Position numbers and translations under genes: made by a program
In this document: positions 1 through 64,000 of the stretch, in pieces
Position numbering within the stretch: the first letter of the stretch is position 1
How the letters are laid out: every line of letters starts with the position of its first letter
The notes under the pieces: generated by a model
Told to the model about the DNA's origin: nothing
Databases searched by the model: none
The model's input: the letters and a program-made list of their open reading frames with translations, nothing else
Source: Candidatus Krumholzibacteriia bacterium
Lineage (GTDB): Bacteria; Krumholzibacteriota; Krumholzibacteriia; Krumholzibacteriales; Krumholzibacteriaceae
Direction: 5' to 3'
Length of the DNA: 64,000 bases
Assembly: GCA_963836185.1 (NCBI GenBank)
Contig: CAWIIQ010000002.1
Span: 288,001-352,000 of the forward strand

Positions 1-111
1 ACATCCCCACCTCAAGATCCCCCTTCCCATCGCGCTCCCAACTGCCCAAAAGAAAAAAAACAAAAAATAAACCGGTGCCTGAAGAAAGGGGAGAGCCAGG
101 ATGAATAAACA

Positions 112-139
112 TTGAATAAATCAATAACCTTTATAAGAT
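112..139 (+). promoter_or_regulatory. putative sigma70 promoter (TTGAAT-N16-TAAGAT)
   Basis: Hexamers in AT-rich DNA ~50 bp upstream of the ORF at 188, which has a GGAGG RBS. Confidence 0.35.
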
Positions 140-187
140 GAGTCTACGAGGGTTCCCTGTTTTACTTTTATTATTGGAGGTTTCTGC

Positions 188-1003
188 ATGAGAAGAAAAG
201 GCGTTCCGATGCTCGCCGCAATTTTCCTTATAGCTGTCTTCTTCTTTGTTTCAGCTCAGGATATATACGCCCAGGGAAAGAAACAAAAGGGTGAAAAGGG
301 AAACGGCAAGGGGAAGAAAACCGAGGAAAAAGTCGAGGGAGAGGATAAATCGAAGGAGCAAGTTGGAGATTCTTTAAACACGAACAGTAAAAAAGGTCAT
401 TATACACCGAAGAAACTGAAGGAAGAAAACAAGATGGAATGGGAGGGGGGCAATCCTCCTGGATGGTCAAAAGGCACTAAAACCGGCTGGGGAGAATCAG
501 GAGCGCCTCCAGGCAAGACAAAGCAGGGCGACAAGAGTGGCAGAGAAAACGAGAAGCGATACCCACCTGGAGCGGAAGACTGGGACAAAGGAAAAAGGGA
601 AGAGTGGGATAAGGACGTGGAGGCCGCGAAGGAACGAGTCCGGAAAAAGGCGCGTCAGCGGAAGGGAAGTGCTGAGGGAGACGAGGAGAGTGCCGTCAGG
701 TCGGTCGAAGGAGCCGCGAGAGAAGGCGTTCCGGTTGAACAGGCCGAGAAAACCGTTGAAAAAGCGATTGACCGCGGCATGAAGGGTGAGGAGATCGAAA
801 AAGTTACCCGTGCGATGTCTTATGGTGCTGATAATAATGTCGATTACGGGAAACTCGATTCCTTTGTTAAAAAGAAAATGGATTCGGGTGAGCACGGAGA
901 CGAACTCGCTATTTCAATTTACAAGGAAGTCGACAGTGGAAACCTGGAGAAGGTCAAAGAGGAGAAAAAACCATGGTGGAAAAGGATCTTTAAAAGGGAT
1001 TGA
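188..1003 (+). CDS. secreted, highly charged hypothetical protein (PPGW motif)
   Basis: 271 aa ORF with GGAGG RBS; Sec-type signal peptide; K/E/G-rich N-half; motif GNPPGWSKGTKTGW; C-terminal KKPWWKRIFK. Confidence 0.8.
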   Translation: MRRKGVPMLAAIFLIAVFFFVSAQDIYAQGKKQKGEKGNGKGKKTEEKVEGEDKSKEQVGDSLNTNSKKGHYTPKKLKEENKMEWEGGNPPGWSKGTKTGWGESGAPPGKTKQGDKSGRENEKRYPPGAEDWDKGKREEWDKDVEAAKERVRKKARQRKGSAEGDEESAVRSVEGAAREGVPVEQAEKTVEKAIDRGMKGEEIEKVTRAMSYGADNNVDYGKLDSFVKKKMDSGEHGDELAISIYKEVDSGNLEKVKEEKKPWWKRIFKRD

Positions 1004-1025
1004 TCGTCAATAAGCCATGGGCAGA

Positions 1026-1094
1026 AAATTCCGGCATTACTCCTCCGGCTTCTGGGTGAGAACACACGGATTCTCTGGGGTAATGCCGGAATTT
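1026..1094. repeat. 15-bp perfect inverted repeat (long hairpin)
   Basis: AAATTCCGGCATTAC (1026-1040) and GTAATGCCGGAATTT (1080-1094). Confidence 0.8.
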
Positions 1095-1260
1095 CATTTG
1101 TCCCCCTGCGCTACCCATCCAAGCGAAGCGCGCCGGAAGGTGGAGAATAGTATTGAAATAGTTCTGAAGGCTGTCTTGCAATAATATCAGTGCGTTCACC
1201 GGATGCATGTTCCGGGGAACAGTCTTGCTGGAGGGGTTCCCCCTGGGAAAGAGAATCCAC

Positions 1261-2385
1261 ATGAAAATTCATAGTGCCGGAGTTCGTTCGATCTCCTGGA
1301 TGATGCTCGCGGCGCTCCTGTCGCAGGGATGCACGAGCTATCATAATTATGAACCGGGAAACGCGGGTGAGATCATAGAGGAAGTCAACACGAAGGGCGC
1401 CGAGCGGAAGTCAAGGATAGCCACGAATGATGGATATCTATATTCGGCGACGAAACTTCACATCAGGCCGGACTCTTCATTCTGGTATGCGGGCGAGGAT
1501 CTCCAGCCGATCAGTCGCCAGACTCCCGAAATAAACGAGGTGATATTAATCGATCGCTCGAAAGGCGCCGGCGAAGGATTCCTGCTGGCGGCCATCCCCA
1601 TAATAATCTTCACGGGAATAGTCGCAATTAACGCGAGCTTGAATCCCACGATGTGTGATGGGAGCGAATTCTGTATCGATCCGGAGCCGGACGCTATAGC
1701 AATGGCTGGCCTGGGTACGGCAGTCGTCGGCGGATTGCTGTTTGCTTCAGCAGGTTACCTGATCGGCCATCAAGACGTGTACAGGTTCTCTTCCGACGCG
1801 TACTGGACAGGCGTTCTGAAGCAATGGGGATTTAAGGCCGGGCGCACCTGGGCGACACAGAGCTGGGAAGGGAGCGCACCATCTTCCTGGTACAACCCGA
1901 ATAATGTGTCCTGGGAGCCTGGAATACATATTGGATGTTATGCCGAGTGGTTTGACTATCAGAATTTCAGTATTACGACAGGCGTGAATTATGAGGAGAA
2001 AGGATTCGAATACTACGTCGGTGAGCGGCAGGCGGCGGTTCATTCGAGATATTCCTACATCTCACTGCCGATAGCCGTAAAATATTCGATCAGACGCGGC
2101 TTTGTAAGGCCGTACATCCTTGGCGGCCCCAGGATCGACTTTTTTACGGGCAGCGCTGATGACGACTGGGGAGTGGCATCAAGCTATAATGATTTTATTT
2201 TCGGCCTGTCATACGGCGGAGGGATCGAGTTCTGGTCGGATAAGAAGAGAAGTATATTCCTGGAATGTATATACAATCAGGATCTGACCTACGCCAGTGA
2301 AGCAGAACCTCTTTATCCCCCCGGCACCTCTGTGAAGATCAAAAACGAATCGGTCAACCTTTCCCTTGGAATAGGATTCAACTGA
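1261..2385 (+). CDS. lipoprotein-like N-terminus fused to a PorT/OMP_b-brl_2-type outer-membrane beta-barrel
   Basis: Lipobox-like LSQG-C; two hydrophobic segments; C-terminal half with alternating beta strands (WGFKAG, YISLPIAVKY, RPYILGGP, FGLSYGGGIEF) ending LSLGIGFN; start may be 1207 or 1261. Confidence 0.65.
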   Translation: MKIHSAGVRSISWMMLAALLSQGCTSYHNYEPGNAGEIIEEVNTKGAERKSRIATNDGYLYSATKLHIRPDSSFWYAGEDLQPISRQTPEINEVILIDRSKGAGEGFLLAAIPIIIFTGIVAINASLNPTMCDGSEFCIDPEPDAIAMAGLGTAVVGGLLFASAGYLIGHQDVYRFSSDAYWTGVLKQWGFKAGRTWATQSWEGSAPSSWYNPNNVSWEPGIHIGCYAEWFDYQNFSITTGVNYEEKGFEYYVGERQAAVHSRYSYISLPIAVKYSIRRGFVRPYILGGPRIDFFTGSADDDWGVASSYNDFIFGLSYGGGIEFWSDKKRSIFLECIYNQDLTYASEAEPLYPPGTSVKIKNESVNLSLGIGFN

Positions 2386-2559
2386 TACCCCGCACATGCT
2401 CGGGGACCTGATTTTTGATAATCTACGAAAAACCCTTTGTATTTATCAGTAATGATTCTAAACTGGCCGCATAGCTGGCTGCCACCTTGTTCCAGGTGAT
2501 GGGGTTTAGTTCTAAACGGGGTTTCCATATTCACTGCAGTTCAGCGGAAAGGAGAGGTT

Positions 2560-3264
2560 ATGCCTCTATCCAGGCGTCTGGGGGCGGAGTTTATCGGGAC
2601 CTTCTGGCTCGTCTTCGGTGGATGCGGCAGCGCCGTGCTGGCGGCGGCATTCCCCGGGTTCGGGATCGGTTTCGTAGGGGTCTCGCTGGCCTTCGGCTTT
2701 ACGGTCCTGACGATGGCATACGCGATCGGGCACGTATCGGGGTGCCATCTCAATCCGGCCGTATCGTTCGGCCTGTGGGCCGGCAAGCGGTTCGACGGGA
2801 AGGACCTGCTTCCCTACATCATCGCCCAGGTCCTCGGCGCTATCGCGGCCGCGGCTGTGCTGTACGTGATCGCCTCGGGCAAGGCGGGGTTTGAGATAGG
2901 CGGATTCGCGGCCAACGGTTACGCGGAGCATTCACCCGGCGGGTATTCGATGCTCGCGGCGCTCGTAGCGGAGGTCGTCCTGACATTCATGTTCCTCTTC
3001 ATAATCCTCGGCGCTACGGATGAGAGGGCCCCGAAGGGTTTTGCGCCGATAGCGATCGGCCTCGCGCTGACTTTGATCCACCTGATAAGCATCCCCGTGA
3101 CGAATACCTCGGTCAATCCCGCGAGAAGCACCGGACCGGCGCTCTTCGCTGGTGGCTGGGCACTCTCGCAGCTCTGGCTCTTCTGGGTCGCTCCGATAGT
3201 CGGAGGGATACTGGCAGGGTTTGTCTACCCGCGTGTGACTGGTGAAAAGACAGGCACTGAGTAA
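2560..3264 (+). CDS. aqpZ: aquaporin Z
   Basis: [16 protein letters not shown]; two NPA motifs (HLNPAVS, SVNPARS). Confidence 0.97.
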
Positions 3265-3276
3265 AGGAGACACAGG

Positions 3277-3519
3277 ATGAATTTCCTTCTCTGGATAATA
3301 ATAGGCGCCCTGGCGGGCTGGATCGCCGGCAGGATAATGAAGGGAAGAGGGTTCGGGCCCCTCGGCAACATCATGATCGGTATCATCGGCAGTATTCTCG
3401 GAGGATGGGTCTTCGGGCTCTTCGGGATAACGGCCGGAGGCATAATCGGCTCGCTGGTGACAGCGGTAGTAGGCGCGGTGATACTGCTCTGGATCGTTGG
3501 GCTGGTCAAAAAGAAGTAG
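3277..3519 (+). CDS. GlsB/YeaQ/YmgE (transglycosylase-associated) small membrane protein
   Basis: 80 aa Gly-rich 3-TM protein, WIIIGALAGWIA...GIIGSILGG...AVVGAVILL; AAGGAG RBS. Confidence 0.9.
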   Translation: MNFLLWIIIGALAGWIAGRIMKGRGFGPLGNIMIGIIGSILGGWVFGLFGITAGGIIGSLVTAVVGAVILLWIVGLVKKK

Positions 3520-3559
3520 TTCGCCCGTATCGGAAAACAAGGTAAGGAAGGATAGAAAT

Positions 3560-4489
3560 ATGAGATTCGTTTCCACAGTACTACTGGTCGCTCTCTTGTT
3601 CATCACACTGGCGGCTCCGGCCTCGTTCGCAGGCAAAGACAAGGACAAGCCCGACAGCAAGGCCCTCTGCTGGATGATCTGGCCCTGGCCGTTCACCGAC
3701 CCGTGCGCAAGCTGCAATGACTCAGATGGCGACGGTGTATGCGACCACGAAGATGTCTGCCTGGAAACTCCGGCGGGAGTCAAGGTCGACAGCTATGGAT
3801 GCCCGGTCGACACGGACGGCGACGGTGTCTGGGATACGTTTGATAAATGCCCAGGCACACCGAAAGGCGCGAAGGTCGACAAGAAAGGCTGTCCGCGCGA
3901 TTCGGACGGAGACGGTGTCTTTGACGGTATCGATAAGTGCCCCGACACCCCGAAAGGGGCCGAAGTAGACAGGAAGGGCTGCCCAATCGACAGTGACGAA
4001 GACGGTGTATATGACGGGCTCGACAAGTGTCCCGATACGAACAAGCGGACCAAGGTCGACAAGGACGGGTGCCCTGTCAAGGTGAGCGAGGCCGCCTACG
4101 AATTCTTCAACACCGGCCTTTTCTCGACATCTGATATCGTGTTTGATGTCAGCAAGGCCGACCTGAAACCGGAGTCGAAGGGACTTCTCGACAAGATCGG
4201 GAAGGTCCTCTCCGAGTGGCCCGAGGCGGAGATCGAGATCGGCGGGCATACCGATTCATCCGGGTCGGAGAGCTTCAACCAGAAACTCTCCGAGGACCGC
4301 GCAAAATCGGTCAGGGAATATCTCCTGGAGAATTTCCCGAAGCTGAACCCCTCGTATCTCAAATCGGCAGGGTACGGCGAAAACAAGCCCGTAGCCTCGA
4401 ATGACACCGAGGAGGGCAAGAAGGAGAATCGTCGGGTAGAGTTCAAGATATTGAACCAGGAGGAGCTGAAACGCCCGGTTAAGGAGTAA
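3560..4489 (+). CDS. OmpA-family peptidoglycan-binding protein with thrombospondin type 3 repeats
   Basis: Signal peptide; repeated D-x-DGDGV-x-D-xx-D-x-C units; OmpA_C motifs GHTDSSG, NQKLSEDRA, GYGE, NRRVEF. Confidence 0.92.
   Translation: MRFVSTVLLVALLFITLAAPASFAGKDKDKPDSKALCWMIWPWPFTDPCASCNDSDGDGVCDHEDVCLETPAGVKVDSYGCPVDTDGDGVWDTFDKCPGTPKGAKVDKKGCPRDSDGDGVFDGIDKCPDTPKGAEVDRKGCPIDSDEDGVYDGLDKCPDTNKRTKVDKDGCPVKVSEAAYEFFNTGLFSTSDIVFDVSKADLKPESKGLLDKIGKVLSEWPEAEIEIGGHTDSSGSESFNQKLSEDRAKSVREYLLENFPKLNPSYLKSAGYGENKPVASNDTEEGKKENRRVEFKILNQEELKRPVKE
3713..4078 (+). repeat. intragenic ~84-bp (28 aa) TSP3 tandem repeats
   Basis: About four units of DxDGDGVxDxxDKCPxTPxGxxVDxxGCP. Confidence 0.85.
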
Positions 4490-4527
4490 TTCGTCCGTTA
4501 AGTCAAGTGTAAATTGATGTTACGCTT

Positions 4528-4595
4528 GTGAAGGGCAGGCCCGTTGAAACCCTCGGTTCCTCCGGGGTTTCTGAGGGCCTGCCCTTCACTCTTTC
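4528..4595 (+). terminator. long stem-loop, probable terminator of the aqpZ-ompA unit
   Basis: GTGAAGGGCAGGCCC pairs with GGGCCTGCCCTTCAC, with an inner GAAACCC/GGGTTTC stem; followed only by TCTTTC. Confidence 0.55.
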
Positions 4596-4608
4596 AGCTC
4601 ATTTCCAC

Positions 4609-4637
4609 TTGACTTACCGGGCTTAGTACGTTATATC
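4609..4637 (+). promoter_or_regulatory. putative sigma70 promoter of rplU-rpmA
   Basis: TTGACT-N17-TATATC upstream of an AGGAGG RBS. Confidence 0.45.
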
Positions 4638-4672
4638 TATATCTCTTTGGCATTTTCAGGAGGTTCGGAGAA

Positions 4673-4984
4673 GTGTACGCGGTCGTAAATCTGGCCGGAA
4701 AACAGTTTACTGTAAGGCCTGACGAGAATATTCGGGTTCCGCTCCTCGACGTCGAGGTCGGAAGCGTGATCCAGTGCGACGACGTGCTTCTCTATTCAGA
4801 CGGTGATGACGTGCGTGTCGGACAGCCCACGGTCGATGGTATCAAGGTGACCGCCGAGGTCGTCGAGCACGGCAGGGAAAAGAAGATCATCGTCTTCAAG
4901 ATGAAGCGCAGGAAAGGGTACCGTCGCAAGAACGGTCATCGCCAGGGTTTCACCCTGATCAAGATAAAGGATATTTCGGCATAA
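4673..4984 (+). CDS. rplU: 50S ribosomal protein L21
   Basis: MYAVV..GKQ...[21 protein letters not shown]; GTG start. Confidence 0.98.
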
Positions 4985-4997
4985 CAGGAGTAGCGTA

Positions 4998-5255
4998 ATG
5001 GCTCACAAAAAAGGCGTTGGAAGTTCCAAGAACGGTCGTGACAGCAATGCAAACCGGCTCGGCGTAAAGGCGCCCTCGGGACGCACGGTCGCGGCGGGAA
5101 CTATCATAATCCGCCAGAGGGGCACCAGGATCCATCCCGGCCTCAACGTGGCAAAGGGTGGAGACGATACGCTGTACGCGCTGATAGACGGCAAGGTGCA
5201 GTTCGAGCGCTTTGGCAAGTCGAAGAAAAAGGTCAGCGTCTACGCGCAGAATTAA
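4998..5255 (+). CDS. rpmA: 50S ribosomal protein L27
   Basis: [28 protein letters not shown]. Confidence 0.99.
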
Positions 5256-5270
5256 AGCCGACAGGCTTGA

Positions 5271-5299
5271 TTGACAGCCCCGCGGCTATCGTGTAAGTT
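5271..5299 (+). promoter_or_regulatory. putative sigma70 promoter
   Basis: TTGACA-N17-TAAGTT. Confidence 0.5.
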
Positions 5300-5345
5300 A
5301 TGGAGAGTCCGGACAGGTAAGACTGTCGGACCCTCCATTTTTTTT
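5300..5345 (+). terminator. intrinsic terminator
   Basis: TGGAGAGTCCGGACAG / CTGTCGGACCCTCCA stem followed by a T8 run. Confidence 0.75.
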
Positions 5346-5368
5346 GTCCGAAACAGGGAGTATGAACG

Positions 5369-6025
5369 ATGAAACTCAGGTACCTCGGGCATGCCGCCTT
5401 CGAGCTCGAACTCGATGATGGACGCAAGATCGTCTTCGACCCTTATGAATCCGGGTCGTACGATGGCGCCCTCGCCTTCGGCCCGATCGAGGGGTCTCAT
5501 GATATCGCCGTCGTGAGCCACGACCATCCCGATCACAGGTTCGAGGGTGTCACCTCCCGGGCCGGCACGATATGGGACAGGGCCGGCGAGACCGATATCG
5601 GCGGCGTCAGGATAACGTCGATCCCGACATTCCACGATGAGACCGAAGGAAGCGAACGGGGGACGAACCTGATCTCGATCGTCGAGGCTGACGGTGTGAG
5701 AGTCGCCCATCTCGGCGACCTCGGCCATGCGATCACGAAAGCTGATGTGCCGGCGCTCGAGGGAGTGGACGTCATGATCATCCCGGTCGGCGGGTATTTC
5801 ACGATCGACGCGGCCACGGCGAAAGGGATCGTCGGCGAGTTCTCGCCGAAGATCGTCGTTCCGATGCACTACAAGTCGGGGAAATGCGGATTTCCGATAG
5901 CGCCCGTCGATGATTTTACTATGTTAATGGGAGATTTCAATGAAGCGGGAGGCAGCGAGCTCGACCTGACGGCCGGATCGCTGCCGGAGAATCAGAAGGT
6001 AATGATCCTCGATCCGGCTCTTTAG
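5369..6025 (+). CDS. MBL-fold metallo-hydrolase (Lactamase_B_3 type)
   Basis: YLGHAAF, SHDHPDH, HLGDLGH, PMHY. Confidence 0.9.
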   Translation: MKLRYLGHAAFELELDDGRKIVFDPYESGSYDGALAFGPIEGSHDIAVVSHDHPDHRFEGVTSRAGTIWDRAGETDIGGVRITSIPTFHDETEGSERGTNLISIVEADGVRVAHLGDLGHAITKADVPALEGVDVMIIPVGGYFTIDAATAKGIVGEFSPKIVVPMHYKSGKCGFPIAPVDDFTMLMGDFNEAGGSELDLTAGSLPENQKVMILDPAL

Positions 6026-6048
6026 CCGGAAGAAAGAAGGAAACGCAG

Positions 6049-6893
6049 ATGAGGGAGATCGAGGCCTCGAGAGATAACGGAAGAAGTGGCGCGCCTGTGC
6101 ATGGAGGCGAACTTCGAGCTCGAGGATGACGTGCAGAAGGCCCTCGAAAAGGCTCACGAGGCGGAAGAATCGCCCGCGGGCAAGGAGGTCCTCAGGCAGA
6201 TCATCGAGAACTCGGGTATAGCGAGGGGCGAGAGGATGCCGATGTGCCAGGACACCGGCCTGGCTGTCATCTTCGCCGAGGTAGGGCAGGACCTGCACAT
6301 CGCAGGCGGCGGTTTCGAGGACGCCATCAACGCGGGCGTCAGGAAGGGCTATACCGACGGGTACCTTCGCAAGTCGGTCCTCGCCGATCCGGTCAAGGGC
6401 GGCAATACCGGGGACAACACACCGGCCGTCATCCATACGACGATCGTGCCGGGTGAGGAGCTCAAGCTCTGGGTCGTTCCCAAGGGGGGCGGCAGCGAGA
6501 ACATGAGCCGCATCGCCATGATGAAGCCTGCCGACGGCATCGAGGGCATCAAGAAGTTCGTCGTGGAGAACGTCAAGTCCGCCTCGGGCAATCCCTGCCC
6601 GCCGATCATCGTCGGCGTCGGCATCGGGGGGACCTTCGAGAGATGCGCGCAGCTGGCGAAGAAGGCGCTGCTCCGGGAGATCGGCTCGCACGCATCCCGA
6701 CGAGCTCTATGCCGGGCTGGAAAAGGAACTGCTCAAGATGGTAAACGATCTCGGCGTCGGCCCGATGGGGCTCGGCGGCCGGACGACGGCGCTCGCCGTC
6801 CACATCGAGGCGGCCCCGAGGCATATCGCCTCGTTCCCGGTATCGATGAACATCAACTGTCACGCCGCTAGGCACAAATATATCGAGCTGTAG
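6049..6893 (+). CDS. class I fumarate hydratase/tartrate dehydratase alpha subunit (frameshifted near 6070 and 6690)
   Basis: PMCQDTG, GYLRKS, DNTPA, KGGGSEN, NPCPP; C-terminal GPMGLGG..CHAARH continues in another frame. Confidence 0.9.
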
Positions 6894-6913
6894 AGAGAAG
6901 GAGCGATCCGGAA

Positions 6914-7465
6914 ATGGCAGATTATTCACTTACCACCCCGCTCAGCGACGAGGACGTCAAGAAGCTGAAGGCGGGAGATACGGTGAAGCTCACCGGGACG
7001 ATCTACACTGCCCGCGATGCCGCGCACGCGAGGCTTGTCGACCTTCTCGATGAAGGGAAAGAGCTTCCCATCCCCCTCGAGGGACAGATCATCTACTACG
7101 TCGGCCCGTCGCCGACGCCGCCGGGAAAGCCGATCGGATCGGCCGGCCCGACGACGAGCTACCGCATGGATCCCTACGCCCCCGCCCTGCTCGACCAGGG
7201 GCTCAAGGGGATGATCGGCAAGGGCGGCCGCAACGAAGAAGTCGTCAAGGCGATGGAGAGGAACACGGCCGTATATTTTGTCGCTACGGGCGGGGCCGCG
7301 GCGCTCATATCGCGCAGCATAACCGCAGCTGAGATAGTCGCTTACGAGGATCTCGGCGCTGAGGCGATCAGGAAGCTGACTGTCGAGGGATTTCCCGTGA
7401 TAGTCGCCCAGGACTGCCACGGCGGGAACGTTTACGAAGAGGGCCAGGCGAAGTACGCGAGATGA
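6914..7465 (+). CDS. class I fumarate hydratase/tartrate dehydratase beta subunit
   Basis: TARDAAH, GPTTSYRM, MIGKG, DLGAEA. Confidence 0.95.
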   Translation: MADYSLTTPLSDEDVKKLKAGDTVKLTGTIYTARDAAHARLVDLLDEGKELPIPLEGQIIYYVGPSPTPPGKPIGSAGPTTSYRMDPYAPALLDQGLKGMIGKGGRNEEVVKAMERNTAVYFVATGGAAALISRSITAAEIVAYEDLGAEAIRKLTVEGFPVIVAQDCHGGNVYEEGQAKYAR

Positions 7466-7496
7466 CCGGGTGATCCGGCAATAAAAGGAGAAGGCT

Positions 7497-8217
7497 CTGG
7501 CAACGAAAGTACTCGCGGTCATACCGGCCCGTTACGGGTCGACCCGCTTTCCCGGCAAACCGCTGGCGAAGATCGCCGGGCTGCCGATGATCCTGCATGT
7601 CACCCGGCGCGTCTCGGGGATAAGGGGTATCGAGAAGGTGATCGTCGCCACTGACGACGAGCGCATCATGGAAGTCGTCACCGCCGACGGCCACCTGGCG
7701 GAGATGACTTCGAAGCGTCACCGGACCGGCACCGCCCGAGTCGCCGAGGTGGCCGCGCGTCACAGCTGCAGCATCGTGGTAAATGTCCAGGGCGATGAGC
7801 CACTGCTTCCATCTGCCGCCGTCGAGAGGCTGGTGGCGAGTCATGCGAGCCGATCACAAACTGCTGATGGCGACTCTGGCCACCACGGGAAGCGGCGCGG
7901 CCGAGATCAACAGGCCCGACGTCGTCAAGGTCGCCGTCGACCGCGAAGGGTACGCGATGTATTTCTCGCGCTCGCCCGTCCCTCACGGTACCGACAAGTT
8001 CCTCCACCATATCGGCATCTATGCCTTCAGGCGGAAATTCCTGCTCGGATACGATGAGATGCCGAAGGGGCCGTTCGAGAAAGCGGAGGGCCTCGAGCAG
8101 CTCAGGGCCCTGGAAAACGGGTTCAGAATACGCGTTATGCCATGCAGGGCGCGGTCTTTCGGCGTTGACAGGCCGGAAGACATAAAAAGAGTTGAAAAAA
8201 GACTGGCCAGCCGTTAA
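7497..8217 (+). CDS. kdsB: 3-deoxy-manno-octulosonate cytidylyltransferase (apparent CTG start; frameshift near 7836)
   Basis: [27 protein letters not shown], then [22 protein letters not shown] in the next frame. Confidence 0.92.
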
Positions 8218-8220
8218 TGT
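8192..8220 (+). promoter_or_regulatory. putative sigma70 promoter of pyrG-kdsA-kdsD
   Basis: TTGAAA-N17-TAATGT overlapping the end of kdsB. Confidence 0.5.
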
Positions 8221-8289
8221 AATCGGCGGTCAGCCACTTATTCGCAATAGACATAGGATCCAGCAACCGGGACCCCGGCGGGGAGCAGT

Positions 8290-9946
8290 TTGGGAGAGAA
8301 GACGAAATATATTTTCGTAACGGGTGGAGTGGTTTCGTCTCTCGGCAAAGGTATCGCTGCCGCCTCACTAGGGCTGCTGCTCAAGCAGCGCGGGCTCCGC
8401 ATCGTCCTCCAGAAATTCGATCCCTATCTCAATGTCGATCCGGGCACGATGAGCCCGTTTCCAGCATGGCGAGGTCTTCGTCACCGACGACGGCGCCGAG
8501 ACCGATCTCGACCTCGGGCATTACGAGAGGTTCATCGACCGCAACCTGAGCCAGCGCTCGAACGTGACGACCGGCCAGGTCTACGAGGCGATCATCAACC
8601 GCGAGCGCAACGGCGGGTACCTCGGCAAGACGGTCCAGGTCGTTCCGCACGTCTCGGACGAGATCAAGAACAGGATCAGGCTCGCCGCCGAGAACGGCGA
8701 GGATGTCGACGTCGTGATCACCGAGGTCGGCGGCACGACGGGTGATATCGAGGGGCTGCCGTTCCTCGAGGCCATCAGGCAGATGAGGCTCGACCAGGGG
8801 CGCGATAACGTTCTGTACATTCATCTTACGCTTGTTCCATATATCAAGACCGCTCACGAGATCAAGACCAAGCCGACCCAGCACAGCGTCAAGGGACTGC
8901 GCGAGATCGGTATCCAGCCCGATATCCTTCTCTGCCGCTGCGACAGGCCGCTCTCGCAGGAGCTCAAGGCGAAGATCGCGCTCTTCTGCAACGTCGAGGA
9001 GGGCGCGGTGATCGAGGCGATCGACGCCGAATCGATATACCACGTTCCTCTCAAACTCGGCAAGGAGGGGCTGGACGATCTGGTCGTCGAAAAGCTCCGG
9101 CTCGATGTCGGGCCTCCCGACCTCGAGGAGTGGGAGAGGATGGTCCACAAGATCTTCTCGATGACAGAGAGCGTCGACGTGGCGATAGTCGGCAAGTATA
9201 TCCAGATAGTCGACGCGTACAAGAGCATCATAGAGTCGTTCACACATGCAGGTGTTGCCAACGATGTGCACGTCAACCTCAGGTGGGTCGACGCGGAGAA
9301 GATAGAAGAGGACGGGCCGGAGAAATGGCTCGACAGCGTCGACGGTATCCTCGTTCCCGGCGGTTTCGGCGAGCGCGGCACCGAGGGGAAGATCACGGCC
9401 GTGAAATACGCCCGCGAGAACGGCGTGCCCTACCTCGGGATATGTCTCGGTCTCCAGATGGCCGTTATCGAGTTTGCCCGAAACGTCTGCGGACTAGATG
9501 CCGGATCGAGCGAGTTCGATCCCGATGTTCCTCATCCCGTCATCGACCTGATGCGCGACCAGCGCAGTCAGTCGAAGATGGGCGGAACGATGCGCCTCGG
9601 AGCTTATCCCTGCGTTCTCGAGAAAGGGACGCTCGCCCACGAGCTGTATGGAGTGGACGAGATAAGCGAGCGCCACCGCCATCGCTGGGAAGTCAACAAT
9701 ACATACCGCGAGCAGCTCGCCGCGAAGGGCCTCATCTTCTCGGGGCTCTCACCGAAGGGCGACCTCGTCGAGATAATCGAACTGCAGGGACACCCCTACT
9801 TCATCGCAGGACAGTTCCACCCCGAGCTTAAATCCCGCCCCATGAGGGCGCATCCCCTCTTCAGGGGGCTCGTGGCAGCCGCGAAAGAACTGAACCACGC
9901 CCGGGCAAAGGGTGAGGGCACGGTCGCCGCGGGCCGCGACGGATAG
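8290..9946 (+). CDS. pyrG: CTP synthase (TTG start; frameshift near 8460)
   Basis: [43 protein letters not shown]. Confidence 0.97.
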
Positions 9947-9957
9947 CGGGAGGAGCA

Positions 9958-10779
9958 ATGGACCCCCTTTCCATCGGAGATGTTCACTGGGAGCCTCAGC
10001 GGATGCCGCTCCTGATCGCCGGGCCGTGCGTCCTCGAGGACGGGGACGAGGCGATGAGGATCGCGTCGGCCTGCGTCGAGCTGGCTGACGAATTCGATTT
10101 CATCTACGTATTCAAGTCGAGCTACCTCAAGGACAACAGGTCCTCGGTCGATTCATATTCGGGCCCCGGCCTCGAGAAGGGGCTCGCGATGCTCGAGCGG
10201 ATAAAGAACGAGACCGGAGTCCCGGTCCTGACCGATGTTCACTCGCGCGATGAGGTCGGCCCGGCCGCGGAGGTCTGCGATATCCTCCAGATCCCCGCCT
10301 TCCTCTCACGCCAGACGAGCCTCATACTGGCCGCGGCCGGAACGGGCAAGGTCGTCAACATCAAGAAGGGCCAGTTCCTCTCACCGGAGAATATGCATAA
10401 CGCCGTCGAGAAGGCGAGAGCCGGCGGAGCCGCGGGGATCATGATCACCGAGCGGGGGACCTCGTTCGGGTACAACAACCTCATCGTCGACATGACGGCC
10501 TTTCCGAGGATGAGAACGTCAGGCGTACCGGTCATATTCGACGCGACGCACTCGCTGCAGCTTCCCGGCGGTCTCGGCGACCGGTCGGGCGGCAGGCCGC
10601 AGTTCGCCGCGGCGCTCGCGCGTGCCGCGATGGCCGCCGGAGCGGACGGACTTTTCATAGAGACACACCCCGAACCGCTCTCCTGCAGCTGCGACGCCGA
10701 GGTGATGCTGCCGCTGGCCGAGCTTGAGGGGCTGCTTCGGGACGCGTCGAGGATATTCCACGGGAACAGAGATGGCTGA
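9958..10779 (+). CDS. kdsA: KDO8P synthase, metal-dependent type
   Basis: AGPCVLE, QIPAFL, NIKKGQF, ERGTSFGYNNL, DATHS, ETHP. Confidence 0.95.
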   Translation: MDPLSIGDVHWEPQRMPLLIAGPCVLEDGDEAMRIASACVELADEFDFIYVFKSSYLKDNRSSVDSYSGPGLEKGLAMLERIKNETGVPVLTDVHSRDEVGPAAEVCDILQIPAFLSRQTSLILAAAGTGKVVNIKKGQFLSPENMHNAVEKARAGGAAGIMITERGTSFGYNNLIVDMTAFPRMRTSGVPVIFDATHSLQLPGGLGDRSGGRPQFAAALARAAMAAGADGLFIETHPEPLSCSCDAEVMLPLAELEGLLRDASRIFHGNRDG

Positions 10780-11811
10780 GAAGACAGGATCTGAATAAGG
10801 ACTGTGCCGCGGCGGGATCTCCCGGGGAGACCCGGCGAAGGGATGCTCTGGACCTCGGCCGCGAAGTGATCGCGCTCGAGATCGAGGGCCTCGAAGAGCT
10901 GCACCGCTCGATCGGCCCGCAGTTCGCCGAGGCGGTCGAGCTGATCCTCGGACTGCGGCGGCAAGGTCATCGTCTGCGGCATCGGCAAGTCGGGGATAGT
11001 CGCGCGCAAGATCGCGGCGACGCTGAGCAGCACAGGCACACCATCGGTATTTCTCCACTCGGTCGAGGCGGCGCACGGCGACATGGGAATGGTCGCGAAG
11101 GACGATATCTTTCTCGCCGTCAGCAAGAGCGGGGGAGACGACGAGTTCTCCAAGCTCCTGCCCTACCTGCAGGCTATCGGCGTGAAGATGATCGCCATTA
11201 CCGGCAATTCCGGATCGAGACTGGCCGAGGAGAGCGATGTCGTCCTCATCATACCGGCCGGCAGGGAAGCCTGCCCGATGGATGTCGTCCCTACTACGAG
11301 CACGACGATGTCACTCGCGCTCGGCGACGCCCTCGCGGTGGCCGCGTTCAGAAAGAGGAATTTCGGCAAGGAAGATTTCGCCCGCCTGCACCCGAGCGGC
11401 GTGCTGGGCAGGCGCCTGACACTGACCGTCGGCGAGATCATGAAGAAGGGGGAAGAGGTCCCCATCGTCAGGCTCGAGACCTCGCTGAGCGATGCCCTGA
11501 TGGAGATAGTCGACAAGCACGTCGGCTGCACCGCCGTTGTGGACAATGACGGAAAGCTCGAGGGGATCATCACCGACGGTGATCTCAAGAGGATATTGAT
11601 AAAGAATCCCGACGCGCTCGGGCTTCCTGTATCGGGACTTATGACGAAATCTCCGCTCACTGTCGGCGCCGGGGTTCTCGCAGTAGAGGCGCTCGATCAG
11701 ATGGAGATGAATCCGAAGGGCCCGGTCACCCATTTCTTCGTCGTCGACGAAGAGGGGAAGCTCGAGGGACTGCTCCACATCCACGACATCCTGCGCGCCG
11801 GGCTGAAGTAG
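10772..11811 (+). CDS. kdsD: arabinose-5-phosphate isomerase KdsD/GutQ (SIS+CBS; frameshifts near 10795 and 10950)
   Basis: GIGKSG, AATLSSTGTP, EAAHGDMG, PTTST, HPSGVLG, CBS pair. Confidence 0.92.
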
Positions 11812-11847
11812 AAAGCTACAGGGACCCCGCCCCGAACATTGGAAGAT

Positions 11848-14800
11848 ATGTCCGGTTCTATCTTCAGGATCTGGTCGATAGCTCGCTGTGAGGCGAAAGT
11901 CATCATGCGCGGATGGGCTTTCCGTATCGCGCTGCTGCTCAACCTGGGCGTTTACATCACGGCGTATGTCTTCACCCGCGTGAGCATGTTCGGCTTCCCA
12001 TATTTCAAACCCGGAGTCCTCGAGATTCCCTCATCGTATCCGTACATCGGGATACTCTATTCAAACATCATCCTCGCGGTCGCTGGATCGCTGGTCGCCG
12101 CCGACCTGATCGACCGGGAGAAAAGTCTCGATTCGAACGAGGCGGTCTTCTCGAGAAGATTCTCGATGCTGGAGTACCTGGCGGGGAAAGGCGCGGCCCT
12201 CTTTTTCATCTTCCTCGTCCATATAGTCGCGGTCCTCGCCGTCACACTTGTCTACAACCTCGTATTCATCGGTTCAGGGGTTTCCTGGAATGCGTATCTG
12301 CTATATCCCTTTCTGATCTGCCTGCCGACATTCGTCTTCTTTACCGGAACCGCGATGTTTCTTCAATCGATCACCGGGAACAGGGCGCTGACACTCACCG
12401 CCCTGGTCGGACTGCTGGCGGTACTTGTCGTGCTCGCTCCGGGCAGGCTCTACTACACCTTCGATGCCGCCGCTTTCGGCTTGCCGGTGCTTCTTTCGGA
12501 GTATACGGGGCTGTCGGCGCCGCTCCTGACCGCCGCCCAGAGGGCGTCGTTCCTGCTGGCTGGGCTGGCGATGACAGCAGCCGCCGTACTCCTTCTCGGC
12601 AGGCCGAGGCAATCGAGATCTTCGTCATCGATCCTGGCCGCTTCGGTACCCGTTCTCGCCGCGGCCTCTATAGTATTGACATCGGGTTATCTCAGGTACC
12701 ACACGGATGGATCGGCGATGAGGGCCGATATGATGGCAGCCGCCGAAAGGCTTCGGGCCGAGCCGGTCGCCACACCGGTATCTTTCGATATACAACTTGA
12801 ACATGATGGAAGGGATCTGGAGATCATCACGGCGGTCGTGATCCGTAACGATACGGCCGGTCCATTGAATAGTTATCTGTTCAACCTCAACCCGGGACTT
12901 AAGGTCGATTCGGTCGTCGCTGAGGGATCAGGGCTGAGGTTCACAAGGGATATGCAGGTCCTCGAGATATATCCTCAGCGGGCCCTGCAGCCGGAAGGGC
13001 ATGATACGGTCACCGTCGCCTGCTCGGGGACGATCGATGACCGGGCCTGTTTCCCTGACGCTGACGAGGATGAGAGATGGAGAGGTTTCAGCTATATCGA
13101 TGACTCCATGTTTGACCGTAACCCCGACTTCTTCTACAGGCATTCACGGTTCAAGTTCAGGAAGCAGTTTTCCTGGGCGCAGGACGATCAACTCCTCCTG
13201 CCTCCGTACACGATGTGGTATCCGGCGCCGGGCCTGGTTCGCGGCTCGCAGGATCCAGGCCTCGAGTACCGGTTTTTCGCCGTACACAAGCTTTCTGTCC
13301 GGACTCGGGAGGGGCTGATGGCGGTAGCGCAGGGCTCGGGTACGAGGACCGCTCCGGGACTTTTCGAATTTCTGCCCGGGGAGCCCCTTCCGGGAATGAC
13401 TCTTACGGCCGGCAGATACTCGAACAGATCGGCCGAAGTCGATTCTGTGACATACTCGCTCTCGACCCTCTGCCCTGATGACTATTTTATGCCCTTTTTC
13501 ATCAGCGTGGCTGATACGATCCCGTCCCTGATAAGGGAGCTCAGGGAGTGGGCCGACTCGGAGACAGGGCTGGAATATCCCTTCGCGCGGCTGGCGATTG
13601 TGGAGGCGCCGGCGAATCTCTACTGTTTCGCGCGTCCCCTGGTGACCAATGGAAAGGATTATTCGCAGCCCGGGATAATCATGGCGCCCGAGAGAGGGTT
13701 CGACTGGTCCATGGGATTTCTGTATTACATGTATGATTCCCGCTTCCGCGGCACGTTCAGTTGGAGCTCAGAGGATCCGAGGACAAGGAAATCCAGGTCA
13801 TTTGTAAACACCCTCAGAAACTCGATCCTCGATGCCGGACAGTATATACCGGTCAGCTCGTACTATTCCGGGATCTTTCATATCGGGTCGACGGGGAGGT
13901 CCGCCCTCGATCACGCCGTCGAGTCACACTTCGCCGGCAGGCTCGACTACTGGCTTGATATCGACAAGAAGTACGAGCCGGGAACGGGGGGCTCGCCAGG
14001 GCTATCGTGGCTCTCGACGGTACAAACCTTCCCGATCTTCTCGCTGACAGGTCAAGGCGTGATGCCGCTCTCAATGCCCTGCCGCTCAAGGGAAAGCAGT
14101 TGATCATAGAGATGCAGGGGCTCGCCGGAGAGAGAGAGGTCGATGATTTTCTCTCCGGACTGATATCCTGCAACCGCGGACATATCCTGCCGGAAGAGGA
14201 GTTCCTCTCCGCATTCGAGGAAAGGACCGGGGCCGATATCCGTCCTGTTGTAGAGCGATGGTACAACTGCAGAGACCTGCCGGGATTCATCATCGAGGAT
14301 GTCGAGTGGTATGCGGTCGACGACGGCGGGAAGGAGAAGTTCCAGTTCAGGATGAAGGTGTACAACCGCGAGCAGTGCCACGGGATGATCCGCGTGATCT
14401 ACAGTTTCGTCAGGAAGAAGGGAAAGGCGCCGAAGCCCGACAGGGGAGCGGGCAAGTACGTTAGGACCTTCCTCTTCGGGCCGGGAGAAGGGAAAGAGAT
14501 CGGCATTGTGACGCCGGCCGAGCCGAGAACGGTATATGTCAACACCCTCATATCGAAGAACCTTCCGCCGGTCAGGGAGTACCGTACGAGAGGGTTCGAG
14601 GGCCGCAAGAGCGAGAAGCCGTTCGACGGATCCAGGACGATCGACAGCCCGGAGGCCGATGAGCCGGAGGCTGCGCTGCTCGTTGATAACACTGATCCGG
14701 GATTCGAGATCGTGATCGATCCCGAGGTCCCGTTTGTAAAGAGGATCCTCGGCATGGGCATGGATCGCGAGGATAAATATCCGTACAGGAAATTCCTGCC

Positions 14801-15206
14801 GAAAGAGCCTCCCGTCGTCTGGCGCGAGACGGTCCTGGAGCTCTGCTACGGACGGTATGTCAAATCCGGGCATTTTATCGCCGCCGGAACAGGGACCGGC
14901 GGGGTGCGGTGGACGGTGGATATTCCCGAGAGCGGCACGTACGAGGTCTATCATCATATGGTCGACACCTGGCACAGCATGAAGCCCAAACACAGAAAAA
15001 ATGCCTCGGTCCAGGAGTATCATTTCTCGATCTCTCACGATGAAGGCGTCGATGACCAGATCCTCGTGATGCATCAGTGTCCCCTCGGATGGAACCTCCT
15101 CGGGACGTACTACTTCTCGAAGGGCAGGGCAACCGTGGAACTGACCGACGAGTCGCCGAAGTGGTTCATCATGGCCGATGCCGTAAAATGGGTTAAGAAA
15201 GATTGA
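11848..15206 (+). CDS. ~1100 aa membrane protein: ABC-2 permease-like N-terminus, M1-aminopeptidase-like region without HExxH, golvesin/CBM-like C-terminus (frameshift near 13990)
   Basis: Multiple TM helices in the first ~290 aa; YPFARLAIVEAP; C-terminal LVDNTDPGF..WTVDIPESGTYEVY..GWNLLGTYYF..ADAVKWVK; two ORFs join at a G-run. Confidence 0.7.
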
Positions 15207-15259
15207 TCGCCGCCCTGGATCCCTCCGTAACTTCCTGAAATATCATGCCTTGAATAGTA

Positions 15260-15275
15260 TGGCACATTTGTTGCT
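15260..15275 (+). promoter_or_regulatory. sigma54 (-24/-12) binding site
   Basis: TGGCAC-ATTTG-TTGCT matches the consensus with GG-N10-GC spacing. Confidence 0.75.
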
Positions 15276-15391
15276 TGAATACGTTGAAGGCCTGTGTTAT
15301 ACCTTGAAAAGTGGTAAGTTATTTACCTTGTTTTTCAACATGTTACGTGAGATGACACGTTTCGTTACGGTAGAACGCAGGAGGACACAGG

Positions 15392-16357
15392 TTGTCCAGC
15401 AGCCCGCGGAAAAAAATAAAAAAAACGGTCAAACGGCTCGGCGAGACTATTCTCGTCAAAACGCTCGTTCTACTGGCCGTAACACTGCCGCGACGCGCTG
15501 GTCTCTCACTGTTTACATTTTTCGGTACGTTTTCGTACAGGTGCTACAAGAAGGACCGTGTGCGTGCTCATGAGAATATCGCGCTCGCCTTCCCCGGCAC
15601 GCCGGCTGTCGTCGTCAAGGCGATCGCCGCGGGGGTGTTCAAGTCGCTCGGCAGGAACGGGCTCGACTCCCTCAGGCTGACGCGCCAGACGAAGCAGCAG
15701 GTACTCGAATCGTGCCTCGTCACCGGAGAGGAGAATCTCCGCAGGGCGCTTTCCCGCGGGAAGGGAGTGCTGGCGATCACCGGGCACATCGGGGCCTGGG
15801 AACTGCTCGGCGCCTATCTCTCCGAGAAGGGGTACAGCCTGAGCGTGATAGCGAAGAGGCTCAGCAACGGGGCGCTGAACCAGATGCTCCTCGATCTGAG
15901 ACGAAAGCACGGCGTAGAGTCTCATCACCGCGGCAACACGGCGATCGCCGGGTACCGCACCCTGAAGAGGGGGGAGATCCTCGGGATGCTCATAGACCAG
16001 AACATAAACACCGACGGGGTCATGGCGCCCTTCTTCGGCAGGCCGGCATGGACGCCGATCGGGCCGGCGGTATTCGCCCTGCGAAGCGGGGCGGCTGTCG
16101 TGCCGATGGCTATCCACATGCAGTCCGGGGGGACTCACCAGATAACGATCCTGCCCGAACTGGAGCATCCGCCCGAAGAGTTGACCAGTAGGGAGCGGCA
16201 GAAGATCTTCGTGAAGGACATGACCGCTTCGATCGAGCAGCTCGTCAGGCTCTACCCGCAGCAGTGGGTCTGGTTTCACGACAGGTGGCACGTGCGAAAG
16301 GAACGTCTGGAAAAATCCGGCGATTCGGGATATCTTGAGATGGACGGCACAGCATGA
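15392..16357 (+). CDS. lipid A late acyltransferase, LpxL/HtrB family (TTG start)
   Basis: GHIGAWE, LIDQ, PFFGRPA, PQQWVWFHDRW. Confidence 0.9.
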   Translation: MSSSPRKKIKKTVKRLGETILVKTLVLLAVTLPRRAGLSLFTFFGTFSYRCYKKDRVRAHENIALAFPGTPAVVVKAIAAGVFKSLGRNGLDSLRLTRQTKQQVLESCLVTGEENLRRALSRGKGVLAITGHIGAWELLGAYLSEKGYSLSVIAKRLSNGALNQMLLDLRRKHGVESHHRGNTAIAGYRTLKRGEILGMLIDQNINTDGVMAPFFGRPAWTPIGPAVFALRSGAAVVPMAIHMQSGGTHQITILPELEHPPEELTSRERQKIFVKDMTASIEQLVRLYPQQWVWFHDRWHVRKERLEKSGDSGYLEMDGTA

Positions 16358-17013
16358 ACGTGCCGGACGTTGAGGTGTATAAGAAGACAGGACGGATGAA
16401 TACAGGGATGAAGACGAAGAGAGGGATGGCAGCGACACTGTTTATCTGCGCGGCGATAGCCGCCGCGGCCGTCTCGTGCGGCCAGGGCGACCGGCCCCAG
16501 CGCTCGCTCGGAACGACGGAGATGGCCGATCAGGAGTTCTCCGACTTCACGACGATGGAGAGCGACTCGGGACAGGTGAAGTGGACCCTAGAGGCTCCAG
16601 TCGCGAGAGTATACAACATAAGAAAGCTGCTCGTGACCGACGATCCAAAGATCACATTCTACGACGAGAACGGCGAGATATCCTCGATACTCACTGCCGA
16701 CAAGGGCGAATACAACCAGGAGACACACGACCTGACTGCTCTCGGGAACGTCGTCGTCACGACGATGGAGGGGTACACCCTCGAGACGGAGAGCCTGATC
16801 ATGATCCGTGAGCTCGGGGAGATACATTCGGAGGATTTCGTCAAGGTCACCAGGGGAAACGACATCCTGACGGGATACGGATTCCAGGGATATCCTGAGC
16901 TGAAGAATGTGGACATAAAGCGCGATGTAAGGGCCTTCCTGCGCGACGAGGATGGACTTATAGACGGGGAAGTAAAGAAGGAAAAAGAAGGAAAGGGAAG
17001 CGGGGATGAGTGA
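16354..17013 (+). CDS. lptC: LPS export protein LptC (true start probably 16397-16427; lipobox-like)
   Basis: Directly before lptB; beta-jellyroll-like pattern [20 protein letters not shown]; AAAVS-C-G. Confidence 0.82.
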
Positions 17014-17737
17014 AGGCAGGGGACTCGGCTGTGACGGCCTGGTAAAGGTCTACGGCAAGAGACGGGTCGTAAATGATGTCTCGATCAACGTCAAGCGTGG
17101 AGAGGTCGTAGGGCTTCTCGGCCCTAACGGCGCCGGCAAAACGACGAGCTTCTACATGATCACCGGGATGATCAAGCCCGACGACGGGATGATCTATCTC
17201 GACGGCCATGATATAACGAACCTGCCGATGTACCGCAGGGCCCGCAAGGGGATAGGCTACCTTCCGCAGGAGGCGTCGATCTTCAGGAAGCTCACCGTCG
17301 AGGACAATCTCAAGGCGATCCTCGAGACGCTGAAGATATCGAAGGCGGAGAGGAAGGAGCGCCTCGAGAGCCTCCTGAGGGAGCTCAACGTCGAGCACCT
17401 GCGTAAAAGTTACGGCTATCAGCTCTCCGGCGGGGAGCGGCGCAGGGTCGAGGTGACGCGTTCGCTCGTCACGGAGCCCTCGTTCATGCTTCTCGACGAA
17501 CCGTTCGCCGGCATAGATCCGATCGCCGTTGCCGATCTGCAGGGGATAGTCACCAAGCTCCGCGAGAGGGGACTCGGCGTACTTATCACCGATCATAATG
17601 TCCGGGAGACGTTGTCAATAACCGACAGGGCGTATATCATGTATGAGGGAAGCATAAAGCGCTCTGGAACCGCGGATGATCTGGCCTCCGACCCCGAGGT
17701 GAGGGAAATATACCTCGGCGAGGCTTTTCGTCTGTAA
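17006..17737 (+). CDS. lptB: LPS export ABC ATPase
   Basis: [54 protein letters not shown]. Confidence 0.97.
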
Positions 17738-17753
17738 GCGAGGACGTATATAG

Positions 17754-19179
17754 ATGGAAATGAAGATGGGGCAACGCCTGGGATTATCAGCAGCGGCTGG
17801 TGATGACACCGCGGCTGCAGCAGGCCCTGAAACTGCTTCAGATGCCGACCCAGGAGCTGCAACAGGTCCTCAGGCAGGAGATACTTCAGAATCCGCTGCT
17901 CGAGGAAGTCGACGAAGTCGAGGATATCAGGGAAGACGAAGCGACCGTGGAGGAGGAAGAGGAGGCAGCCAACAAGAAGGAAGAGACAGCCGCTGAAAAG
18001 GATAACCAGGAGGACTGGGACGACTACTTCGAGACAGCCTTCGGTATGGGAGGGACCCAGGCGGAGATCGAGGAGCGGGAGGATTTCCACGAGAGGGTTC
18101 CCATCGCGCAGCCCAGCTTTTCCGAATTTCTCATGAGCCAGCTCAGGCTTGTGACGAAGGACGAGAAGGACCTCGAGATAGGCGAATATATCATCGGCAA
18201 TCTCGACGACTCGGGATATCTCGTGTGTTCTCTCGAAGATATCATGCGTACATGCGGTACGACGATGGAGAAGGTCGAGGAAGTCCTGAAGATCATCCAG
18301 ACTTTCGAACCTTCCGGGATAGGCGCCCGCGACCTGCGGGAAAGCCTTCTCATCCAGCTGGAGGCAAAGGACCAGTCGGACTCGATGGCCGCCAGGATCG
18401 TCGCCGATCATTTTGAGGAGTTCAAACAGAAGAAGTACCTCGACATCAGCAAGAAGCTGAAGATATCGCTCAAGGAGGTACAGGCACAGGCTGCCGTGAT
18501 CGGAAGCCTGGACCCGAAGCCGGGCCTGGATATAATCTCCGAGGGGCCGAAGTACGTCATCCCCGATCTCATCGTCGAGCGAGTCGGCGACAAGTTCATC
18601 ATATTCCTTAACGACCGCAATGTCCCCAGGCTGAGGATAAGCCAGTCGTACAAGAGCGAGCTGCAGAACACCCACGAGATCAGCGACGAGACCAGGACCT
18701 TCATCCAGGGCCGCCTCAAGAACGCCAAGTGGCTGATCCAGACGATCGAGCAGCGCCGCCGTACGATGATCAAGGTCATGGAGAGCATCGTCGAGGCACA
18801 GAAGGATTTTTTCGAGAAGGGCGCCGGTTTCCTCAGGCCGCTGACGCTTCAGCAGGTGGCGGGGAAGATCGGAATGCACGAATCGACGGTAAGCAGGGTC
18901 ACTACGAACAAGTACGTACAGACGCCGCGAGGCGTCTTTGAGCTGAAATATTTCTTCAGCAGCGCGCTCAACACAGAATCGGGCGGTGAGGTCTCCGCGA
19001 AGAGCGCCAAGCTCAATATCAAGGAGATCATCTCGAAAGAAGATCCGAAGAAGCCGATGAGCGACCAGAAGATCGCCGATCTCCTCAAGAAGGACGGCCT
19101 GATCATAGCGCGGCGCACAGTCGCGAAGTACAGGGAGCAGCTGGGTATACTCCCGGCCAGGCACCGGAAAGAGTACTAG
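17754..19179 (+). CDS. rpoN: RNA polymerase sigma-54 factor (frameshift near 17785)
   Basis: MTPRLQQALKLLQ, HESTVSR, RpoN box ARRTVAKYR. Confidence 0.97.
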
Positions 19180-19211
19180 ATATTGAAAGCACTTAAGTTG
19201 ACAGGCGATAG

Positions 19212-20117
19212 ATGACATTGATAACGAGTAAACGCCGCGGCGAGAGGCTTCCCGCGTGGCTCAGGAGGAAGATTCCCCTCGCCACCGAGTCCTCGAGGAT
19301 CGAGGGAGCTGTCAGGCGGAGGGAACTCCATACGATCTGCAGGGAAGGTCTCTGCCCCAACAGGGCCGAGTGTTATTCGAGGGGCAAGGTCACCTTCATG
19401 ATGCTCGGGGATGTCTGTACCCGCGGATGCAGATTCTGCTCTGTCACGAAGGGCAGGCCCTCGGCGCCAGACAGCGGTGAGCCGGAGAGGATCGCCGCCG
19501 CTTCAAACGAGCTGAACCTCAAGCACGTGATTGTAACATCGGTCACAAGAGACGACCTGCCGGACGGCGGAGCCTTATGGTTCGTCGGGGTGATCGAAGC
19601 GCTTCGCGCTCTCGATCCGGCCCCCGTCGTCGAAGTGCTCGTCCCCGATTTCGGCGGCGACCTCGAAGCGCTCGACACGGTGCTCGATGCCGGACCGGAT
19701 ATTTTCTCACACAACATGGAAACAGTCAGAAGGCTTTATTCGGATGTAAGGAAGGGGGCCGATTATGACAGGTCCCTGTTCCTGCTCTCCGAGGCGAAGA
19801 AACGAAAGAGGGAGGTGCTCACGAAGTCGTCATTCATGCTCGGTCTGGGCGAGACGACAGAAGAGATCTACAGCGCGCTCGGTGACCTGAGGTCCGCCGG
19901 AGTGGATTTTACCGCTCTCGGACAGTACCTGCGTCCCGGGCTGGATCAGGTGCCGGTCGAACGGTACCTGCCCCCCGAGGAGTTCTCGGAAATCGGGAAC
20001 CGGGGGCGCGCGATGGGGTTTCTCGAGGTGACGGCGGGACCCCTGGTAAGAAGTTCATACCAGGAAAACCGCACAGGAGTTCGTCGCAGTAATTGCCGGA
20101 CGATGCCGGCTGGTTGA
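19212..20117 (+). CDS. lipA: lipoyl synthase
   Basis: CX4CX5C (CREGLCPNRAEC), CX3CX2C (CTRGCRFC), VRSSY. Confidence 0.95.
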   Translation: MTLITSKRRGERLPAWLRRKIPLATESSRIEGAVRRRELHTICREGLCPNRAECYSRGKVTFMMLGDVCTRGCRFCSVTKGRPSAPDSGEPERIAAASNELNLKHVIVTSVTRDDLPDGGALWFVGVIEALRALDPAPVVEVLVPDFGGDLEALDTVLDAGPDIFSHNMETVRRLYSDVRKGADYDRSLFLLSEAKKRKREVLTKSSFMLGLGETTEEIYSALGDLRSAGVDFTALGQYLRPGLDQVPVERYLPPEEFSEIGNRGRAMGFLEVTAGPLVRSSYQENRTGVRRSNCRTMPAG

Positions 20118-20134
20118 TGCGAGGAGGATGTGCA

Positions 20135-20683
20135 ATGATTATCACGACCACAGCCAGACATTTTGAAGCCAGTCCTGAACTCAACGAACATATCGAAGAA
20201 AGGGTCGGCAAGCTCAAGCGATATTTCGACCATATTCTCAAAGTCGACGTCATAATGGACGTCCAGAAATTCCGTCATATAGCCGAGGTGAATGTCCATG
20301 TGAATGGGCATGATTTCACGGCCAAGGAAGAATCCGAGGACATGTACGGCTCGATCGACCTTGTCACGAAGAGCCTCGAGCGTCAGGTAAAGAAGTTCAA
20401 GGAGAAGATGATCGACAATCATCATCACCCGAAGAAGAACGGCTTTAAGCCTGCTTCCGCCGAGAAGATCATAAAGGCGGAGAGTGTCGGCAGCGAGGGC
20501 GGGATCGACGTGCTCGAACAGGTATCGCACGAGATAACGCATCTCAACATCGAAGAGGCGATAATAGCGATGGTCGACCAGGAAAGAGATTTTCTCCTTT
20601 TCAATAACACTGAATCAGGTAAACTGAACTTCGTGTACAAGCGGTCCGACGGCCACTATGGGGTCCTCGACAGTCTGGACTGA
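20135..20683 (+). CDS. hpf: long-form ribosome hibernation promoting factor
   Basis: S30AE domain (TARH..DMYGSID) plus C-terminal domain VYKRSDGHYG; GAGGAGG RBS. Confidence 0.93.
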   Translation: MIITTTARHFEASPELNEHIEERVGKLKRYFDHILKVDVIMDVQKFRHIAEVNVHVNGHDFTAKEESEDMYGSIDLVTKSLERQVKKFKEKMIDNHHHPKKNGFKPASAEKIIKAESVGSEGGIDVLEQVSHEITHLNIEEAIIAMVDQERDFLLFNNTESGKLNFVYKRSDGHYGVLDSLD

Positions 20684-20715
20684 CGTCGCCGCGATTCTCG
20701 ATACGGAGGAAGCCA

Positions 20716-21684
20716 GTGCCACAGGAATATACGGTAAAGGAATTCTTCGAGGAAAACTCGGAGGAATTCGACCTTGAGGCCCTAACTGAAAACCTGGAGG
20801 GGCCGATCAAGATCACCAGCCAGGACATCCACAGGCCGGCGTTCGCGCTGACAGGATTCATGGAGAACTTCCTCCACAAACGTATACAGATCATAGGCGA
20901 GACCGAGCTGCTCTACCTCGATTCGCTCAACGAAGAGCAGGTCACCGACGCTTTTTCGAGGGTCTTCTCACAGAAGATGCCCTGTATAATCGTTTCGAAG
21001 GGGCTGGACGTGCCCAAGCAGCTGCTCGACTTGGCGGTCGAGAACGGGATACCGGTGCTGCGCACGACGATGCAGACGACCGAGTTCATCCATGACCTGA
21101 CGGGACATCTCGAGCTGATCTTCGCGCCGACGACCATGATCCACGGCTCGCTTGTCGATGTCTACGGGGTGGGCCTGCTCTTCTCGGGGCGCAGCGCGAT
21201 CGGTAAGAGCGAGATCGCGCTCGACCTCGTCGAGAGGGGCCACAGGCTCGTCGCGGACGATGTCGTCGAGGTGTTCAGGCACGGGGACGCCATCCTGGGG
21301 CGCGGGCGCGAGCACCTGAAACATTACATGGAGATCCGCGGCATAGGGATCATAAACGTGATGGACGTTTTCGGGATCAGGGCCGTAAGGATCCAGAAGA
21401 GAGTCGAGGTCGTCGTGCAGCTCGAGGACTGGGATCCTTCGAAGGACTGGGACCGCCACGGGCTCGATGAGCACTATACGGATATCCTCGGCATAGATGT
21501 GCGTCAGGTCGTCATCCCGATCTTTCCCGGCAAGAATATCACCGTGATCGCAGAGACGATCGCGCTCAATCATATGCTCAAGATCTACGGCATCGACGCT
21601 GCCAAGCGCCTCGACCAGCAGCTGCTGGACATGATGGAGAGCGAAAAGAAGACCAGGCGATATCTTCTGTACGATCACGAGTAG
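20716..21684 (+). CDS. hprK: HPr kinase/phosphorylase
   Basis: HGSLVDVYGVG, GRSAIGKSE, LVADD, MEIRGIGI. Confidence 0.96.
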   Translation: MPQEYTVKEFFEENSEEFDLEALTENLEGPIKITSQDIHRPAFALTGFMENFLHKRIQIIGETELLYLDSLNEEQVTDAFSRVFSQKMPCIIVSKGLDVPKQLLDLAVENGIPVLRTTMQTTEFIHDLTGHLELIFAPTTMIHGSLVDVYGVGLLFSGRSAIGKSEIALDLVERGHRLVADDVVEVFRHGDAILGRGREHLKHYMEIRGIGIINVMDVFGIRAVRIQKRVEVVVQLEDWDPSKDWDRHGLDEHYTDILGIDVRQVVIPIFPGKNITVIAETIALNHMLKIYGIDAAKRLDQQLLDMMESEKKTRRYLLYDHE

Positions 21685-21689
21685 GAGCC

Positions 21690-22085
21690 ATGACGGACAA
21701 GTACATTACCGGTATCGTTGTCACCCACGGACAACTGGGCGAGGAGCTTCTCAGGACTGTCGGCCTTATAGTCGGAGATGTCCATGACTGCTATGCGCTG
21801 TCGGGCTCCGATCTGGGAGACGAGAAAGTCATCAAGGCGATTCACGAGATACTCGACGCCAATGATGCGAGCAGAGCGGTTGTCTTCGTCGATTATTTCG
21901 GCGGTTCCTGCGGCGCGTCGTGCGTGAGGGCGACCCGCGGACTCGAAGGCGTCAAGGTCATCAGCGGAGTGAATCTGCCGATACTGCTCGACTTTGTCAC
22001 GAAGCAGGGGACCATGGAGCTCGACGAGATCGTGGGCCATCTGATTCACCGCGGCCAGGAAAGCGTCAAGGTCATAGAGATCTGA
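21690..22085 (+). CDS. PTS mannose-family EIIA
   Basis: GIVVTHG, VDYFGGS, ISGVNLP. Confidence 0.92.
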   Translation: MTDKYITGIVVTHGQLGEELLRTVGLIVGDVHDCYALSGSDLGDEKVIKAIHEILDANDASRAVVFVDYFGGSCGASCVRATRGLEGVKVISGVNLPILLDFVTKQGTMELDEIVGHLIHRGQESVKVIEI

Positions 22086-22128
22086 CAGGGCAAGATCCCA
22101 CAGAACAGCAAGGAACGAGGAACTGGCG

Positions 22129-22602
22129 ATGGTGATTCTGTTCCGTATTGACGACAGGCTTATACACGCTCAGGTCGTTGTGGGCTGGGGAAGAGACCTC
22201 CAGCCGGACAGGATCATACTTGCCGACGACCTGGTCAGCGCCGAGGACTGGGAAAAGGAGCTGTACGCCAGCGCCGCCGAGCCCGACTTCAAGGCCACGG
22301 TGCTTTCGATCGCTGACGCGGTCGAACAGGTAGGCGGAGGAGTCTTTGACAGCGAAAAGATATTCCTGCTCGTCCGGGGGCCCGCGGAAGCGCTGGAGAT
22401 GCTGAACATGGGATTGACGATGACCGAGATAAATGTCGGGGGGCTGCATTTTCGCGAGGGCCGTAAAAAGATCACAGATAACGTCTGGGTCGACGACGGT
22501 GAGAAGGAGCTCCTGCGCGACATAATGAAGAAGGGTATAACGCTCGAAGCGAGGGCGCTTCCGGGCGACAAGAGGATAACGATCAATTCAAAGGTAGTAT
22601 GA
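22129..22602 (+). CDS. PTS mannose-family EIIB
   Basis: RIDDRLIHAQV, INVGG. Confidence 0.93.
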   Translation: MVILFRIDDRLIHAQVVVGWGRDLQPDRIILADDLVSAEDWEKELYASAAEPDFKATVLSIADAVEQVGGGVFDSEKIFLLVRGPAEALEMLNMGLTMTEINVGGLHFREGRKKITDNVWVDDGEKELLRDIMKKGITLEARALPGDKRITINSKVV

Positions 22603-22619
22603 CGATAAGGCGGAAGCTT

Positions 22620-24713
22620 ATGCCGGGCAAGGTCACATTCATTTTCGGGCTCCACAATCATCAGCCGGTCGGTAATTTCGATCACGTTATCGAGGAGGCT
22701 TACGAGAGGTCCTACCTTCCGTTCATTGAGGTGATGAAGGACTACCCCGGCATCCCCTTCGCGCTTCACTGCAGCGGGATCCTCTGGGACTGGTTCGCCG
22801 AAAAACATCCCGAGTACTCCGAAGCCGTCGCTTCGATGGCGGCATCGGGCCAGGCCGAGATCATGTCAGGCGGCTATTACGAGCCTATCCTCACTATAAT
22901 CCCCGAGAGGGACAGGCAGGGGCAGCTTGCGATGATGAAGGAATTCATCGAGGGCAGGTTCGGCTCCGGGCCGCGCGGCTGCTGGCTGACAGAGAGGATA
23001 TGGGATCCGCACCTGCCCGACACCCTCTCGAAGGCGGGTCTCGAGTATGTGATCGTAGACGACTCACATTTCAAGAGCACCGGTTTCAAGATCGAGCAGA
23101 TGCGCGGGTTCTACCTCTCCGAGGAGAACGGCCGGTACATCAATGTATTCCCGATAGACAAGACTCTACGGTACCTCGTTCCCTTTCACGAGCCGCACGA
23201 GGTGATAGCTCACCTCAGGTCGATATCGGAGGAGCCCGGCATCGAGAGGAAGATCGCCGTACTGGCCGACGACGGGGAGAAGTTCGGCCTCTGGACCGGA
23301 ACTCACGACCTCGTATACAAGAACCAGTGGCTGCGCCGATTCTGCGACGAACTGATGAAGAACTCCGACTGGATCACCGTATCCACTTTCTCGAAGGTCA
23401 TCGACGAGACACCCCCGAGGGGGATCGTCTATCTTCCTACCGCTTCGTACAGTGAGATGATGGAATGGGCGCTGCCGCTGCGCGCGCAAGAGCAGTACCA
23501 GGATGCGAAAGGCATCCTCGAGGGGAGCGGGCGTTTCCCCGATGCTGCCGAGGTCGTAAAGGGCGGCTTCTGGCGCAACTTCCTCGTCAAGTACGAGGAA
23601 GCGAACTGGATGCACAAGAGGATGCTCCGCGCGAGCAGGCTTCTCGAAGATTCAGGCAGGGATGACGCCGAGGCAGAGAGCCACCTCTACCAGGCCCAGT
23701 GCAACTGCGCTTACTGGCACGGCCTCTTCGGCGGACTCTACCTGCCCCATCTGCGAAGCGCGATATTCAAGCATGTACTCGAGACTGAGGCGATGCTCGA
23801 GAGCGGCACCTTCGAGCGCGGGGACATCGACGGTGACGGAGTGGAGGAAGTGATCTTTACCTCCGGGAAGATGCAGGCCTTCTTCAAGGCGAAGGGGGGT
23901 GTCCTGCGTGAGCTCGATGACATGCGGACGAAGTTCAACATCACCGATACCCTGACGCGCCGCGAAGAGATATATCACAAGGGTCTTGCTGACATCGGAA
24001 AAGAAGGCGGGAACGGGAACGAACCTGTCAGCATCCACAACCTCGCCACCGCGAAGGAGAAGGGGCTCGAGAAGAAGCTCCTATACGACCGCTGGCCGAA
24101 GGCATCGCTGTCCGACAGGTTCATGCCGGCCGATACCACTCTCGGCGCCTTCGCGGCGGGCACATACACCGAGCTTGGTGATTTTGTCGACGGACTCTAC
24201 GAAGTCGAGACCGAAAACGACAATATCATAATCATGAACCGGGCCGGTCTCGTCGGCTCCGAACGTGCCCATGTCCGTAAGATGGTGACCATCGACGGCG
24301 CTGACTGCTCGATGAAGGTGGACTATACCATCATAGCAGGCAGAAACGGGCTCTCATGTCTTTTCGCCGTAGAGAACGTCTTTTCCTTCCTCGCCGGGGA
24401 CGCTCCCGACAGGTATTTCGATATCCCGGGCCGCGAGATCGCAGGGGGCAGAAACCTTGCTTCCAGTGGTGTCGAAGAGGAAGTCGCTCTCCTGAGGATG
24501 GTCGACGAATGGCTCGACCTTTCGCTGAAGATGGAGTTTTCGCCGGGCACGGATGTCTGGCGATACCCGATCGAGACCGTCTCGAACTCCGATTCGGGTT
24601 TCGAGAGGGTCTACCAGGGCTCGGCCGTTGTGGCCGTGAGAAAGCTGGACCTGGGGCCGGACGAATCGGAAACGTTTGTCTTGAGATTCGGCATCCTGCC
24701 GGCGCGCCAATGA
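22620..24713 (+). CDS. GH57 4-alpha-glucanotransferase/alpha-amylase
   Basis: HNHQPVGNF, GYYEPIL, WLTERIW, DDGEKFG, QCNCAYWHG.FGGLY, SNSDSGFERVYQG. Confidence 0.92.
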   Translation: MPGKVTFIFGLHNHQPVGNFDHVIEEAYERSYLPFIEVMKDYPGIPFALHCSGILWDWFAEKHPEYSEAVASMAASGQAEIMSGGYYEPILTIIPERDRQGQLAMMKEFIEGRFGSGPRGCWLTERIWDPHLPDTLSKAGLEYVIVDDSHFKSTGFKIEQMRGFYLSEENGRYINVFPIDKTLRYLVPFHEPHEVIAHLRSISEEPGIERKIAVLADDGEKFGLWTGTHDLVYKNQWLRRFCDELMKNSDWITVSTFSKVIDETPPRGIVYLPTASYSEMMEWALPLRAQEQYQDAKGILEGSGRFPDAAEVVKGGFWRNFLVKYEEANWMHKRMLRASRLLEDSGRDDAEAESHLYQAQCNCAYWHGLFGGLYLPHLRSAIFKHVLETEAMLESGTFERGDIDGDGVEEVIFTSGKMQAFFKAKGGVLRELDDMRTKFNITDTLTRREEIYHKGLADIGKEGGNGNEPVSIHNLATAKEKGLEKKLLYDRWPKASLSDRFMPADTTLGAFAAGTYTELGDFVDGLYEVETENDNIIIMNRAGLVGSERAHVRKMVTIDGADCSMKVDYTIIAGRNGLSCLFAVENVFSFLAGDAPDRYFDIPGREIAGGRNLASSGVEEEVALLRMVDEWLDLSLKMEFSPGTDVWRYPIETVSNSDSGFERVYQGSAVVAVRKLDLGPDESETFVLRFGILPARQ

Positions 24714-24734
24714 TCTGGAGCTGAGATACTGATC

Positions 24735-25439
24735 ATGCATCCCCTTCTTGTGGCATCTCTTCTCGGGGGAGCGCTCTCCTTCGAGTACCGGACGTCGATC
24801 AGGCTCTACCTGTCGGCGCCGCTGGTCAGCGGGCTCATAACGGGCCTTCTGCTCGGGTATCCCCTCCATGGGCTCCTGGCGGGGGTGCTGATGCAGCTTC
24901 TCTTTATCGGTTCTGTGAGGCTCAGGGGGAGGCCTGAGGCGGATCTGCCCCCGGCTGGAGTGGTCGCCGCGGCCGCCTTCATCATAGTCTCCCGTGATAC
25001 GGGCAGGGTCACGACGATGGACGGGCTGATCCTGTTCTGGTCGCTTCTGCTCGGGCTGCTGACCGCCGCCTTCGGCTCGATATTCTATACTCAGTGGGAA
25101 AAGTTCGCGGCGAGGCCCGCCGGCAGCGGGCTCGAACTCGCCCGTAAGGGGAGAACGCGCTCCGCTTCGGCGATTCACCTCGGTCTATCCCTCGTACACT
25201 TCGCCTGGGGTTTCCTGGTGGTCCTGGTGGTGCTGCTGCCGGGGCTCGCGGCTGTGAGATATCTCTCTACGGGGATCGATGTCCTGTCGGCCGGATCGAT
25301 GGGATCGCTTCCCTTTCTCATACCCCTGATCGCAGCCGGAGCGATCCTGAAGCTTCTTCGTGACCGGACGAGGCTCTTCTGGTTCGGAGCGGGATTTCTC
25401 ATCGCCGCCGTATTCTTCATATTCGGGGGAGGCGTATGA
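24735..25439 (+). CDS. PTS mannose-family EIIC (divergent)
   Basis: Multi-TM; PLVSGLITGLLLG..GL..G..MQL; operon position. Confidence 0.78.
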   Translation: MHPLLVASLLGGALSFEYRTSIRLYLSAPLVSGLITGLLLGYPLHGLLAGVLMQLLFIGSVRLRGRPEADLPPAGVVAAAAFIIVSRDTGRVTTMDGLILFWSLLLGLLTAAFGSIFYTQWEKFAARPAGSGLELARKGRTRSASAIHLGLSLVHFAWGFLVVLVVLLPGLAAVRYLSTGIDVLSAGSMGSLPFLIPLIAAGAILKLLRDRTRLFWFGAGFLIAAVFFIFGGGV

Positions 25440-26164
25440 TCTGGCTCGCCATCGATACTGTCTGGCGGCTCTTCTTCATGCAGGGCTCCCGCAACGGCCG
25501 CACGGTCGACGGGCTCGGCTTCTTCAATGTCATGGAGCCGCTCGTAAGGCGCCTGGCCCGCACGGGGCAGGACAAGGGTGAGGCCGCCTCGAGATATACC
25601 GGATATTTCAACTGTAATCCTCTGATGGCCTCATATATAGCCGGCGCCCTGACGAGGATGGAACTCGATGAAGCCGGCGGGGGCGGGCTGGACGCTCGGA
25701 AAGCCGAAAGGGTCAAAGATACGATGTCGTCCGTTCTGACTGCCAGGGGGGACTATTTTGTCGAAATGGTGCTCCTTCTCGTTTCGTTGACAATCGGAAG
25801 TATTTTTGCTATTTATACGTGGTATGCCGGACCGGTAGTCTTTCTGGCTCTATATAATCTGTATAATTTCCGTATTAGGATAGGCGGTTACCGGACAGGC
25901 CTGCATCTCGGAGAGGGCACAGGGCGGGCGCTTGCGGCGCAACTGCTGAAAGAGCAGAAGCTGCTCGGTTCGATCGGGGCCTTTTCCGCCGGGGTCCTCG
26001 TGGCCCTTTTGACGGTCAGGGCCTGGAGATTCGGTGGGCCGCGCATCGCCGCCGCGGGAGTGGTGCTGGCGGCTGCGGCCTGGCTCGCCAGGGGACGGAT
26101 GTCCATGCTCAAGACGGCCTTTCTGCTGCTCCTGGCGGCAGGGGTCTTTCTTACACTGTGGTAG
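25436..26164 (+). CDS. PTS mannose-family EIID (divergent)
   Basis: QGSRN..GLGF, YFNCNP, GD motif, PVVFLALYN. Confidence 0.8.
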   Translation: MIWLAIDTVWRLFFMQGSRNGRTVDGLGFFNVMEPLVRRLARTGQDKGEAASRYTGYFNCNPLMASYIAGALTRMELDEAGGGGLDARKAERVKDTMSSVLTARGDYFVEMVLLLVSLTIGSIFAIYTWYAGPVVFLALYNLYNFRIRIGGYRTGLHLGEGTGRALAAQLLKEQKLLGSIGAFSAGVLVALLTVRAWRFGGPRIAAAGVVLAAAAWLARGRMSMLKTAFLLLLAAGVFLTLW

Positions 26165-26195
26165 ATGACTGCCTGAAAAGGACAGGCTTTAAGAT

Positions 26196-26468
26196 ATGGT
26201 CACCAGCAAGGTCAAGGTCCTCAACAAGACCGGTATACACCTGAGACTCGCCAACCTGATCGTCAATGCCGCCTCGCAGTTCGAGTCGGCGGTGATGCTG
26301 GAGAAGGACGGTCTCGAGGTGAACGCGAAGAGCATGCTCGGAGTGGCGATGCTTGGCGCCGAGCAGGGGGCCGAACTGATGTTGAATATAGATGGAAGCG
26401 ACGAGGAAGAAGCCCTGGATACTCTGACCGGACTGTTCGAGACGAACTTCGGCAGAGAGGTGGTCTGA
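26196..26468 (+). CDS. ptsH: phosphocarrier HPr
   Basis: NKTGIHLR (His15), NAKSMLG (Ser46). Confidence 0.93.
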   Translation: MVTSKVKVLNKTGIHLRLANLIVNAASQFESAVMLEKDGLEVNAKSMLGVAMLGAEQGAELMLNIDGSDEEEALDTLTGLFETNFGREVV

Positions 26469-28279
26469 TGGATCGGATGGATCGCGAGCATATAGAAAAG
26501 ACAGAGATGATATTCGATGGTATCGCCGCGTCGCCGGGGATCGCCTTCGGGGAGGCCTTTGTCCTCAATGTCGAGGACGTTTCGGTCGAAGACGAGCGGA
26601 TCGGCGCCGATATGGTCGAGCCCGAGATCGCGAGGTTCGAGGAGGCCCTAGATGCGACGGAGAAGGAACTCAGGGCCCTTGCCCGCGCCCTCGAAGAGGA
26701 GATGGGGCGGGAGCACGCCAAGATCCTCGATTCGCACGTCATGATGCTCGCCGACGAAGTCATGCGCAAGGACACGATAGATGTTATCAGCACCGAGCAT
26801 GTCTCGGCGCCGTGCGCTTTCCATCGCGTGATCGACAAGACGCTCAGGGCGTTCGACCAGATCGAGGACCAGTACCTCAAGGAGCGGTCAGAGGATGTCC
26901 GAGACGTCAGGCGGCGCGTCATCAGGAACCTGCTCGGCCAGAAGGTCGACGGGCTCGTCAACCTTCGCAAGGAAGCGATCGTCGTCGGGAAGAACCTGAC
27001 ACCGTCCGATACGATGGGATTCAAACGCAAGTATGTGAAGGCCTTCGTCTCGGACATGGGCGGCTCTACCTCCCACGCCGCGATCATGGCCAGGTCACAC
27101 GGCATCCCCGCTGTCGTCGGGGCCGAAGGATTCAGCGCCCACGCCAAACCATACGACAAGCTCATTGTCGATGGAACGGCCGGACAGGTCGTTCTCAATC
27201 CCACCCCCGAGACGGTCAAGCTGTACGAGGTGGCAAGAGAGAGGTTCAAGCTGCTCGAGGCCGAGCTGCTGAAACTGAAGGATTACCCCGCCGTTACGCT
27301 CGACGGCCGAAAGATCGAGCTGTCCGGCAATATAGAGTCTGCCGACGAGCTCGATGACGTTGTCAGTCACGGAGCGAAAGGGATCGGCCTCTTCAGAACG
27401 GAGTACTTCTTCATGGGGCGGGCGACTCTTCCTGGCGAGGAGGAGCAGTACAGGTTCTACTCCGACGTGGTAAAGAGGATCGCGCCCGATCCCGTCATCG
27501 TGAGGACCCTCGATATCGGCGGCGACAAGATCGCCAAGTGGGTCGATGACAGGCCGGAGGAGAATCCCTTCATGGGATGGCGCGGCATCAGGTTTACCCT
27601 TTCGAGAAAAGATATCTTCCGGACCCAGCTGCGGGCGATTTACAGGGCCGCGGCGCATGGCCGGGTCAGGATAATGTTCCCCATGGTATCGGTCGTCGAC
27701 GAGGTCAGGGCGGCTCTGGCTATCTGCGAAGAAGTCAGGGATGACCTGGAGAAGGAGAGATACCAGTACGGCAAGGATGTCGAGATCGGTATCATGATCG
27801 AGACCCCCTCCGCAGTGGCGCTCGCCGACCATCTTGCCAAGGAGGTCGATTTTTTCAGCATAGGCTCAAACGATCTCGTGCAGTATACGCTCGCCGTAGA
27901 CAGGGGCAATTCGCGGATCGCCTATCTCTATGACGAGCTGCACCCGAGCATCGTCAGGATGATCAATGATACGGTGCAGGCTGCGCACAAGAACAACATA
28001 TGGGCCGGCCTCTGCGGCGAGATGACCGCAAGCGCCGGCGTTCACGGAACGCTTCTTCTGATAGGGGCGGGCCTCGATGAGCTCAGCGCTCCCGCTTTCC
28101 TGATTCCCGAGGTCAAGAAGATCATCAGATCCGTCACTTACGATGAGACAAAGACACTGCTCAAGAAAGCGCTGAGGAAATCGACCGCAGCGGAGATACG
28201 GGCGCTTATCGACAAGTACCTCAAGGACAAGAGGCCGCAGCTGCAGGAATTCGCGATAAAGGGTTCGAAACAGGAATAG
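26468..28279 (+). CDS. ptsI: PTS enzyme I
   Basis: GIAASPG, TSHAAIMARS, GLFRTE, RTLDIGGDK, FFSIGSNDL, CGEM. Confidence 0.97.
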   Translation: MDRMDREHIEKTEMIFDGIAASPGIAFGEAFVLNVEDVSVEDERIGADMVEPEIARFEEALDATEKELRALARALEEEMGREHAKILDSHVMMLADEVMRKDTIDVISTEHVSAPCAFHRVIDKTLRAFDQIEDQYLKERSEDVRDVRRRVIRNLLGQKVDGLVNLRKEAIVVGKNLTPSDTMGFKRKYVKAFVSDMGGSTSHAAIMARSHGIPAVVGAEGFSAHAKPYDKLIVDGTAGQVVLNPTPETVKLYEVARERFKLLEAELLKLKDYPAVTLDGRKIELSGNIESADELDDVVSHGAKGIGLFRTEYFFMGRATLPGEEEQYRFYSDVVKRIAPDPVIVRTLDIGGDKIAKWVDDRPEENPFMGWRGIRFTLSRKDIFRTQLRAIYRAAAHGRVRIMFPMVSVVDEVRAALAICEEVRDDLEKERYQYGKDVEIGIMIETPSAVALADHLAKEVDFFSIGSNDLVQYTLAVDRGNSRIAYLYDELHPSIVRMINDTVQAAHKNNIWAGLCGEMTASAGVHGTLLLIGAGLDELSAPAFLIPEVKKIIRSVTYDETKTLLKKALRKSTAAEIRALIDKYLKDKRPQLQEFAIKGSKQE

Positions 28280-28295
28280 ACCCGGAGGAGACGGG

Positions 28296-29372
28296 ATGGC
28301 TCCCGACCACTCGGCAAGACATTACGGGATAGACACCGGGAAGATGCTCGACAAGGTCCTCGGACTGCCGGACCAGATGGCCGAGGCGTGGGACCTTGCC
28401 GACGAGCTGGTCGAATGCATGCCTGCCGGGGCGCCGACCCTCATCATCTGCGGGATGGGCGGGAGCGCCATCGGCGGACAGCTCCTTCGCGACCTGATAG
28501 CCGAAGACTCCGACGTCTCGGTGCATATCGAGAGAGGCTACACACTGCCAGCGTTCGCGGGGAAGGAGACCCCGGTCGTCTGTATAAGCTACAGCGGCAA
28601 CACCGAGGAGGTCCTCGGCTGCTTTCGCGACGGGCTGGAGAGAGGGTCGCCTATGGCTGTCATCTCATCGGGGGGCATACTCACCGATGAGGCGAAGAAG
28701 GCGGGGATCCCGGGTCTGCTCATACCGGGAGGGATGCCGCCGAGAGCGGCGCTCGGCTACCTCTTCACACCCCTGCTGAAGCTCGCTTCATGCTGGGGAT
28801 TCTGCTCGATCGATGAGGAGGAGTTCAGGTCGGTGCTTCGGAAGACGCGCAAGCTCCTCGACAAATGTTCCCTCGAGGCTGACCTCGCCGGGAACACGCC
28901 GATGCAGCTGGCCAAGAGGCTCTACGGGAAGATCCCGCTCGTGTACAGCGCCAACGGGCTCCTCGTCGGGGCGGCGTACAGGTGGAAGTGCCAGTTCAAT
29001 GAGAACAGCAAGTGCATGGCCTTCGTCAATAATTTCCCCGAGCTGGGCCACAACGAGATAATGGGCTGGGACAGCCCTGAGAAGATACTGCAGGAGATAT
29101 TCCTCGTAATGCTCACTGATGTCGACGACCACCCTCGGGTGGGAAAGAGGATGGAGGTGACTTACGAGATGCTCGAGCCGCTGGCGGCTGGAGCGATCAA
29201 GCTCAACAGCGTCGGAGGTCCGGGGTTCGCGGGGAGGCTCGCCAGGCTCCTTTCGATAGTCGCCCTCGGCGACCTCACGAGTGTATATCTCGCCGTGGAG
29301 TCGGGGAAGGACCCCACGCCGATAGACAAGATAGAAGAGATCAAGAATCTGCTCAGATCGGAGGATGAATGA
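28296..29372 (+). CDS. bifunctional phosphoglucose/phosphomannose isomerase
   Basis: GMGGSAIGG, SYSGNTEE, PPRAA, RWKCQFNENSK, PELGHNE. Confidence 0.93.
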   Translation: MAPDHSARHYGIDTGKMLDKVLGLPDQMAEAWDLADELVECMPAGAPTLIICGMGGSAIGGQLLRDLIAEDSDVSVHIERGYTLPAFAGKETPVVCISYSGNTEEVLGCFRDGLERGSPMAVISSGGILTDEAKKAGIPGLLIPGGMPPRAALGYLFTPLLKLASCWGFCSIDEEEFRSVLRKTRKLLDKCSLEADLAGNTPMQLAKRLYGKIPLVYSANGLLVGAAYRWKCQFNENSKCMAFVNNFPELGHNEIMGWDSPEKILQEIFLVMLTDVDDHPRVGKRMEVTYEMLEPLAAGAIKLNSVGGPGFAGRLARLLSIVALGDLTSVYLAVESGKDPTPIDKIEEIKNLLRSEDE

Positions 29373-30343
29373 AAGCCGTAATCCCCGTAGCGGGCATAGG
29401 CAAGCGGCTCCGCCCCCACACGCATACGGGCCCCAAGGCGCTCGTCACAGTCGCGGGAAAACCGATCCTCGGACATATCGTCGACAGCCTCGTCGAGATG
29501 GGAGTGACGGAGCTTATTCCTATCGTAGGATACAAGGGCGAACAGATCACCGAGTACCTCACCACGGCATACGACCTGAAGATCGATTTCGTCCATCAGC
29601 AGGAGCAGAAGGGGATCGCCCACGCGGTCGACCTCACGCGGCAGTTCGCCGATGACTCCGAGCTGATAATCATCCTCGGCGATACGATAATAGACACTGA
29701 TTTCACGAAGATACCGGAGGCGGGCGATTTCGTCCTGGGAGTACGTGAGGTGGAGGACCCGAAAAGGTTCGGGATCTGCGAGGTGGACGGCGGAGTCATC
29801 ACGAGCATAGTAGAGAAGCCGGATGACCCGAAAGGCAACCTCGCCATAGTCGGGCTCTACTATTTCAAGGATTCGGCTCCGCTCTTTAAGGCATGCCGGG
29901 CGGTGATCGACGGGGATATCATGACGAAGGGCGAGTACCAGATCACCGATGCCCTGTCGCTGATGATAGAGAATGGAACGAAATTCGTGCCTTACGAGAT
30001 CGGCGGCTGGTACGACTGCGGAAAGGTCGAGACCCTTCTGGAGACGAACCGTGTGCTGCTCGAGGGAGTCAAGAACGGGGGGCACGGCAGTAATTCAGTG
30101 ATAATCCCTCCCTGTTTCATCGATCCCGGATCGACGATCGAGAACTCCGTGGTCGGGCCTTACGTGTCGGTCGCCGGCGGATGCTCGATAACAGATTCGG
30201 TCGTAAAGGACTCGATATTGAACGAGGGATGTTCACTCTCGAATGTCGTTCTGGAAGCGAGCGTTATCGGGGCAGGAGCCGAAGTTACCGGAAACAGTTC
30301 GAATCTCAATATAAGCGACGATTCGCAGGTCGATCTGGGGTAG
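29369..30343 (+). CDS. sugar-1-phosphate nucleotidyltransferase (long-form glucose-1-P thymidylyltransferase-like)
   Basis: AGIGKRLRPHT..PK, EKP, EYQITDAL, WYDCG, C-terminal hexapeptide repeats. Confidence 0.9.
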   Translation: MKAVIPVAGIGKRLRPHTHTGPKALVTVAGKPILGHIVDSLVEMGVTELIPIVGYKGEQITEYLTTAYDLKIDFVHQQEQKGIAHAVDLTRQFADDSELIIILGDTIIDTDFTKIPEAGDFVLGVREVEDPKRFGICEVDGGVITSIVEKPDDPKGNLAIVGLYYFKDSAPLFKACRAVIDGDIMTKGEYQITDALSLMIENGTKFVPYEIGGWYDCGKVETLLETNRVLLEGVKNGGHGSNSVIIPPCFIDPGSTIENSVVGPYVSVAGGCSITDSVVKDSILNEGCSLSNVVLEASVIGAGAEVTGNSSNLNISDDSQVDLG

Positions 30344-30431
30344 TGGAATAAGAATTTGACTCCAAGTCCGCAATTTAGGATATGTATACGTACTGTGATC
30401 TATAAATAACAAATGTGAGGGAGGACAATTC

Positions 30432-31577
30432 ATGTCTGAGAAGCATCTTTTTACCTCTGAATCGGTGACCGAGGGACATCCCGACAAGGTCGCGGACCAG
30501 ATATCGGACGCGGTAGTCGACGCTATCCTCGCGGAGGACCCGATGGGACGGGTTGCCTGTGAGACACTGGTCACGACCGGAATGGTATTCATCGCGGGCG
30601 AGATCACGACTGAGGCGTATGTCGCCGATTCCGACGATCGCGCGTGAAGTCGTCCAGCGATATCGGCTATAACGATCCCCACCTGGGATTCGCATCGGAG
30701 ACATCGGCGGTCATCACTTCGATCGATCCGCAGTCCGGCGATATCGCGATGGGTGTCGATACCGGCGGAGCGGGCGACCAGGGGATGATGTTCGGTTTCG
30801 CCTGCACCCAGACCGATGTCCTGATGCCGATGCCTATCCACATGGCTCACCTCCTCGTCAGGAAGATGTCAGAGGTGCGAAAGGGCGGGGTCGACTGGAT
30901 CAAGCCGGACGGCAAGTCGCAGGTCACGATCGAGTATATCGACAACGTCCCGCACAAGATCAATACGGTTCTGCTTTCGACCCAGCACAGCGCCGAGATC
31001 TCTCACGATGAGATCGAGGCCGGAGCTGACAGAAGCTCGTGATCGAGCCGGTCGGCTCGGGCTTCGACATCGATTCATCCGATTACAGGATCCTGGTCAA
31101 CCCGACCGGCGAAGTTCGTCAAGGGTGGGCCCGCAGGCCGACACCGGACTGACCGGAAGGAAGATCATCGTCGACACATACGGCGGATTCGGCAGTCACG
31201 GTGGAGGAGCTTTCTCGGGGAAGGATCCGACAAAGGTCGACCGCAGCGCCTCGTATGCCGCAAGGCACGTCGCGAAGAATATCGTAGGCGCCGGATTCGC
31301 TCGCGAGTGCGAGGTCCAGCTGGCATACGCGATCGGCGTTGCCGAGCCGGTCTCGGTGATGGTCGACACCTTCGGCACAGGCAAGATCAGCGACGAAGAG
31401 CTGACGAAGATCGTCCGCGAGGTCTTCGACCTCACGCCGAAGGGAATCATAGAGAGACTCGACCTGAGACGCCCGATCTACCGCAAGACCGCGGCGTTCG
31501 GGCATTTCGGGCGAGAAGAGGATACATTCACCTGGGAGAAACTCGACTACGTCGACAAGCTCAAGGCAAAAGCATAG
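30432..31577 (+). CDS. metK: S-adenosylmethionine synthetase (several frameshifts near 30630 and 31020-31125)
   Basis: [53 protein letters not shown]. Confidence 0.96.
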
Positions 31578-31589
31578 AAAGGGAAACGG

Positions 31590-32889
<1,300 letters not shown>

Positions 32890-32940
32890 TGACCGGCGCG
32901 GGATCGAAGATCCGTGATCTTGAAAGATCTGTTTATGATG

Positions 32941-32968
32941 GCCCCGGCGTCCGCCGGGGCTTTAATTT
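32941..32968 (+). terminator. probable intrinsic terminator after ahcY
   Basis: GCCCCGGCG-TC-CGCCGGGGC followed by TTTAATTT. Confidence 0.65.
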
Positions 32969-32971
32969 ATC

Positions 32972-33056
32972 TCCAGTCTCCCCGGGGAGACTGGATCTTC
33001 GCAAAACTGCCGTTTGTGCGGAATCTGCGCACTCCCGGCGCCGGGACTGCGCAGAT
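32972..33056. repeat. two loop-less palindromes (24 bp perfect; 34 bp with one mismatched pair)
   Basis: TCCAGTCTCCCCGGGGAGACTGGA (32972-32995); ATCTGCGCAcTCCCGGCGCCGGGAcTGCGCAGAT (33023-33056). Confidence 0.85.
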
Positions 33057-33155
33057 AACCTGAATAAAGCAGAAAAAGCGTAATGTCAGTATTTTTACCA
33101 CCACCAGTGACGGTAAAAATCCTGCCACTTTCAACAGGTAATCCTTCGTGTTCTC

Positions 33156-33214
33156 TGTGCGGTCTGTCCAGGCGACCTTTTCTGTTTCTGTGTGCGGTCT
33201 GTCCAGGCGACCTT
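33156..33214. repeat. 24-bp perfect direct repeat x2
   Basis: TGTGCGGTCTGTCCAGGCGACCTT at 33156 and 33191. Confidence 0.9.
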
Positions 33215-33232
33215 GTTATGAGCGATATCCAT

Positions 33233-33297
33233 TCAGTCGAGGATCGCGAAGCTATCAGTCGAGGATCGCTAAGCTATCAATCGAGGATCGCGAAGCT
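33233..33297. repeat. 22-bp tandem repeat x3 copying the 3' end of the GWxTD-1 gene
   Basis: TCAGTCGAGGATCGCGAAGCTA / TCAGTCGAGGATCGCTAAGCTA / TCAATCGAGGATCGCGAAGCT. Confidence 0.9.
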
Positions 33298-34459
33298 TGA
33301 TGTCTGCTCCGTGCTTTTCCACTTAGTGCGGTCAGTGACCTTCACCTTCAGCACAAAACGGCCGCTCCAGAGATTGTCGGTATTGATCTCGAGTCTCATC
33401 GGCTGCTGAGAGCCGAACCCGCTAGCCTTGAAGTCGGCGCTGATCCCCGTTTTCTGGTCGACGTAGACGAGCCCCCATCTCTTCTTCTCGGTCGGCGTTA
33501 CGGTGTATTCCACTTCGTAGAACCCGAAGTCCTCCTTGTCCACGTCAAGACCGTAGATCTCGAAATAGAAAGCTATCGGGAATGACTTCCTGTAGAGGTG
33601 AAGCGGATAGGGGATCATGATCAGGTTCCCTTTCCTGTATCTGCTGTTCTCGTCCCCGTCGCTTATTCTTCTGGCGAACTGGATATCGCTTATCGCCAGG
33701 CCGTGACCGCAGGTCAGCCGCTTGTTTGTGCGGAAGACGCCCCTGCTTCCCGATTTCCTGTCGATAGTTTCAAGCCCGAACCTGTAATAGCCAGGGTCAA
33801 GGGTCATGATGATCTGCCCGGGCAGGTATGCCGGTACCCTGGCGTCGTCTGTGTTCGGCACGGAGACCCTCAACAATTCAGCGGCCTCATCTATCTCTTT
33901 CATGTCGAGGCCCCAGACCTTCACGCGCAGTTCCACTTCGCCCTCGAGCCGGGTGCCGGAAGTATCGAACGTTATCTCAGAGACAGGTATCTCAAAGTTG
34001 ATCTCGGTCCTTAATTTGTCTGGTCCCGAGTGGAACGATGTGATGTCAAAGTACGCCTGCATGTCGAAATCGAATCCCGGATAATGGATGAATCTGGTCG
34101 ACATAATCTGATGATGGAAATCATACAGTGCCTTGTCTGCCATGATATATTCATCGGTCACGTTCTTGAATACGGTTTCCCTGATAGCCCATCTGATTTC
34201 AGCATTCCTGACAAAATCGAGAGCATCAGGATTTAATGTGTTTACGGGATCGGTAAGATCCGGATCGATGTGCATTGGAAGGAACTTGAAGCTGACCGCA
34301 TACTCGACCTGTCCCATGACTTTGTCGACCTTACAGCCTGTTGAAGAGGGTCTCCTCGTCGAAGACCTGGTAGTCTTCAGACTTGAGGAAGGAGGCGGCA
34401 GCGAGCATGAGACATGACAAGACCATAACCGACACGTTGTGCGTGTTCAGAAATCGCAT
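33277..34459 (-). pseudogene. GWxTD-family paralogue 1, with the GWxTD domain internally deleted
   Basis: Signal peptide plus EDYQVFDEETLFNRL then a stop (34459-34331); sequence resumes in the C-terminal half (ORF 34317-33277) homologous to paralogue 2. Confidence 0.7.
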
Positions 34460-34502
34460 TGTTACTGATGCCCCTCGGTAACACCCCTCTGTGGTGGGAT
34501 CA

Positions 34503-36338
34503 CTACTCGAGTATAGAGAAACTTGTCACCGTTTCAACCGATTTTCGCGTGCGCCTGTCCATCACGCGGACGCGGAGACGGTAACTTCCTTCCCAGAGGT
34601 CCCTGCTGTCGATCTCGAGGCGCTCGCACTGGGTCGAACCGAACCCCGAGGCGTTGAACTTCGAGCTGATCACCGTACCCATATCCCTGTATATTGGGCC
34701 CCAGCGCTTTTTTTCCGTGGGCGCGACCTCATATTCGATCTCGTAGAGCCCCAGTCCTTCCTTATCCGCATCAAGGCCGTAGATCTCGAAGTAAAAAGCT
34801 ATAGGGAACGATGTCTTATATAGGTGCAGGGGATAGGGGATGACGATCAGGCTGCCCTTCCTGTATCTGCTGTTCTGGTCCCCTTCGCTGATCCTCCTGG
34901 CGAACTGGATATCGCTGAGCGAAAGTTCCTCGCCGCAGGTCAGCCGGCGGGTAGTCCGGAAGACACCCCTGCTTCCGGAGTTGATATCGATCGTCTCGAG
35001 CCCGAACCTGTAATAGCCCGGCTCCAGCGTCAGCAGGACCTGGCCGGGGAGGTAGGCCGGCACCTTCGCGTCTTCTGTATTGGGAACAGAGACCGTGACC
35101 CTCTCTGTCTTTTCAGCGATCTCATCGTATCTCATGTCCCAGACCTTGACCCGCAGCTCCGCATGCGCCTCGAGGTTCGTTCCGCTGGTGTCGAAGGAGA
35201 TTTCGGAGACAGGTATCTCGAAATTCACCTCGGTCCTGAGTTTCCCCTGTCCCGCGTGAAAAGAGGTGATATCGAAGTAGGCCTGCATGTCGAAGTCGAA
35301 TCCGGGGTAATGGATGAACCTCGTCGATATGACCTGGCGATGATATTCATACAGGGCCTTGTCGGACCTGACATATTCATCGGTGACGTTCCTGAATGCG
35401 ACATCCATGAGGCGGTTCCTTGAGACGTCATGGTAACGGATGTAGTCGATCGCGTCGGGATTGAGCGAGTTGCGCGGATCGCTCAGGTCGGGATCGAGAT
35501 ATACCGGGAGAAAACTGTTGATGATGGAAGACTTGCCCAGAGAGTTGTCGGTATGATACATATGCGTGCTCAGGTCCATGACGGGCCGTTCATGGTATAT
35601 CGCCGCGGCCGCGCCTTTTCTTGAAAGGTCCATCGGCCTGTCATAGCCCTGTGCTTCTCTCGGAGTAAAAGTGGGTACTGTCACTGCATCCGCCGTAGAA
35701 TTATTCGGGTGATATATATCGGCCAGTTCCTCGAGGACCATCCTCGAGCTCTTGCCGAAATTGCCGTTGTAATAATCTTCCGTCCAGGATTCGCGGCCGG
35801 CCGCTTCGGAAGAGCGGACAAACTTTCCAGAGAGGTATGCGTCGCTGAAAGTCACCAGCATCGGCGGGGACCAGTAGTACCAGATCTCGGCGGGCCAGCG
35901 TTGCTCAAGCCTGTATACCTCCGACCACACCCTCTTTATCGAATCGGGCATGCCGAATCTTATAAGTGTCTCCCCCCGGTCGTCCCATCCGGGAGGATCG
36001 AAGCAGCCGAATCTTTCGACGGCGAGCTTGACCCTTTCGAAATGTTCCTTCCTACGTTCGTTCTGTCTGGTCGTCGGCGTCGGGTCCATCTCGAGCCAGA
36101 AGCGGCGGAGCCATTCTTCCCTTTCGTCCCGCGTCTCGAGGGAAAGGTATTGTCTCTTCTGATGATCGTTGAGGATATACTGAAGACCGTTGTACCGGAC
36201 TCTCTCCCTGTAGTGGAGCCTGTTGAAGAGAGTCTCCTCGTCGAAGACCCGGTAGTCTTCTGCCTGCAGGAGTGCGGCGGCCGAGATCAAACACAATACA
36301 GCAGCCGCCGCTGCGAAGCGAGCGTGCGGAGTAACCAT
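34503..36338 (-). CDS. GWxTD domain-containing secreted protein, paralogue 2
   Basis: Signal peptide; FWLEMDPTPTTRQNE..EHFERV..GWDDRGETLIRFG.PD..EIWYY; C-terminal Ig-like domains (FYFEIYGL). Confidence 0.85.
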   Translation of the reverse strand: MVTPHARFAAAAAVLCLISAAALLQAEDYRVFDEETLFNRLHYRERVRYNGLQYILNDHQKRQYLSLETRDEREEWLRRFWLEMDPTPTTRQNERRKEHFERVKLAVERFGCFDPPGWDDRGETLIRFGMPDSIKRVWSEVYRLEQRWPAEIWYYWSPPMLVTFSDAYLSGKFVRSSEAAGRESWTEDYYNGNFGKSSRMVLEELADIYHPNNSTADAVTVPTFTPREAQGYDRPMDLSRKGAAAAIYHERPVMDLSTHMYHTDNSLGKSSIINSFLPVYLDPDLSDPRNSLNPDAIDYIRYHDVSRNRLMDVAFRNVTDEYVRSDKALYEYHRQVISTRFIHYPGFDFDMQAYFDITSFHAGQGKLRTEVNFEIPVSEISFDTSGTNLEAHAELRVKVWDMRYDEIAEKTERVTVSVPNTEDAKVPAYLPGQVLLTLEPGYYRFGLETIDINSGSRGVFRTTRRLTCGEELSLSDIQFARRISEGDQNSRYRKGSLIVIPYPLHLYKTSFPIAFYFEIYGLDADKEGLGLYEIEYEVAPTEKKRWGPIYRDMGTVISSKFNASGFGSTQCERLEIDSRDLWEGSYRLRVRVMDRRTRKSVETVTSFSILE

Positions 36339-36440
36339 ATTAATTTTCCCCTGTATCTCCCCGCGGTGGGATCCCTGTCTAAATATAGGGCGATTTGCCG
36401 CCGCTTCAACGACAAATAAAAAAATGTATGTTAATAAGAA

Positions 36441-37991
36441 TTATTCCAGGATGGAGAAGCTCGTCTGTGTTTCAACCGATTTTCTCGTGCGCCTGTCCAT
36501 CACGCGGACGCGGAGGCGGAAGCTTCCTTCCCAGAGGTCTTTGCTGTCGATCTCGAGGCGCTCGTGCTGCGTCGAGCCGAATCCCGAGGCGTTGACCTTC
36601 GAGCTCATCACAGTGGCGACATCCTTGTATACCGGCCCCTCGCGCTTCTTCTCCTTCGGTTCTACCGAATACTCCACTTCCCAGAACCCGAAATCCTCCT
36701 CGTCGAGGTCGAGGCCGTATATCTCGAAGTAGAACTTCACCGGGTCGGGCTTGCGGTAGGCGTGTACGGGGTGGGGGATCACACGCAGCGGCCCCTTGAT
36801 GAAACTTGTCCGTCCGCCCGCATCGGTCGATAGAGCTGGCGAGCTGTATGTCGCTCACGCTGAAGGAATCGCCCATCGCCGTTATATTCCTGCTCGTGAG
36901 AAATACGCCGTGCTTCTTCGATCCTTCGGTCCCTGACCTCGAGGCCGAACCTGTAGTATCCAGGATCGAGGGTGAGGATGAACTGGGCCGGAAGAAGCCA
37001 CGGAGAGTCGGGCTCCGGTTTCTCGGGAAGGTCGATATCGACCACATCCATGCCCGAGACGACCTCTTCCATGTTCAGGTCATATACAGCGACCTTCACC
37101 TCGAAATCTGTCTTGAATCCCTCGCGGACCTTTTCGAAGGTGAGTTCCCTCGCCGGTATCTCGAAGTTGACCTCTGTGCGCACCTTGCCCTGGCCGCCCC
37201 TGAAGTTCGTGATGTCGAAGTAGCAGGGGAGGGGCTGGCGTGCGATGTCGGCCGTGTGAAAGTGCCTGTTGTGCTCGAGATTCGAGTAGAAGTTCAACAG
37301 CTGCGGGGCTCGCCGGAGAAGAACAGGTCATAGACGTTCGAGCTGGAGTAGTGTCATCGACTCGAGGCAATCACTGTAATAGTCATCGAGCTCTCGGTAA
37401 GGATATTGTGGTCGTTATCCGTCCTTACCTCCATGAAGTAGATCATGCTCTCCGCTGAGATTCACGTCCTCGAATGGGACGACCATGCCGAGCCTGGGAT
37501 AGTGCCAGACCTCTCCCGGCATCTTGATGTCCTCGGCGCTGTTCTGGTTGCTTGGTGCGTCGAATCCGCCGATATTCCCGGGGATGTCGGCTATGACACG
37601 CAGGTTTGCCGAACCTGATCAGAGTCTCGCCGCGGTGGTCCCAGCCGGGAAAGCCTTCCTTCGGGTACTGCTCCCTCGCGTCCTTCACCCGCTGCTCGTG
37701 CTCGATCCTTCGCTCGTTCTTCCTGGTGGCCGGTGTCGGGTCGTTCAGTTTCCAGAACCTCGCTATCCAGTCGTCGCGTTCTTTCCTCGTCGGAGTCTTC
37801 AGATAGTGCAGCTTCTGGTAATTGTTCATCAGGTAGCGCAGCCCTTCGTAGCGGCGCTTCTCGTACCGGTCGAGCTGGCTGAAGAGCTCTTCCTCGTCGA
37901 AGGGGACATCGTATCCTTCAGCCGCGATGGCTGAGGGGAGCATGCAGGCAAGCAGGACGATCAGGATCAGATATCTCAAAAAGGCGGACAT
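36441..37991 (-). CDS. GWxTD domain-containing secreted protein, paralogue 3 (several frameshifts)
   Basis: FWKLNDPTPATRKNE..EHEQRV..GWDHRGETLIRFG; YFDIT.F..RTEVNFEIP; LDPGYYRFG; FYFEIYGL; ends SFSILE across split ORFs. Confidence 0.8.
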
Positions 37992-38038
37992 CGACCGTGC
38001 CTTTCGCTGAACGGAGATATATACAGGCGGCGGGGTCC

Positions 38039-39666
38039 CTACTCCAGTATAGAGAAGTTGGCGATCTTTTCAACAGATTCACGCGTCCGGCGGTCCTTTA
38101 CGGTGATGATCAGCCTGAACGAGCCTTCCCAGAGGTTGCCGGTCGCTATCTCGAGCCGCTGCGGTTGAGTCGAACCGAACCCGCTCGCCTCGAACTTCGA
38201 TTCGACGGCGGTATCCATCTCCTCGAGGGTCAGCCCTGTTTTCTTCTTCGAGACAGGGACGACCCGGTACTCGACCTCGTAGAGGGCGAATCCCTCCTCG
38301 TCGGTATCGAGGCCGTAAATCTCGAAATAGAAAGTCAGGGGGTAGGGGATCCTGTAGGCGTGGAGGGGATGGGGGACGACCTGAAGGTTCCCCTTCTGGT
38401 ACCTGACGGTCTTGTCGACCTGCGTGATCGTGCTGGCCAGCAGGATATCGCTCAGGGCGAGTCCCTTGTCCATGGGCGGGAGCTCGACGTTCGCCCGGTA
38501 GACGCCCATCCTTCCCGACTTGAGGTCGTGCGCTTCGATACCTATCCGGTAGTAACCCGGATCGAGGGTGACGGCGACCTGCCCGGGGATATACGACGGC
38601 CCGTCGAAGGTCTGGCCCCCTTCCTGGGTCGCGCCGGTGAATTCGGAGGCGGACGCGACTTCCTTCATGTCGATGTCGCGGACCATCACGCTCAGTTCCA
38701 CACCCGCGCTCAGGATGCCGTCCCTGCGTTCGAAGACGAGCTCCCTGGTCGGCACCTCGAAGTTGACCTCGGTGCGGATCTTGCCTTCTCCCGCGTTGAA
38801 CGAGGTGATGTCGAAGGCGACGGGGAGGAGGTCCTCGTCCATCTCGAACGAATAGATCGTCGGTTTGTCCTCGAGATACATGTAGAAGTTGTTCTTCGAT
38901 TCGCGGAGCTGGTCCTGCCTGACGACGTCCTCGAAACTCCTCGTCGCGAGCTGCGCCCTGAGGTCGGGGGAGGCGACGTAATCGATATTGTCGGGATTGA
39001 AGTTCTTCAGCGCCATCAGCGCGGAGCCCTGGTCGAGCTGCATCTCCTCGATCGGCACAAGCTTCGAGTGCTCGGAGACGGCCCTCATCTTGTCGAGCGT
39101 CTCTCTCGCCGACATCGCCTGCGGCTCGATCGCGAATATATGTATGCCGTTGAGGTTGAAGTCGTGGAAAAGTATCGTCATGTCGAGCCTGTAATAGTAC
39201 CACATCTCGCCGGGGGGCAGCATCCTGTAGAAGCCGATGTTTGCCGGGAAGTGCGACCGTACCCCGGGCCATCCCCACCTGATGAGGCATTCGCCCCTTT
39301 TGTCCCAGCCGGGCGCCTTCTTCATGCCGAACTCGCCGCGGGCGAGCCTGACCCTCAGGTCGTGCTCTATCCTGCGCTCGTTCTCGCTGGTCGCCGGCGT
39401 CGGGTCGTTCATCGCCCACCACCGCTCGAGCCATTCGTCCCGCCCGGCCCTCGTCGGCTGGGAGAGGTAATGACGTTTTTCATGGTCATTCAGCGAGTAG
39501 CGGAGGCCGAAGTATGTGAGCCTCTCCTCGGGTTCGATCTTTCTGAGGAGGTCGTTCTCTCCCTTGAAGTCCTCGGAACGCGCGGCGGGCAGGCGCAGAG
39601 ATGCGAGGAGGATCAAGATTGTGATGGCACTGTACGTTATATCGGTATTTCTCAGTCTCGGGGCAT
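38039..39666 (-). CDS. GWxTD domain-containing secreted protein, paralogue 4 (ATG at 39666 needs one frameshift)
   Basis: WWAMNDPTPATSENE..EHDLRV..GWDKRGECLIRWG..EMWYY; same C-terminal domains; ends NFSILE. Confidence 0.85.
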
Positions 39667-39705
39667 GAACGGGATATCAATATAATAAACATTGTTACTT
39701 CTTTC

Positions 39706-40785
39706 CTACTTGTTCGCCCTCCACAGCAGGACGGCTCCGAGGAGGACGAATATGATATTGCCCATCCAGGCGCCGAGCAGGGGGTGAAGCACACCGCTGT
39801 GCCCGAGCGACTGGCCGACGCGCAGGATCCCGTAGTACATGAAACTTATAAGCAGTGTCAGCCCGAACCCGGTGGCCATCGACGGCTTTCTTTTCGCCGA
39901 GGACAGGGCCACCCCGATGATCGCGAAGATAAAGGCTGTAAACGGGAAGCTGAACTTGAAGTATAGATCGACGAGGTACTTGTCGATTGCGCCCCCGCCC
40001 CTTCTGATCTTGTCGATATGCTCTCTCAGCTCGAGGAAGTTCATCTCCTCGGGAGTGATCTCCTCCTTGGCGATGTCTTCCGGTCTCTCGGGAAGGTGGG
40101 GCATCTCCATCCTCTGGAATGTCGTGACCGTCTCGCCGGCCTCCTGGAAATCCCTGACCGCCCCATCCATGAAGACCCATTTCGAGCCGTCCCAGAAAGC
40201 CTTCTTGGCGTCTACGCGGCGGACGAGCTTCGCGTCCTCATGCTCGTGCAGCGCGACATTGAGCAGCACGCTCAGCTTGATGTCGTATCTCTCGGCGTAC
40301 CAGGTCCGGTTGCCTTCGCCCTGGTAATGAAGGTTCTTCCTGTACTTGAAGCTGTCACTTTCCCTGCTCCCCTTGATATCGACCGACATTATCTTGTCGG
40401 CCCGCCGATTGGCGTAGGGTACGATGAATTCGCTGAAGACAAGCGAGGCAAGGCTGATCAGCAGGGCGGAGAGAAGTATCGGCCTCGCTATCCTCGTCAG
40501 GGGCATTCCCGCCACCACCAGCGCGGTGAGCTCGTTTTCCCGCGACAGCCGTCCGAGTGTAAACACGGTCGAGAGAAGGACCGAGATCGGCATCGTCAGG
40601 AGAATTATCCATGGGAGCTGAAAGAGGTAGTACGACGAGACCTCGCCCATCGTCGCCTTGCTGTCGTAGTAATCGTCAGATTTTTCGCTGAGGTCGACTG
40701 TGACATAGATCACCGTAAAGGCGATGAAGCCTATGATCAGGTTTCTCCAGAACCCTCCGAGTATATAGCGATCGTGGATCCTCAC
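39706..40785 (-). CDS. lptG: LPS export permease LptG (YjgP/YjgQ family)
   Basis: DRYI, RENELTA, three TM + jellyroll + three TM, AWMGNIIF. Confidence 0.88.
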   Translation of the reverse strand: MRIHDRYILGGFWRNLIIGFIAFTVIYVTVDLSEKSDDYYDSKATMGEVSSYYLFQLPWIILLTMPISVLLSTVFTLGRLSRENELTALVVAGMPLTRIARPILLSALLISLASLVFSEFIVPYANRRADKIMSVDIKGSRESDSFKYRKNLHYQGEGNRTWYAERYDIKLSVLLNVALHEHEDAKLVRRVDAKKAFWDGSKWVFMDGAVRDFQEAGETVTTFQRMEMPHLPERPEDIAKEEITPEEMNFLELREHIDKIRRGGGAIDKYLVDLYFKFSFPFTAFIFAIIGVALSSAKRKPSMATGFGLTLLISFMYYGILRVGQSLGHSGVLHPLLGAWMGNIIFVLLGAVLLWRANK

Positions 40786-40831
40786 GGCTGGTATTTACCC
40801 CTGGAAAAGCACGAGGTTCCCTGCTGTCGGG

Positions 40832-42232
40832 TTACAATATACCCGCAGCGCGCTTCTGCCGCCAACGTTTTAAGATGTTAAAGCGGTCCCAGTTGATAGT
40901 CTGCGACTCGCGGACGGTGCTCCAGAGGAGCAGCCCGGCGGCGCCGAGGAGGACGATATTGGGGAGCCACATCGCGAGCCAGGGCTCGAGCACCCTCCTG
41001 TCGGCGAGTTTTTCCCCGGTGATCAGGAAGACGTAGTAGACGAGGAAGAAGATGATAGAGAAGGAGATCGACATCGTCATCCCCTTCTTTCCCGACCTGA
41101 TGGCGAGCGGAGCGCCGAGCAGGACGAATATCAGGCAGCTGAACGGTATCGAGTATTTCTTGTGGATCTCGACCTCGTACCTCGATATCTGCTGATCGAG
41201 GCCGGTGATCCTTCTCATTATCGTCTCGAGCGCATACATCTGCTGCTCGGCGGGATTTTTGGCGTTCTGCTGAGCGCGCTGTTCGGCACGGCTCGTCGGG
41301 GGTTCGGGCGCCTCCCGGGCTTCGCCCTTGAATGCGTCGAAGGCCATCACTCTCGAGAGGTTCCCGACCATATCCTTCTCGGCGCTGATGTGCATGTCCC
41401 TGCTGTAGCCGGCTATCTCCCCCTGCAGCTGCCTGACCTTTTCGCGCATCATCCCCCCGCTCATCTCGCGGTCCCCCCGGTACGAGCGCCGGGAGCGCGC
41501 GAGTCCACGGTCGGTATCCTTTATGTTGATCGTGAAGTTGCTGAAAAGGGTCTTCCTGTATGTCGAGATGTCGGACGGGTCGGGCATCTCGTGTATCTCT
41601 CCATCCTGGAGCTCGAATCTGAGGACATTCTCCGACTCGATGAACGACATCCTGCCCCGGTCGGCGACGATAGTCGTGGGCACCATCCCTTTCTTGGTGC
41701 GGAAGATCTGTACATCCTCGATCTTTCCCGTCTTGTCGTCTTTCTCCCTGACGAGGATCGTGTAGCCATCGACGGCCGAACTGAAGATGTTTTCCTTGAT
41801 CTCGAGGGTCGGTTTCATCTTTCCGATATCGAGCATCAGGTTCATCAGCCGGTGGTTGGCCTCGGGGAGGATGATGTTCTGGTAATAGACGAGGCCGGCG
41901 CCGAGGAAGAGGGAGGCGATGATGACCGGGGCTATCATCCGGTAGAGGGAGACCCCCGTCGCTCTCATCGCCGTGACCTCATTTTCGGAGGCGAACTGGC
42001 CGAAAGCCATTAGGGTAGCGGGCATTACAGCCATTGGAATGATTAATGCGAACATATGACCGAGGCTGAGGAAAAAGAATTCGAGAACGACGAAGAATCC
42101 GACTCCTTTGTCTATAAACATATCGAGATAACGGATGATGAAATCCATGATAAATATGAAGGTGATTATGATGATACTGAAGAGATACGGAGGTATGTGG
42201 CTCTTCAGTATGTATCGATCAAGTATGTACAT
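40832..42232 (-). CDS. lptF: LPS export permease LptF (YjgP/YjgQ family)
   Basis: LDRYI, SENEVTAMRATGVS, EIHKKYSIPF, AMWLPN. Confidence 0.88.
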   Translation of the reverse strand: MYILDRYILKSHIPPYLFSIIIITFIFIMDFIIRYLDMFIDKGVGFFVVLEFFFLSLGHMFALIIPMAVMPATLMAFGQFASENEVTAMRATGVSLYRMIAPVIIASLFLGAGLVYYQNIILPEANHRLMNLMLDIGKMKPTLEIKENIFSSAVDGYTILVREKDDKTGKIEDVQIFRTKKGMVPTTIVADRGRMSFIESENVLRFELQDGEIHEMPDPSDISTYRKTLFSNFTINIKDTDRGLARSRRSYRGDREMSGGMMREKVRQLQGEIAGYSRDMHISAEKDMVGNLSRVMAFDAFKGEAREAPEPPTSRAEQRAQQNAKNPAEQQMYALETIMRRITGLDQQISRYEVEIHKKYSIPFSCLIFVLLGAPLAIRSGKKGMTMSISFSIIFFLVYYVFLITGEKLADRRVLEPWLAMWLPNIVLLGAAGLLLWSTVRESQTINWDRFNILKRWRQKRAAGIL

Positions 42233-42572
42233 GACAACAGCTTAGTTTAAAGTAAATCTTCCGGCGCGTCGCGGATCGTACCTTTCGGTCAGGTGCAACG
42301 ATCGTTCCGGCGGCGCCGGCCGGAAGTGATGAAATAACGGATATCCGGCCTGTCCGCTCCCCTGGTCGCTTGATAAAAGAGGCCTCAAGGGGATTTCTAT
42401 ACCTGTACCCGATAGTGGACAGGACAGGTGTATTCTGTCCCCGTAACGGGACATCGCCGAGCCCCATTCGAACCGGCAGTCAGCCGGGCCGACGGCGCTT
42501 TCATCGCCCGGTAATTTATCACATATCCGCGTGCGGATGACAGCCTATTCTGAATGCTTGCCCGGAGGGTAA

Positions 42573-45500
42573 GTGATGACGCCCGGACCGGACAGAAAAG
42601 AGAACCGGAGAGATAAGCTGCGGCGGAGTGCGCTTTCGACGGCGCTGCCTCTCCTTGTCCTCGCTCTTCTGTCTCCGCCCGCCGCCTCCCAGGCCAACGA
42701 TCCTGTATACCTGCTCGAGATCGACCTCCTGAAGATGTCCGATCAGCTCGATGTCCGCTACAGGTGGGCCGAGACAGGAGTGCTGCCCCCTGAATATATA
42801 CTCCTGGGCGACCCCGAAGGTGCCGTATTCATGTACCCCTCCTTTCTCAAACCGGAAAAGGAGTTCAGGAAGAATTACACCGAATACGATCCCGTCTCCG
42901 GCCAGCTCTACAGTTTTCAGGTGCCGGGGTACCAGATGTTTTCAAAGAAAGCGGAACGGTCCGGCCCCTATTTCATCGAGACCGGAAGGCCGATGGATGT
43001 CGAAGGGATGAAGATATCGATCACATCGATCGATCATCAGGCGGACGACCTTTGGAAGGAAGGGCTCCGGGTGGTCTGGGTGGACGATGTCAAGTATGCC
43101 CTTTCGACGAGAAAATCGTCACGCGGCGGCAGGGGCGGGCTGATCGATATCAATATCCCGATCTCGCTTCCGAAACAGCTCGAGGCGATCTTCGGCCGAG
43201 GCGAAGAGACGAGACTGACCGTGTCGGGAAGGGAAAAGATCACTATCGGCGGTACTTCGCGCTGGTGCGCCAACTGCCCCCGTACCGAGGGAATGCCCCA
43301 GCAGCAGAAGTTCCCCGACCTCGAGATGGAGCAGCAGCTCACAGTCAACCTCCACGGGACGATCGGCGAGAAGATCAACGTGGCGATCGACCATTCGAGC
43401 ATGGGTGGGGGAGCGCCGTCGACGAACAGGATCAGGCTGAACTACACCGGGTTCGACGACGAGATCATCAAGCTTATCGAGATGGGCGACACCGACCTGA
43501 CCCTTTCAGGAGCGCAGCTGATCAGTTACTCGGGACAGGCGAAGGGTCTCTTCGGCGTCAAGGGCGTCGCCCAGATCGGCCCGATCGACCTGACGGTCAT
43601 AGCGAGCAAGGAGGAGGGCGAGTCTTCCTCGGGCACCTTCTCGGCAACGGGAGGCCAGAGCAGCGAGATCTCCATAAACGATTACGCGTACATCAAGAGA
43701 CAGTTCTTCTATCTCGAATCGCCCGGCGATGACTACCAGGCCCCCGGGTTCGGAACTATATACCCGGTGATCGGCGGCTACGACAGTCTCGAGGTCTTCG
43801 CGTCCCTTCGGCCGGATCTGGAATGGAACAACTTCAGCCCGAAGTATTACATCAAGGCGTGGACGGATCCGGGAAACACGGGGGACCTGTACCTGGGGGA
43901 GAGTTTCGCGCAGTGGTTCTACCTGCTTGTAGAGGGGAGGGATTACGACCTGATACAGGTCTACGGGGGGGAAAGCACCACGCCTAAATATCTTGGTATA
44001 AGGCTGAGGCAGCCCCTTGGAGAAAACAGGGCGCTCGCTGTAAGGTACAAGATGGACCTGGGCAACGGCGATCATACGGTAGTAGGAGATTATAATTATT
44101 TCCCGCCCCTGCCCGACACACTGGTCGTAGTCCCCGACGAATCGACGTGGATAACAGCCGAGCTCATCTGTCCTCCCGAGGACGATTTCCTGCCTTCGTC
44201 CGTTCCGGGCGCGAAGTACACCTCGACATGGAACATGATGTTCAGAAACGTCTACTCGATCGGCCTGAGCGGACTCGATGACGCAGCCATAAATGTGAAG
44301 ATCAGGGATCGCAGAACGGTCATCGGCACAGCCGAAATAAACGATTTCTCGAACGAGAGCTACCTGAGGATATTCGGCCTCGACCGATACAAGTCGACGG
44401 GGGCATGGGGGGAGGACGGATTTGTCGATAACAGGCAGGGTGTGATCGACTTCAACGATGGATATATCATGTTCCCATCGTATCGTCCGTTCGATATCAC
44501 CGAGTACGAACTGCAGAGGTATTTCAGTGAATCCGAGAACAATATTTCGAGCGATCCTGAACTGATAGCATCGGTGGAGGCCCTCAGCGACACGCTGAGG
44601 AGAAACAGCTCGATATACAATGAGATCCTCGACAAGAACAGCCCGGCCAACGAGTACGAGATAATCATCGAGGCATCGAGCGGAAACCGCGTGTTCAACC
44701 TCGCCGCCTTCGACATACTCGATGGAACGGAAGTCGTCATGGTCGATGGTGTGAGGCTCTCAAGGGGCTCCGACTACGACATCGACTATATCGGCGGTTC
44801 GGTGACCCTCAAGGGTGATTACGCCAACCTGCCTCCCGATGCGAGCGTGAAGATCGATTATCAGCACAAACCTCTTTTCGGCGGGGGTAAAAGCTCGCTG
44901 CTCGGCATCGGAGCCAACCTCTACCTCTCGGAGAACGCGAGGATCAACGCTACATACCTGTATAACTCGGTAGGCGCCCCTAAATACAGGCCCAGGCTCG
45001 GAGAGGAACCGACACGGAACATGGCCGGTGATATCAACGGATCGTTCCAGTTTCAGCCGGGATGGATGACGTCTCTGGCTAACATGCTCCCCATGGTCAA
45101 TACCGACGCGGCAAGCAGCCTGAGCCTGACCGGTGAGATAGCGATGAGCATCCCCAATCCCAATACGAAGGGAGAGGCCTATATAGACGACATGGAGGGG
45201 GTCGAGGACAGCGATCAGATCAACCTCGTCCGCGCCCAGTGGTACGAGGCCAGCCCCCCGATAAGTCCCCTCGATTCAGTGACCGTGCTTCCTCCTCTGC
45301 CGCCGGAGAAGGAATTTTTCTGGTACAACCCGGCCAACACCAACGAGCAGCAGTTTCTGACGACGAGCAAGAAGGATCTCAATCCGAACCTGGACGACCG
45401 GGAGAACTCGAGGCAGACCTCGATGTTTATCAAGGCCTGGGAACCGGATCTCAACCAGTGGTCGGGGATCATGACGGGATTTACAGGCGGGATCGATCTT

Positions 45501-48500
45501 TCTACGTCGCAGTACATCGAGATATGGGTCAACGACTATACGGTGGACCAGGATGACAGGCGGGGAGTGCTGCATATCGATTTCGGAAAGATCGATGAGG
45601 ATTTCCATCAGCCCGAGTTGAACCGGCACGACAACGAGAACGCTATCAACTGGACGAACGAGGCCGACACCGGGTTCGTCGGCGAAAAGTATGAAGATAG
45701 GCCGTTCAACAGGGATTTCAACGAGGACAAGTTCGACGAGGTCATGGGCGTATACATGTGGATCAACTCGAGGTTCGGGAACTCCAGGGCTGACAACGAG
45801 GACATGAACGGGAACGGCCGCCTCGATGAGAGCAACGAGTACTATACCATCGCGCTCGACCTCGCTGACACGGCGATAATCGATGTACAGAGGGATTTCT
45901 CCGGGGTCACCGAATACTGGAATGATCCCGAGAAGGGATCGATCAACAGGCAAAAGAGCTGGAGGATGTACAGGCTCGATATCACCAAGGCGGCGCGGAT
46001 GGGCGACCTGGCTCCCAGGCTCGACAAGATCTCCCATATGAGGATCTGGGTGGAGAACATCGATCAGGTCCAGGCGATCACGCAGACTGACAGGTCCCCC
46101 GATAACATGGTTGAGATCACAGGGGTCAAGTTCGTCGGCAGCAGGTGGGAGTACAACAATGTAAGGGACCTTGCCAATCATGAGGTCCCGATCAATCCCG
46201 ATACCCTGGACCCCGCCCATGAAGGTCAATCTGGGGACGATAAACAACAAGGACAACCCTTCGATCTACACGACGCCATATCCGCCCGATGTCGAGGAAG
46301 GGATACAGAACCGCGAACAATCCCTGCTGTTCGCGGTCGAGAACTTCCATCCGGGCTATTCGTTCAAGTCGATGAAGCGATTCTTCGGGGCAGGGCCTGA
46401 GTTTCATGCAGTACGAGGAGATCCAGTTCTTCATCCGCCCTGACAACGACCTTGTCGGCGGAGTGGCAGAGCAGGACAGTATGGAGTTCTTCCTGCAGAT
46501 CGCATACGACAGCCTCAACTATTATGAGATGGCCATACCCCTCAAGGACGCGCTGGCGAACAAATGGCAGTGGGTCAACATACGGATGAGCGACCTGACG
46601 AACATGAAGATCGACGCGGTGCCCGGCAAGATAACCGAAAAGGAGATCACCGATACGGCCGATCCGTCAATGACATATATGGGGAGGCTCCGGGGCGATC
46701 CCAGCCTGTTCAGGGTGAGATTTCTGTTCGCCGGGATCAGGTATCCTCGCGGAGAAGAAAGGGCGAAGGGTACTCTGTGGTTCAACGACATCGCCCTTGG
46801 ATGGGTGCGCAAGGATATCGATCATGCGGAAAGGGTCGGCTTGTCGGCGAGTTTCGCCAATGTATTGTCATTGAATGCCAGCTACCAGAGGACCGGCCCC
46901 GAGTTCAGGTCGCTGAAGCAGAAGGCAGGAAGCGGCACGACGAGCGACAATTTTCTCATGTCGGGCAAGACCGAGATCAATCACATCATCCCGACACTCG
47001 GGTTCACTATCCCTATCACCGGGAAATACAGCAAGTCGCAGTCGAAGCCGAAGTATCTCTCGCAGAGCGACGTGGAGATTGCCGACGAGGCGGTCCAGGA
47101 ATCGCAGAAGACGATAAGAAACAGTTACTCATACAGTCTCTCAATGAGCAGGCGCGGTTCGAAGAACCTGATAATGAAGCACCTGTTCGACAATCTCAAA
47201 GCGGGCGCCAGTTACTCGAAGTCCAACCTCGCATCGCCGACGGTGCTGGATACGTCGTGGTCATACAGCTGGAACACGAACTACCAGATCCAGTTCAGCA
47301 AGGACCGGAAGCTGAATCTCTTCAAGGGAATCGGTTTCAGGTACTGGCTCACGAGCTTTTCCTACAACGCGGCCGGCTCGAAGGCTCTGAAGAACACATA
47401 TTCGTACAACGGTGAAAGGTATATCAAGAGCCCGACAGGATTCTCGCACAACTGGAACAACGAGATGTCGATGAGCTACGATCCGTTCGAGTCGATCAAG
47501 ATCAACTTCCGGAGGAACGAAAAACGGAACATGATGAATTACCGGGAGTTCTACGGAATTCCCATCGGAAAGCTCTACGACTACAGGGAGAGCTTCGAGT
47601 TTCAGTACCAGCCTCGCGGACAGGTGTGGCTGCTCTCGCAGTTCAACCCGAGATTCGAGTATACATCGCGATACGGAGAGAACCTCAATCCGAGTTTGAG
47701 AGGGCCCGGCGATCCCGAAGACACGAGAAACGTCAGCAGCGAGAGACAGATCAATGTCGTCTTTGATGTCGACATCGGTGGATACGCCATCGATTTCGGT
47801 AAGTTGATCAGGGTGTTCGGTGAAGACGAGACGGCAGTGAGTATGCCAGGATCTTCCGGCGCCACGCTTGACAAGCAGAAGGAGGATTTCAGGAGCAAAT
47901 TCGACGGCAGGGTGAAGTCGGACCAGGGGGAAGGCCTGGGCGAGAGAAAGTCGCTTGTCGATGATGCTCCGCAGCAGGAGCCGCCGCCAGAGGGGCAGGA
48001 AGAAGGTGAACAGGAAGAGAAGAAGGGCGCCTACTCGGATCTGATGGTCCAGAAGCCGCGAGGGGAGATAGCCGGGCTGGGACAACCGAAGACAGACGAG
48101 GAGAAGGCCGCCGAGGCGGATACGATCAAGAAACCGAGGGGGGACTCCTGGAGACTGGTCAAAATGGCCCTGAGGTTTGTCGGCAGGATAGATCCGATAA
48201 AGAGCGCTATCCGTATCGATGACAGGAGCAGCTATCAGCGTCTGTACGAGAGGGCGAGCCTCGCTTACCGTTTCGGTTTCGACCGTGGATCGGGCGTGAT
48301 CGGTTCCTCGTGCACTGAGGAAGAATGTTCGCCTGAGAACGATCCGAACAGAGCTTCGAAGAGGATCAATCTCGATCTCAGGTCGGGCCTCGACCTGACC
48401 AGCAACATCTCGGCCGATATACGCTTCAATATGTCGAGGAACACCGATGAGGCCGATGCCAGGTTGACTGAGTCCGAGAACATGACCTGGCCCGACATAG

Positions 48501-49046
48501 CCGTGAACTGGAAGGGCCTGGAGAACTGGGGGCTGCTCAGAGGACTGGTGAAATCGCAGCAACTTCACTATCAACTATATAAGGAAGACGACGAAGAGTA
48601 TCGCGGTCGACAGGCAGGAATTACGCGTTGAGTCCCAACTGGAGCCTTACCTGGAAGAACACGCTCTCGACGAACCTGTCGTTCTCATTCAGCAAGCAGA
48701 CGAAGATCGAAAAGAACCAGGAGATCTGGGACCAGACATGGTCGGGTAATCTCGAGCTGCGCTACGACATCAAGGGATCGAAAGGGCATATCGATACCCG
48801 GACTCGGCAGCAGGCTGTCGTTCGAAAGTAACTTTGACCACGGTACTTAACCTCGGTTACAGTTCGACGGAGAGCCATAATCTGCCTGCGTCGACTGTCT
48901 TGACGGTCTCTCCCCGTTTCACATATACTTTCAGCCGGAATATTTCGGGAAGCCTGACGCTCAACTACAGGAGGGTGGCAGGCGGCAGGTACGGGTACAT
49001 CAACCACGAGGTCGGGCTTCATGCATCCGCGGAATTCAAATTCTAG
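42573..49046 (+). CDS. sprA: SprA/Sov-like giant outer-membrane beta-barrel (type IX secretion translocon), ~2150 aa, split by frameshifts near 46215, 46395, 48555-48625 and 48785-48835
   Basis: SprA N-terminal signatures (QLTVNLHGTIGEKI, IRLNYTG.DDEIIK.IE.G, GLFGVK..QIG), EIAMSIPNPNTKGEAYIDDMEG, YIEIW, LHIDFGKIDED, long amphipathic strands, terminal AEFKF. Confidence 0.85.
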
Positions 49047-49050
49047 TACA

Positions 49051-49956
49051 TTGCGGAGGCTCGTCTCATCGGCGCCCTTCCTGACCGCAGTAGTCCTCAC
49101 CGCTTTTACAAGCTGCGGTTCCGGCAGCGTGCCGGAGTTCGACAGCGAGTCAGCGTTCACTTTTCTCGAGGAGCAGGTCGATATCGGATTTCGCTACCCG
49201 GGCTCTCCCGAGCATACGCGGCTGCAGAGGTACCTGACAGACAAGCTGCGGGATTTCGGCGCTGATGTCTCCCTTCAGCCGTTCGACGCTGTGCTGACGA
49301 CCGGAGATACGCTGCACCTGATCAACATCATCGGTAATTACAACAAGGGGGCATCGAAGCGGATCATGCTCGCCGCCCATTACGATACCAGGCCGTTCGC
49401 CGACCGGGATCCCGATCCCGCGAATCGCGACAAGCCGATCCACGGAGCTAACGATGGAGCGAGCGGAGTCGCCGTCCTGCTCGAGATAGCGAGGCTTCTC
49501 GGAAACCACGAACCGCCCGTCGGAGTAGACATCGTCCTTTTCGATGGAGAGGATTACGGCAGGGAAGGTTCGCCGGCCGACTATTGTCTCGGTTCGGGCC
49601 ACTTTGCCAGGAGGCTGAGGGGGTACAAACCGTCGGCTGCGATCGTGATCGACATGATCGGAGACAGTGATCTGGAGATTCCAATGGAGGGGTACTCGAG
49701 GGCCGCTTCGCCCGCCCTCCTCGGTGAGCTGTTCGATATCGCAGATCAGCTTGGTTACGAGCAGTTCAGCAGGAAAAAGCTCGGCGCCATAATAGACGAC
49801 CATCTGCCCCTGATACAGGCTGGCGTCAACGCTGTCGACCTGATCGATTTCGAATATGAATACTGGCACACCCTCGAGGACACTCCCGACAAGTGTTCGC
49901 CCGGATCGCTTGAAGCTGTCGGGAATGTGCTTCTGCACTACATCTGGCGGCAGTAA
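49051..49956 (+). CDS. M28-family lipoprotein, glutaminyl-peptide cyclotransferase-like (TTG start)
   Basis: Lipobox FTS-C-G; AHYDTR, GANDGASG, FDGEDYG, DMIGD, DDHLP, YWHT..D. Confidence 0.85.
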   Translation: MRRLVSSAPFLTAVVLTAFTSCGSGSVPEFDSESAFTFLEEQVDIGFRYPGSPEHTRLQRYLTDKLRDFGADVSLQPFDAVLTTGDTLHLINIIGNYNKGASKRIMLAAHYDTRPFADRDPDPANRDKPIHGANDGASGVAVLLEIARLLGNHEPPVGVDIVLFDGEDYGREGSPADYCLGSGHFARRLRGYKPSAAIVIDMIGDSDLEIPMEGYSRAASPALLGELFDIADQLGYEQFSRKKLGAIIDDHLPLIQAGVNAVDLIDFEYEYWHTLEDTPDKCSPGSLEAVGNVLLHYIWRQ

Positions 49957-50036
49957 ACAGGGCTTCGGCCGGCGGTTTCCATTAAAAAGTGCTTGATTTA
50001 TCGGTCCCGGTGGGATACTTATTATAGCGACGTATG

Positions 50037-50068
50037 AATGGGGCGGTGGCGCCCCGTTTTCTTTTATA
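50037..50068 (+). promoter_or_regulatory. rimP-leader-like terminator/attenuator hairpin
   Basis: AATGGGGCG-GTGG-CGCCCCGTT followed by TTCTTTTA, ~40 nt before rimP. Confidence 0.65.
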
Positions 50069-50108
50069 TCCGGCGTTTCGGCGTTCGGAGGTGTTGGGGT
50101 GGCTGTCT

Positions 50109-50618
50109 ATGAATCCGGAGCAGGGACTCTCTTCCGTAGTAGAGAAAGAAGTCGGCCTTCTCGGCTTCGAGCTGATCAAGCTCGATGTGATCTCGAGGGG
50201 CCGCAAGAAGGTCCTGCGGTTGTTCATAGACAATCCCGAGGGGAGCGTGTCGGTCGCCGACTGTGTGAAGACGTCGAAGGCGGTCGGGTTCGTGCTCGAG
50301 GGCGAGGATCTGATCCAGGGGGCATTCAACCTGGAAGTCTCGTCTCCAGGCATCAACAGGCCGCTCGTCAAGCCAGCGCACTTCGAAAGATTCACCGGGC
50401 ACGGCGCCAGGGTGGAGTACACCGCGGGCGCGGGTGAGAAGAAAACGGTCATAGGAGAGATCGCGAGGGTCGGAGACGGCTCTGTAGTGATCCTCTCGGA
50501 AGGCGATGAGACGGCCGTCAGGTTCGACCGGATGATCAAGGCGAACCTCCATGGAGAGAAATGGGATATTGGCTCAAAGAAGGAGCGCGACAGCAAGCGC
50601 GCCGGGAAAAGCCGCTAG
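50109..50618 (+). CDS. rimP: ribosome maturation factor RimP
   Basis: LRLFID..VSVADC..LEVSSPGINRPL. Confidence 0.93.
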   Translation: MNPEQGLSSVVEKEVGLLGFELIKLDVISRGRKKVLRLFIDNPEGSVSVADCVKTSKAVGFVLEGEDLIQGAFNLEVSSPGINRPLVKPAHFERFTGHGARVEYTAGAGEKKTVIGEIARVGDGSVVILSEGDETAVRFDRMIKANLHGEKWDIGSKKERDSKRAGKSR

Positions 50619-50629
50619 AGGAAAAGATT

Positions 50630-50658
50630 TTGACACTTCAGCGTGCGTACACTAGAAT
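50630..50658 (+). promoter_or_regulatory. sigma70 promoter of nusA-infB
   Basis: TTGACA-N17-TAGAAT. Confidence 0.7.
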
Positions 50659-50688
50659 GTCTTGCACGGTTTGAAGGGAGCGTCGAGG

Positions 50689-52318
50689 ATGAACGCAGGA
50701 TTTCTGGAAGCATTTGCCCAGATAATAAGGGTCAAGAGAGTCGACAAGACCACTCTCATCGACACTATCAAGACAAGTCTCATATCGGCTGCCAAAAGGA
50801 AGTTCGGGCAGGAGGCGGAGATCGAGGTCGAGCTCGACGACGCCAAGGGCATTCTGGAGGTATACCGGATATTCAAGGTCGTCAAGAAGGTGGAGGAACC
50901 CGATACCGAGATCGACCTGAAGGAAGCCCGCGAGATGGATGACGAGGCCGTGGTCGGGTCCGAGATCAAGCTTATGCTTCCCCTCGAGGAGTTCGGACGT
51001 AACGCCGTCCAGACGGCCAAGCAGGTCCTGATGCAGAAGGTCCGGGAGGCTGAGAGAGACAGGGTCTTCGAGGACTACAAGGACAAGATCGGGGTCATCG
51101 CCTCGGGCACGGTCCGCCAGGTCGATCGCGGAAACATCCTCGTCAATCTCGGCAGGGCGGAGGCCTATCTGCCCAACCGCGAGCAGATCCGCAAGGAACG
51201 CTACAACCAGGGCGACACGATCAGGGCAGTCATCATCGAGGTCGACAAGGAGGCCAAGGGTCCCCTGATCATCCTTTCGAGGACAAGCAACCAGTTCCTC
51301 CAGAAGCTGTTCGAGCAGGAGGTGCCCGAGATATTCGATGGTGACGTAGAGATAAAGAGCATCGCCCGTGAGCCGGGAGGACGTTCGAAGATCGCCGTCC
51401 ATTCGAGAAGCGAGAAGGTCGACGCCGTCGGTTCTTGTGTCGGAATGAAAGGATCGCGCGTGCAGGCCGTAGTAAACGAGCTTCACGGCGAGAAGATAGA
51501 TATCGTCAGCTGGAACGAGAGCTCGAACGAGTTCGTCTCCAGGGCGCTCGCGCCGGCGAAGGTGTCGGCGTTGAGGTTCAACGAGGCCGAGGATGATGTC
51601 CTCGCCATAGTCGAGGAGGACCAGCTCTCTCTTGCCATCGGCAAGGAGGGACAGAACGTCCGTCTCGCCTCGAAGCTCACCGGCTGGAAGATAAACCTGG
51701 CGACAGTCAGGAGCGTCGAACGCAGGGACAGGCTCGAACAGAAGCTTCAGATGGATATCGCCGATATGGTCGGTGTGACGCAGACGATCGCGTCGAAGCT
51801 CAGGGGCATCGGCATCCTGACCGTCCAGAAACTCTACAAGACTACGCTCGAGGAGCTGCTCGAAGTCGATGGCGTCGGCCCGAAGACGGCGGAGAAGCTC
51901 AAGGAGAGCGCGATAGAGACGATGGAAGAGCTGAACAAGGCGCTCGAGGAACTTCTCGAGAAGGAAAAGGCCGAAGAGGCCGTTACCGAGGAGCTCTTCG
52001 ACGAGACAGCACTCGCTCCCGAAGTCGTCAAAGAGGTCGAGGAAGTCAAGCTCACCGAGGAGGAGCTGTTCGGCGAACCTGTCCGGTTCCGATGAAGAAG
52101 ATGAGAATGAGCAGGACGAAGAGGATGTCGAGGAGGCCGGTGAAGAGGTAGCAGCAGAAGAGGACGAGGCAGAGGAAGCGGAAGAAGAAGAGGAAGATGA
52201 AGAGGAAGATGCCTCCGAAGAGAAAGAAGAGACAGGGGACGGGGAAGAGTCTCCTTCGGAAGATATAGAGACAGAGGAGCCGGGCGGCGAGGATACCGGT
52301 CCCGGCAAAAAGGAATAA
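50689..52318 (+). CDS. nusA: transcription factor NusA with HhH region and long acidic tail (frameshift near 52078)
   Basis: FGRNAVQTAKQ, EVPEI, AREPG.RSK, CVGMKGSR, SLAIGKEGQNVRLA. Confidence 0.96.
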
Positions 52319-52345
52319 CAGGTGCTCGAAGGGAGTTGAGGTCCT

Positions 52346-54499
52346 TTGGCGAAAGTCCGCGTATATCAGCTTGCTCGCAAGTACGAGATCTCCAGTGATG
52401 CTCTGCGCAAGATCCTCGTAAAAGAGGGGATCACAGTCAAGAGCCACATGAGCTCCGTGGACGAGAAGGTCGAGACCTTCATCGAGCAGCATTTCAAGCG
52501 CGTCAAGGCTGCCACGACTCGCGAAGTAAAGAAAAAGAAGGACAAGCAGCCTCCCAGGGGCGATACCAGACCCCCGAAGAAGGCCAAGGGTAAAAGGCCG
52601 AGGAAGCAGGCGAAGAAGCCCGAGACCGACCACAAGGCAGTCAAGGAAAGCGTAAAGCGCACCCTCGCCAAGCTCGATGTGACGAGAAAATCCCGCAGGC
52701 GCAAGCGTGAGAAGGAAGATGTCGTGGTGGTCGAGGAGGATCAGGGCGTCATGAAGCTGCCTGAGTTCTCCACCGTCGCGGACGTTGCCCAAAAACTCGA
52801 CATCGATCCGGCCGAGATCATCCAGAAATGCTTCGCTATGGGCCTGATGGTCTCTATCAATCAGAGACTCGACTCGGATACGATCGTGATGCTGGCCGAA
52901 GAGTACGACTTCACCGTTCAGTTCGCGTCTGTTTACGGACAGGACATGCTGGCGGGCAAGAAGGAAGTCGACCCCGAGCGTATGATCGAACGTTCCCCCA
53001 TAGTGACGATCATGGGTCACGTAGATCACGGAAAGACATCGCTTCTCGACAACATGCGCGACAGTAATATCATCGCCGGAGAAAAGGGCGGGATCACGCA
53101 GCATATCGGTGCGTACGAAGTCGAGATCGGGGGCAAAAAGATAACCTTCATCGACACACCCGGCCACGAGGCCTTCACGGCTATGCGGTCGAGGGGCGCG
53201 CAGCTCACCGACATCGTGATCCTGATCACGGCCGCCGACGATGGAGTAATGCCCCAGACGATCGAGGCGATCAACCACGCCAGGGCCGCCGATGTTCCGA
53301 TAATCGTAGCGATAAACAAGATCGACCTGCCGAATGCCGATCTCGGCAAGGTCAAGCAGGGCCTGATCCAGCAGAACCTCGTGCTCGAAGAGTACGGCGG
53401 TAATGTCATGGGCGCCGAGATCTCGGCGAAGAATGGCGTCAATATAGATAAACTGCTCGAGATGATCCTTCTGCAGGCGGAGATGATGGAACTGAAGGCC
53501 GATCCCGAGGCCGAGGTCCGCGGAGTGGTCCTCGAGGCTCGCAAGGAAGAGGGCAGGGGCAATATCGCCACCGTCCTTATCCAGCAGGGAACCCTCAGGG
53601 TCGGCGACAATTTCATCACCGGAAATTTCTTCGGGCGCGTAAAGGCTATGCTCAACGAGCGGGGTAAAAGGATCGATGAGGCGCCTCCTTCGACACCTGT
53701 CGTCATCCTCGGCTGCACGGGGATACCGCAGGCTGGAGACGCGTTCTACCAGATAGAGGACGAAAAGACGGCCAAGGATATCGCCAGCAAGCGTCAGCAG
53801 TTCGCTCGCGAGAAGGACCGCAGGCTTGTCCAGAGGATCACCCTCGAGGACCTCTACAGGCAGATCCAGGAAGGGACCATAAAGGAGCTCAACATCATCG
53901 TCAGGGCCGATACGGACGGCTCGGTGGAAGCGCTCACCGACAGCTTCACATCTCTTGCCACGGAAGAGGTCAAGGTCAACGTCATACAGAAGCTCGTCGG
54001 CATGGTGAACGAAAGCGACGTCCTGCTCGCCTCGGCTTCGAACGCCGTCGTTATCGGGTTCCATACAACGATCACTCCGCAGGCGGAGATGCTCGCCAAG
54101 ACCGAGAATGTCGACGTGAGGTTCTACGAGGTGATCTACAAGGCTATAGATGATATCAAGGCGGCCATGTCGGGTCTCCTCGAGCCGGAGATCATCGAGA
54201 CGCCTCTCGGCGACGCCGAGGTAAGGCAGGTATTCAAGGTCTCCAAGACAGGTACGATCGCGGGATGCTACGTCACTTCGGGAACGATAAAGCGCAACGC
54301 CCTGGTACGCGTGAAAAGGGAAGGGGATGTCATCCATGAGGCGGCGATCAATTCGCTGAAGCGCTTCAAGGACGACGTCAAGGAGGTCCAGTCAGGGTTC
54401 GAGTGCGGTATCGGGGTCGAGGGCTTCGATGACTATGTCGAGGGTGACATCTTCGAGGTATATGAAGAGGTAGAGAGGCACAGATCGATCGATGACTGA
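52346..54499 (+). CDS. infB: translation initiation factor IF-2 (TTG start)
   Basis: GHVDHGKT, GGITQHIGAY, DTPGHEAF, NKID, SLKRFKDDVKEV. Confidence 0.98.
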   Translation: MAKVRVYQLARKYEISSDALRKILVKEGITVKSHMSSVDEKVETFIEQHFKRVKAATTREVKKKKDKQPPRGDTRPPKKAKGKRPRKQAKKPETDHKAVKESVKRTLAKLDVTRKSRRRKREKEDVVVVEEDQGVMKLPEFSTVADVAQKLDIDPAEIIQKCFAMGLMVSINQRLDSDTIVMLAEEYDFTVQFASVYGQDMLAGKKEVDPERMIERSPIVTIMGHVDHGKTSLLDNMRDSNIIAGEKGGITQHIGAYEVEIGGKKITFIDTPGHEAFTAMRSRGAQLTDIVILITAADDGVMPQTIEAINHARAADVPIIVAINKIDLPNADLGKVKQGLIQQNLVLEEYGGNVMGAEISAKNGVNIDKLLEMILLQAEMMELKADPEAEVRGVVLEARKEEGRGNIATVLIQQGTLRVGDNFITGNFFGRVKAMLNERGKRIDEAPPSTPVVILGCTGIPQAGDAFYQIEDEKTAKDIASKRQQFAREKDRRLVQRITLEDLYRQIQEGTIKELNIIVRADTDGSVEALTDSFTSLATEEVKVNVIQKLVGMVNESDVLLASASNAVVIGFHTTITPQAEMLAKTENVDVRFYEVIYKAIDDIKAAMSGLLEPEIIETPLGDAEVRQVFKVSKTGTIAGCYVTSGTIKRNALVRVKREGDVIHEAAINSLKRFKDDVKEVQSGFECGIGVEGFDDYVEGDIFEVYEEVERHRSIDD

Positions 54500-54510
54500 G
54501 CGGGAGGCCC

Positions 54511-54795
54511 GTGATGATCGTGGCTTGCCTCAGGATCAGGCTGCACTTGCCCGGCTGTACTTCACTCAAGGAAAAGCGGTTCGTTCTGAAGAGCCTGAAG
54601 GACAGGCTGCACGGCAGGTTCAATGTCGCACTCTGCGAGTACGGCAGCCATGACAAGTGGCAGCTCGCCGATTTCGGCGTTGCGACTGTGACTACCGACA
54701 CGAGGGGTGCGGACAGCGTTCTCCAGTCGGTCCTTAATTTCATGGAAAAGGACGGCCGCATCGAGCTGGTCGAGATAGATAGAGAGACATACTGA
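54511..54795 (+). CDS. DUF503 (YlxP) family protein
   Basis: SLKEKR..L..RFNVA..E...D.WQ; located between infB and rbfA. Confidence 0.9.
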   Translation: MMIVACLRIRLHLPGCTSLKEKRFVLKSLKDRLHGRFNVALCEYGSHDKWQLADFGVATVTTDTRGADSVLQSVLNFMEKDGRIELVEIDRETY

Positions 54796-54811
54796 CACGG
54801 CGGGACAGGAT

Positions 54812-55198
54812 ATGAGCGAGAGGATCAAGGGACGGATAGAACAGACGATACGCCAGACAGTCGCGTCGCTTCTCATGCTGAAGGTCAAGGACCCGCGAGT
54901 GGCCGATGTCTCTATCCTGCGCGTCGATGTCTCGAGGGACTATTCCGTAGCGAAGATATACTTCAACCTTATCGGCGGAAGTGAGCCGGAAAGGGTCGCC
55001 GAGGCCGAGAAAGGCCTGCTCAGCAGCAGGGGATACATGCGGATGCACGTCAAGAAGCACCTCAGGCTCAGGGTCATCCCCGAGCTCATCTTCAAATATG
55101 ATTCCTCACTCGACAGGGCGATGCATCTCGAGGAGATCATCGAAAGCATTCACAAAGAGGAAGAAGGCACAGAAGGCGAAGGAGAGGAACAGGGATGA
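54812..55198 (+). CDS. rbfA: ribosome-binding factor A
   Basis: KDPRV, VSRDYSVAKIY, LRVIPELIFKYDSS. Confidence 0.95.
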   Translation: MSERIKGRIEQTIRQTVASLLMLKVKDPRVADVSILRVDVSRDYSVAKIYFNLIGGSEPERVAEAEKGLLSSRGYMRMHVKKHLRLRVIPELIFKYDSSLDRAMHLEEIIESIHKEEEGTEGEGEEQG

Positions 55199-56178
55199 GC
55201 GGGGAACGGTTCGAAAAGCAGTTCTCGGAGATGATGGCGTTGTTCGAACGGCACGATTCTGTACTCGTCACCGGACACATCGACCCGGACGGAGACTGTA
55301 TCGGCTCGATGTTCGCCATAGCCCTGATGCTCGAGAAGATGGGCAAGAAGGTCATCTGTTACGCACCGGGTGAGATATCGGAGCTATTCCTCAAGCTTCC
55401 CGGCGCATCGATGCTAGCCGGGCGCGAGGCGGCTTCGGACTTCGAGCATGACCTCGTCGTTGCGGTCGATTCTCCCAACACGGCGAGGACGGAGCATTTC
55501 GCCAGGCCGTGTGAGAACGAGGATGTCATAAACATAGACCATCATCCAACGAACGAGATGTACGGCTGCGTGAATGTCGTCGATGGTGACGCCGCCGCTA
55601 CTACCGTGCTGGTATACAGGTTCTTCATCTCCGCCGCTCCTGACAGGATGACAGCTGATATCGCCGACTGCCTCTATCTGGGTGTCCTTATGGACACGGG
55701 CGGCTTCCGGTTCCAGAACGTGAATTCCGAGGCTCTCAGGATCTCTTCCGAACTGATCGGCCTGGGAGCGAGGGGATACGACCTTGCTCATGAATATATC
55801 TATGTGAAGAAGTTCTCCACTCTCAAGCTGCTCGGCCTCGTGCTCGATTCACTGCGTCTGCATGTAGACGGGCGGGCTGCGACGATGGATGTTACCCTGG
55901 AGATGCTCGAGAGGACGGAGACGACCCTGAAGGATTCGGAAGGATTCGTGGATTACGGTGCCGCGCTTGACGATGTGGAACTCGTGGCGCTCTTCAGGGA
56001 GAACGCTCCGGGCGAGATAAGGGTCAGCCTCCGCTCAAGGAACCATCACGACGTCTCGGCCCTCGCCGAGAGATTCGGCGGCGGCGGACACATGAGGGCC
56101 GCTGGACTCACCCTTGAGACCGACCTCATGTCAGCGAAGGAGACTATCGTCAAGGGCTTCGCGGAGATGCTCGACTGA
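55195..56178 (+). CDS. nrnA: DHH/DHHA1 nanoRNase/PAP phosphatase
   Basis: HIDPDGD, IDHH, DTGGF, SLRS, GGGHMRAAG. Confidence 0.9.
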   Translation: MSGERFEKQFSEMMALFERHDSVLVTGHIDPDGDCIGSMFAIALMLEKMGKKVICYAPGEISELFLKLPGASMLAGREAASDFEHDLVVAVDSPNTARTEHFARPCENEDVINIDHHPTNEMYGCVNVVDGDAAATTVLVYRFFISAAPDRMTADIADCLYLGVLMDTGGFRFQNVNSEALRISSELIGLGARGYDLAHEYIYVKKFSTLKLLGLVLDSLRLHVDGRAATMDVTLEMLERTETTLKDSEGFVDYGAALDDVELVALFRENAPGEIRVSLRSRNHHDVSALAERFGGGGHMRAAGLTLETDLMSAKETIVKGFAEMLD

Positions 56179-56204
56179 ATGGGCGCGGAGACGGCGAACC
56201 GGAT

Positions 56205-57107
56205 ATGGACGACAGACTCGATAATCTCGTGATCCCAGTTAACAAGTCACTCGGCCTGTCGACATACGATGTCATCAGGCGTTTCAGGAAAGCCGTCAGG
56301 GTGAGGAAGGTCGGGCACTCGGGCACGCTGGACCCCCTGGCCACCGGTCTCGTCCTGCTTCTCACGGGCGATGCCACGAAGCTGTCGGGCTACCTGATGG
56401 AACTTCCCAAGACATATATAGCCGATGTCGAGCTCGGAAGCTCGACCGATACGAACGACACGGAAGGTAATGTCGTAGAGACAGGCGACTGGAGCGGCGT
56501 CACTGAGGATGCCATACGCGCGGTTCTACCCTCCTTTCTCGGAAGGAGGGAGCAGGTCCCCCCGATGTTTTCCGCGCTGAAGCACAAGGGCGTGCCGCTG
56601 TACACGATGGCTCGCAGGGGCGAGCATGTGGAGCGCAAGCCGCGCGAGGTCGAGACGTACGGGCTCACGCTGCTTGCCTGCGAACTTCCCGTCTTCCGGG
56701 TCGAGGTCGTCTGCTCGAAAGGTATGTATGTAAGGGTCCTCGCTGAGGAGATCGGCGCCAGTCTCGGTGTGCCCGCGCATCTGAAGAGTCTCGTCAGGAC
56801 GAAGATCGGGCAGTTCGACGTCGAGTCGGCCGTCAGGGACGATGCTTTAGACGCTATTACGGATATGGATGACCCGGGATTCGGGCTGGCGGAGGCGCTC
56901 GGACATCTCAGGCCGGTAGAGCTCGATGAGCAGCAGGTCGCAGGGGTGCGCAACGGCGCTGCCCCGAGGATGAACAGCGCGGTAGCCCGCGTAGGAGAGA
57001 TATTGCGGCTGGTCGACGCCGAGGGAGCACTCTGCGCTCTCGCCGAGGCGGGGCCGGCGGGGATCATGAAGCTCAAGAGGGTCTTTATCAATGATGACCG
57101 GAGATAA
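56205..57107 (+). CDS. truB: tRNA pseudouridine(55) synthase
   Basis: GHSGTLDPLATG, QVPPMFSALK, CSKGMYVR. Confidence 0.96.
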   Translation: MDDRLDNLVIPVNKSLGLSTYDVIRRFRKAVRVRKVGHSGTLDPLATGLVLLLTGDATKLSGYLMELPKTYIADVELGSSTDTNDTEGNVVETGDWSGVTEDAIRAVLPSFLGRREQVPPMFSALKHKGVPLYTMARRGEHVERKPREVETYGLTLLACELPVFRVEVVCSKGMYVRVLAEEIGASLGVPAHLKSLVRTKIGQFDVESAVRDDALDAITDMDDPGFGLAEALGHLRPVELDEQQVAGVRNGAAPRMNSAVARVGEILRLVDAEGALCALAEAGPAGIMKLKRVFINDDRR

Positions 57108-57113
57108 GAGGCT

Positions 57114-58058
57114 ATGACACTGCTTGTCAGGAGTGAGGACGCGGCAGGGATCGAACGGATCGATTCGGCCGTCACTATCGGGGTCTTTGACGGGGTCCAC
57201 ACGGGCCATCAGAAAGTCATCTCCGAGGCGCTCGGGAAGGCGCGGGAGGCAGGCCTGAAGAGGACCGTCCTTGTGACATTCGACAGACACCCGATGAGTG
57301 TGACTCGGCCGGAAGCGGCTCCGGGGCTCCTTACGACCCTCGACGAGAAACTCTCGCTCCTGCAGGACCTTGATCTCGACATGATATTCGTGGAGAGGTT
57401 CGACGGCGAGACCGCCTCGATCCCCTACACAGGCTATATAAGGGAAAGGCTCGCGGGCTCCCTCGGGATGAAGCAGCTGGTCGTCGGATACGACTTCCAT
57501 CTCGGCAGGGGAAGAGAGGGGGGCAGCGAGGCTCTTATCGAGGAGGGACGCAGGGCGGGATTCGGCGTGACCGTCGTTCCCCCCGTGGTAGTGGGCGGCA
57601 CAGCCGTTTCGAGCACGCGGATACGCAAGGATGTCATGGAGAGGAAGATGGGCCGTGCGGCGAGATTCCTCACCCGACCCTATTTCTTTGATGCCGACGT
57701 CGAGAGCGGGGGCGGGGTGGGCCGCGAACTGGGGTACCCGACAGCCAACGCCTGCGTTGCGCACAGCGAGAAGCTCATACCGCCGGGAGGGGCCTATGCG
57801 GTAACCGTCGATACGGGCGAGAAGGTCCACTGGGGGATGATGAACATCGGTCTCGCTCCGACGATCAGGTGCGACGGGCGCGAGAGTATAGAGGTCCATC
57901 TCTTCGACTTCAACGGAGACCTCTACGGCAGCCGGCTGCGGATAAATGTCGTCGAATACATCCGGGACGAGAGGCGATTCCGCGGTCGTGACGAGCTGAT
58001 GGAACAGCTTCTGCAGGATAGCGTAAAGGTCAGGGGGATTCTGGAAAAGAAACGTTGA
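57114..58058 (+). CDS. ribF: riboflavin kinase/FAD synthetase
   Basis: IGVFDGVHTGH, VGYDF, VSSTRIR, GRELGYPTAN, EVHLFDF. Confidence 0.96.
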   Translation: MTLLVRSEDAAGIERIDSAVTIGVFDGVHTGHQKVISEALGKAREAGLKRTVLVTFDRHPMSVTRPEAAPGLLTTLDEKLSLLQDLDLDMIFVERFDGETASIPYTGYIRERLAGSLGMKQLVVGYDFHLGRGREGGSEALIEEGRRAGFGVTVVPPVVVGGTAVSSTRIRKDVMERKMGRAARFLTRPYFFDADVESGGGVGRELGYPTANACVAHSEKLIPPGGAYAVTVDTGEKVHWGMMNIGLAPTIRCDGRESIEVHLFDFNGDLYGSRLRINVVEYIRDERRFRGRDELMEQLLQDSVKVRGILEKKR

Positions 58059-58082
58059 CAATCCTAAAAAGTCGTGTATGTT
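58055..58082 (+). promoter_or_regulatory. putative sigma70 promoter of rpsO
   Basis: TTGACA-N16-TATGTT. Confidence 0.5.
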
Positions 58083-58184
58083 TGGTTATTGCGCTTGACA
58101 TACAAGGCAGTTTGAGGCGGATTGGGCATGGGGCCCTTTCTGCTGCCATCGTGTATCAGCACGAGTATGAAGGAGGTCAGGACG

Positions 58185-58454
58185 ATGGCACTGCAAAAGG
58201 ACACGAAAAAAGAGGTTATCAGCAAGTTCCGGCTGCACGAGTTGGACTCGGGGTCGCCGGAAGTGCAGATCGCGCTCCTCACAGAGCGAATCAACGCTCT
58301 TACCGAGCACTTCAAGGTTCACAAGAAAGACTTCGCGTCGAGACGCGGGCTTCTCAAGCTCGTCGGACGCCGCCGCAAGCTTCTTGATTACCTGAAGAAG
58401 AGCAGGATCGAGAAGTATCGCGAGCTCATCAAGGAACTAAACCTCAGGAAGTAA
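58185..58454 (+). CDS. rpsO: 30S ribosomal protein S15
   Basis: [24 protein letters not shown]; AAGGAGG RBS. Confidence 0.98.
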
Positions 58455-58549
58455 GCTCAGGCTTTATTGTTTCCACCGCCGGTGTCGTGGCCGGGTAGGT
58501 GGAGTAGTACCTTCTGTTGATATTGGCAGATGGAGAAGAGAGAAAAGGA

Positions 58550-60706
58550 ATGATCAGAAAGACAAAGCAGATCGATGGAAGAGAACTCTTCATCGAGACA
58601 GGGCGAATCGCCAGACAGGCTGACGGCTCGGTCCTGGTAGGGGAAGAGGGGACCACCGTCCTCGTCACGGCAGTCTCATCAGAGGCCGTGAGCGACAGGG
58701 GGTTCTTCCCGCTCTTCGTCGAGTACAGGGAAAAATTTTACGCCGCCGGCAAGATCCCCGGCGGATTCTTCAAGCGTGAGGGAAGGCCCTCCGAGAGGGA
58801 GACCCTCGGAGCGAGGCAGATAGACCGGCCGATCAGGCCGCTCTTTCCCGAGGGCTTCATGAGCGAGGTCCAGGTGGCTTGTACGGTCCTGAGCAGCGAT
58901 CAGCAGCATCAGGCAGACATCCTGGGTATCATCGGCGCGTCGCTTTCGCTGAACATGTCGAACATCCCGTTCGACACGATTGTCAGCGGAGTGCGGGTCG
59001 GCCTGAAGGACGGCGAGTTCATCCTCAACCCGACCTTCGATCAGCTTGAGGAGAGCGAGCTCGAGCTCGTCATCGCCGGTTCAGACGAGGCGATCATCAT
59101 GGTCGAGGGGGATGCCAAAGAGCTCCCCGAAGCGAAGATCATGGAAGCGCTCGAATTCGGACACGTGAAGATAAAGGAACTGAACGCCTTCCAGAGGGAA
59201 GTGCTCGCCGAGTGCGACATCCCCGAGAAGAGGACGTTTGAGGTGACCGAGGTAGATCAGGACCTCCAGCAGAGGCTGAGGCATGACTATCTCCAGGGAG
59301 TCGACCAGGCCTGTCGCGTAAAGGGCAAGCATAAGAGAGCGAAGGCTCTTTCGAATCTGACGGCCGAGGCCCTCGAAAAATACGGCGAGGAATTCCCCGA
59401 GTCGGAAAAAGCCATAAAGAACATCATGCACGACCTCGAGCGTGAGGCTGTCAGGAAGATGATCCTCGACGAGAAGGTCAGGACCGACGGCCGTGCCTAC
59501 GATGAGGTACGTGACATCAAGTGCGAGATCGCGGTACTCCCGAGGACCCACGGCAGCGCCCTGTTCACCAGGGGAGAGACTCAGGCTCTCGTCGTGACGA
59601 CACTCGGCACCTCGCAGGACGAGCAGCGCATCGACGCGCTGTCGGGCGAGAGCTGGAAGAAGTACATGCTTCATTACAACTTCCCGCCGTTCAGTGTCGG
59701 CGAGGTCGGATTCTTCCGCGGCCCCGGCCGCAGGGAGATCGGCCACGGAGCGCTCGCCGAGAGGGCGATCAGCCCCGTTATCCCCACTGACGAGGATTTC
59801 CCCTACACGGTCAGGGTGGTCTCCGACGTCATGGAGTCGAACGGCTCCAGCTCGATGGCCACTGTCTGCGGCGGAAGCCTCGCGCTGATGGATGCCGGCG
59901 TACCTATCAAAAAGCCCGTTGCGGGTGTTGCGATGGGTATGATCACGGAGGACGGCAAGCACGCGATCCTCACCGATATCCTCGGACTCGAGGACCATCT
60001 CGGCGACATGGACTTCAAGGTCACCGGGACGTGCGACGGCGTGACCGGGTTCCAGATGGACACCAAGGTCATGGGTATCTCGAAAGAGGTAATGACCGAA
60101 GCGCTCGAGCAGGCGAAGAGGGCAAGACTGCAGATCCTCGATATCATGAACGGGACAATCGACAAGGCGCGAGACGACATCTCGCCCTTCGCTCCTAAGA
60201 TCCACCAGATCAAGGTGCCTGTCGACAAGATCCGTGAGATCATCGGCCCGGGAGGCAAGATGATCAGGCATATCCAGGATACTTCAGGCGCGAAGATCGA
60301 CATCGATGATGACGGCACAGTCACTATCGCCGCCATCGACGGAGAGTCGCATGACAAGGCGATGGCGATGCTCGAAGAGATCACCGCCGAGCCCGAAGTC
60401 GACAAGGTCTACAAGGGCAAGGTCAGGAGCGTCGTCCAGTTCGGCGCCTTCGTAGAGATCATGCCGGGCCGTGACGGGCTGCTGCACATCTCCGAGATAG
60501 ACATCAACCGTGTCGAAAGAGTCGAGGATGTTCTCAACGTCGGTGACGAGATCGAGGTCAAGGTCGTCAACGTCGATCGCGACGGCAAGATCCGCCTCAG
60601 CCGCAAGGTGCTTCTCCCGGATTACGACGAGGAAAAGCACGGAAGCAGCAGGGACGGGGGCCGAAGAGGCGGCGGCGACCGTGGCGGTCGCGGCGGCCGA
60701 CGCTGA
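58550..60706 (+). CDS. pnp: polyribonucleotide nucleotidyltransferase
   Basis: GKIPGGFFKREG, RREIGHG, ESNGSSSMA, GDMDFKV, KH and S1 domains, RGG tail. Confidence 0.98.
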   Translation: MIRKTKQIDGRELFIETGRIARQADGSVLVGEEGTTVLVTAVSSEAVSDRGFFPLFVEYREKFYAAGKIPGGFFKREGRPSERETLGARQIDRPIRPLFPEGFMSEVQVACTVLSSDQQHQADILGIIGASLSLNMSNIPFDTIVSGVRVGLKDGEFILNPTFDQLEESELELVIAGSDEAIIMVEGDAKELPEAKIMEALEFGHVKIKELNAFQREVLAECDIPEKRTFEVTEVDQDLQQRLRHDYLQGVDQACRVKGKHKRAKALSNLTAEALEKYGEEFPESEKAIKNIMHDLEREAVRKMILDEKVRTDGRAYDEVRDIKCEIAVLPRTHGSALFTRGETQALVVTTLGTSQDEQRIDALSGESWKKYMLHYNFPPFSVGEVGFFRGPGRREIGHGALAERAISPVIPTDEDFPYTVRVVSDVMESNGSSSMATVCGGSLALMDAGVPIKKPVAGVAMGMITEDGKHAILTDILGLEDHLGDMDFKVTGTCDGVTGFQMDTKVMGISKEVMTEALEQAKRARLQILDIMNGTIDKARDDISPFAPKIHQIKVPVDKIREIIGPGGKMIRHIQDTSGAKIDIDDDGTVTIAAIDGESHDKAMAMLEEITAEPEVDKVYKGKVRSVVQFGAFVEIMPGRDGLLHISEIDINRVERVEDVLNVGDEIEVKVVNVDRDGKIRLSRKVLLPDYDEEKHGSSRDGGRRGGGDRGGRGGRR

Positions 60707-60712
60707 TCCATT

Positions 60713-61978
60713 ATGATAAAACTGCCAGAACCACGCAGGATCGCCCTTGATTCAGGGGCGGTCCTGCTTTATCAGAAGAACATCGTTCCGCAGACAGCGG
60801 CGTTCGGCGTATGGATAAGGAAGGGCTCCCGTGACGAGGGACCCGGCCAGCGCGGGATGTCGCATGTCCTCGAGCACATGGTGTTCCGCGGAACGCCGTC
60901 ACGCACCGGCCTCGATATCGCGCTCGACCTCGAGTCGATCGGCGGCCAGTGGGACGCTTTCACCAGCAAGGAATCTGTCTGCTATTACGGGAGGACGCTC
61001 GAGGAGCACTTCCCGCAGCTGGCCGACGTCTTCTCCGACATCGTCCTCAATCCCCTGGTCGAGTCTCCGTCATTGAGGACGGAGCTGAAGGTGATAAGAG
61101 AGGAGATCAGGAGCGTCAATGACTCTCCCGAGGAGGAGGTCTACGAGCTCTTCTTCAAGGGGCTGTTCAACGGAAGCCAGCTCGGGTACCCCGTCGCGGG
61201 CAACCTCATGGACCTTTCCAGGATAAACCGGGACGGCCTGACGGCCTTTCACAGGAAGACCTACACGGCGGCGAACACGGTATTCGCCTATATCGGCACT
61301 CTCGCTCCCGGAAAGGTGGCGCGGATGCTGGACAGTAGATTTACCTTCCAGCTCAAGGGGAGGCGCCCGGGGCTCAGGCGCGACAGTATCATGCCGGCCG
61401 TCTCCAGGTCGATCCGCAGGAGCGGATGGAAGCAGTACCATACGTGTATCGGCAGCCGGACCGTTTCCGCGGGCCACCCTTTGAGGTTCGCCGTGATGCT
61501 CCTGTCCGGGATCATAGGCGGCGGGGTCTCCTCGAGGTTGTTCCAGAGCATGAGGGAGAAGGCGGGTCTCGCTTATTCGGTCTTTTCAAACGTTAATTTG
61601 TGGAGCGACACGGGCGCCTTTTCGGTATACTTCTGTGTCGATCCGAAAAATCTGCGGCCGGCTCTTGATATCTTCGAAAAGGAGATCGAAAAGCTTCGCA
61701 GCGGCGGTGTCACTCGTGAAGAGCTAGAGAGCGCCAGGGCGCAGCTGAAGGGATCGATAATCTTCGGCCTCGAAAGCTCGGAGACGAGATTGTTCAGACT
61801 CTTTCACGAAGAGTGCTACCTCGGCAGTTTCAGGAAGGTCGAGGATGTGCTCAGGGACATAGACGCGGTAGATACGGGCATGATCGCAGAGGCAGCAGAT
61901 ATGCTTCTCGCGCCGGACCGGCTCATCCGGGCGACATGCGGTCCGGAAGGCGCGTCCGGAAGGAAAACGGGCAGATGA
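60713..61978 (+). CDS. M16 (pitrilysin) family zinc peptidase
   Basis: HVLEH inverted zinc motif; GGGVSSRLFQ..REK.GLAYSV. Confidence 0.92.
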   Translation: MIKLPEPRRIALDSGAVLLYQKNIVPQTAAFGVWIRKGSRDEGPGQRGMSHVLEHMVFRGTPSRTGLDIALDLESIGGQWDAFTSKESVCYYGRTLEEHFPQLADVFSDIVLNPLVESPSLRTELKVIREEIRSVNDSPEEEVYELFFKGLFNGSQLGYPVAGNLMDLSRINRDGLTAFHRKTYTAANTVFAYIGTLAPGKVARMLDSRFTFQLKGRRPGLRRDSIMPAVSRSIRRSGWKQYHTCIGSRTVSAGHPLRFAVMLLSGIIGGGVSSRLFQSMREKAGLAYSVFSNVNLWSDTGAFSVYFCVDPKNLRPALDIFEKEIEKLRSGGVTREELESARAQLKGSIIFGLESSETRLFRLFHEECYLGSFRKVEDVLRDIDAVDTGMIAEAADMLLAPDRLIRATCGPEGASGRKTGR

Positions 61979-62454
61979 GCAGCGGGTCTAAAGAAAATGC
62001 GCCAGTCACCATCGAGATCAGGTATCTCCCCCACTACGAAAAATTGCCTCCCATCGCCCGCATGACCGAAGGATCGAGCGGATTCGATCTTCACGCGGCC
62101 TGCGAAGGAGAGATAATGGTCGAGCCGGGCAGGGTGGCCCTCATCCCCGCCGGGTTCGAGATGGCCGTCCCCCGGGGATTCGAGGCGCAGGTAAGGCCCC
62201 GCAGCGGACTTGCCCTTAAAAGCATGATCGGACTGCTCAACAGCCCCGGCACTATCGACAGCGACTACCGCGGAGAAGTCGGCGTGATCCTCTTCAACTT
62301 CGGGAGCGAGGATTTCGTTGTCCGCAGGGGGGACCGGATAGCGCAGATGGTCATCTGCGGCCTTCCCGAAGCTGAGCTCGTCGAGACCGAAGAGCTCGAC
62401 GACACAGCCCGCGGCCCGGGAGGGTTCGGCCATACGGGCAGGGGACGGAGATGA
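61975..62454 (+). CDS. dut: dUTPase
   Basis: GFDL, RPRSGLA, PGTIDSDYRGE, GDRIAQ, RG.GGFGHTG. Confidence 0.97.
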   Translation: MSSGSKENAPVTIEIRYLPHYEKLPPIARMTEGSSGFDLHAACEGEIMVEPGRVALIPAGFEMAVPRGFEAQVRPRSGLALKSMIGLLNSPGTIDSDYRGEVGVILFNFGSEDFVVRRGDRIAQMVICGLPEAELVETEELDDTARGPGGFGHTGRGRR

Positions 62455-63314
62455 CGGATCTGCTTCAGGTGTCGGCACTCATCATCCTCGCCGTCGCCGC
62501 TCTCTACGCCTTCTGGCATCACCGGTGGGGGTATCCCGGCCGCGAGATCCCCGGGGTGCTCACATATCACAAGGTGATCGATTTCGAGCTCGGGGGGACC
62601 TGGATCAGCCCCCGCAGGTTCGAGGGGCATATCAGATCGCTTATCGATTCCGGATACAGCTTTATCGATGAGACGGCGTTCCTCGAGACTGTCGAAGAAA
62701 CGAGGCAGGCCGCGGAGAAGGAGATCCTCCTTACATTCGATGACGGTTACGACTGCGTAGCGCGCAGCGCTGCCCCGGTACTCGAGAGCCTGGGCGTTCC
62801 GGCGCTCGTCTTTCTCGTCTCCGGATTCGCTGGCAGGGAGAACAGCTGGGAACTCGACCTGCCCGGGAGAAAAGCGCGGCACATGGACTGGGAGACGGTG
62901 AACACTCTTCTCTCGGGGAACTTTTCTTTCGGTTCGCACTGCGAGAACCATCTGCCGCTGACCCGCCTTCCGCGTGGGGAGGCGCTGCGTGAGATGGCGA
63001 GATCGAAGGAAGAGATCGAGAGGCGCACCGGCACCCGGGTCCAGAGCCTCTCCTATCCGTTCGGAAGGACGGACCGGGATATCGCCCTGCTCGCGGCGGA
63101 AGCGGGCTACAGGGCCGCTTTCACCCTCTATCCATCAGGAAGCGCGGCGGAGACCGACCCTTTCCGCCTCAGGCGCGACGGGGTCTGGGTGATCGACACG
63201 CCAGTGACTGTAAAGATCAAGCTTTCACGCGCAGGGCTCTTCTGGCTCGAGGATATCAAGGGGCGGATGATAAACGCCGTCGCCGACCTGACTCCGCTTC
63301 TCAAGAAAAGATAA
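62451..63314 (+). CDS. polysaccharide deacetylase (NodB/CE4) with N-terminal membrane anchor
   Basis: LTYHK, LTFDDGY, GSHCENH, SYPFG. Confidence 0.9.
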   Translation: MTDLLQVSALIILAVAALYAFWHHRWGYPGREIPGVLTYHKVIDFELGGTWISPRRFEGHIRSLIDSGYSFIDETAFLETVEETRQAAEKEILLTFDDGYDCVARSAAPVLESLGVPALVFLVSGFAGRENSWELDLPGRKARHMDWETVNTLLSGNFSFGSHCENHLPLTRLPRGEALREMARSKEEIERRTGTRVQSLSYPFGRTDRDIALLAAEAGYRAAFTLYPSGSAAETDPFRLRRDGVWVIDTPVTVKIKLSRAGLFWLEDIKGRMINAVADLTPLLKKR

Positions 63315-63326
63315 GATCGATGTGGA

Positions 63327-64000
63327 TCATTCGCGGGCCAGAGCATAATCGCGTCCGCTGTCGCCCATCCTGTACACGATGCCTGACTGGTGGACCTGCG
63401 ATATCGTGTCGCGGGTGACGAACTTCCTGACGACGAGTATCTCGAGCGTAAAGGGATAGGTGCCCTTGACGGCGAAGTATTCCTCGAGGCCTTCGCTTAC
63501 CGTTGCCTCGAGCCGCCGCAGCTGGAATTCCGGGAGATCGGCCGACAGCATCCCTTCGCCGGATGAAGCCGCCGCCCTGGAATCGCTCGAGAAGGCCTCG
63601 GCGGTCCATCCCGGCGGCAGGATCGCGGGCACGACATATTCACCGGCAAAGAAGCATGCGATAAGCATGAAGACTACAGCGAGGGTCGGAGCGAATTTCT
63701 TTCCGCTCTTTGCTTTCTCTTCGAGGACCTCTTCCTCGATCTGCTCGGCTACCGGGCTCGTGTCCTTCGTGATCTCGAGCAGCTCTTTCTCGAGCAGGAG
63801 CTTGAGGGCCTCATAGGTGCTGAACCTCGCCATACGGGAGTGCGCCATCAGCTCGGATATGCTCGTCTCTTCGGACAGCATGTTGTAGAGGACCTCTTCG
63901 TTCTTCTCCAGCTTGGCGCTGCTGCCCGTCGGCGCGGGAAGCCGGCGAACGACTATCTCATCCGAAGGGAATATCCTCTGCATCTCGGGGAGCTCATCGA
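63327..64000 (-). CDS. membrane-anchored protein, probably the C-terminal part of a DUF4388-type protein (5' end outside window)
   Basis: Open frame runs to the window edge; winged-helix-like SISELMAHSRMARFSTYEALKLLLEKELLEI followed by one TM helix. Confidence 0.55.
   Translation of the reverse strand, partial: DELPEMQRIFPSDEIVVRRLPAPTGSSAKLEKNEEVLYNMLSEETSISELMAHSRMARFSTYEALKLLLEKELLEITKDTSPVAEQIEEEVLEEKAKSGKKFAPTLAVVFMLIACFFAGEYVVPAILPPGWTAEAFSSDSRAAASSGEGMLSADLPEFQLRRLEATVSEGLEEYFAVKGTYPFTLEILVVRKFVTRDTISQVHQSGIVYRMGDSGRDYALARE

Follow-up and report, generated by a model that had tools for sequence, protein, structure and literature searches.

What do GWxTD proteins contribute to a cell envelope in which their genes follow lptF and lptG, and in which this whole array stands back to back with sprA, the gene of the T9SS translocon? 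The question is raised by a stretch of 64,000 nucleotides (the window) from an uncultured member of Candidatus Krumholzibacteriota, a lineage which, as the first-pass annotation of this DNA had held, lies outside the Bacteroidota. A search of the literature found no paper on GWxTD proteins. The cluster is a conserved envelope neighbourhood of the Krumholzibacteriota, with sprA and a glutaminyl-cyclase-like gene divergent from an lptF-lptG-GWxTD operon. It is composed of the following features:

33277 to 34317, minus strand: fourth array gene, without a GWxTD domain (346 aa; a copy of its neighbour's C-terminal two-sandwich half)
34331 to 34459, minus strand: N-terminal remnant of the fourth copy, with the signal peptide and first mature residues (42 codons, ended by a stop; resembles the N-terminus of the 611-aa gene)
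34503 to 36338, minus strand: GWxTD gene with a signal peptide (611 aa; TIGR04514 69.4 bits, residues 51-155)
36441 to 37991, minus strand: GWxTD gene with a signal peptide, in four frame pieces (TIGR04514 52.5 bits on the first 182 aa)
38039 to 39616, minus strand: lptG-adjacent GWxTD gene (525 aa as read; TIGR04514 41.3 bits)
39706 to 40785, minus strand: lptG (359 aa; PF03739 290.9 bits)
40832 to 42232, minus strand: lptF (466 aa; PF03739 279 bits)
42233 to 42572, no strand: divergent spacer between lptF and sprA (340 bp, in agreement with the earlier estimate)
42573 to 49046, plus strand: sprA, T9SS translocon gene (about 2157 codons; TIGR04189 329 bits on the first piece and 107 on the second)
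49021 to 49956, plus strand: glutaminyl-cyclase-like M28 lipoprotein gene (311 aa; PF04389 118 bits)

The long plus-strand gene had been described as a SprA/Sov homologue of about 2150 aa, and this identification holds: its first piece alone exceeds the TIGR04189 equivalog cut-off (200 bits), the read-through product is longer than 2000 aa, and phmmer matched it to chains named SprA (6h3j, 6h3i; E 4.7e-27). It is the sole SprA locus of the genome. A scan of 53 ORFs of the window gave no match to a PorK/L/M/N, PorV or Plug family, again as first noted. PorU (554 bits), PorV (which passes its Pfam cut-off) and 106 type A cargo-tail matches are all located elsewhere in the genome, and the idea of a self-contained minimal T9SS module in the window is not supported. 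SprA, PorU, PorV and the type A tails are shared with the T9SS of Flavobacterium johnsoniae and Porphyromonas gingivalis. In contrast to that system, with its GldKLMN/PorKLMN, no GldL, GldM or GldN was found in this genome (92.5% complete) by models that matched no control genome and so have an unproven sensitivity, and GldK gave just partial matches (at most 92 bits against a cut-off of 350), its model likewise matching no control genome. Across the phylum, none of 61 genomes yielded a GldM match, with a model that had no positive control, and all 61 have PorU, which makes a missing periplasmic T9SS component plausible. A further difference lies in the neighbours of sprA: here they are lptFG and a glutaminyl-cyclase-like gene, and in the model T9SS organisms they are other genes.

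The M28 gene appears to encode a glutaminyl-cyclase-like lipoprotein, as the first reading had it. Chains named glutamine cyclotransferase are among its best solved relatives and align over nearly its full length (E 6.5e-57 to 6e-51), some of the top relatives being named aminopeptidase or exopeptidase, and its N-terminus has the hydrophobic stretch followed by Cys of a lipoprotein. In this full-length similarity to bacterial chains and in its N-terminus it resembles the type II glutaminyl cyclases of the Bacteroidota, which, with the "Q-rule", are the subject of two papers (PMC5837995, PMC10653852); it differs from them in its coupling to sprA, downstream of which it lies in 47 of 60 relatives. 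By a crude count, Gln follows an AxA-like site in 12 of 63 tailed proteins whose signal peptide could be recognised, versus 97 of 1179 other ORFs.

On the opposite strand, both lptF and lptG pass the PF03739 cut-off of 27.9 bits. Each scores best with its own equivalog model and falls just under that model's cut-off (lptF, 201.1 bits with TIGR04407 against 230; lptG, 228.8 with TIGR04408 against 240). The window also contains other lipopolysaccharide genes (kdsB, kdsD, a lipid A acyltransferase gene, lptC and lptB), and LptE is encoded outside it. The LptA/LptD N-terminal model PF03968 had no match, a result of low weight since a Bacteroides control was missed too. The LptF/LptG pair, LptC, LptB and LptE are in common with the LptB2FG-LptC-LptA-LptDE bridge of E. 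coli. Unlike that bridge, the system here has one to four GWxTD genes inside its lptFG operon and an LptF that, by hydrophobic-segment analysis, is longer by about 100 periplasmic residues, located after the jellyroll region and before the fourth membrane helix.

The array itself had been reported as four tandem GWxTD paralogues. Three of them do carry the domain, with scores above the 28-bit TIGR04514 cut-off; the fourth does not, and the Pfam GWxTD model PF20094 gave 22.7 bits against its own cut-off of 26.9. This 346-aa product matches no Pfam or NCBIfam family; a 336-aa stretch of it aligns with residues 276-611 of the neighbouring 611-aa protein at 67.6% identity. The stop-terminated signal-peptide remnant that precedes it indicates that its GWxTD domain was deleted. 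The gap between lptG and the array, put at about 40 bp in the first-pass annotation, measures 89 bp when counted to the first start codon that the first array gene could use (that between lptF and lptG is 46 bp). The 5' end of this first gene looks disturbed in the present assembly. In relatives its orthologue is the conserved gene next downstream of lptG, and it is 84% identical to congeneric orthologues that bear signal peptides.

Several of these genes are interrupted in the assembly. In sprA the frame changes three times (near 46221, 46395 and 48560), which gives four pieces; comparison with relatives places its end near 49046, overlapping the M28 start, and in congeneric genomes it is a single ORF of 2163-2179 aa. 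Similarly, the 36441-37991 gene has three switches (near 37560, 36922 and 36800), and in a tblastn comparison an intact congeneric orthologue matches 38003-36444, in four frame pieces. Because housekeeping genes of the window (metK, ahcY, pyrG and a fumarase gene) are likewise split or truncated, the breaks in sprA and the array are likely assembly errors, namely indels, and not the result of gene decay.

We examined the conservation of this gene order in 60 loci from 60 genomes representing nine Krumholzibacteriota families. In all 60, sprA is divergent from lptF-lptG. In five families (f1, f2, f3, f7 and f9), 28 of 30 loci have a GWxTD gene immediately downstream of lptG and on its strand, the two misses being a contig end and a broken locus; in the other four families, all of which keep sprA-lptFG, 0 of 30 have one at this site. 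A second, overlapping sample gave the same order again in those loci that reach lptG. The sprA-lptFG-GWxTD arrangement is therefore far beyond chance, and the linkage first proposed from this one locus recurs among its relatives. Since four of the nine families do without the GWxTD gene, its product is not a core part of the Lpt system.

Within the operon the coupling is close. There is no terminator-like site between lptG and the array, and the separation is -4 to 180 nt in 23 of the 24 lptG-adjacent orthologues with a start call; in three orthologues the GWxTD start overlaps the lptG stop by 4 nt. A signal-peptide start was called, by a crude rule, in 24 of 26 of these orthologues. We infer that the array is part of the lptFG transcription unit and that its proteins are co-produced with LptF and LptG. 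The spacer from which this unit diverges is 88-92% identical in nucleotide sequence to those of four congeners, versus 74-85% for the flanking genes. It contains a GTGGAC motif (42415-42420) that recurs in five families and a TGTCCCC/GGGACA inverted repeat (42436-42453); none of its folding z-scores was significant.

What, then, might the array proteins do? That they are T9SS cargo, an option that had been left to them, is not supported: no array protein has a T9SS tail (TIGR04183 or PF18962) at E 0.01 or better, and a tail profile built from this genome gave -0.6, -0.7 and -1.9 bits for the three array proteins beyond the lptG-adjacent one. We tentatively favor a role for the lptG-linked GWxTD proteins as periplasmic accessories to the lipopolysaccharide extractor LptB2FG. 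On this view they would be produced along with LptF and LptG and, in the periplasm, act upon the lipopolysaccharide that leaves the extractor, the glycan of which their C-terminal sandwiches are predicted to bind. The AlphaFold2 model of the 38039-39616 product (pLDDT 85.1, pTM 0.76) predicts a GWxTD domain, a helical linker and two beta-sandwiches that match Ig/CBM-like domains. Among these matches is the O-antigen transporter Wzt, by its carbohydrate-binding domain (6o14; Z 11.1, rmsd 2.5, 108 aligned), tied with many unrelated sandwiches. The sandwich matches are generic, and this counts against an accessory role in Lpt. For the GWxTD domain itself no solved structural relative emerged (best Z 4.9), and a PDB sequence search with E up to 10 had no match for the lptG-adjacent, 611-aa or 346-aa proteins, nor for a 35-sequence profile.

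A role as periplasmic partners of SprA and of PorV-like carriers is nearly as likely as one in LptB2FG, if itself rather doubtful. Here the GWxTD proteins would act on tailed cargo, holding or delivering it, or serve as a gate of the pore, in a system where no GldKLMN motor was found, and their place in the lptFG operon would merely reflect co-regulation with sprA across the spacer. The array is 3 to 9 kb from the only sprA gene, and the lack of GldM matches noted above, set against PorU in every genome, leaves room for such a component. Array copy number varies from 1 to 3 across loci (with a remnant in addition here), which suits substrate-specific adaptors, such as ones for particular cargo, better than a fixed subunit. 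Furthermore, another contig of this genome has a GWxTD gene immediately downstream of a PorV-like gene, an order also seen in 8 of 10 relatives' loci, and the PorV-like gene is preceded by that of a 776-aa tailed protein (E 1e-8 to the own-genome tail profile); parts of this cassette occur in relatives of seven families, and in some relatives certain other GWxTD paralogues adjoin tailed cargo genes. Such proximity to T9SS items favors the SprA/PorV partnership. However, each genome has about 100 tailed cargo genes, enough for some of them to adjoin GWxTD genes by chance. The PorV-adjacent proteins, moreover, have their GWxTD domain at residues 300-450 and share only that domain with the array proteins, in which it is N-terminal and followed by two sandwiches; and the array is partnered by lptG instead of a PorV-like gene, in only part of the phylum. 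It also lies on the lptFG strand and not that of sprA, and four families keep sprA with no GWxTD gene at the site. Finally, neither the three array proteins searched nor the 35-sequence profile has a sequence match to any solved T9SS chain. This includes the F. johnsoniae SprA Plug protein in entry 6h3j, and the fold lists of the array models contain generic sandwiches throughout and no T9SS chain.

GWxTD genes are not confined to the lptG site. A second cluster, with two of them, was found in 10 of the 10 genomes checked (seven families). In all ten a GWxTD gene there follows an ABC exporter operon, a parallel to the lptG site that speaks for the Lpt-accessory role. The GWxTD context common to every genome checked is this other locus, and not the lptG site.

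It is less probable, and in our view unlikely, that GWxTD is a general periplasmic module found with envelope transport machines of many kinds (TonB-dependent receptors, TolC-ABC exporters, Lpt and T9SS), binding for example some shared envelope component, so that nothing in the role of the lptG-linked copies would be particular to Lpt or SprA. This genome alone offers four contexts (after lptG; after the PorV-like gene, beside a TonB-dependent receptor; after a TolC-ABC operon by ExbD genes; and in a TPR fusion). The domain is joined to varied partner domains, and its core residues do not vary among 35 sequences. Yet the coupling to lptG, tight to the point of overlapping stop and start codons and kept across five families, exceeds a loose association, and neither a ligand nor a fold relative backs any particular shared target.

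More improbable still is a composite of the first two roles, in which the GWxTD proteins would be the missing periplasmic component of a motor-less T9SS route and bridge LptB2FG and the SprA/PorV barrels. That the array is instead decaying here into duplication-derived pseudogenes devoid of present function is very hard to credit: one copy does have three frameshifts, the first is disturbed at its 5' end and another has no GWxTD domain, but essential genes of the window show the same kind of breaks, intact array orthologues (69-84% identity) exist in congeneric genomes, and by appearance the domain-less fourth copy is the only true remnant.

The Bacteroidota that have been studied anchor T9SS cargo to lipopolysaccharide lipid. 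With the GWxTD proteins as accessories of LptB2FG, the pairing of sprA and lptFG may serve to co-ordinate the pore and cargo capping with lipid supply. If, against the odds, they do bridge the two machines, cargo export and its lipid anchor would be delivered together, and the back-to-back position of sprA and lptFG in this phylum would be explained.

The T9SS translocon gene sprA and the lipopolysaccharide (LPS) export genes lptF and lptG lie back to back across a 340-bp spacer, and an array of genes, most of them encoding a GWxTD domain (TIGR04514), follows lptG. The genes of the window, taken from an ORF list and two family scans (cut-offs of 28 bits for TIGR04514 and 200 bits for the SprA family TIGR04189), are arranged as follows.

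33277-34317, minus strand: fourth array gene, no family match
34503-36338, minus strand: third GWxTD gene, 611 aa (TIGR04514, 69.4 bits)
~36441-37991, minus strand: second GWxTD gene, broken (TIGR04514, 52.5 bits on its first 182 residues)
38039-39616, minus strand: first GWxTD gene (TIGR04514, 41.3 bits)
39706-40785, minus strand: lptG (PF03739, 291 bits)
40832-42232, minus strand: lptF (PF03739, 279 bits)
42573 onward, plus strand: sprA (TIGR04189, 329 bits for its first piece and 107 bits for its second)
49021-49956, plus strand: M28 gene

LptF was located in 150 of the 151 genomes of the phylum, with the query aligned nearly full-length in most matches and all nine families represented; about 20 kb around it was then taken from 60 genomes of these nine families, and the proteins of the window were mapped onto the 60 loci by tblastn. 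In counts that come from kin rather than independent lineages, and that show conservation and not statistical association, sprA is divergent from lptF-lptG in 60 of 60 loci and is followed by the M28 gene (at least 100 bits) in 47. The 13 loci without an M28 gene comprise four contig ends, one broken locus, all four loci of family f5 and four of the seven of f4. A GWxTD gene stands directly 3' of lptG in 28 of the 30 loci from five families (f1, f2, f3, f7 and f9), the two misses being one contig end and one broken locus, and in none of the 30 from f4, f5, f6 and f8, where unrelated genes, often on the opposite strand, come after lptG. Most arrays are single-copy; four genomes have two copies and another three have three. 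A second sample, drawn from a species collection and overlapping the first so that it is not independent, has the identical order wherever the contig extends to lptG. The linkage of GWxTD genes to sprA and lptFG that the first-pass annotation had proposed for a lineage outside the Bacteroidota is therefore borne out in relatives, the lineage being the FCB-related Candidatus Krumholzibacteriota and the lptG-GWxTD part belonging to five of its families. This description at the level of the cluster is solid; what is new here is the conserved operon link between lptG and GWxTD genes, its confinement to five families, and the structure model described below. Within LptF itself, residues ~245-355 include about 100 extra charged, probably helical residues preceding the fourth membrane helix.

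The array had been read as four tandem GWxTD paralogues, and three of its genes do exceed the TIGR04514 cut-off. The fourth lacks any family match, shares 67.6% identity with residues 276-611 of the adjacent 611-aa protein and is preceded by a 42-codon signal-peptide remnant that ends at a stop, features which identify it as a duplicate whose GWxTD domain has been lost through an internal deletion. Three tandem copies with a 22-bp spacing (33220-33297) overlap the stop of this last gene, and a direct repeat of 29 nt, its copies 97% identical and 35 nt apart, is found at 33151-33214. A terminator isolating the array from lptG would have spoken against their linkage; no terminator-like site was found between them, and promoter-like matches were no more frequent there than expected by chance. 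Among 26 orthologues of the first array gene a signal-peptide start was called in 24; in 23 of these 24 it is separated from lptG by -4 to 180 nt, and three show a 4-nt overlap between the start codon and the lptG stop.

The window's SprA homologue matches the solved SprA chains 6h3j and 6h3i (phmmer, E 4.7e-27). Its gene falls into four frame pieces, the frame switching near 46221, 46395 and 48560, and its expected end near 49046 overlaps the start of the M28 gene; the second array gene is likewise in four frame pieces. In congeneric genomes sprA is a single ORF of 2163-2179 aa and the array genes are intact. Housekeeping genes of the window are also broken: metK (30644-31577) and ahcY (31590-32892) are each split in two, and the fumarase gene (6086-6871) and pyrG (8564-9946) are truncated. 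The assembly comprises 6 contigs and 3.5 Mb and is 92.5% complete. The frame breaks are likely to be assembly indels rather than marks of pseudogenes, the domain-less fourth copy excepted.

The best solved relatives of the M28 gene product, aligned over nearly its full length with E values of 4.9e-57 to 6e-51, are by name bacterial glutamine cyclotransferase, putative exopeptidase and leucine aminopeptidase chains. Such cyclases are tied to exported proteins in the Bacteroidetes 'Q-rule' papers, and PMC5837995 states that the 'Q-rule' does not extend to the whole FCB group. In a crude count within this genome, glutamine comes after an AxA-like site in 12 of the 63 proteins that bear a T9SS C-terminal sorting domain ("tailed" proteins) and a recognisable signal peptide, versus 97 of 1179 other ORFs, which by this rough method would amount to a modest enrichment among the tailed proteins.

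The spacer between lptF and sprA (42233-42572) is 88-92% identical to its counterparts in four congeneric genomes, compared with 74-85% (DNA) for the flanking genes, and is not alignable outside the genus. Five families (f1, f2, f4, f5 and f6) have a recurring motif on the sprA-sense strand, some 180 nt away from the start of lptF: TG(T/A)(A/C)C, about six T-rich bases, and GTGGAC. The GTGGAC hexamer is present in 30 of the 61 stretches examined, a few of these occurrences lying inside sprA, and none was found in f8 or f9. In f1, f4 and f5 the motif is followed by an inverted repeat, TGTCC..GGACA, which in the window's spacer takes the form TGTCCCC/GGGACA. This conserved element may act as an operator, form part of a promoter or fold into an RNA hairpin. 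The folding z-scores of the spacer (-1.8 and -1.4) are not significant, it has no Rfam match, and five near-identical sequences display one compensatory pair; no TGG-N9-TGC site of a sigma-54 promoter occurs in it. Its conservation is compatible with a shared control region, and co-regulation is not thereby demonstrated.

The suggestion that the locus might represent a minimal T9SS did not survive a survey of the whole genome, which has PorU, PorV and 106 type A cargo-tail matches elsewhere, together with the one sprA locus. PorU (554 bits, cut-off 420) is encoded beside a tailed M6 peptidase gene and a PorV gene that exceeds the Pfam cut-off (PF19572, 60.8 bits), and there are three further PorV-like barrels. 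All 61 phylum genomes searched gave a PorU match, 58 of them over the cut-off. The models for GldL, GldM and GldN matched nothing in this genome and nothing in 14 control genomes; GldM had none in 61 phylum genomes, its model matching none of the 14 controls either; and GldK gave only partial matches of at most 92 bits, with a model again silent in the 14 controls. The motor genes were thus not found with these models, and their absence is not proven. About ten tailed cargo proteins have a common mature N-terminus, HA / x-W-(V/I)-E-(N/D)-G, directly after the signal peptide, which suggests a paralogous cargo family. The sole other T9SS-flavoured match in the window is a 392-aa ORF (1207-2385) with an OMP_b-brl_2 domain (PF13568, 33 bits), a family that also includes PorT. 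No paper on type IX secretion in Krumholzibacteriota was found, and none on the T9SS with Latescibacter or Krumholzibacter was among the matches listed.

The GWxTD family is present in 150 of the 151 genomes of the phylum, and the genome studied here has six matches. A second cluster (contig C4, 1-19015) encodes, in order, a TonB-dependent receptor, a 776-aa tailed protein, a PorV-like barrel, a GWxTD protein, ExbD, TolC, an ABC exporter and a second GWxTD protein. All 10 relatives checked, from families f1, f4, f5, f6, f7, f8 and f9, have parts of it: the TolC, ABC ATPase, ExbD and second GWxTD genes in all ten, the first GWxTD gene in nine and the PorV-like gene in eight. In family f6 this pair constitutes the only GWxTD genes. 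The second-cluster proteins have the GWxTD domain at residues 300-450 and are otherwise unlike the lptG-linked type, in which an N-terminal GWxTD domain precedes two sandwiches. A TPR-fused form stands alone elsewhere in the genome, and some GW4-like paralogues in relatives adjoin tailed cargo genes. In a genome of family f9 (locus L130, 7965-11602) a 686-aa GW4-like gene comes after genes for a TolC-like protein and a TPR histidine kinase, far from lptFG. Judged from these contexts, the GWxTD domain is a module that closes several envelope-transport operons, with the array beside lptG being a clade-specific addition to the older second cluster.

An AlphaFold2 model of the lptG-linked type, built from 35 sequences (pLDDT 85.1, pTM 0.76), has three parts: an alpha-plus-beta GWxTD domain (residues ~20-160), a helical linker, and two beta-sandwiches (residues 262-380 and 385-525). 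When the whole model was compared by Foldseek and VIA-align, the sandwiches resembled many Ig/CBM-like domains, among them a GH2 Ig-like domain (Z 12.2), the Wzt O-antigen-binding domain 6o14 (Z 11.1, rmsd 2.5, 108 aligned), RbmA and the transglutaminase barrels; as modelled, these are generic fold matches. The GWxTD domain folded alone reaches a pLDDT of 88.9 and has a core of 23 residues invariant across the 35 sequences, and its search for solved structural relatives returned none (the best scores, Foldseek E 0.27 and VIA Z 4.9, are at noise level). Sequence searches of the PDB with three GWxTD proteins and with the 35-sequence profile gave nothing meaningful (best single match E 0.067). 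The profile retrieved 281 proteins at E <=1e-5, of which the 120 listed are all of the 520-580 aa orthologue type, with no fused forms and no Pfam domains among them; where these 120 have names, the name is only 'GWxTD domain-containing protein'. Spurious matches aside, the literature search found no paper on the family.

The orthologues begin with ordinary cleavable signal peptides rather than lipoboxes and the array proteins lack a T9SS tail, and the prediction is accordingly that they are soluble in the periplasm rather than cargo. Our tentative first choice is that they are periplasmic accessories of LptB2FG, given their place in the operon, their coupling to lptG in five families and the parallel of a GWxTD gene that closes an ABC exporter operon. 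That they are partners of SprA/PorV-type barrels is a somewhat less likely reading; the PorV-adjacent and cargo-adjacent GWxTD copies favour it, as does the undetected motor. These two roles are not mutually exclusive. The T9SS cargo of P. gingivalis is attached to a lipopolysaccharide, which makes a coupling of the LPS-export and T9SS routes plausible. A general envelope module appears a rather unlikely description of their role. The cargo option raised in the first-pass annotation was rejected for lack of a tail, a profile of this genome's own tails giving negative scores. A replacement of LptA was dropped as well; no Lpt jellyroll occurred among the fold matches. The LptA/LptD-type family PF03968 had no match in this genome, but the search missed it in a Bacteroides control too.

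Two further blocks of the window deserve mention. A second LPS block, 22 kb upstream at 7587-17737, comprises kdsB-like and kdsD-like (SIS plus CBS) genes, a lipid A acyltransferase gene, lptC and lptB, with no lptA between the last two. At 20716-28279, a GH57 alpha-amylase/glucanotransferase gene lies amid genes for HPr kinase, mannose-family PTS IIA/IIB/IIC/IID and enzyme I.

To our knowledge, the T9SS has been studied almost solely in Bacteroidota, where a GldLM/PorLM motor driven by protons is considered essential. In the present phylum, every genome sampled has kept the pore and the sortase together with many tagged cargo genes; no motor was detected, and the pore gene is paired with LPS export genes and with a gene for a putative N-terminal capping enzyme. 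Three different envelope-transport operons end in a GWxTD gene, and the candidate pairs of interest are those of GWxTD with LptF/LptG, with SprA and with PorV-like barrels. A partner, if identified, would give a function to a widespread family and might reveal how these bacteria couple or power secretion.
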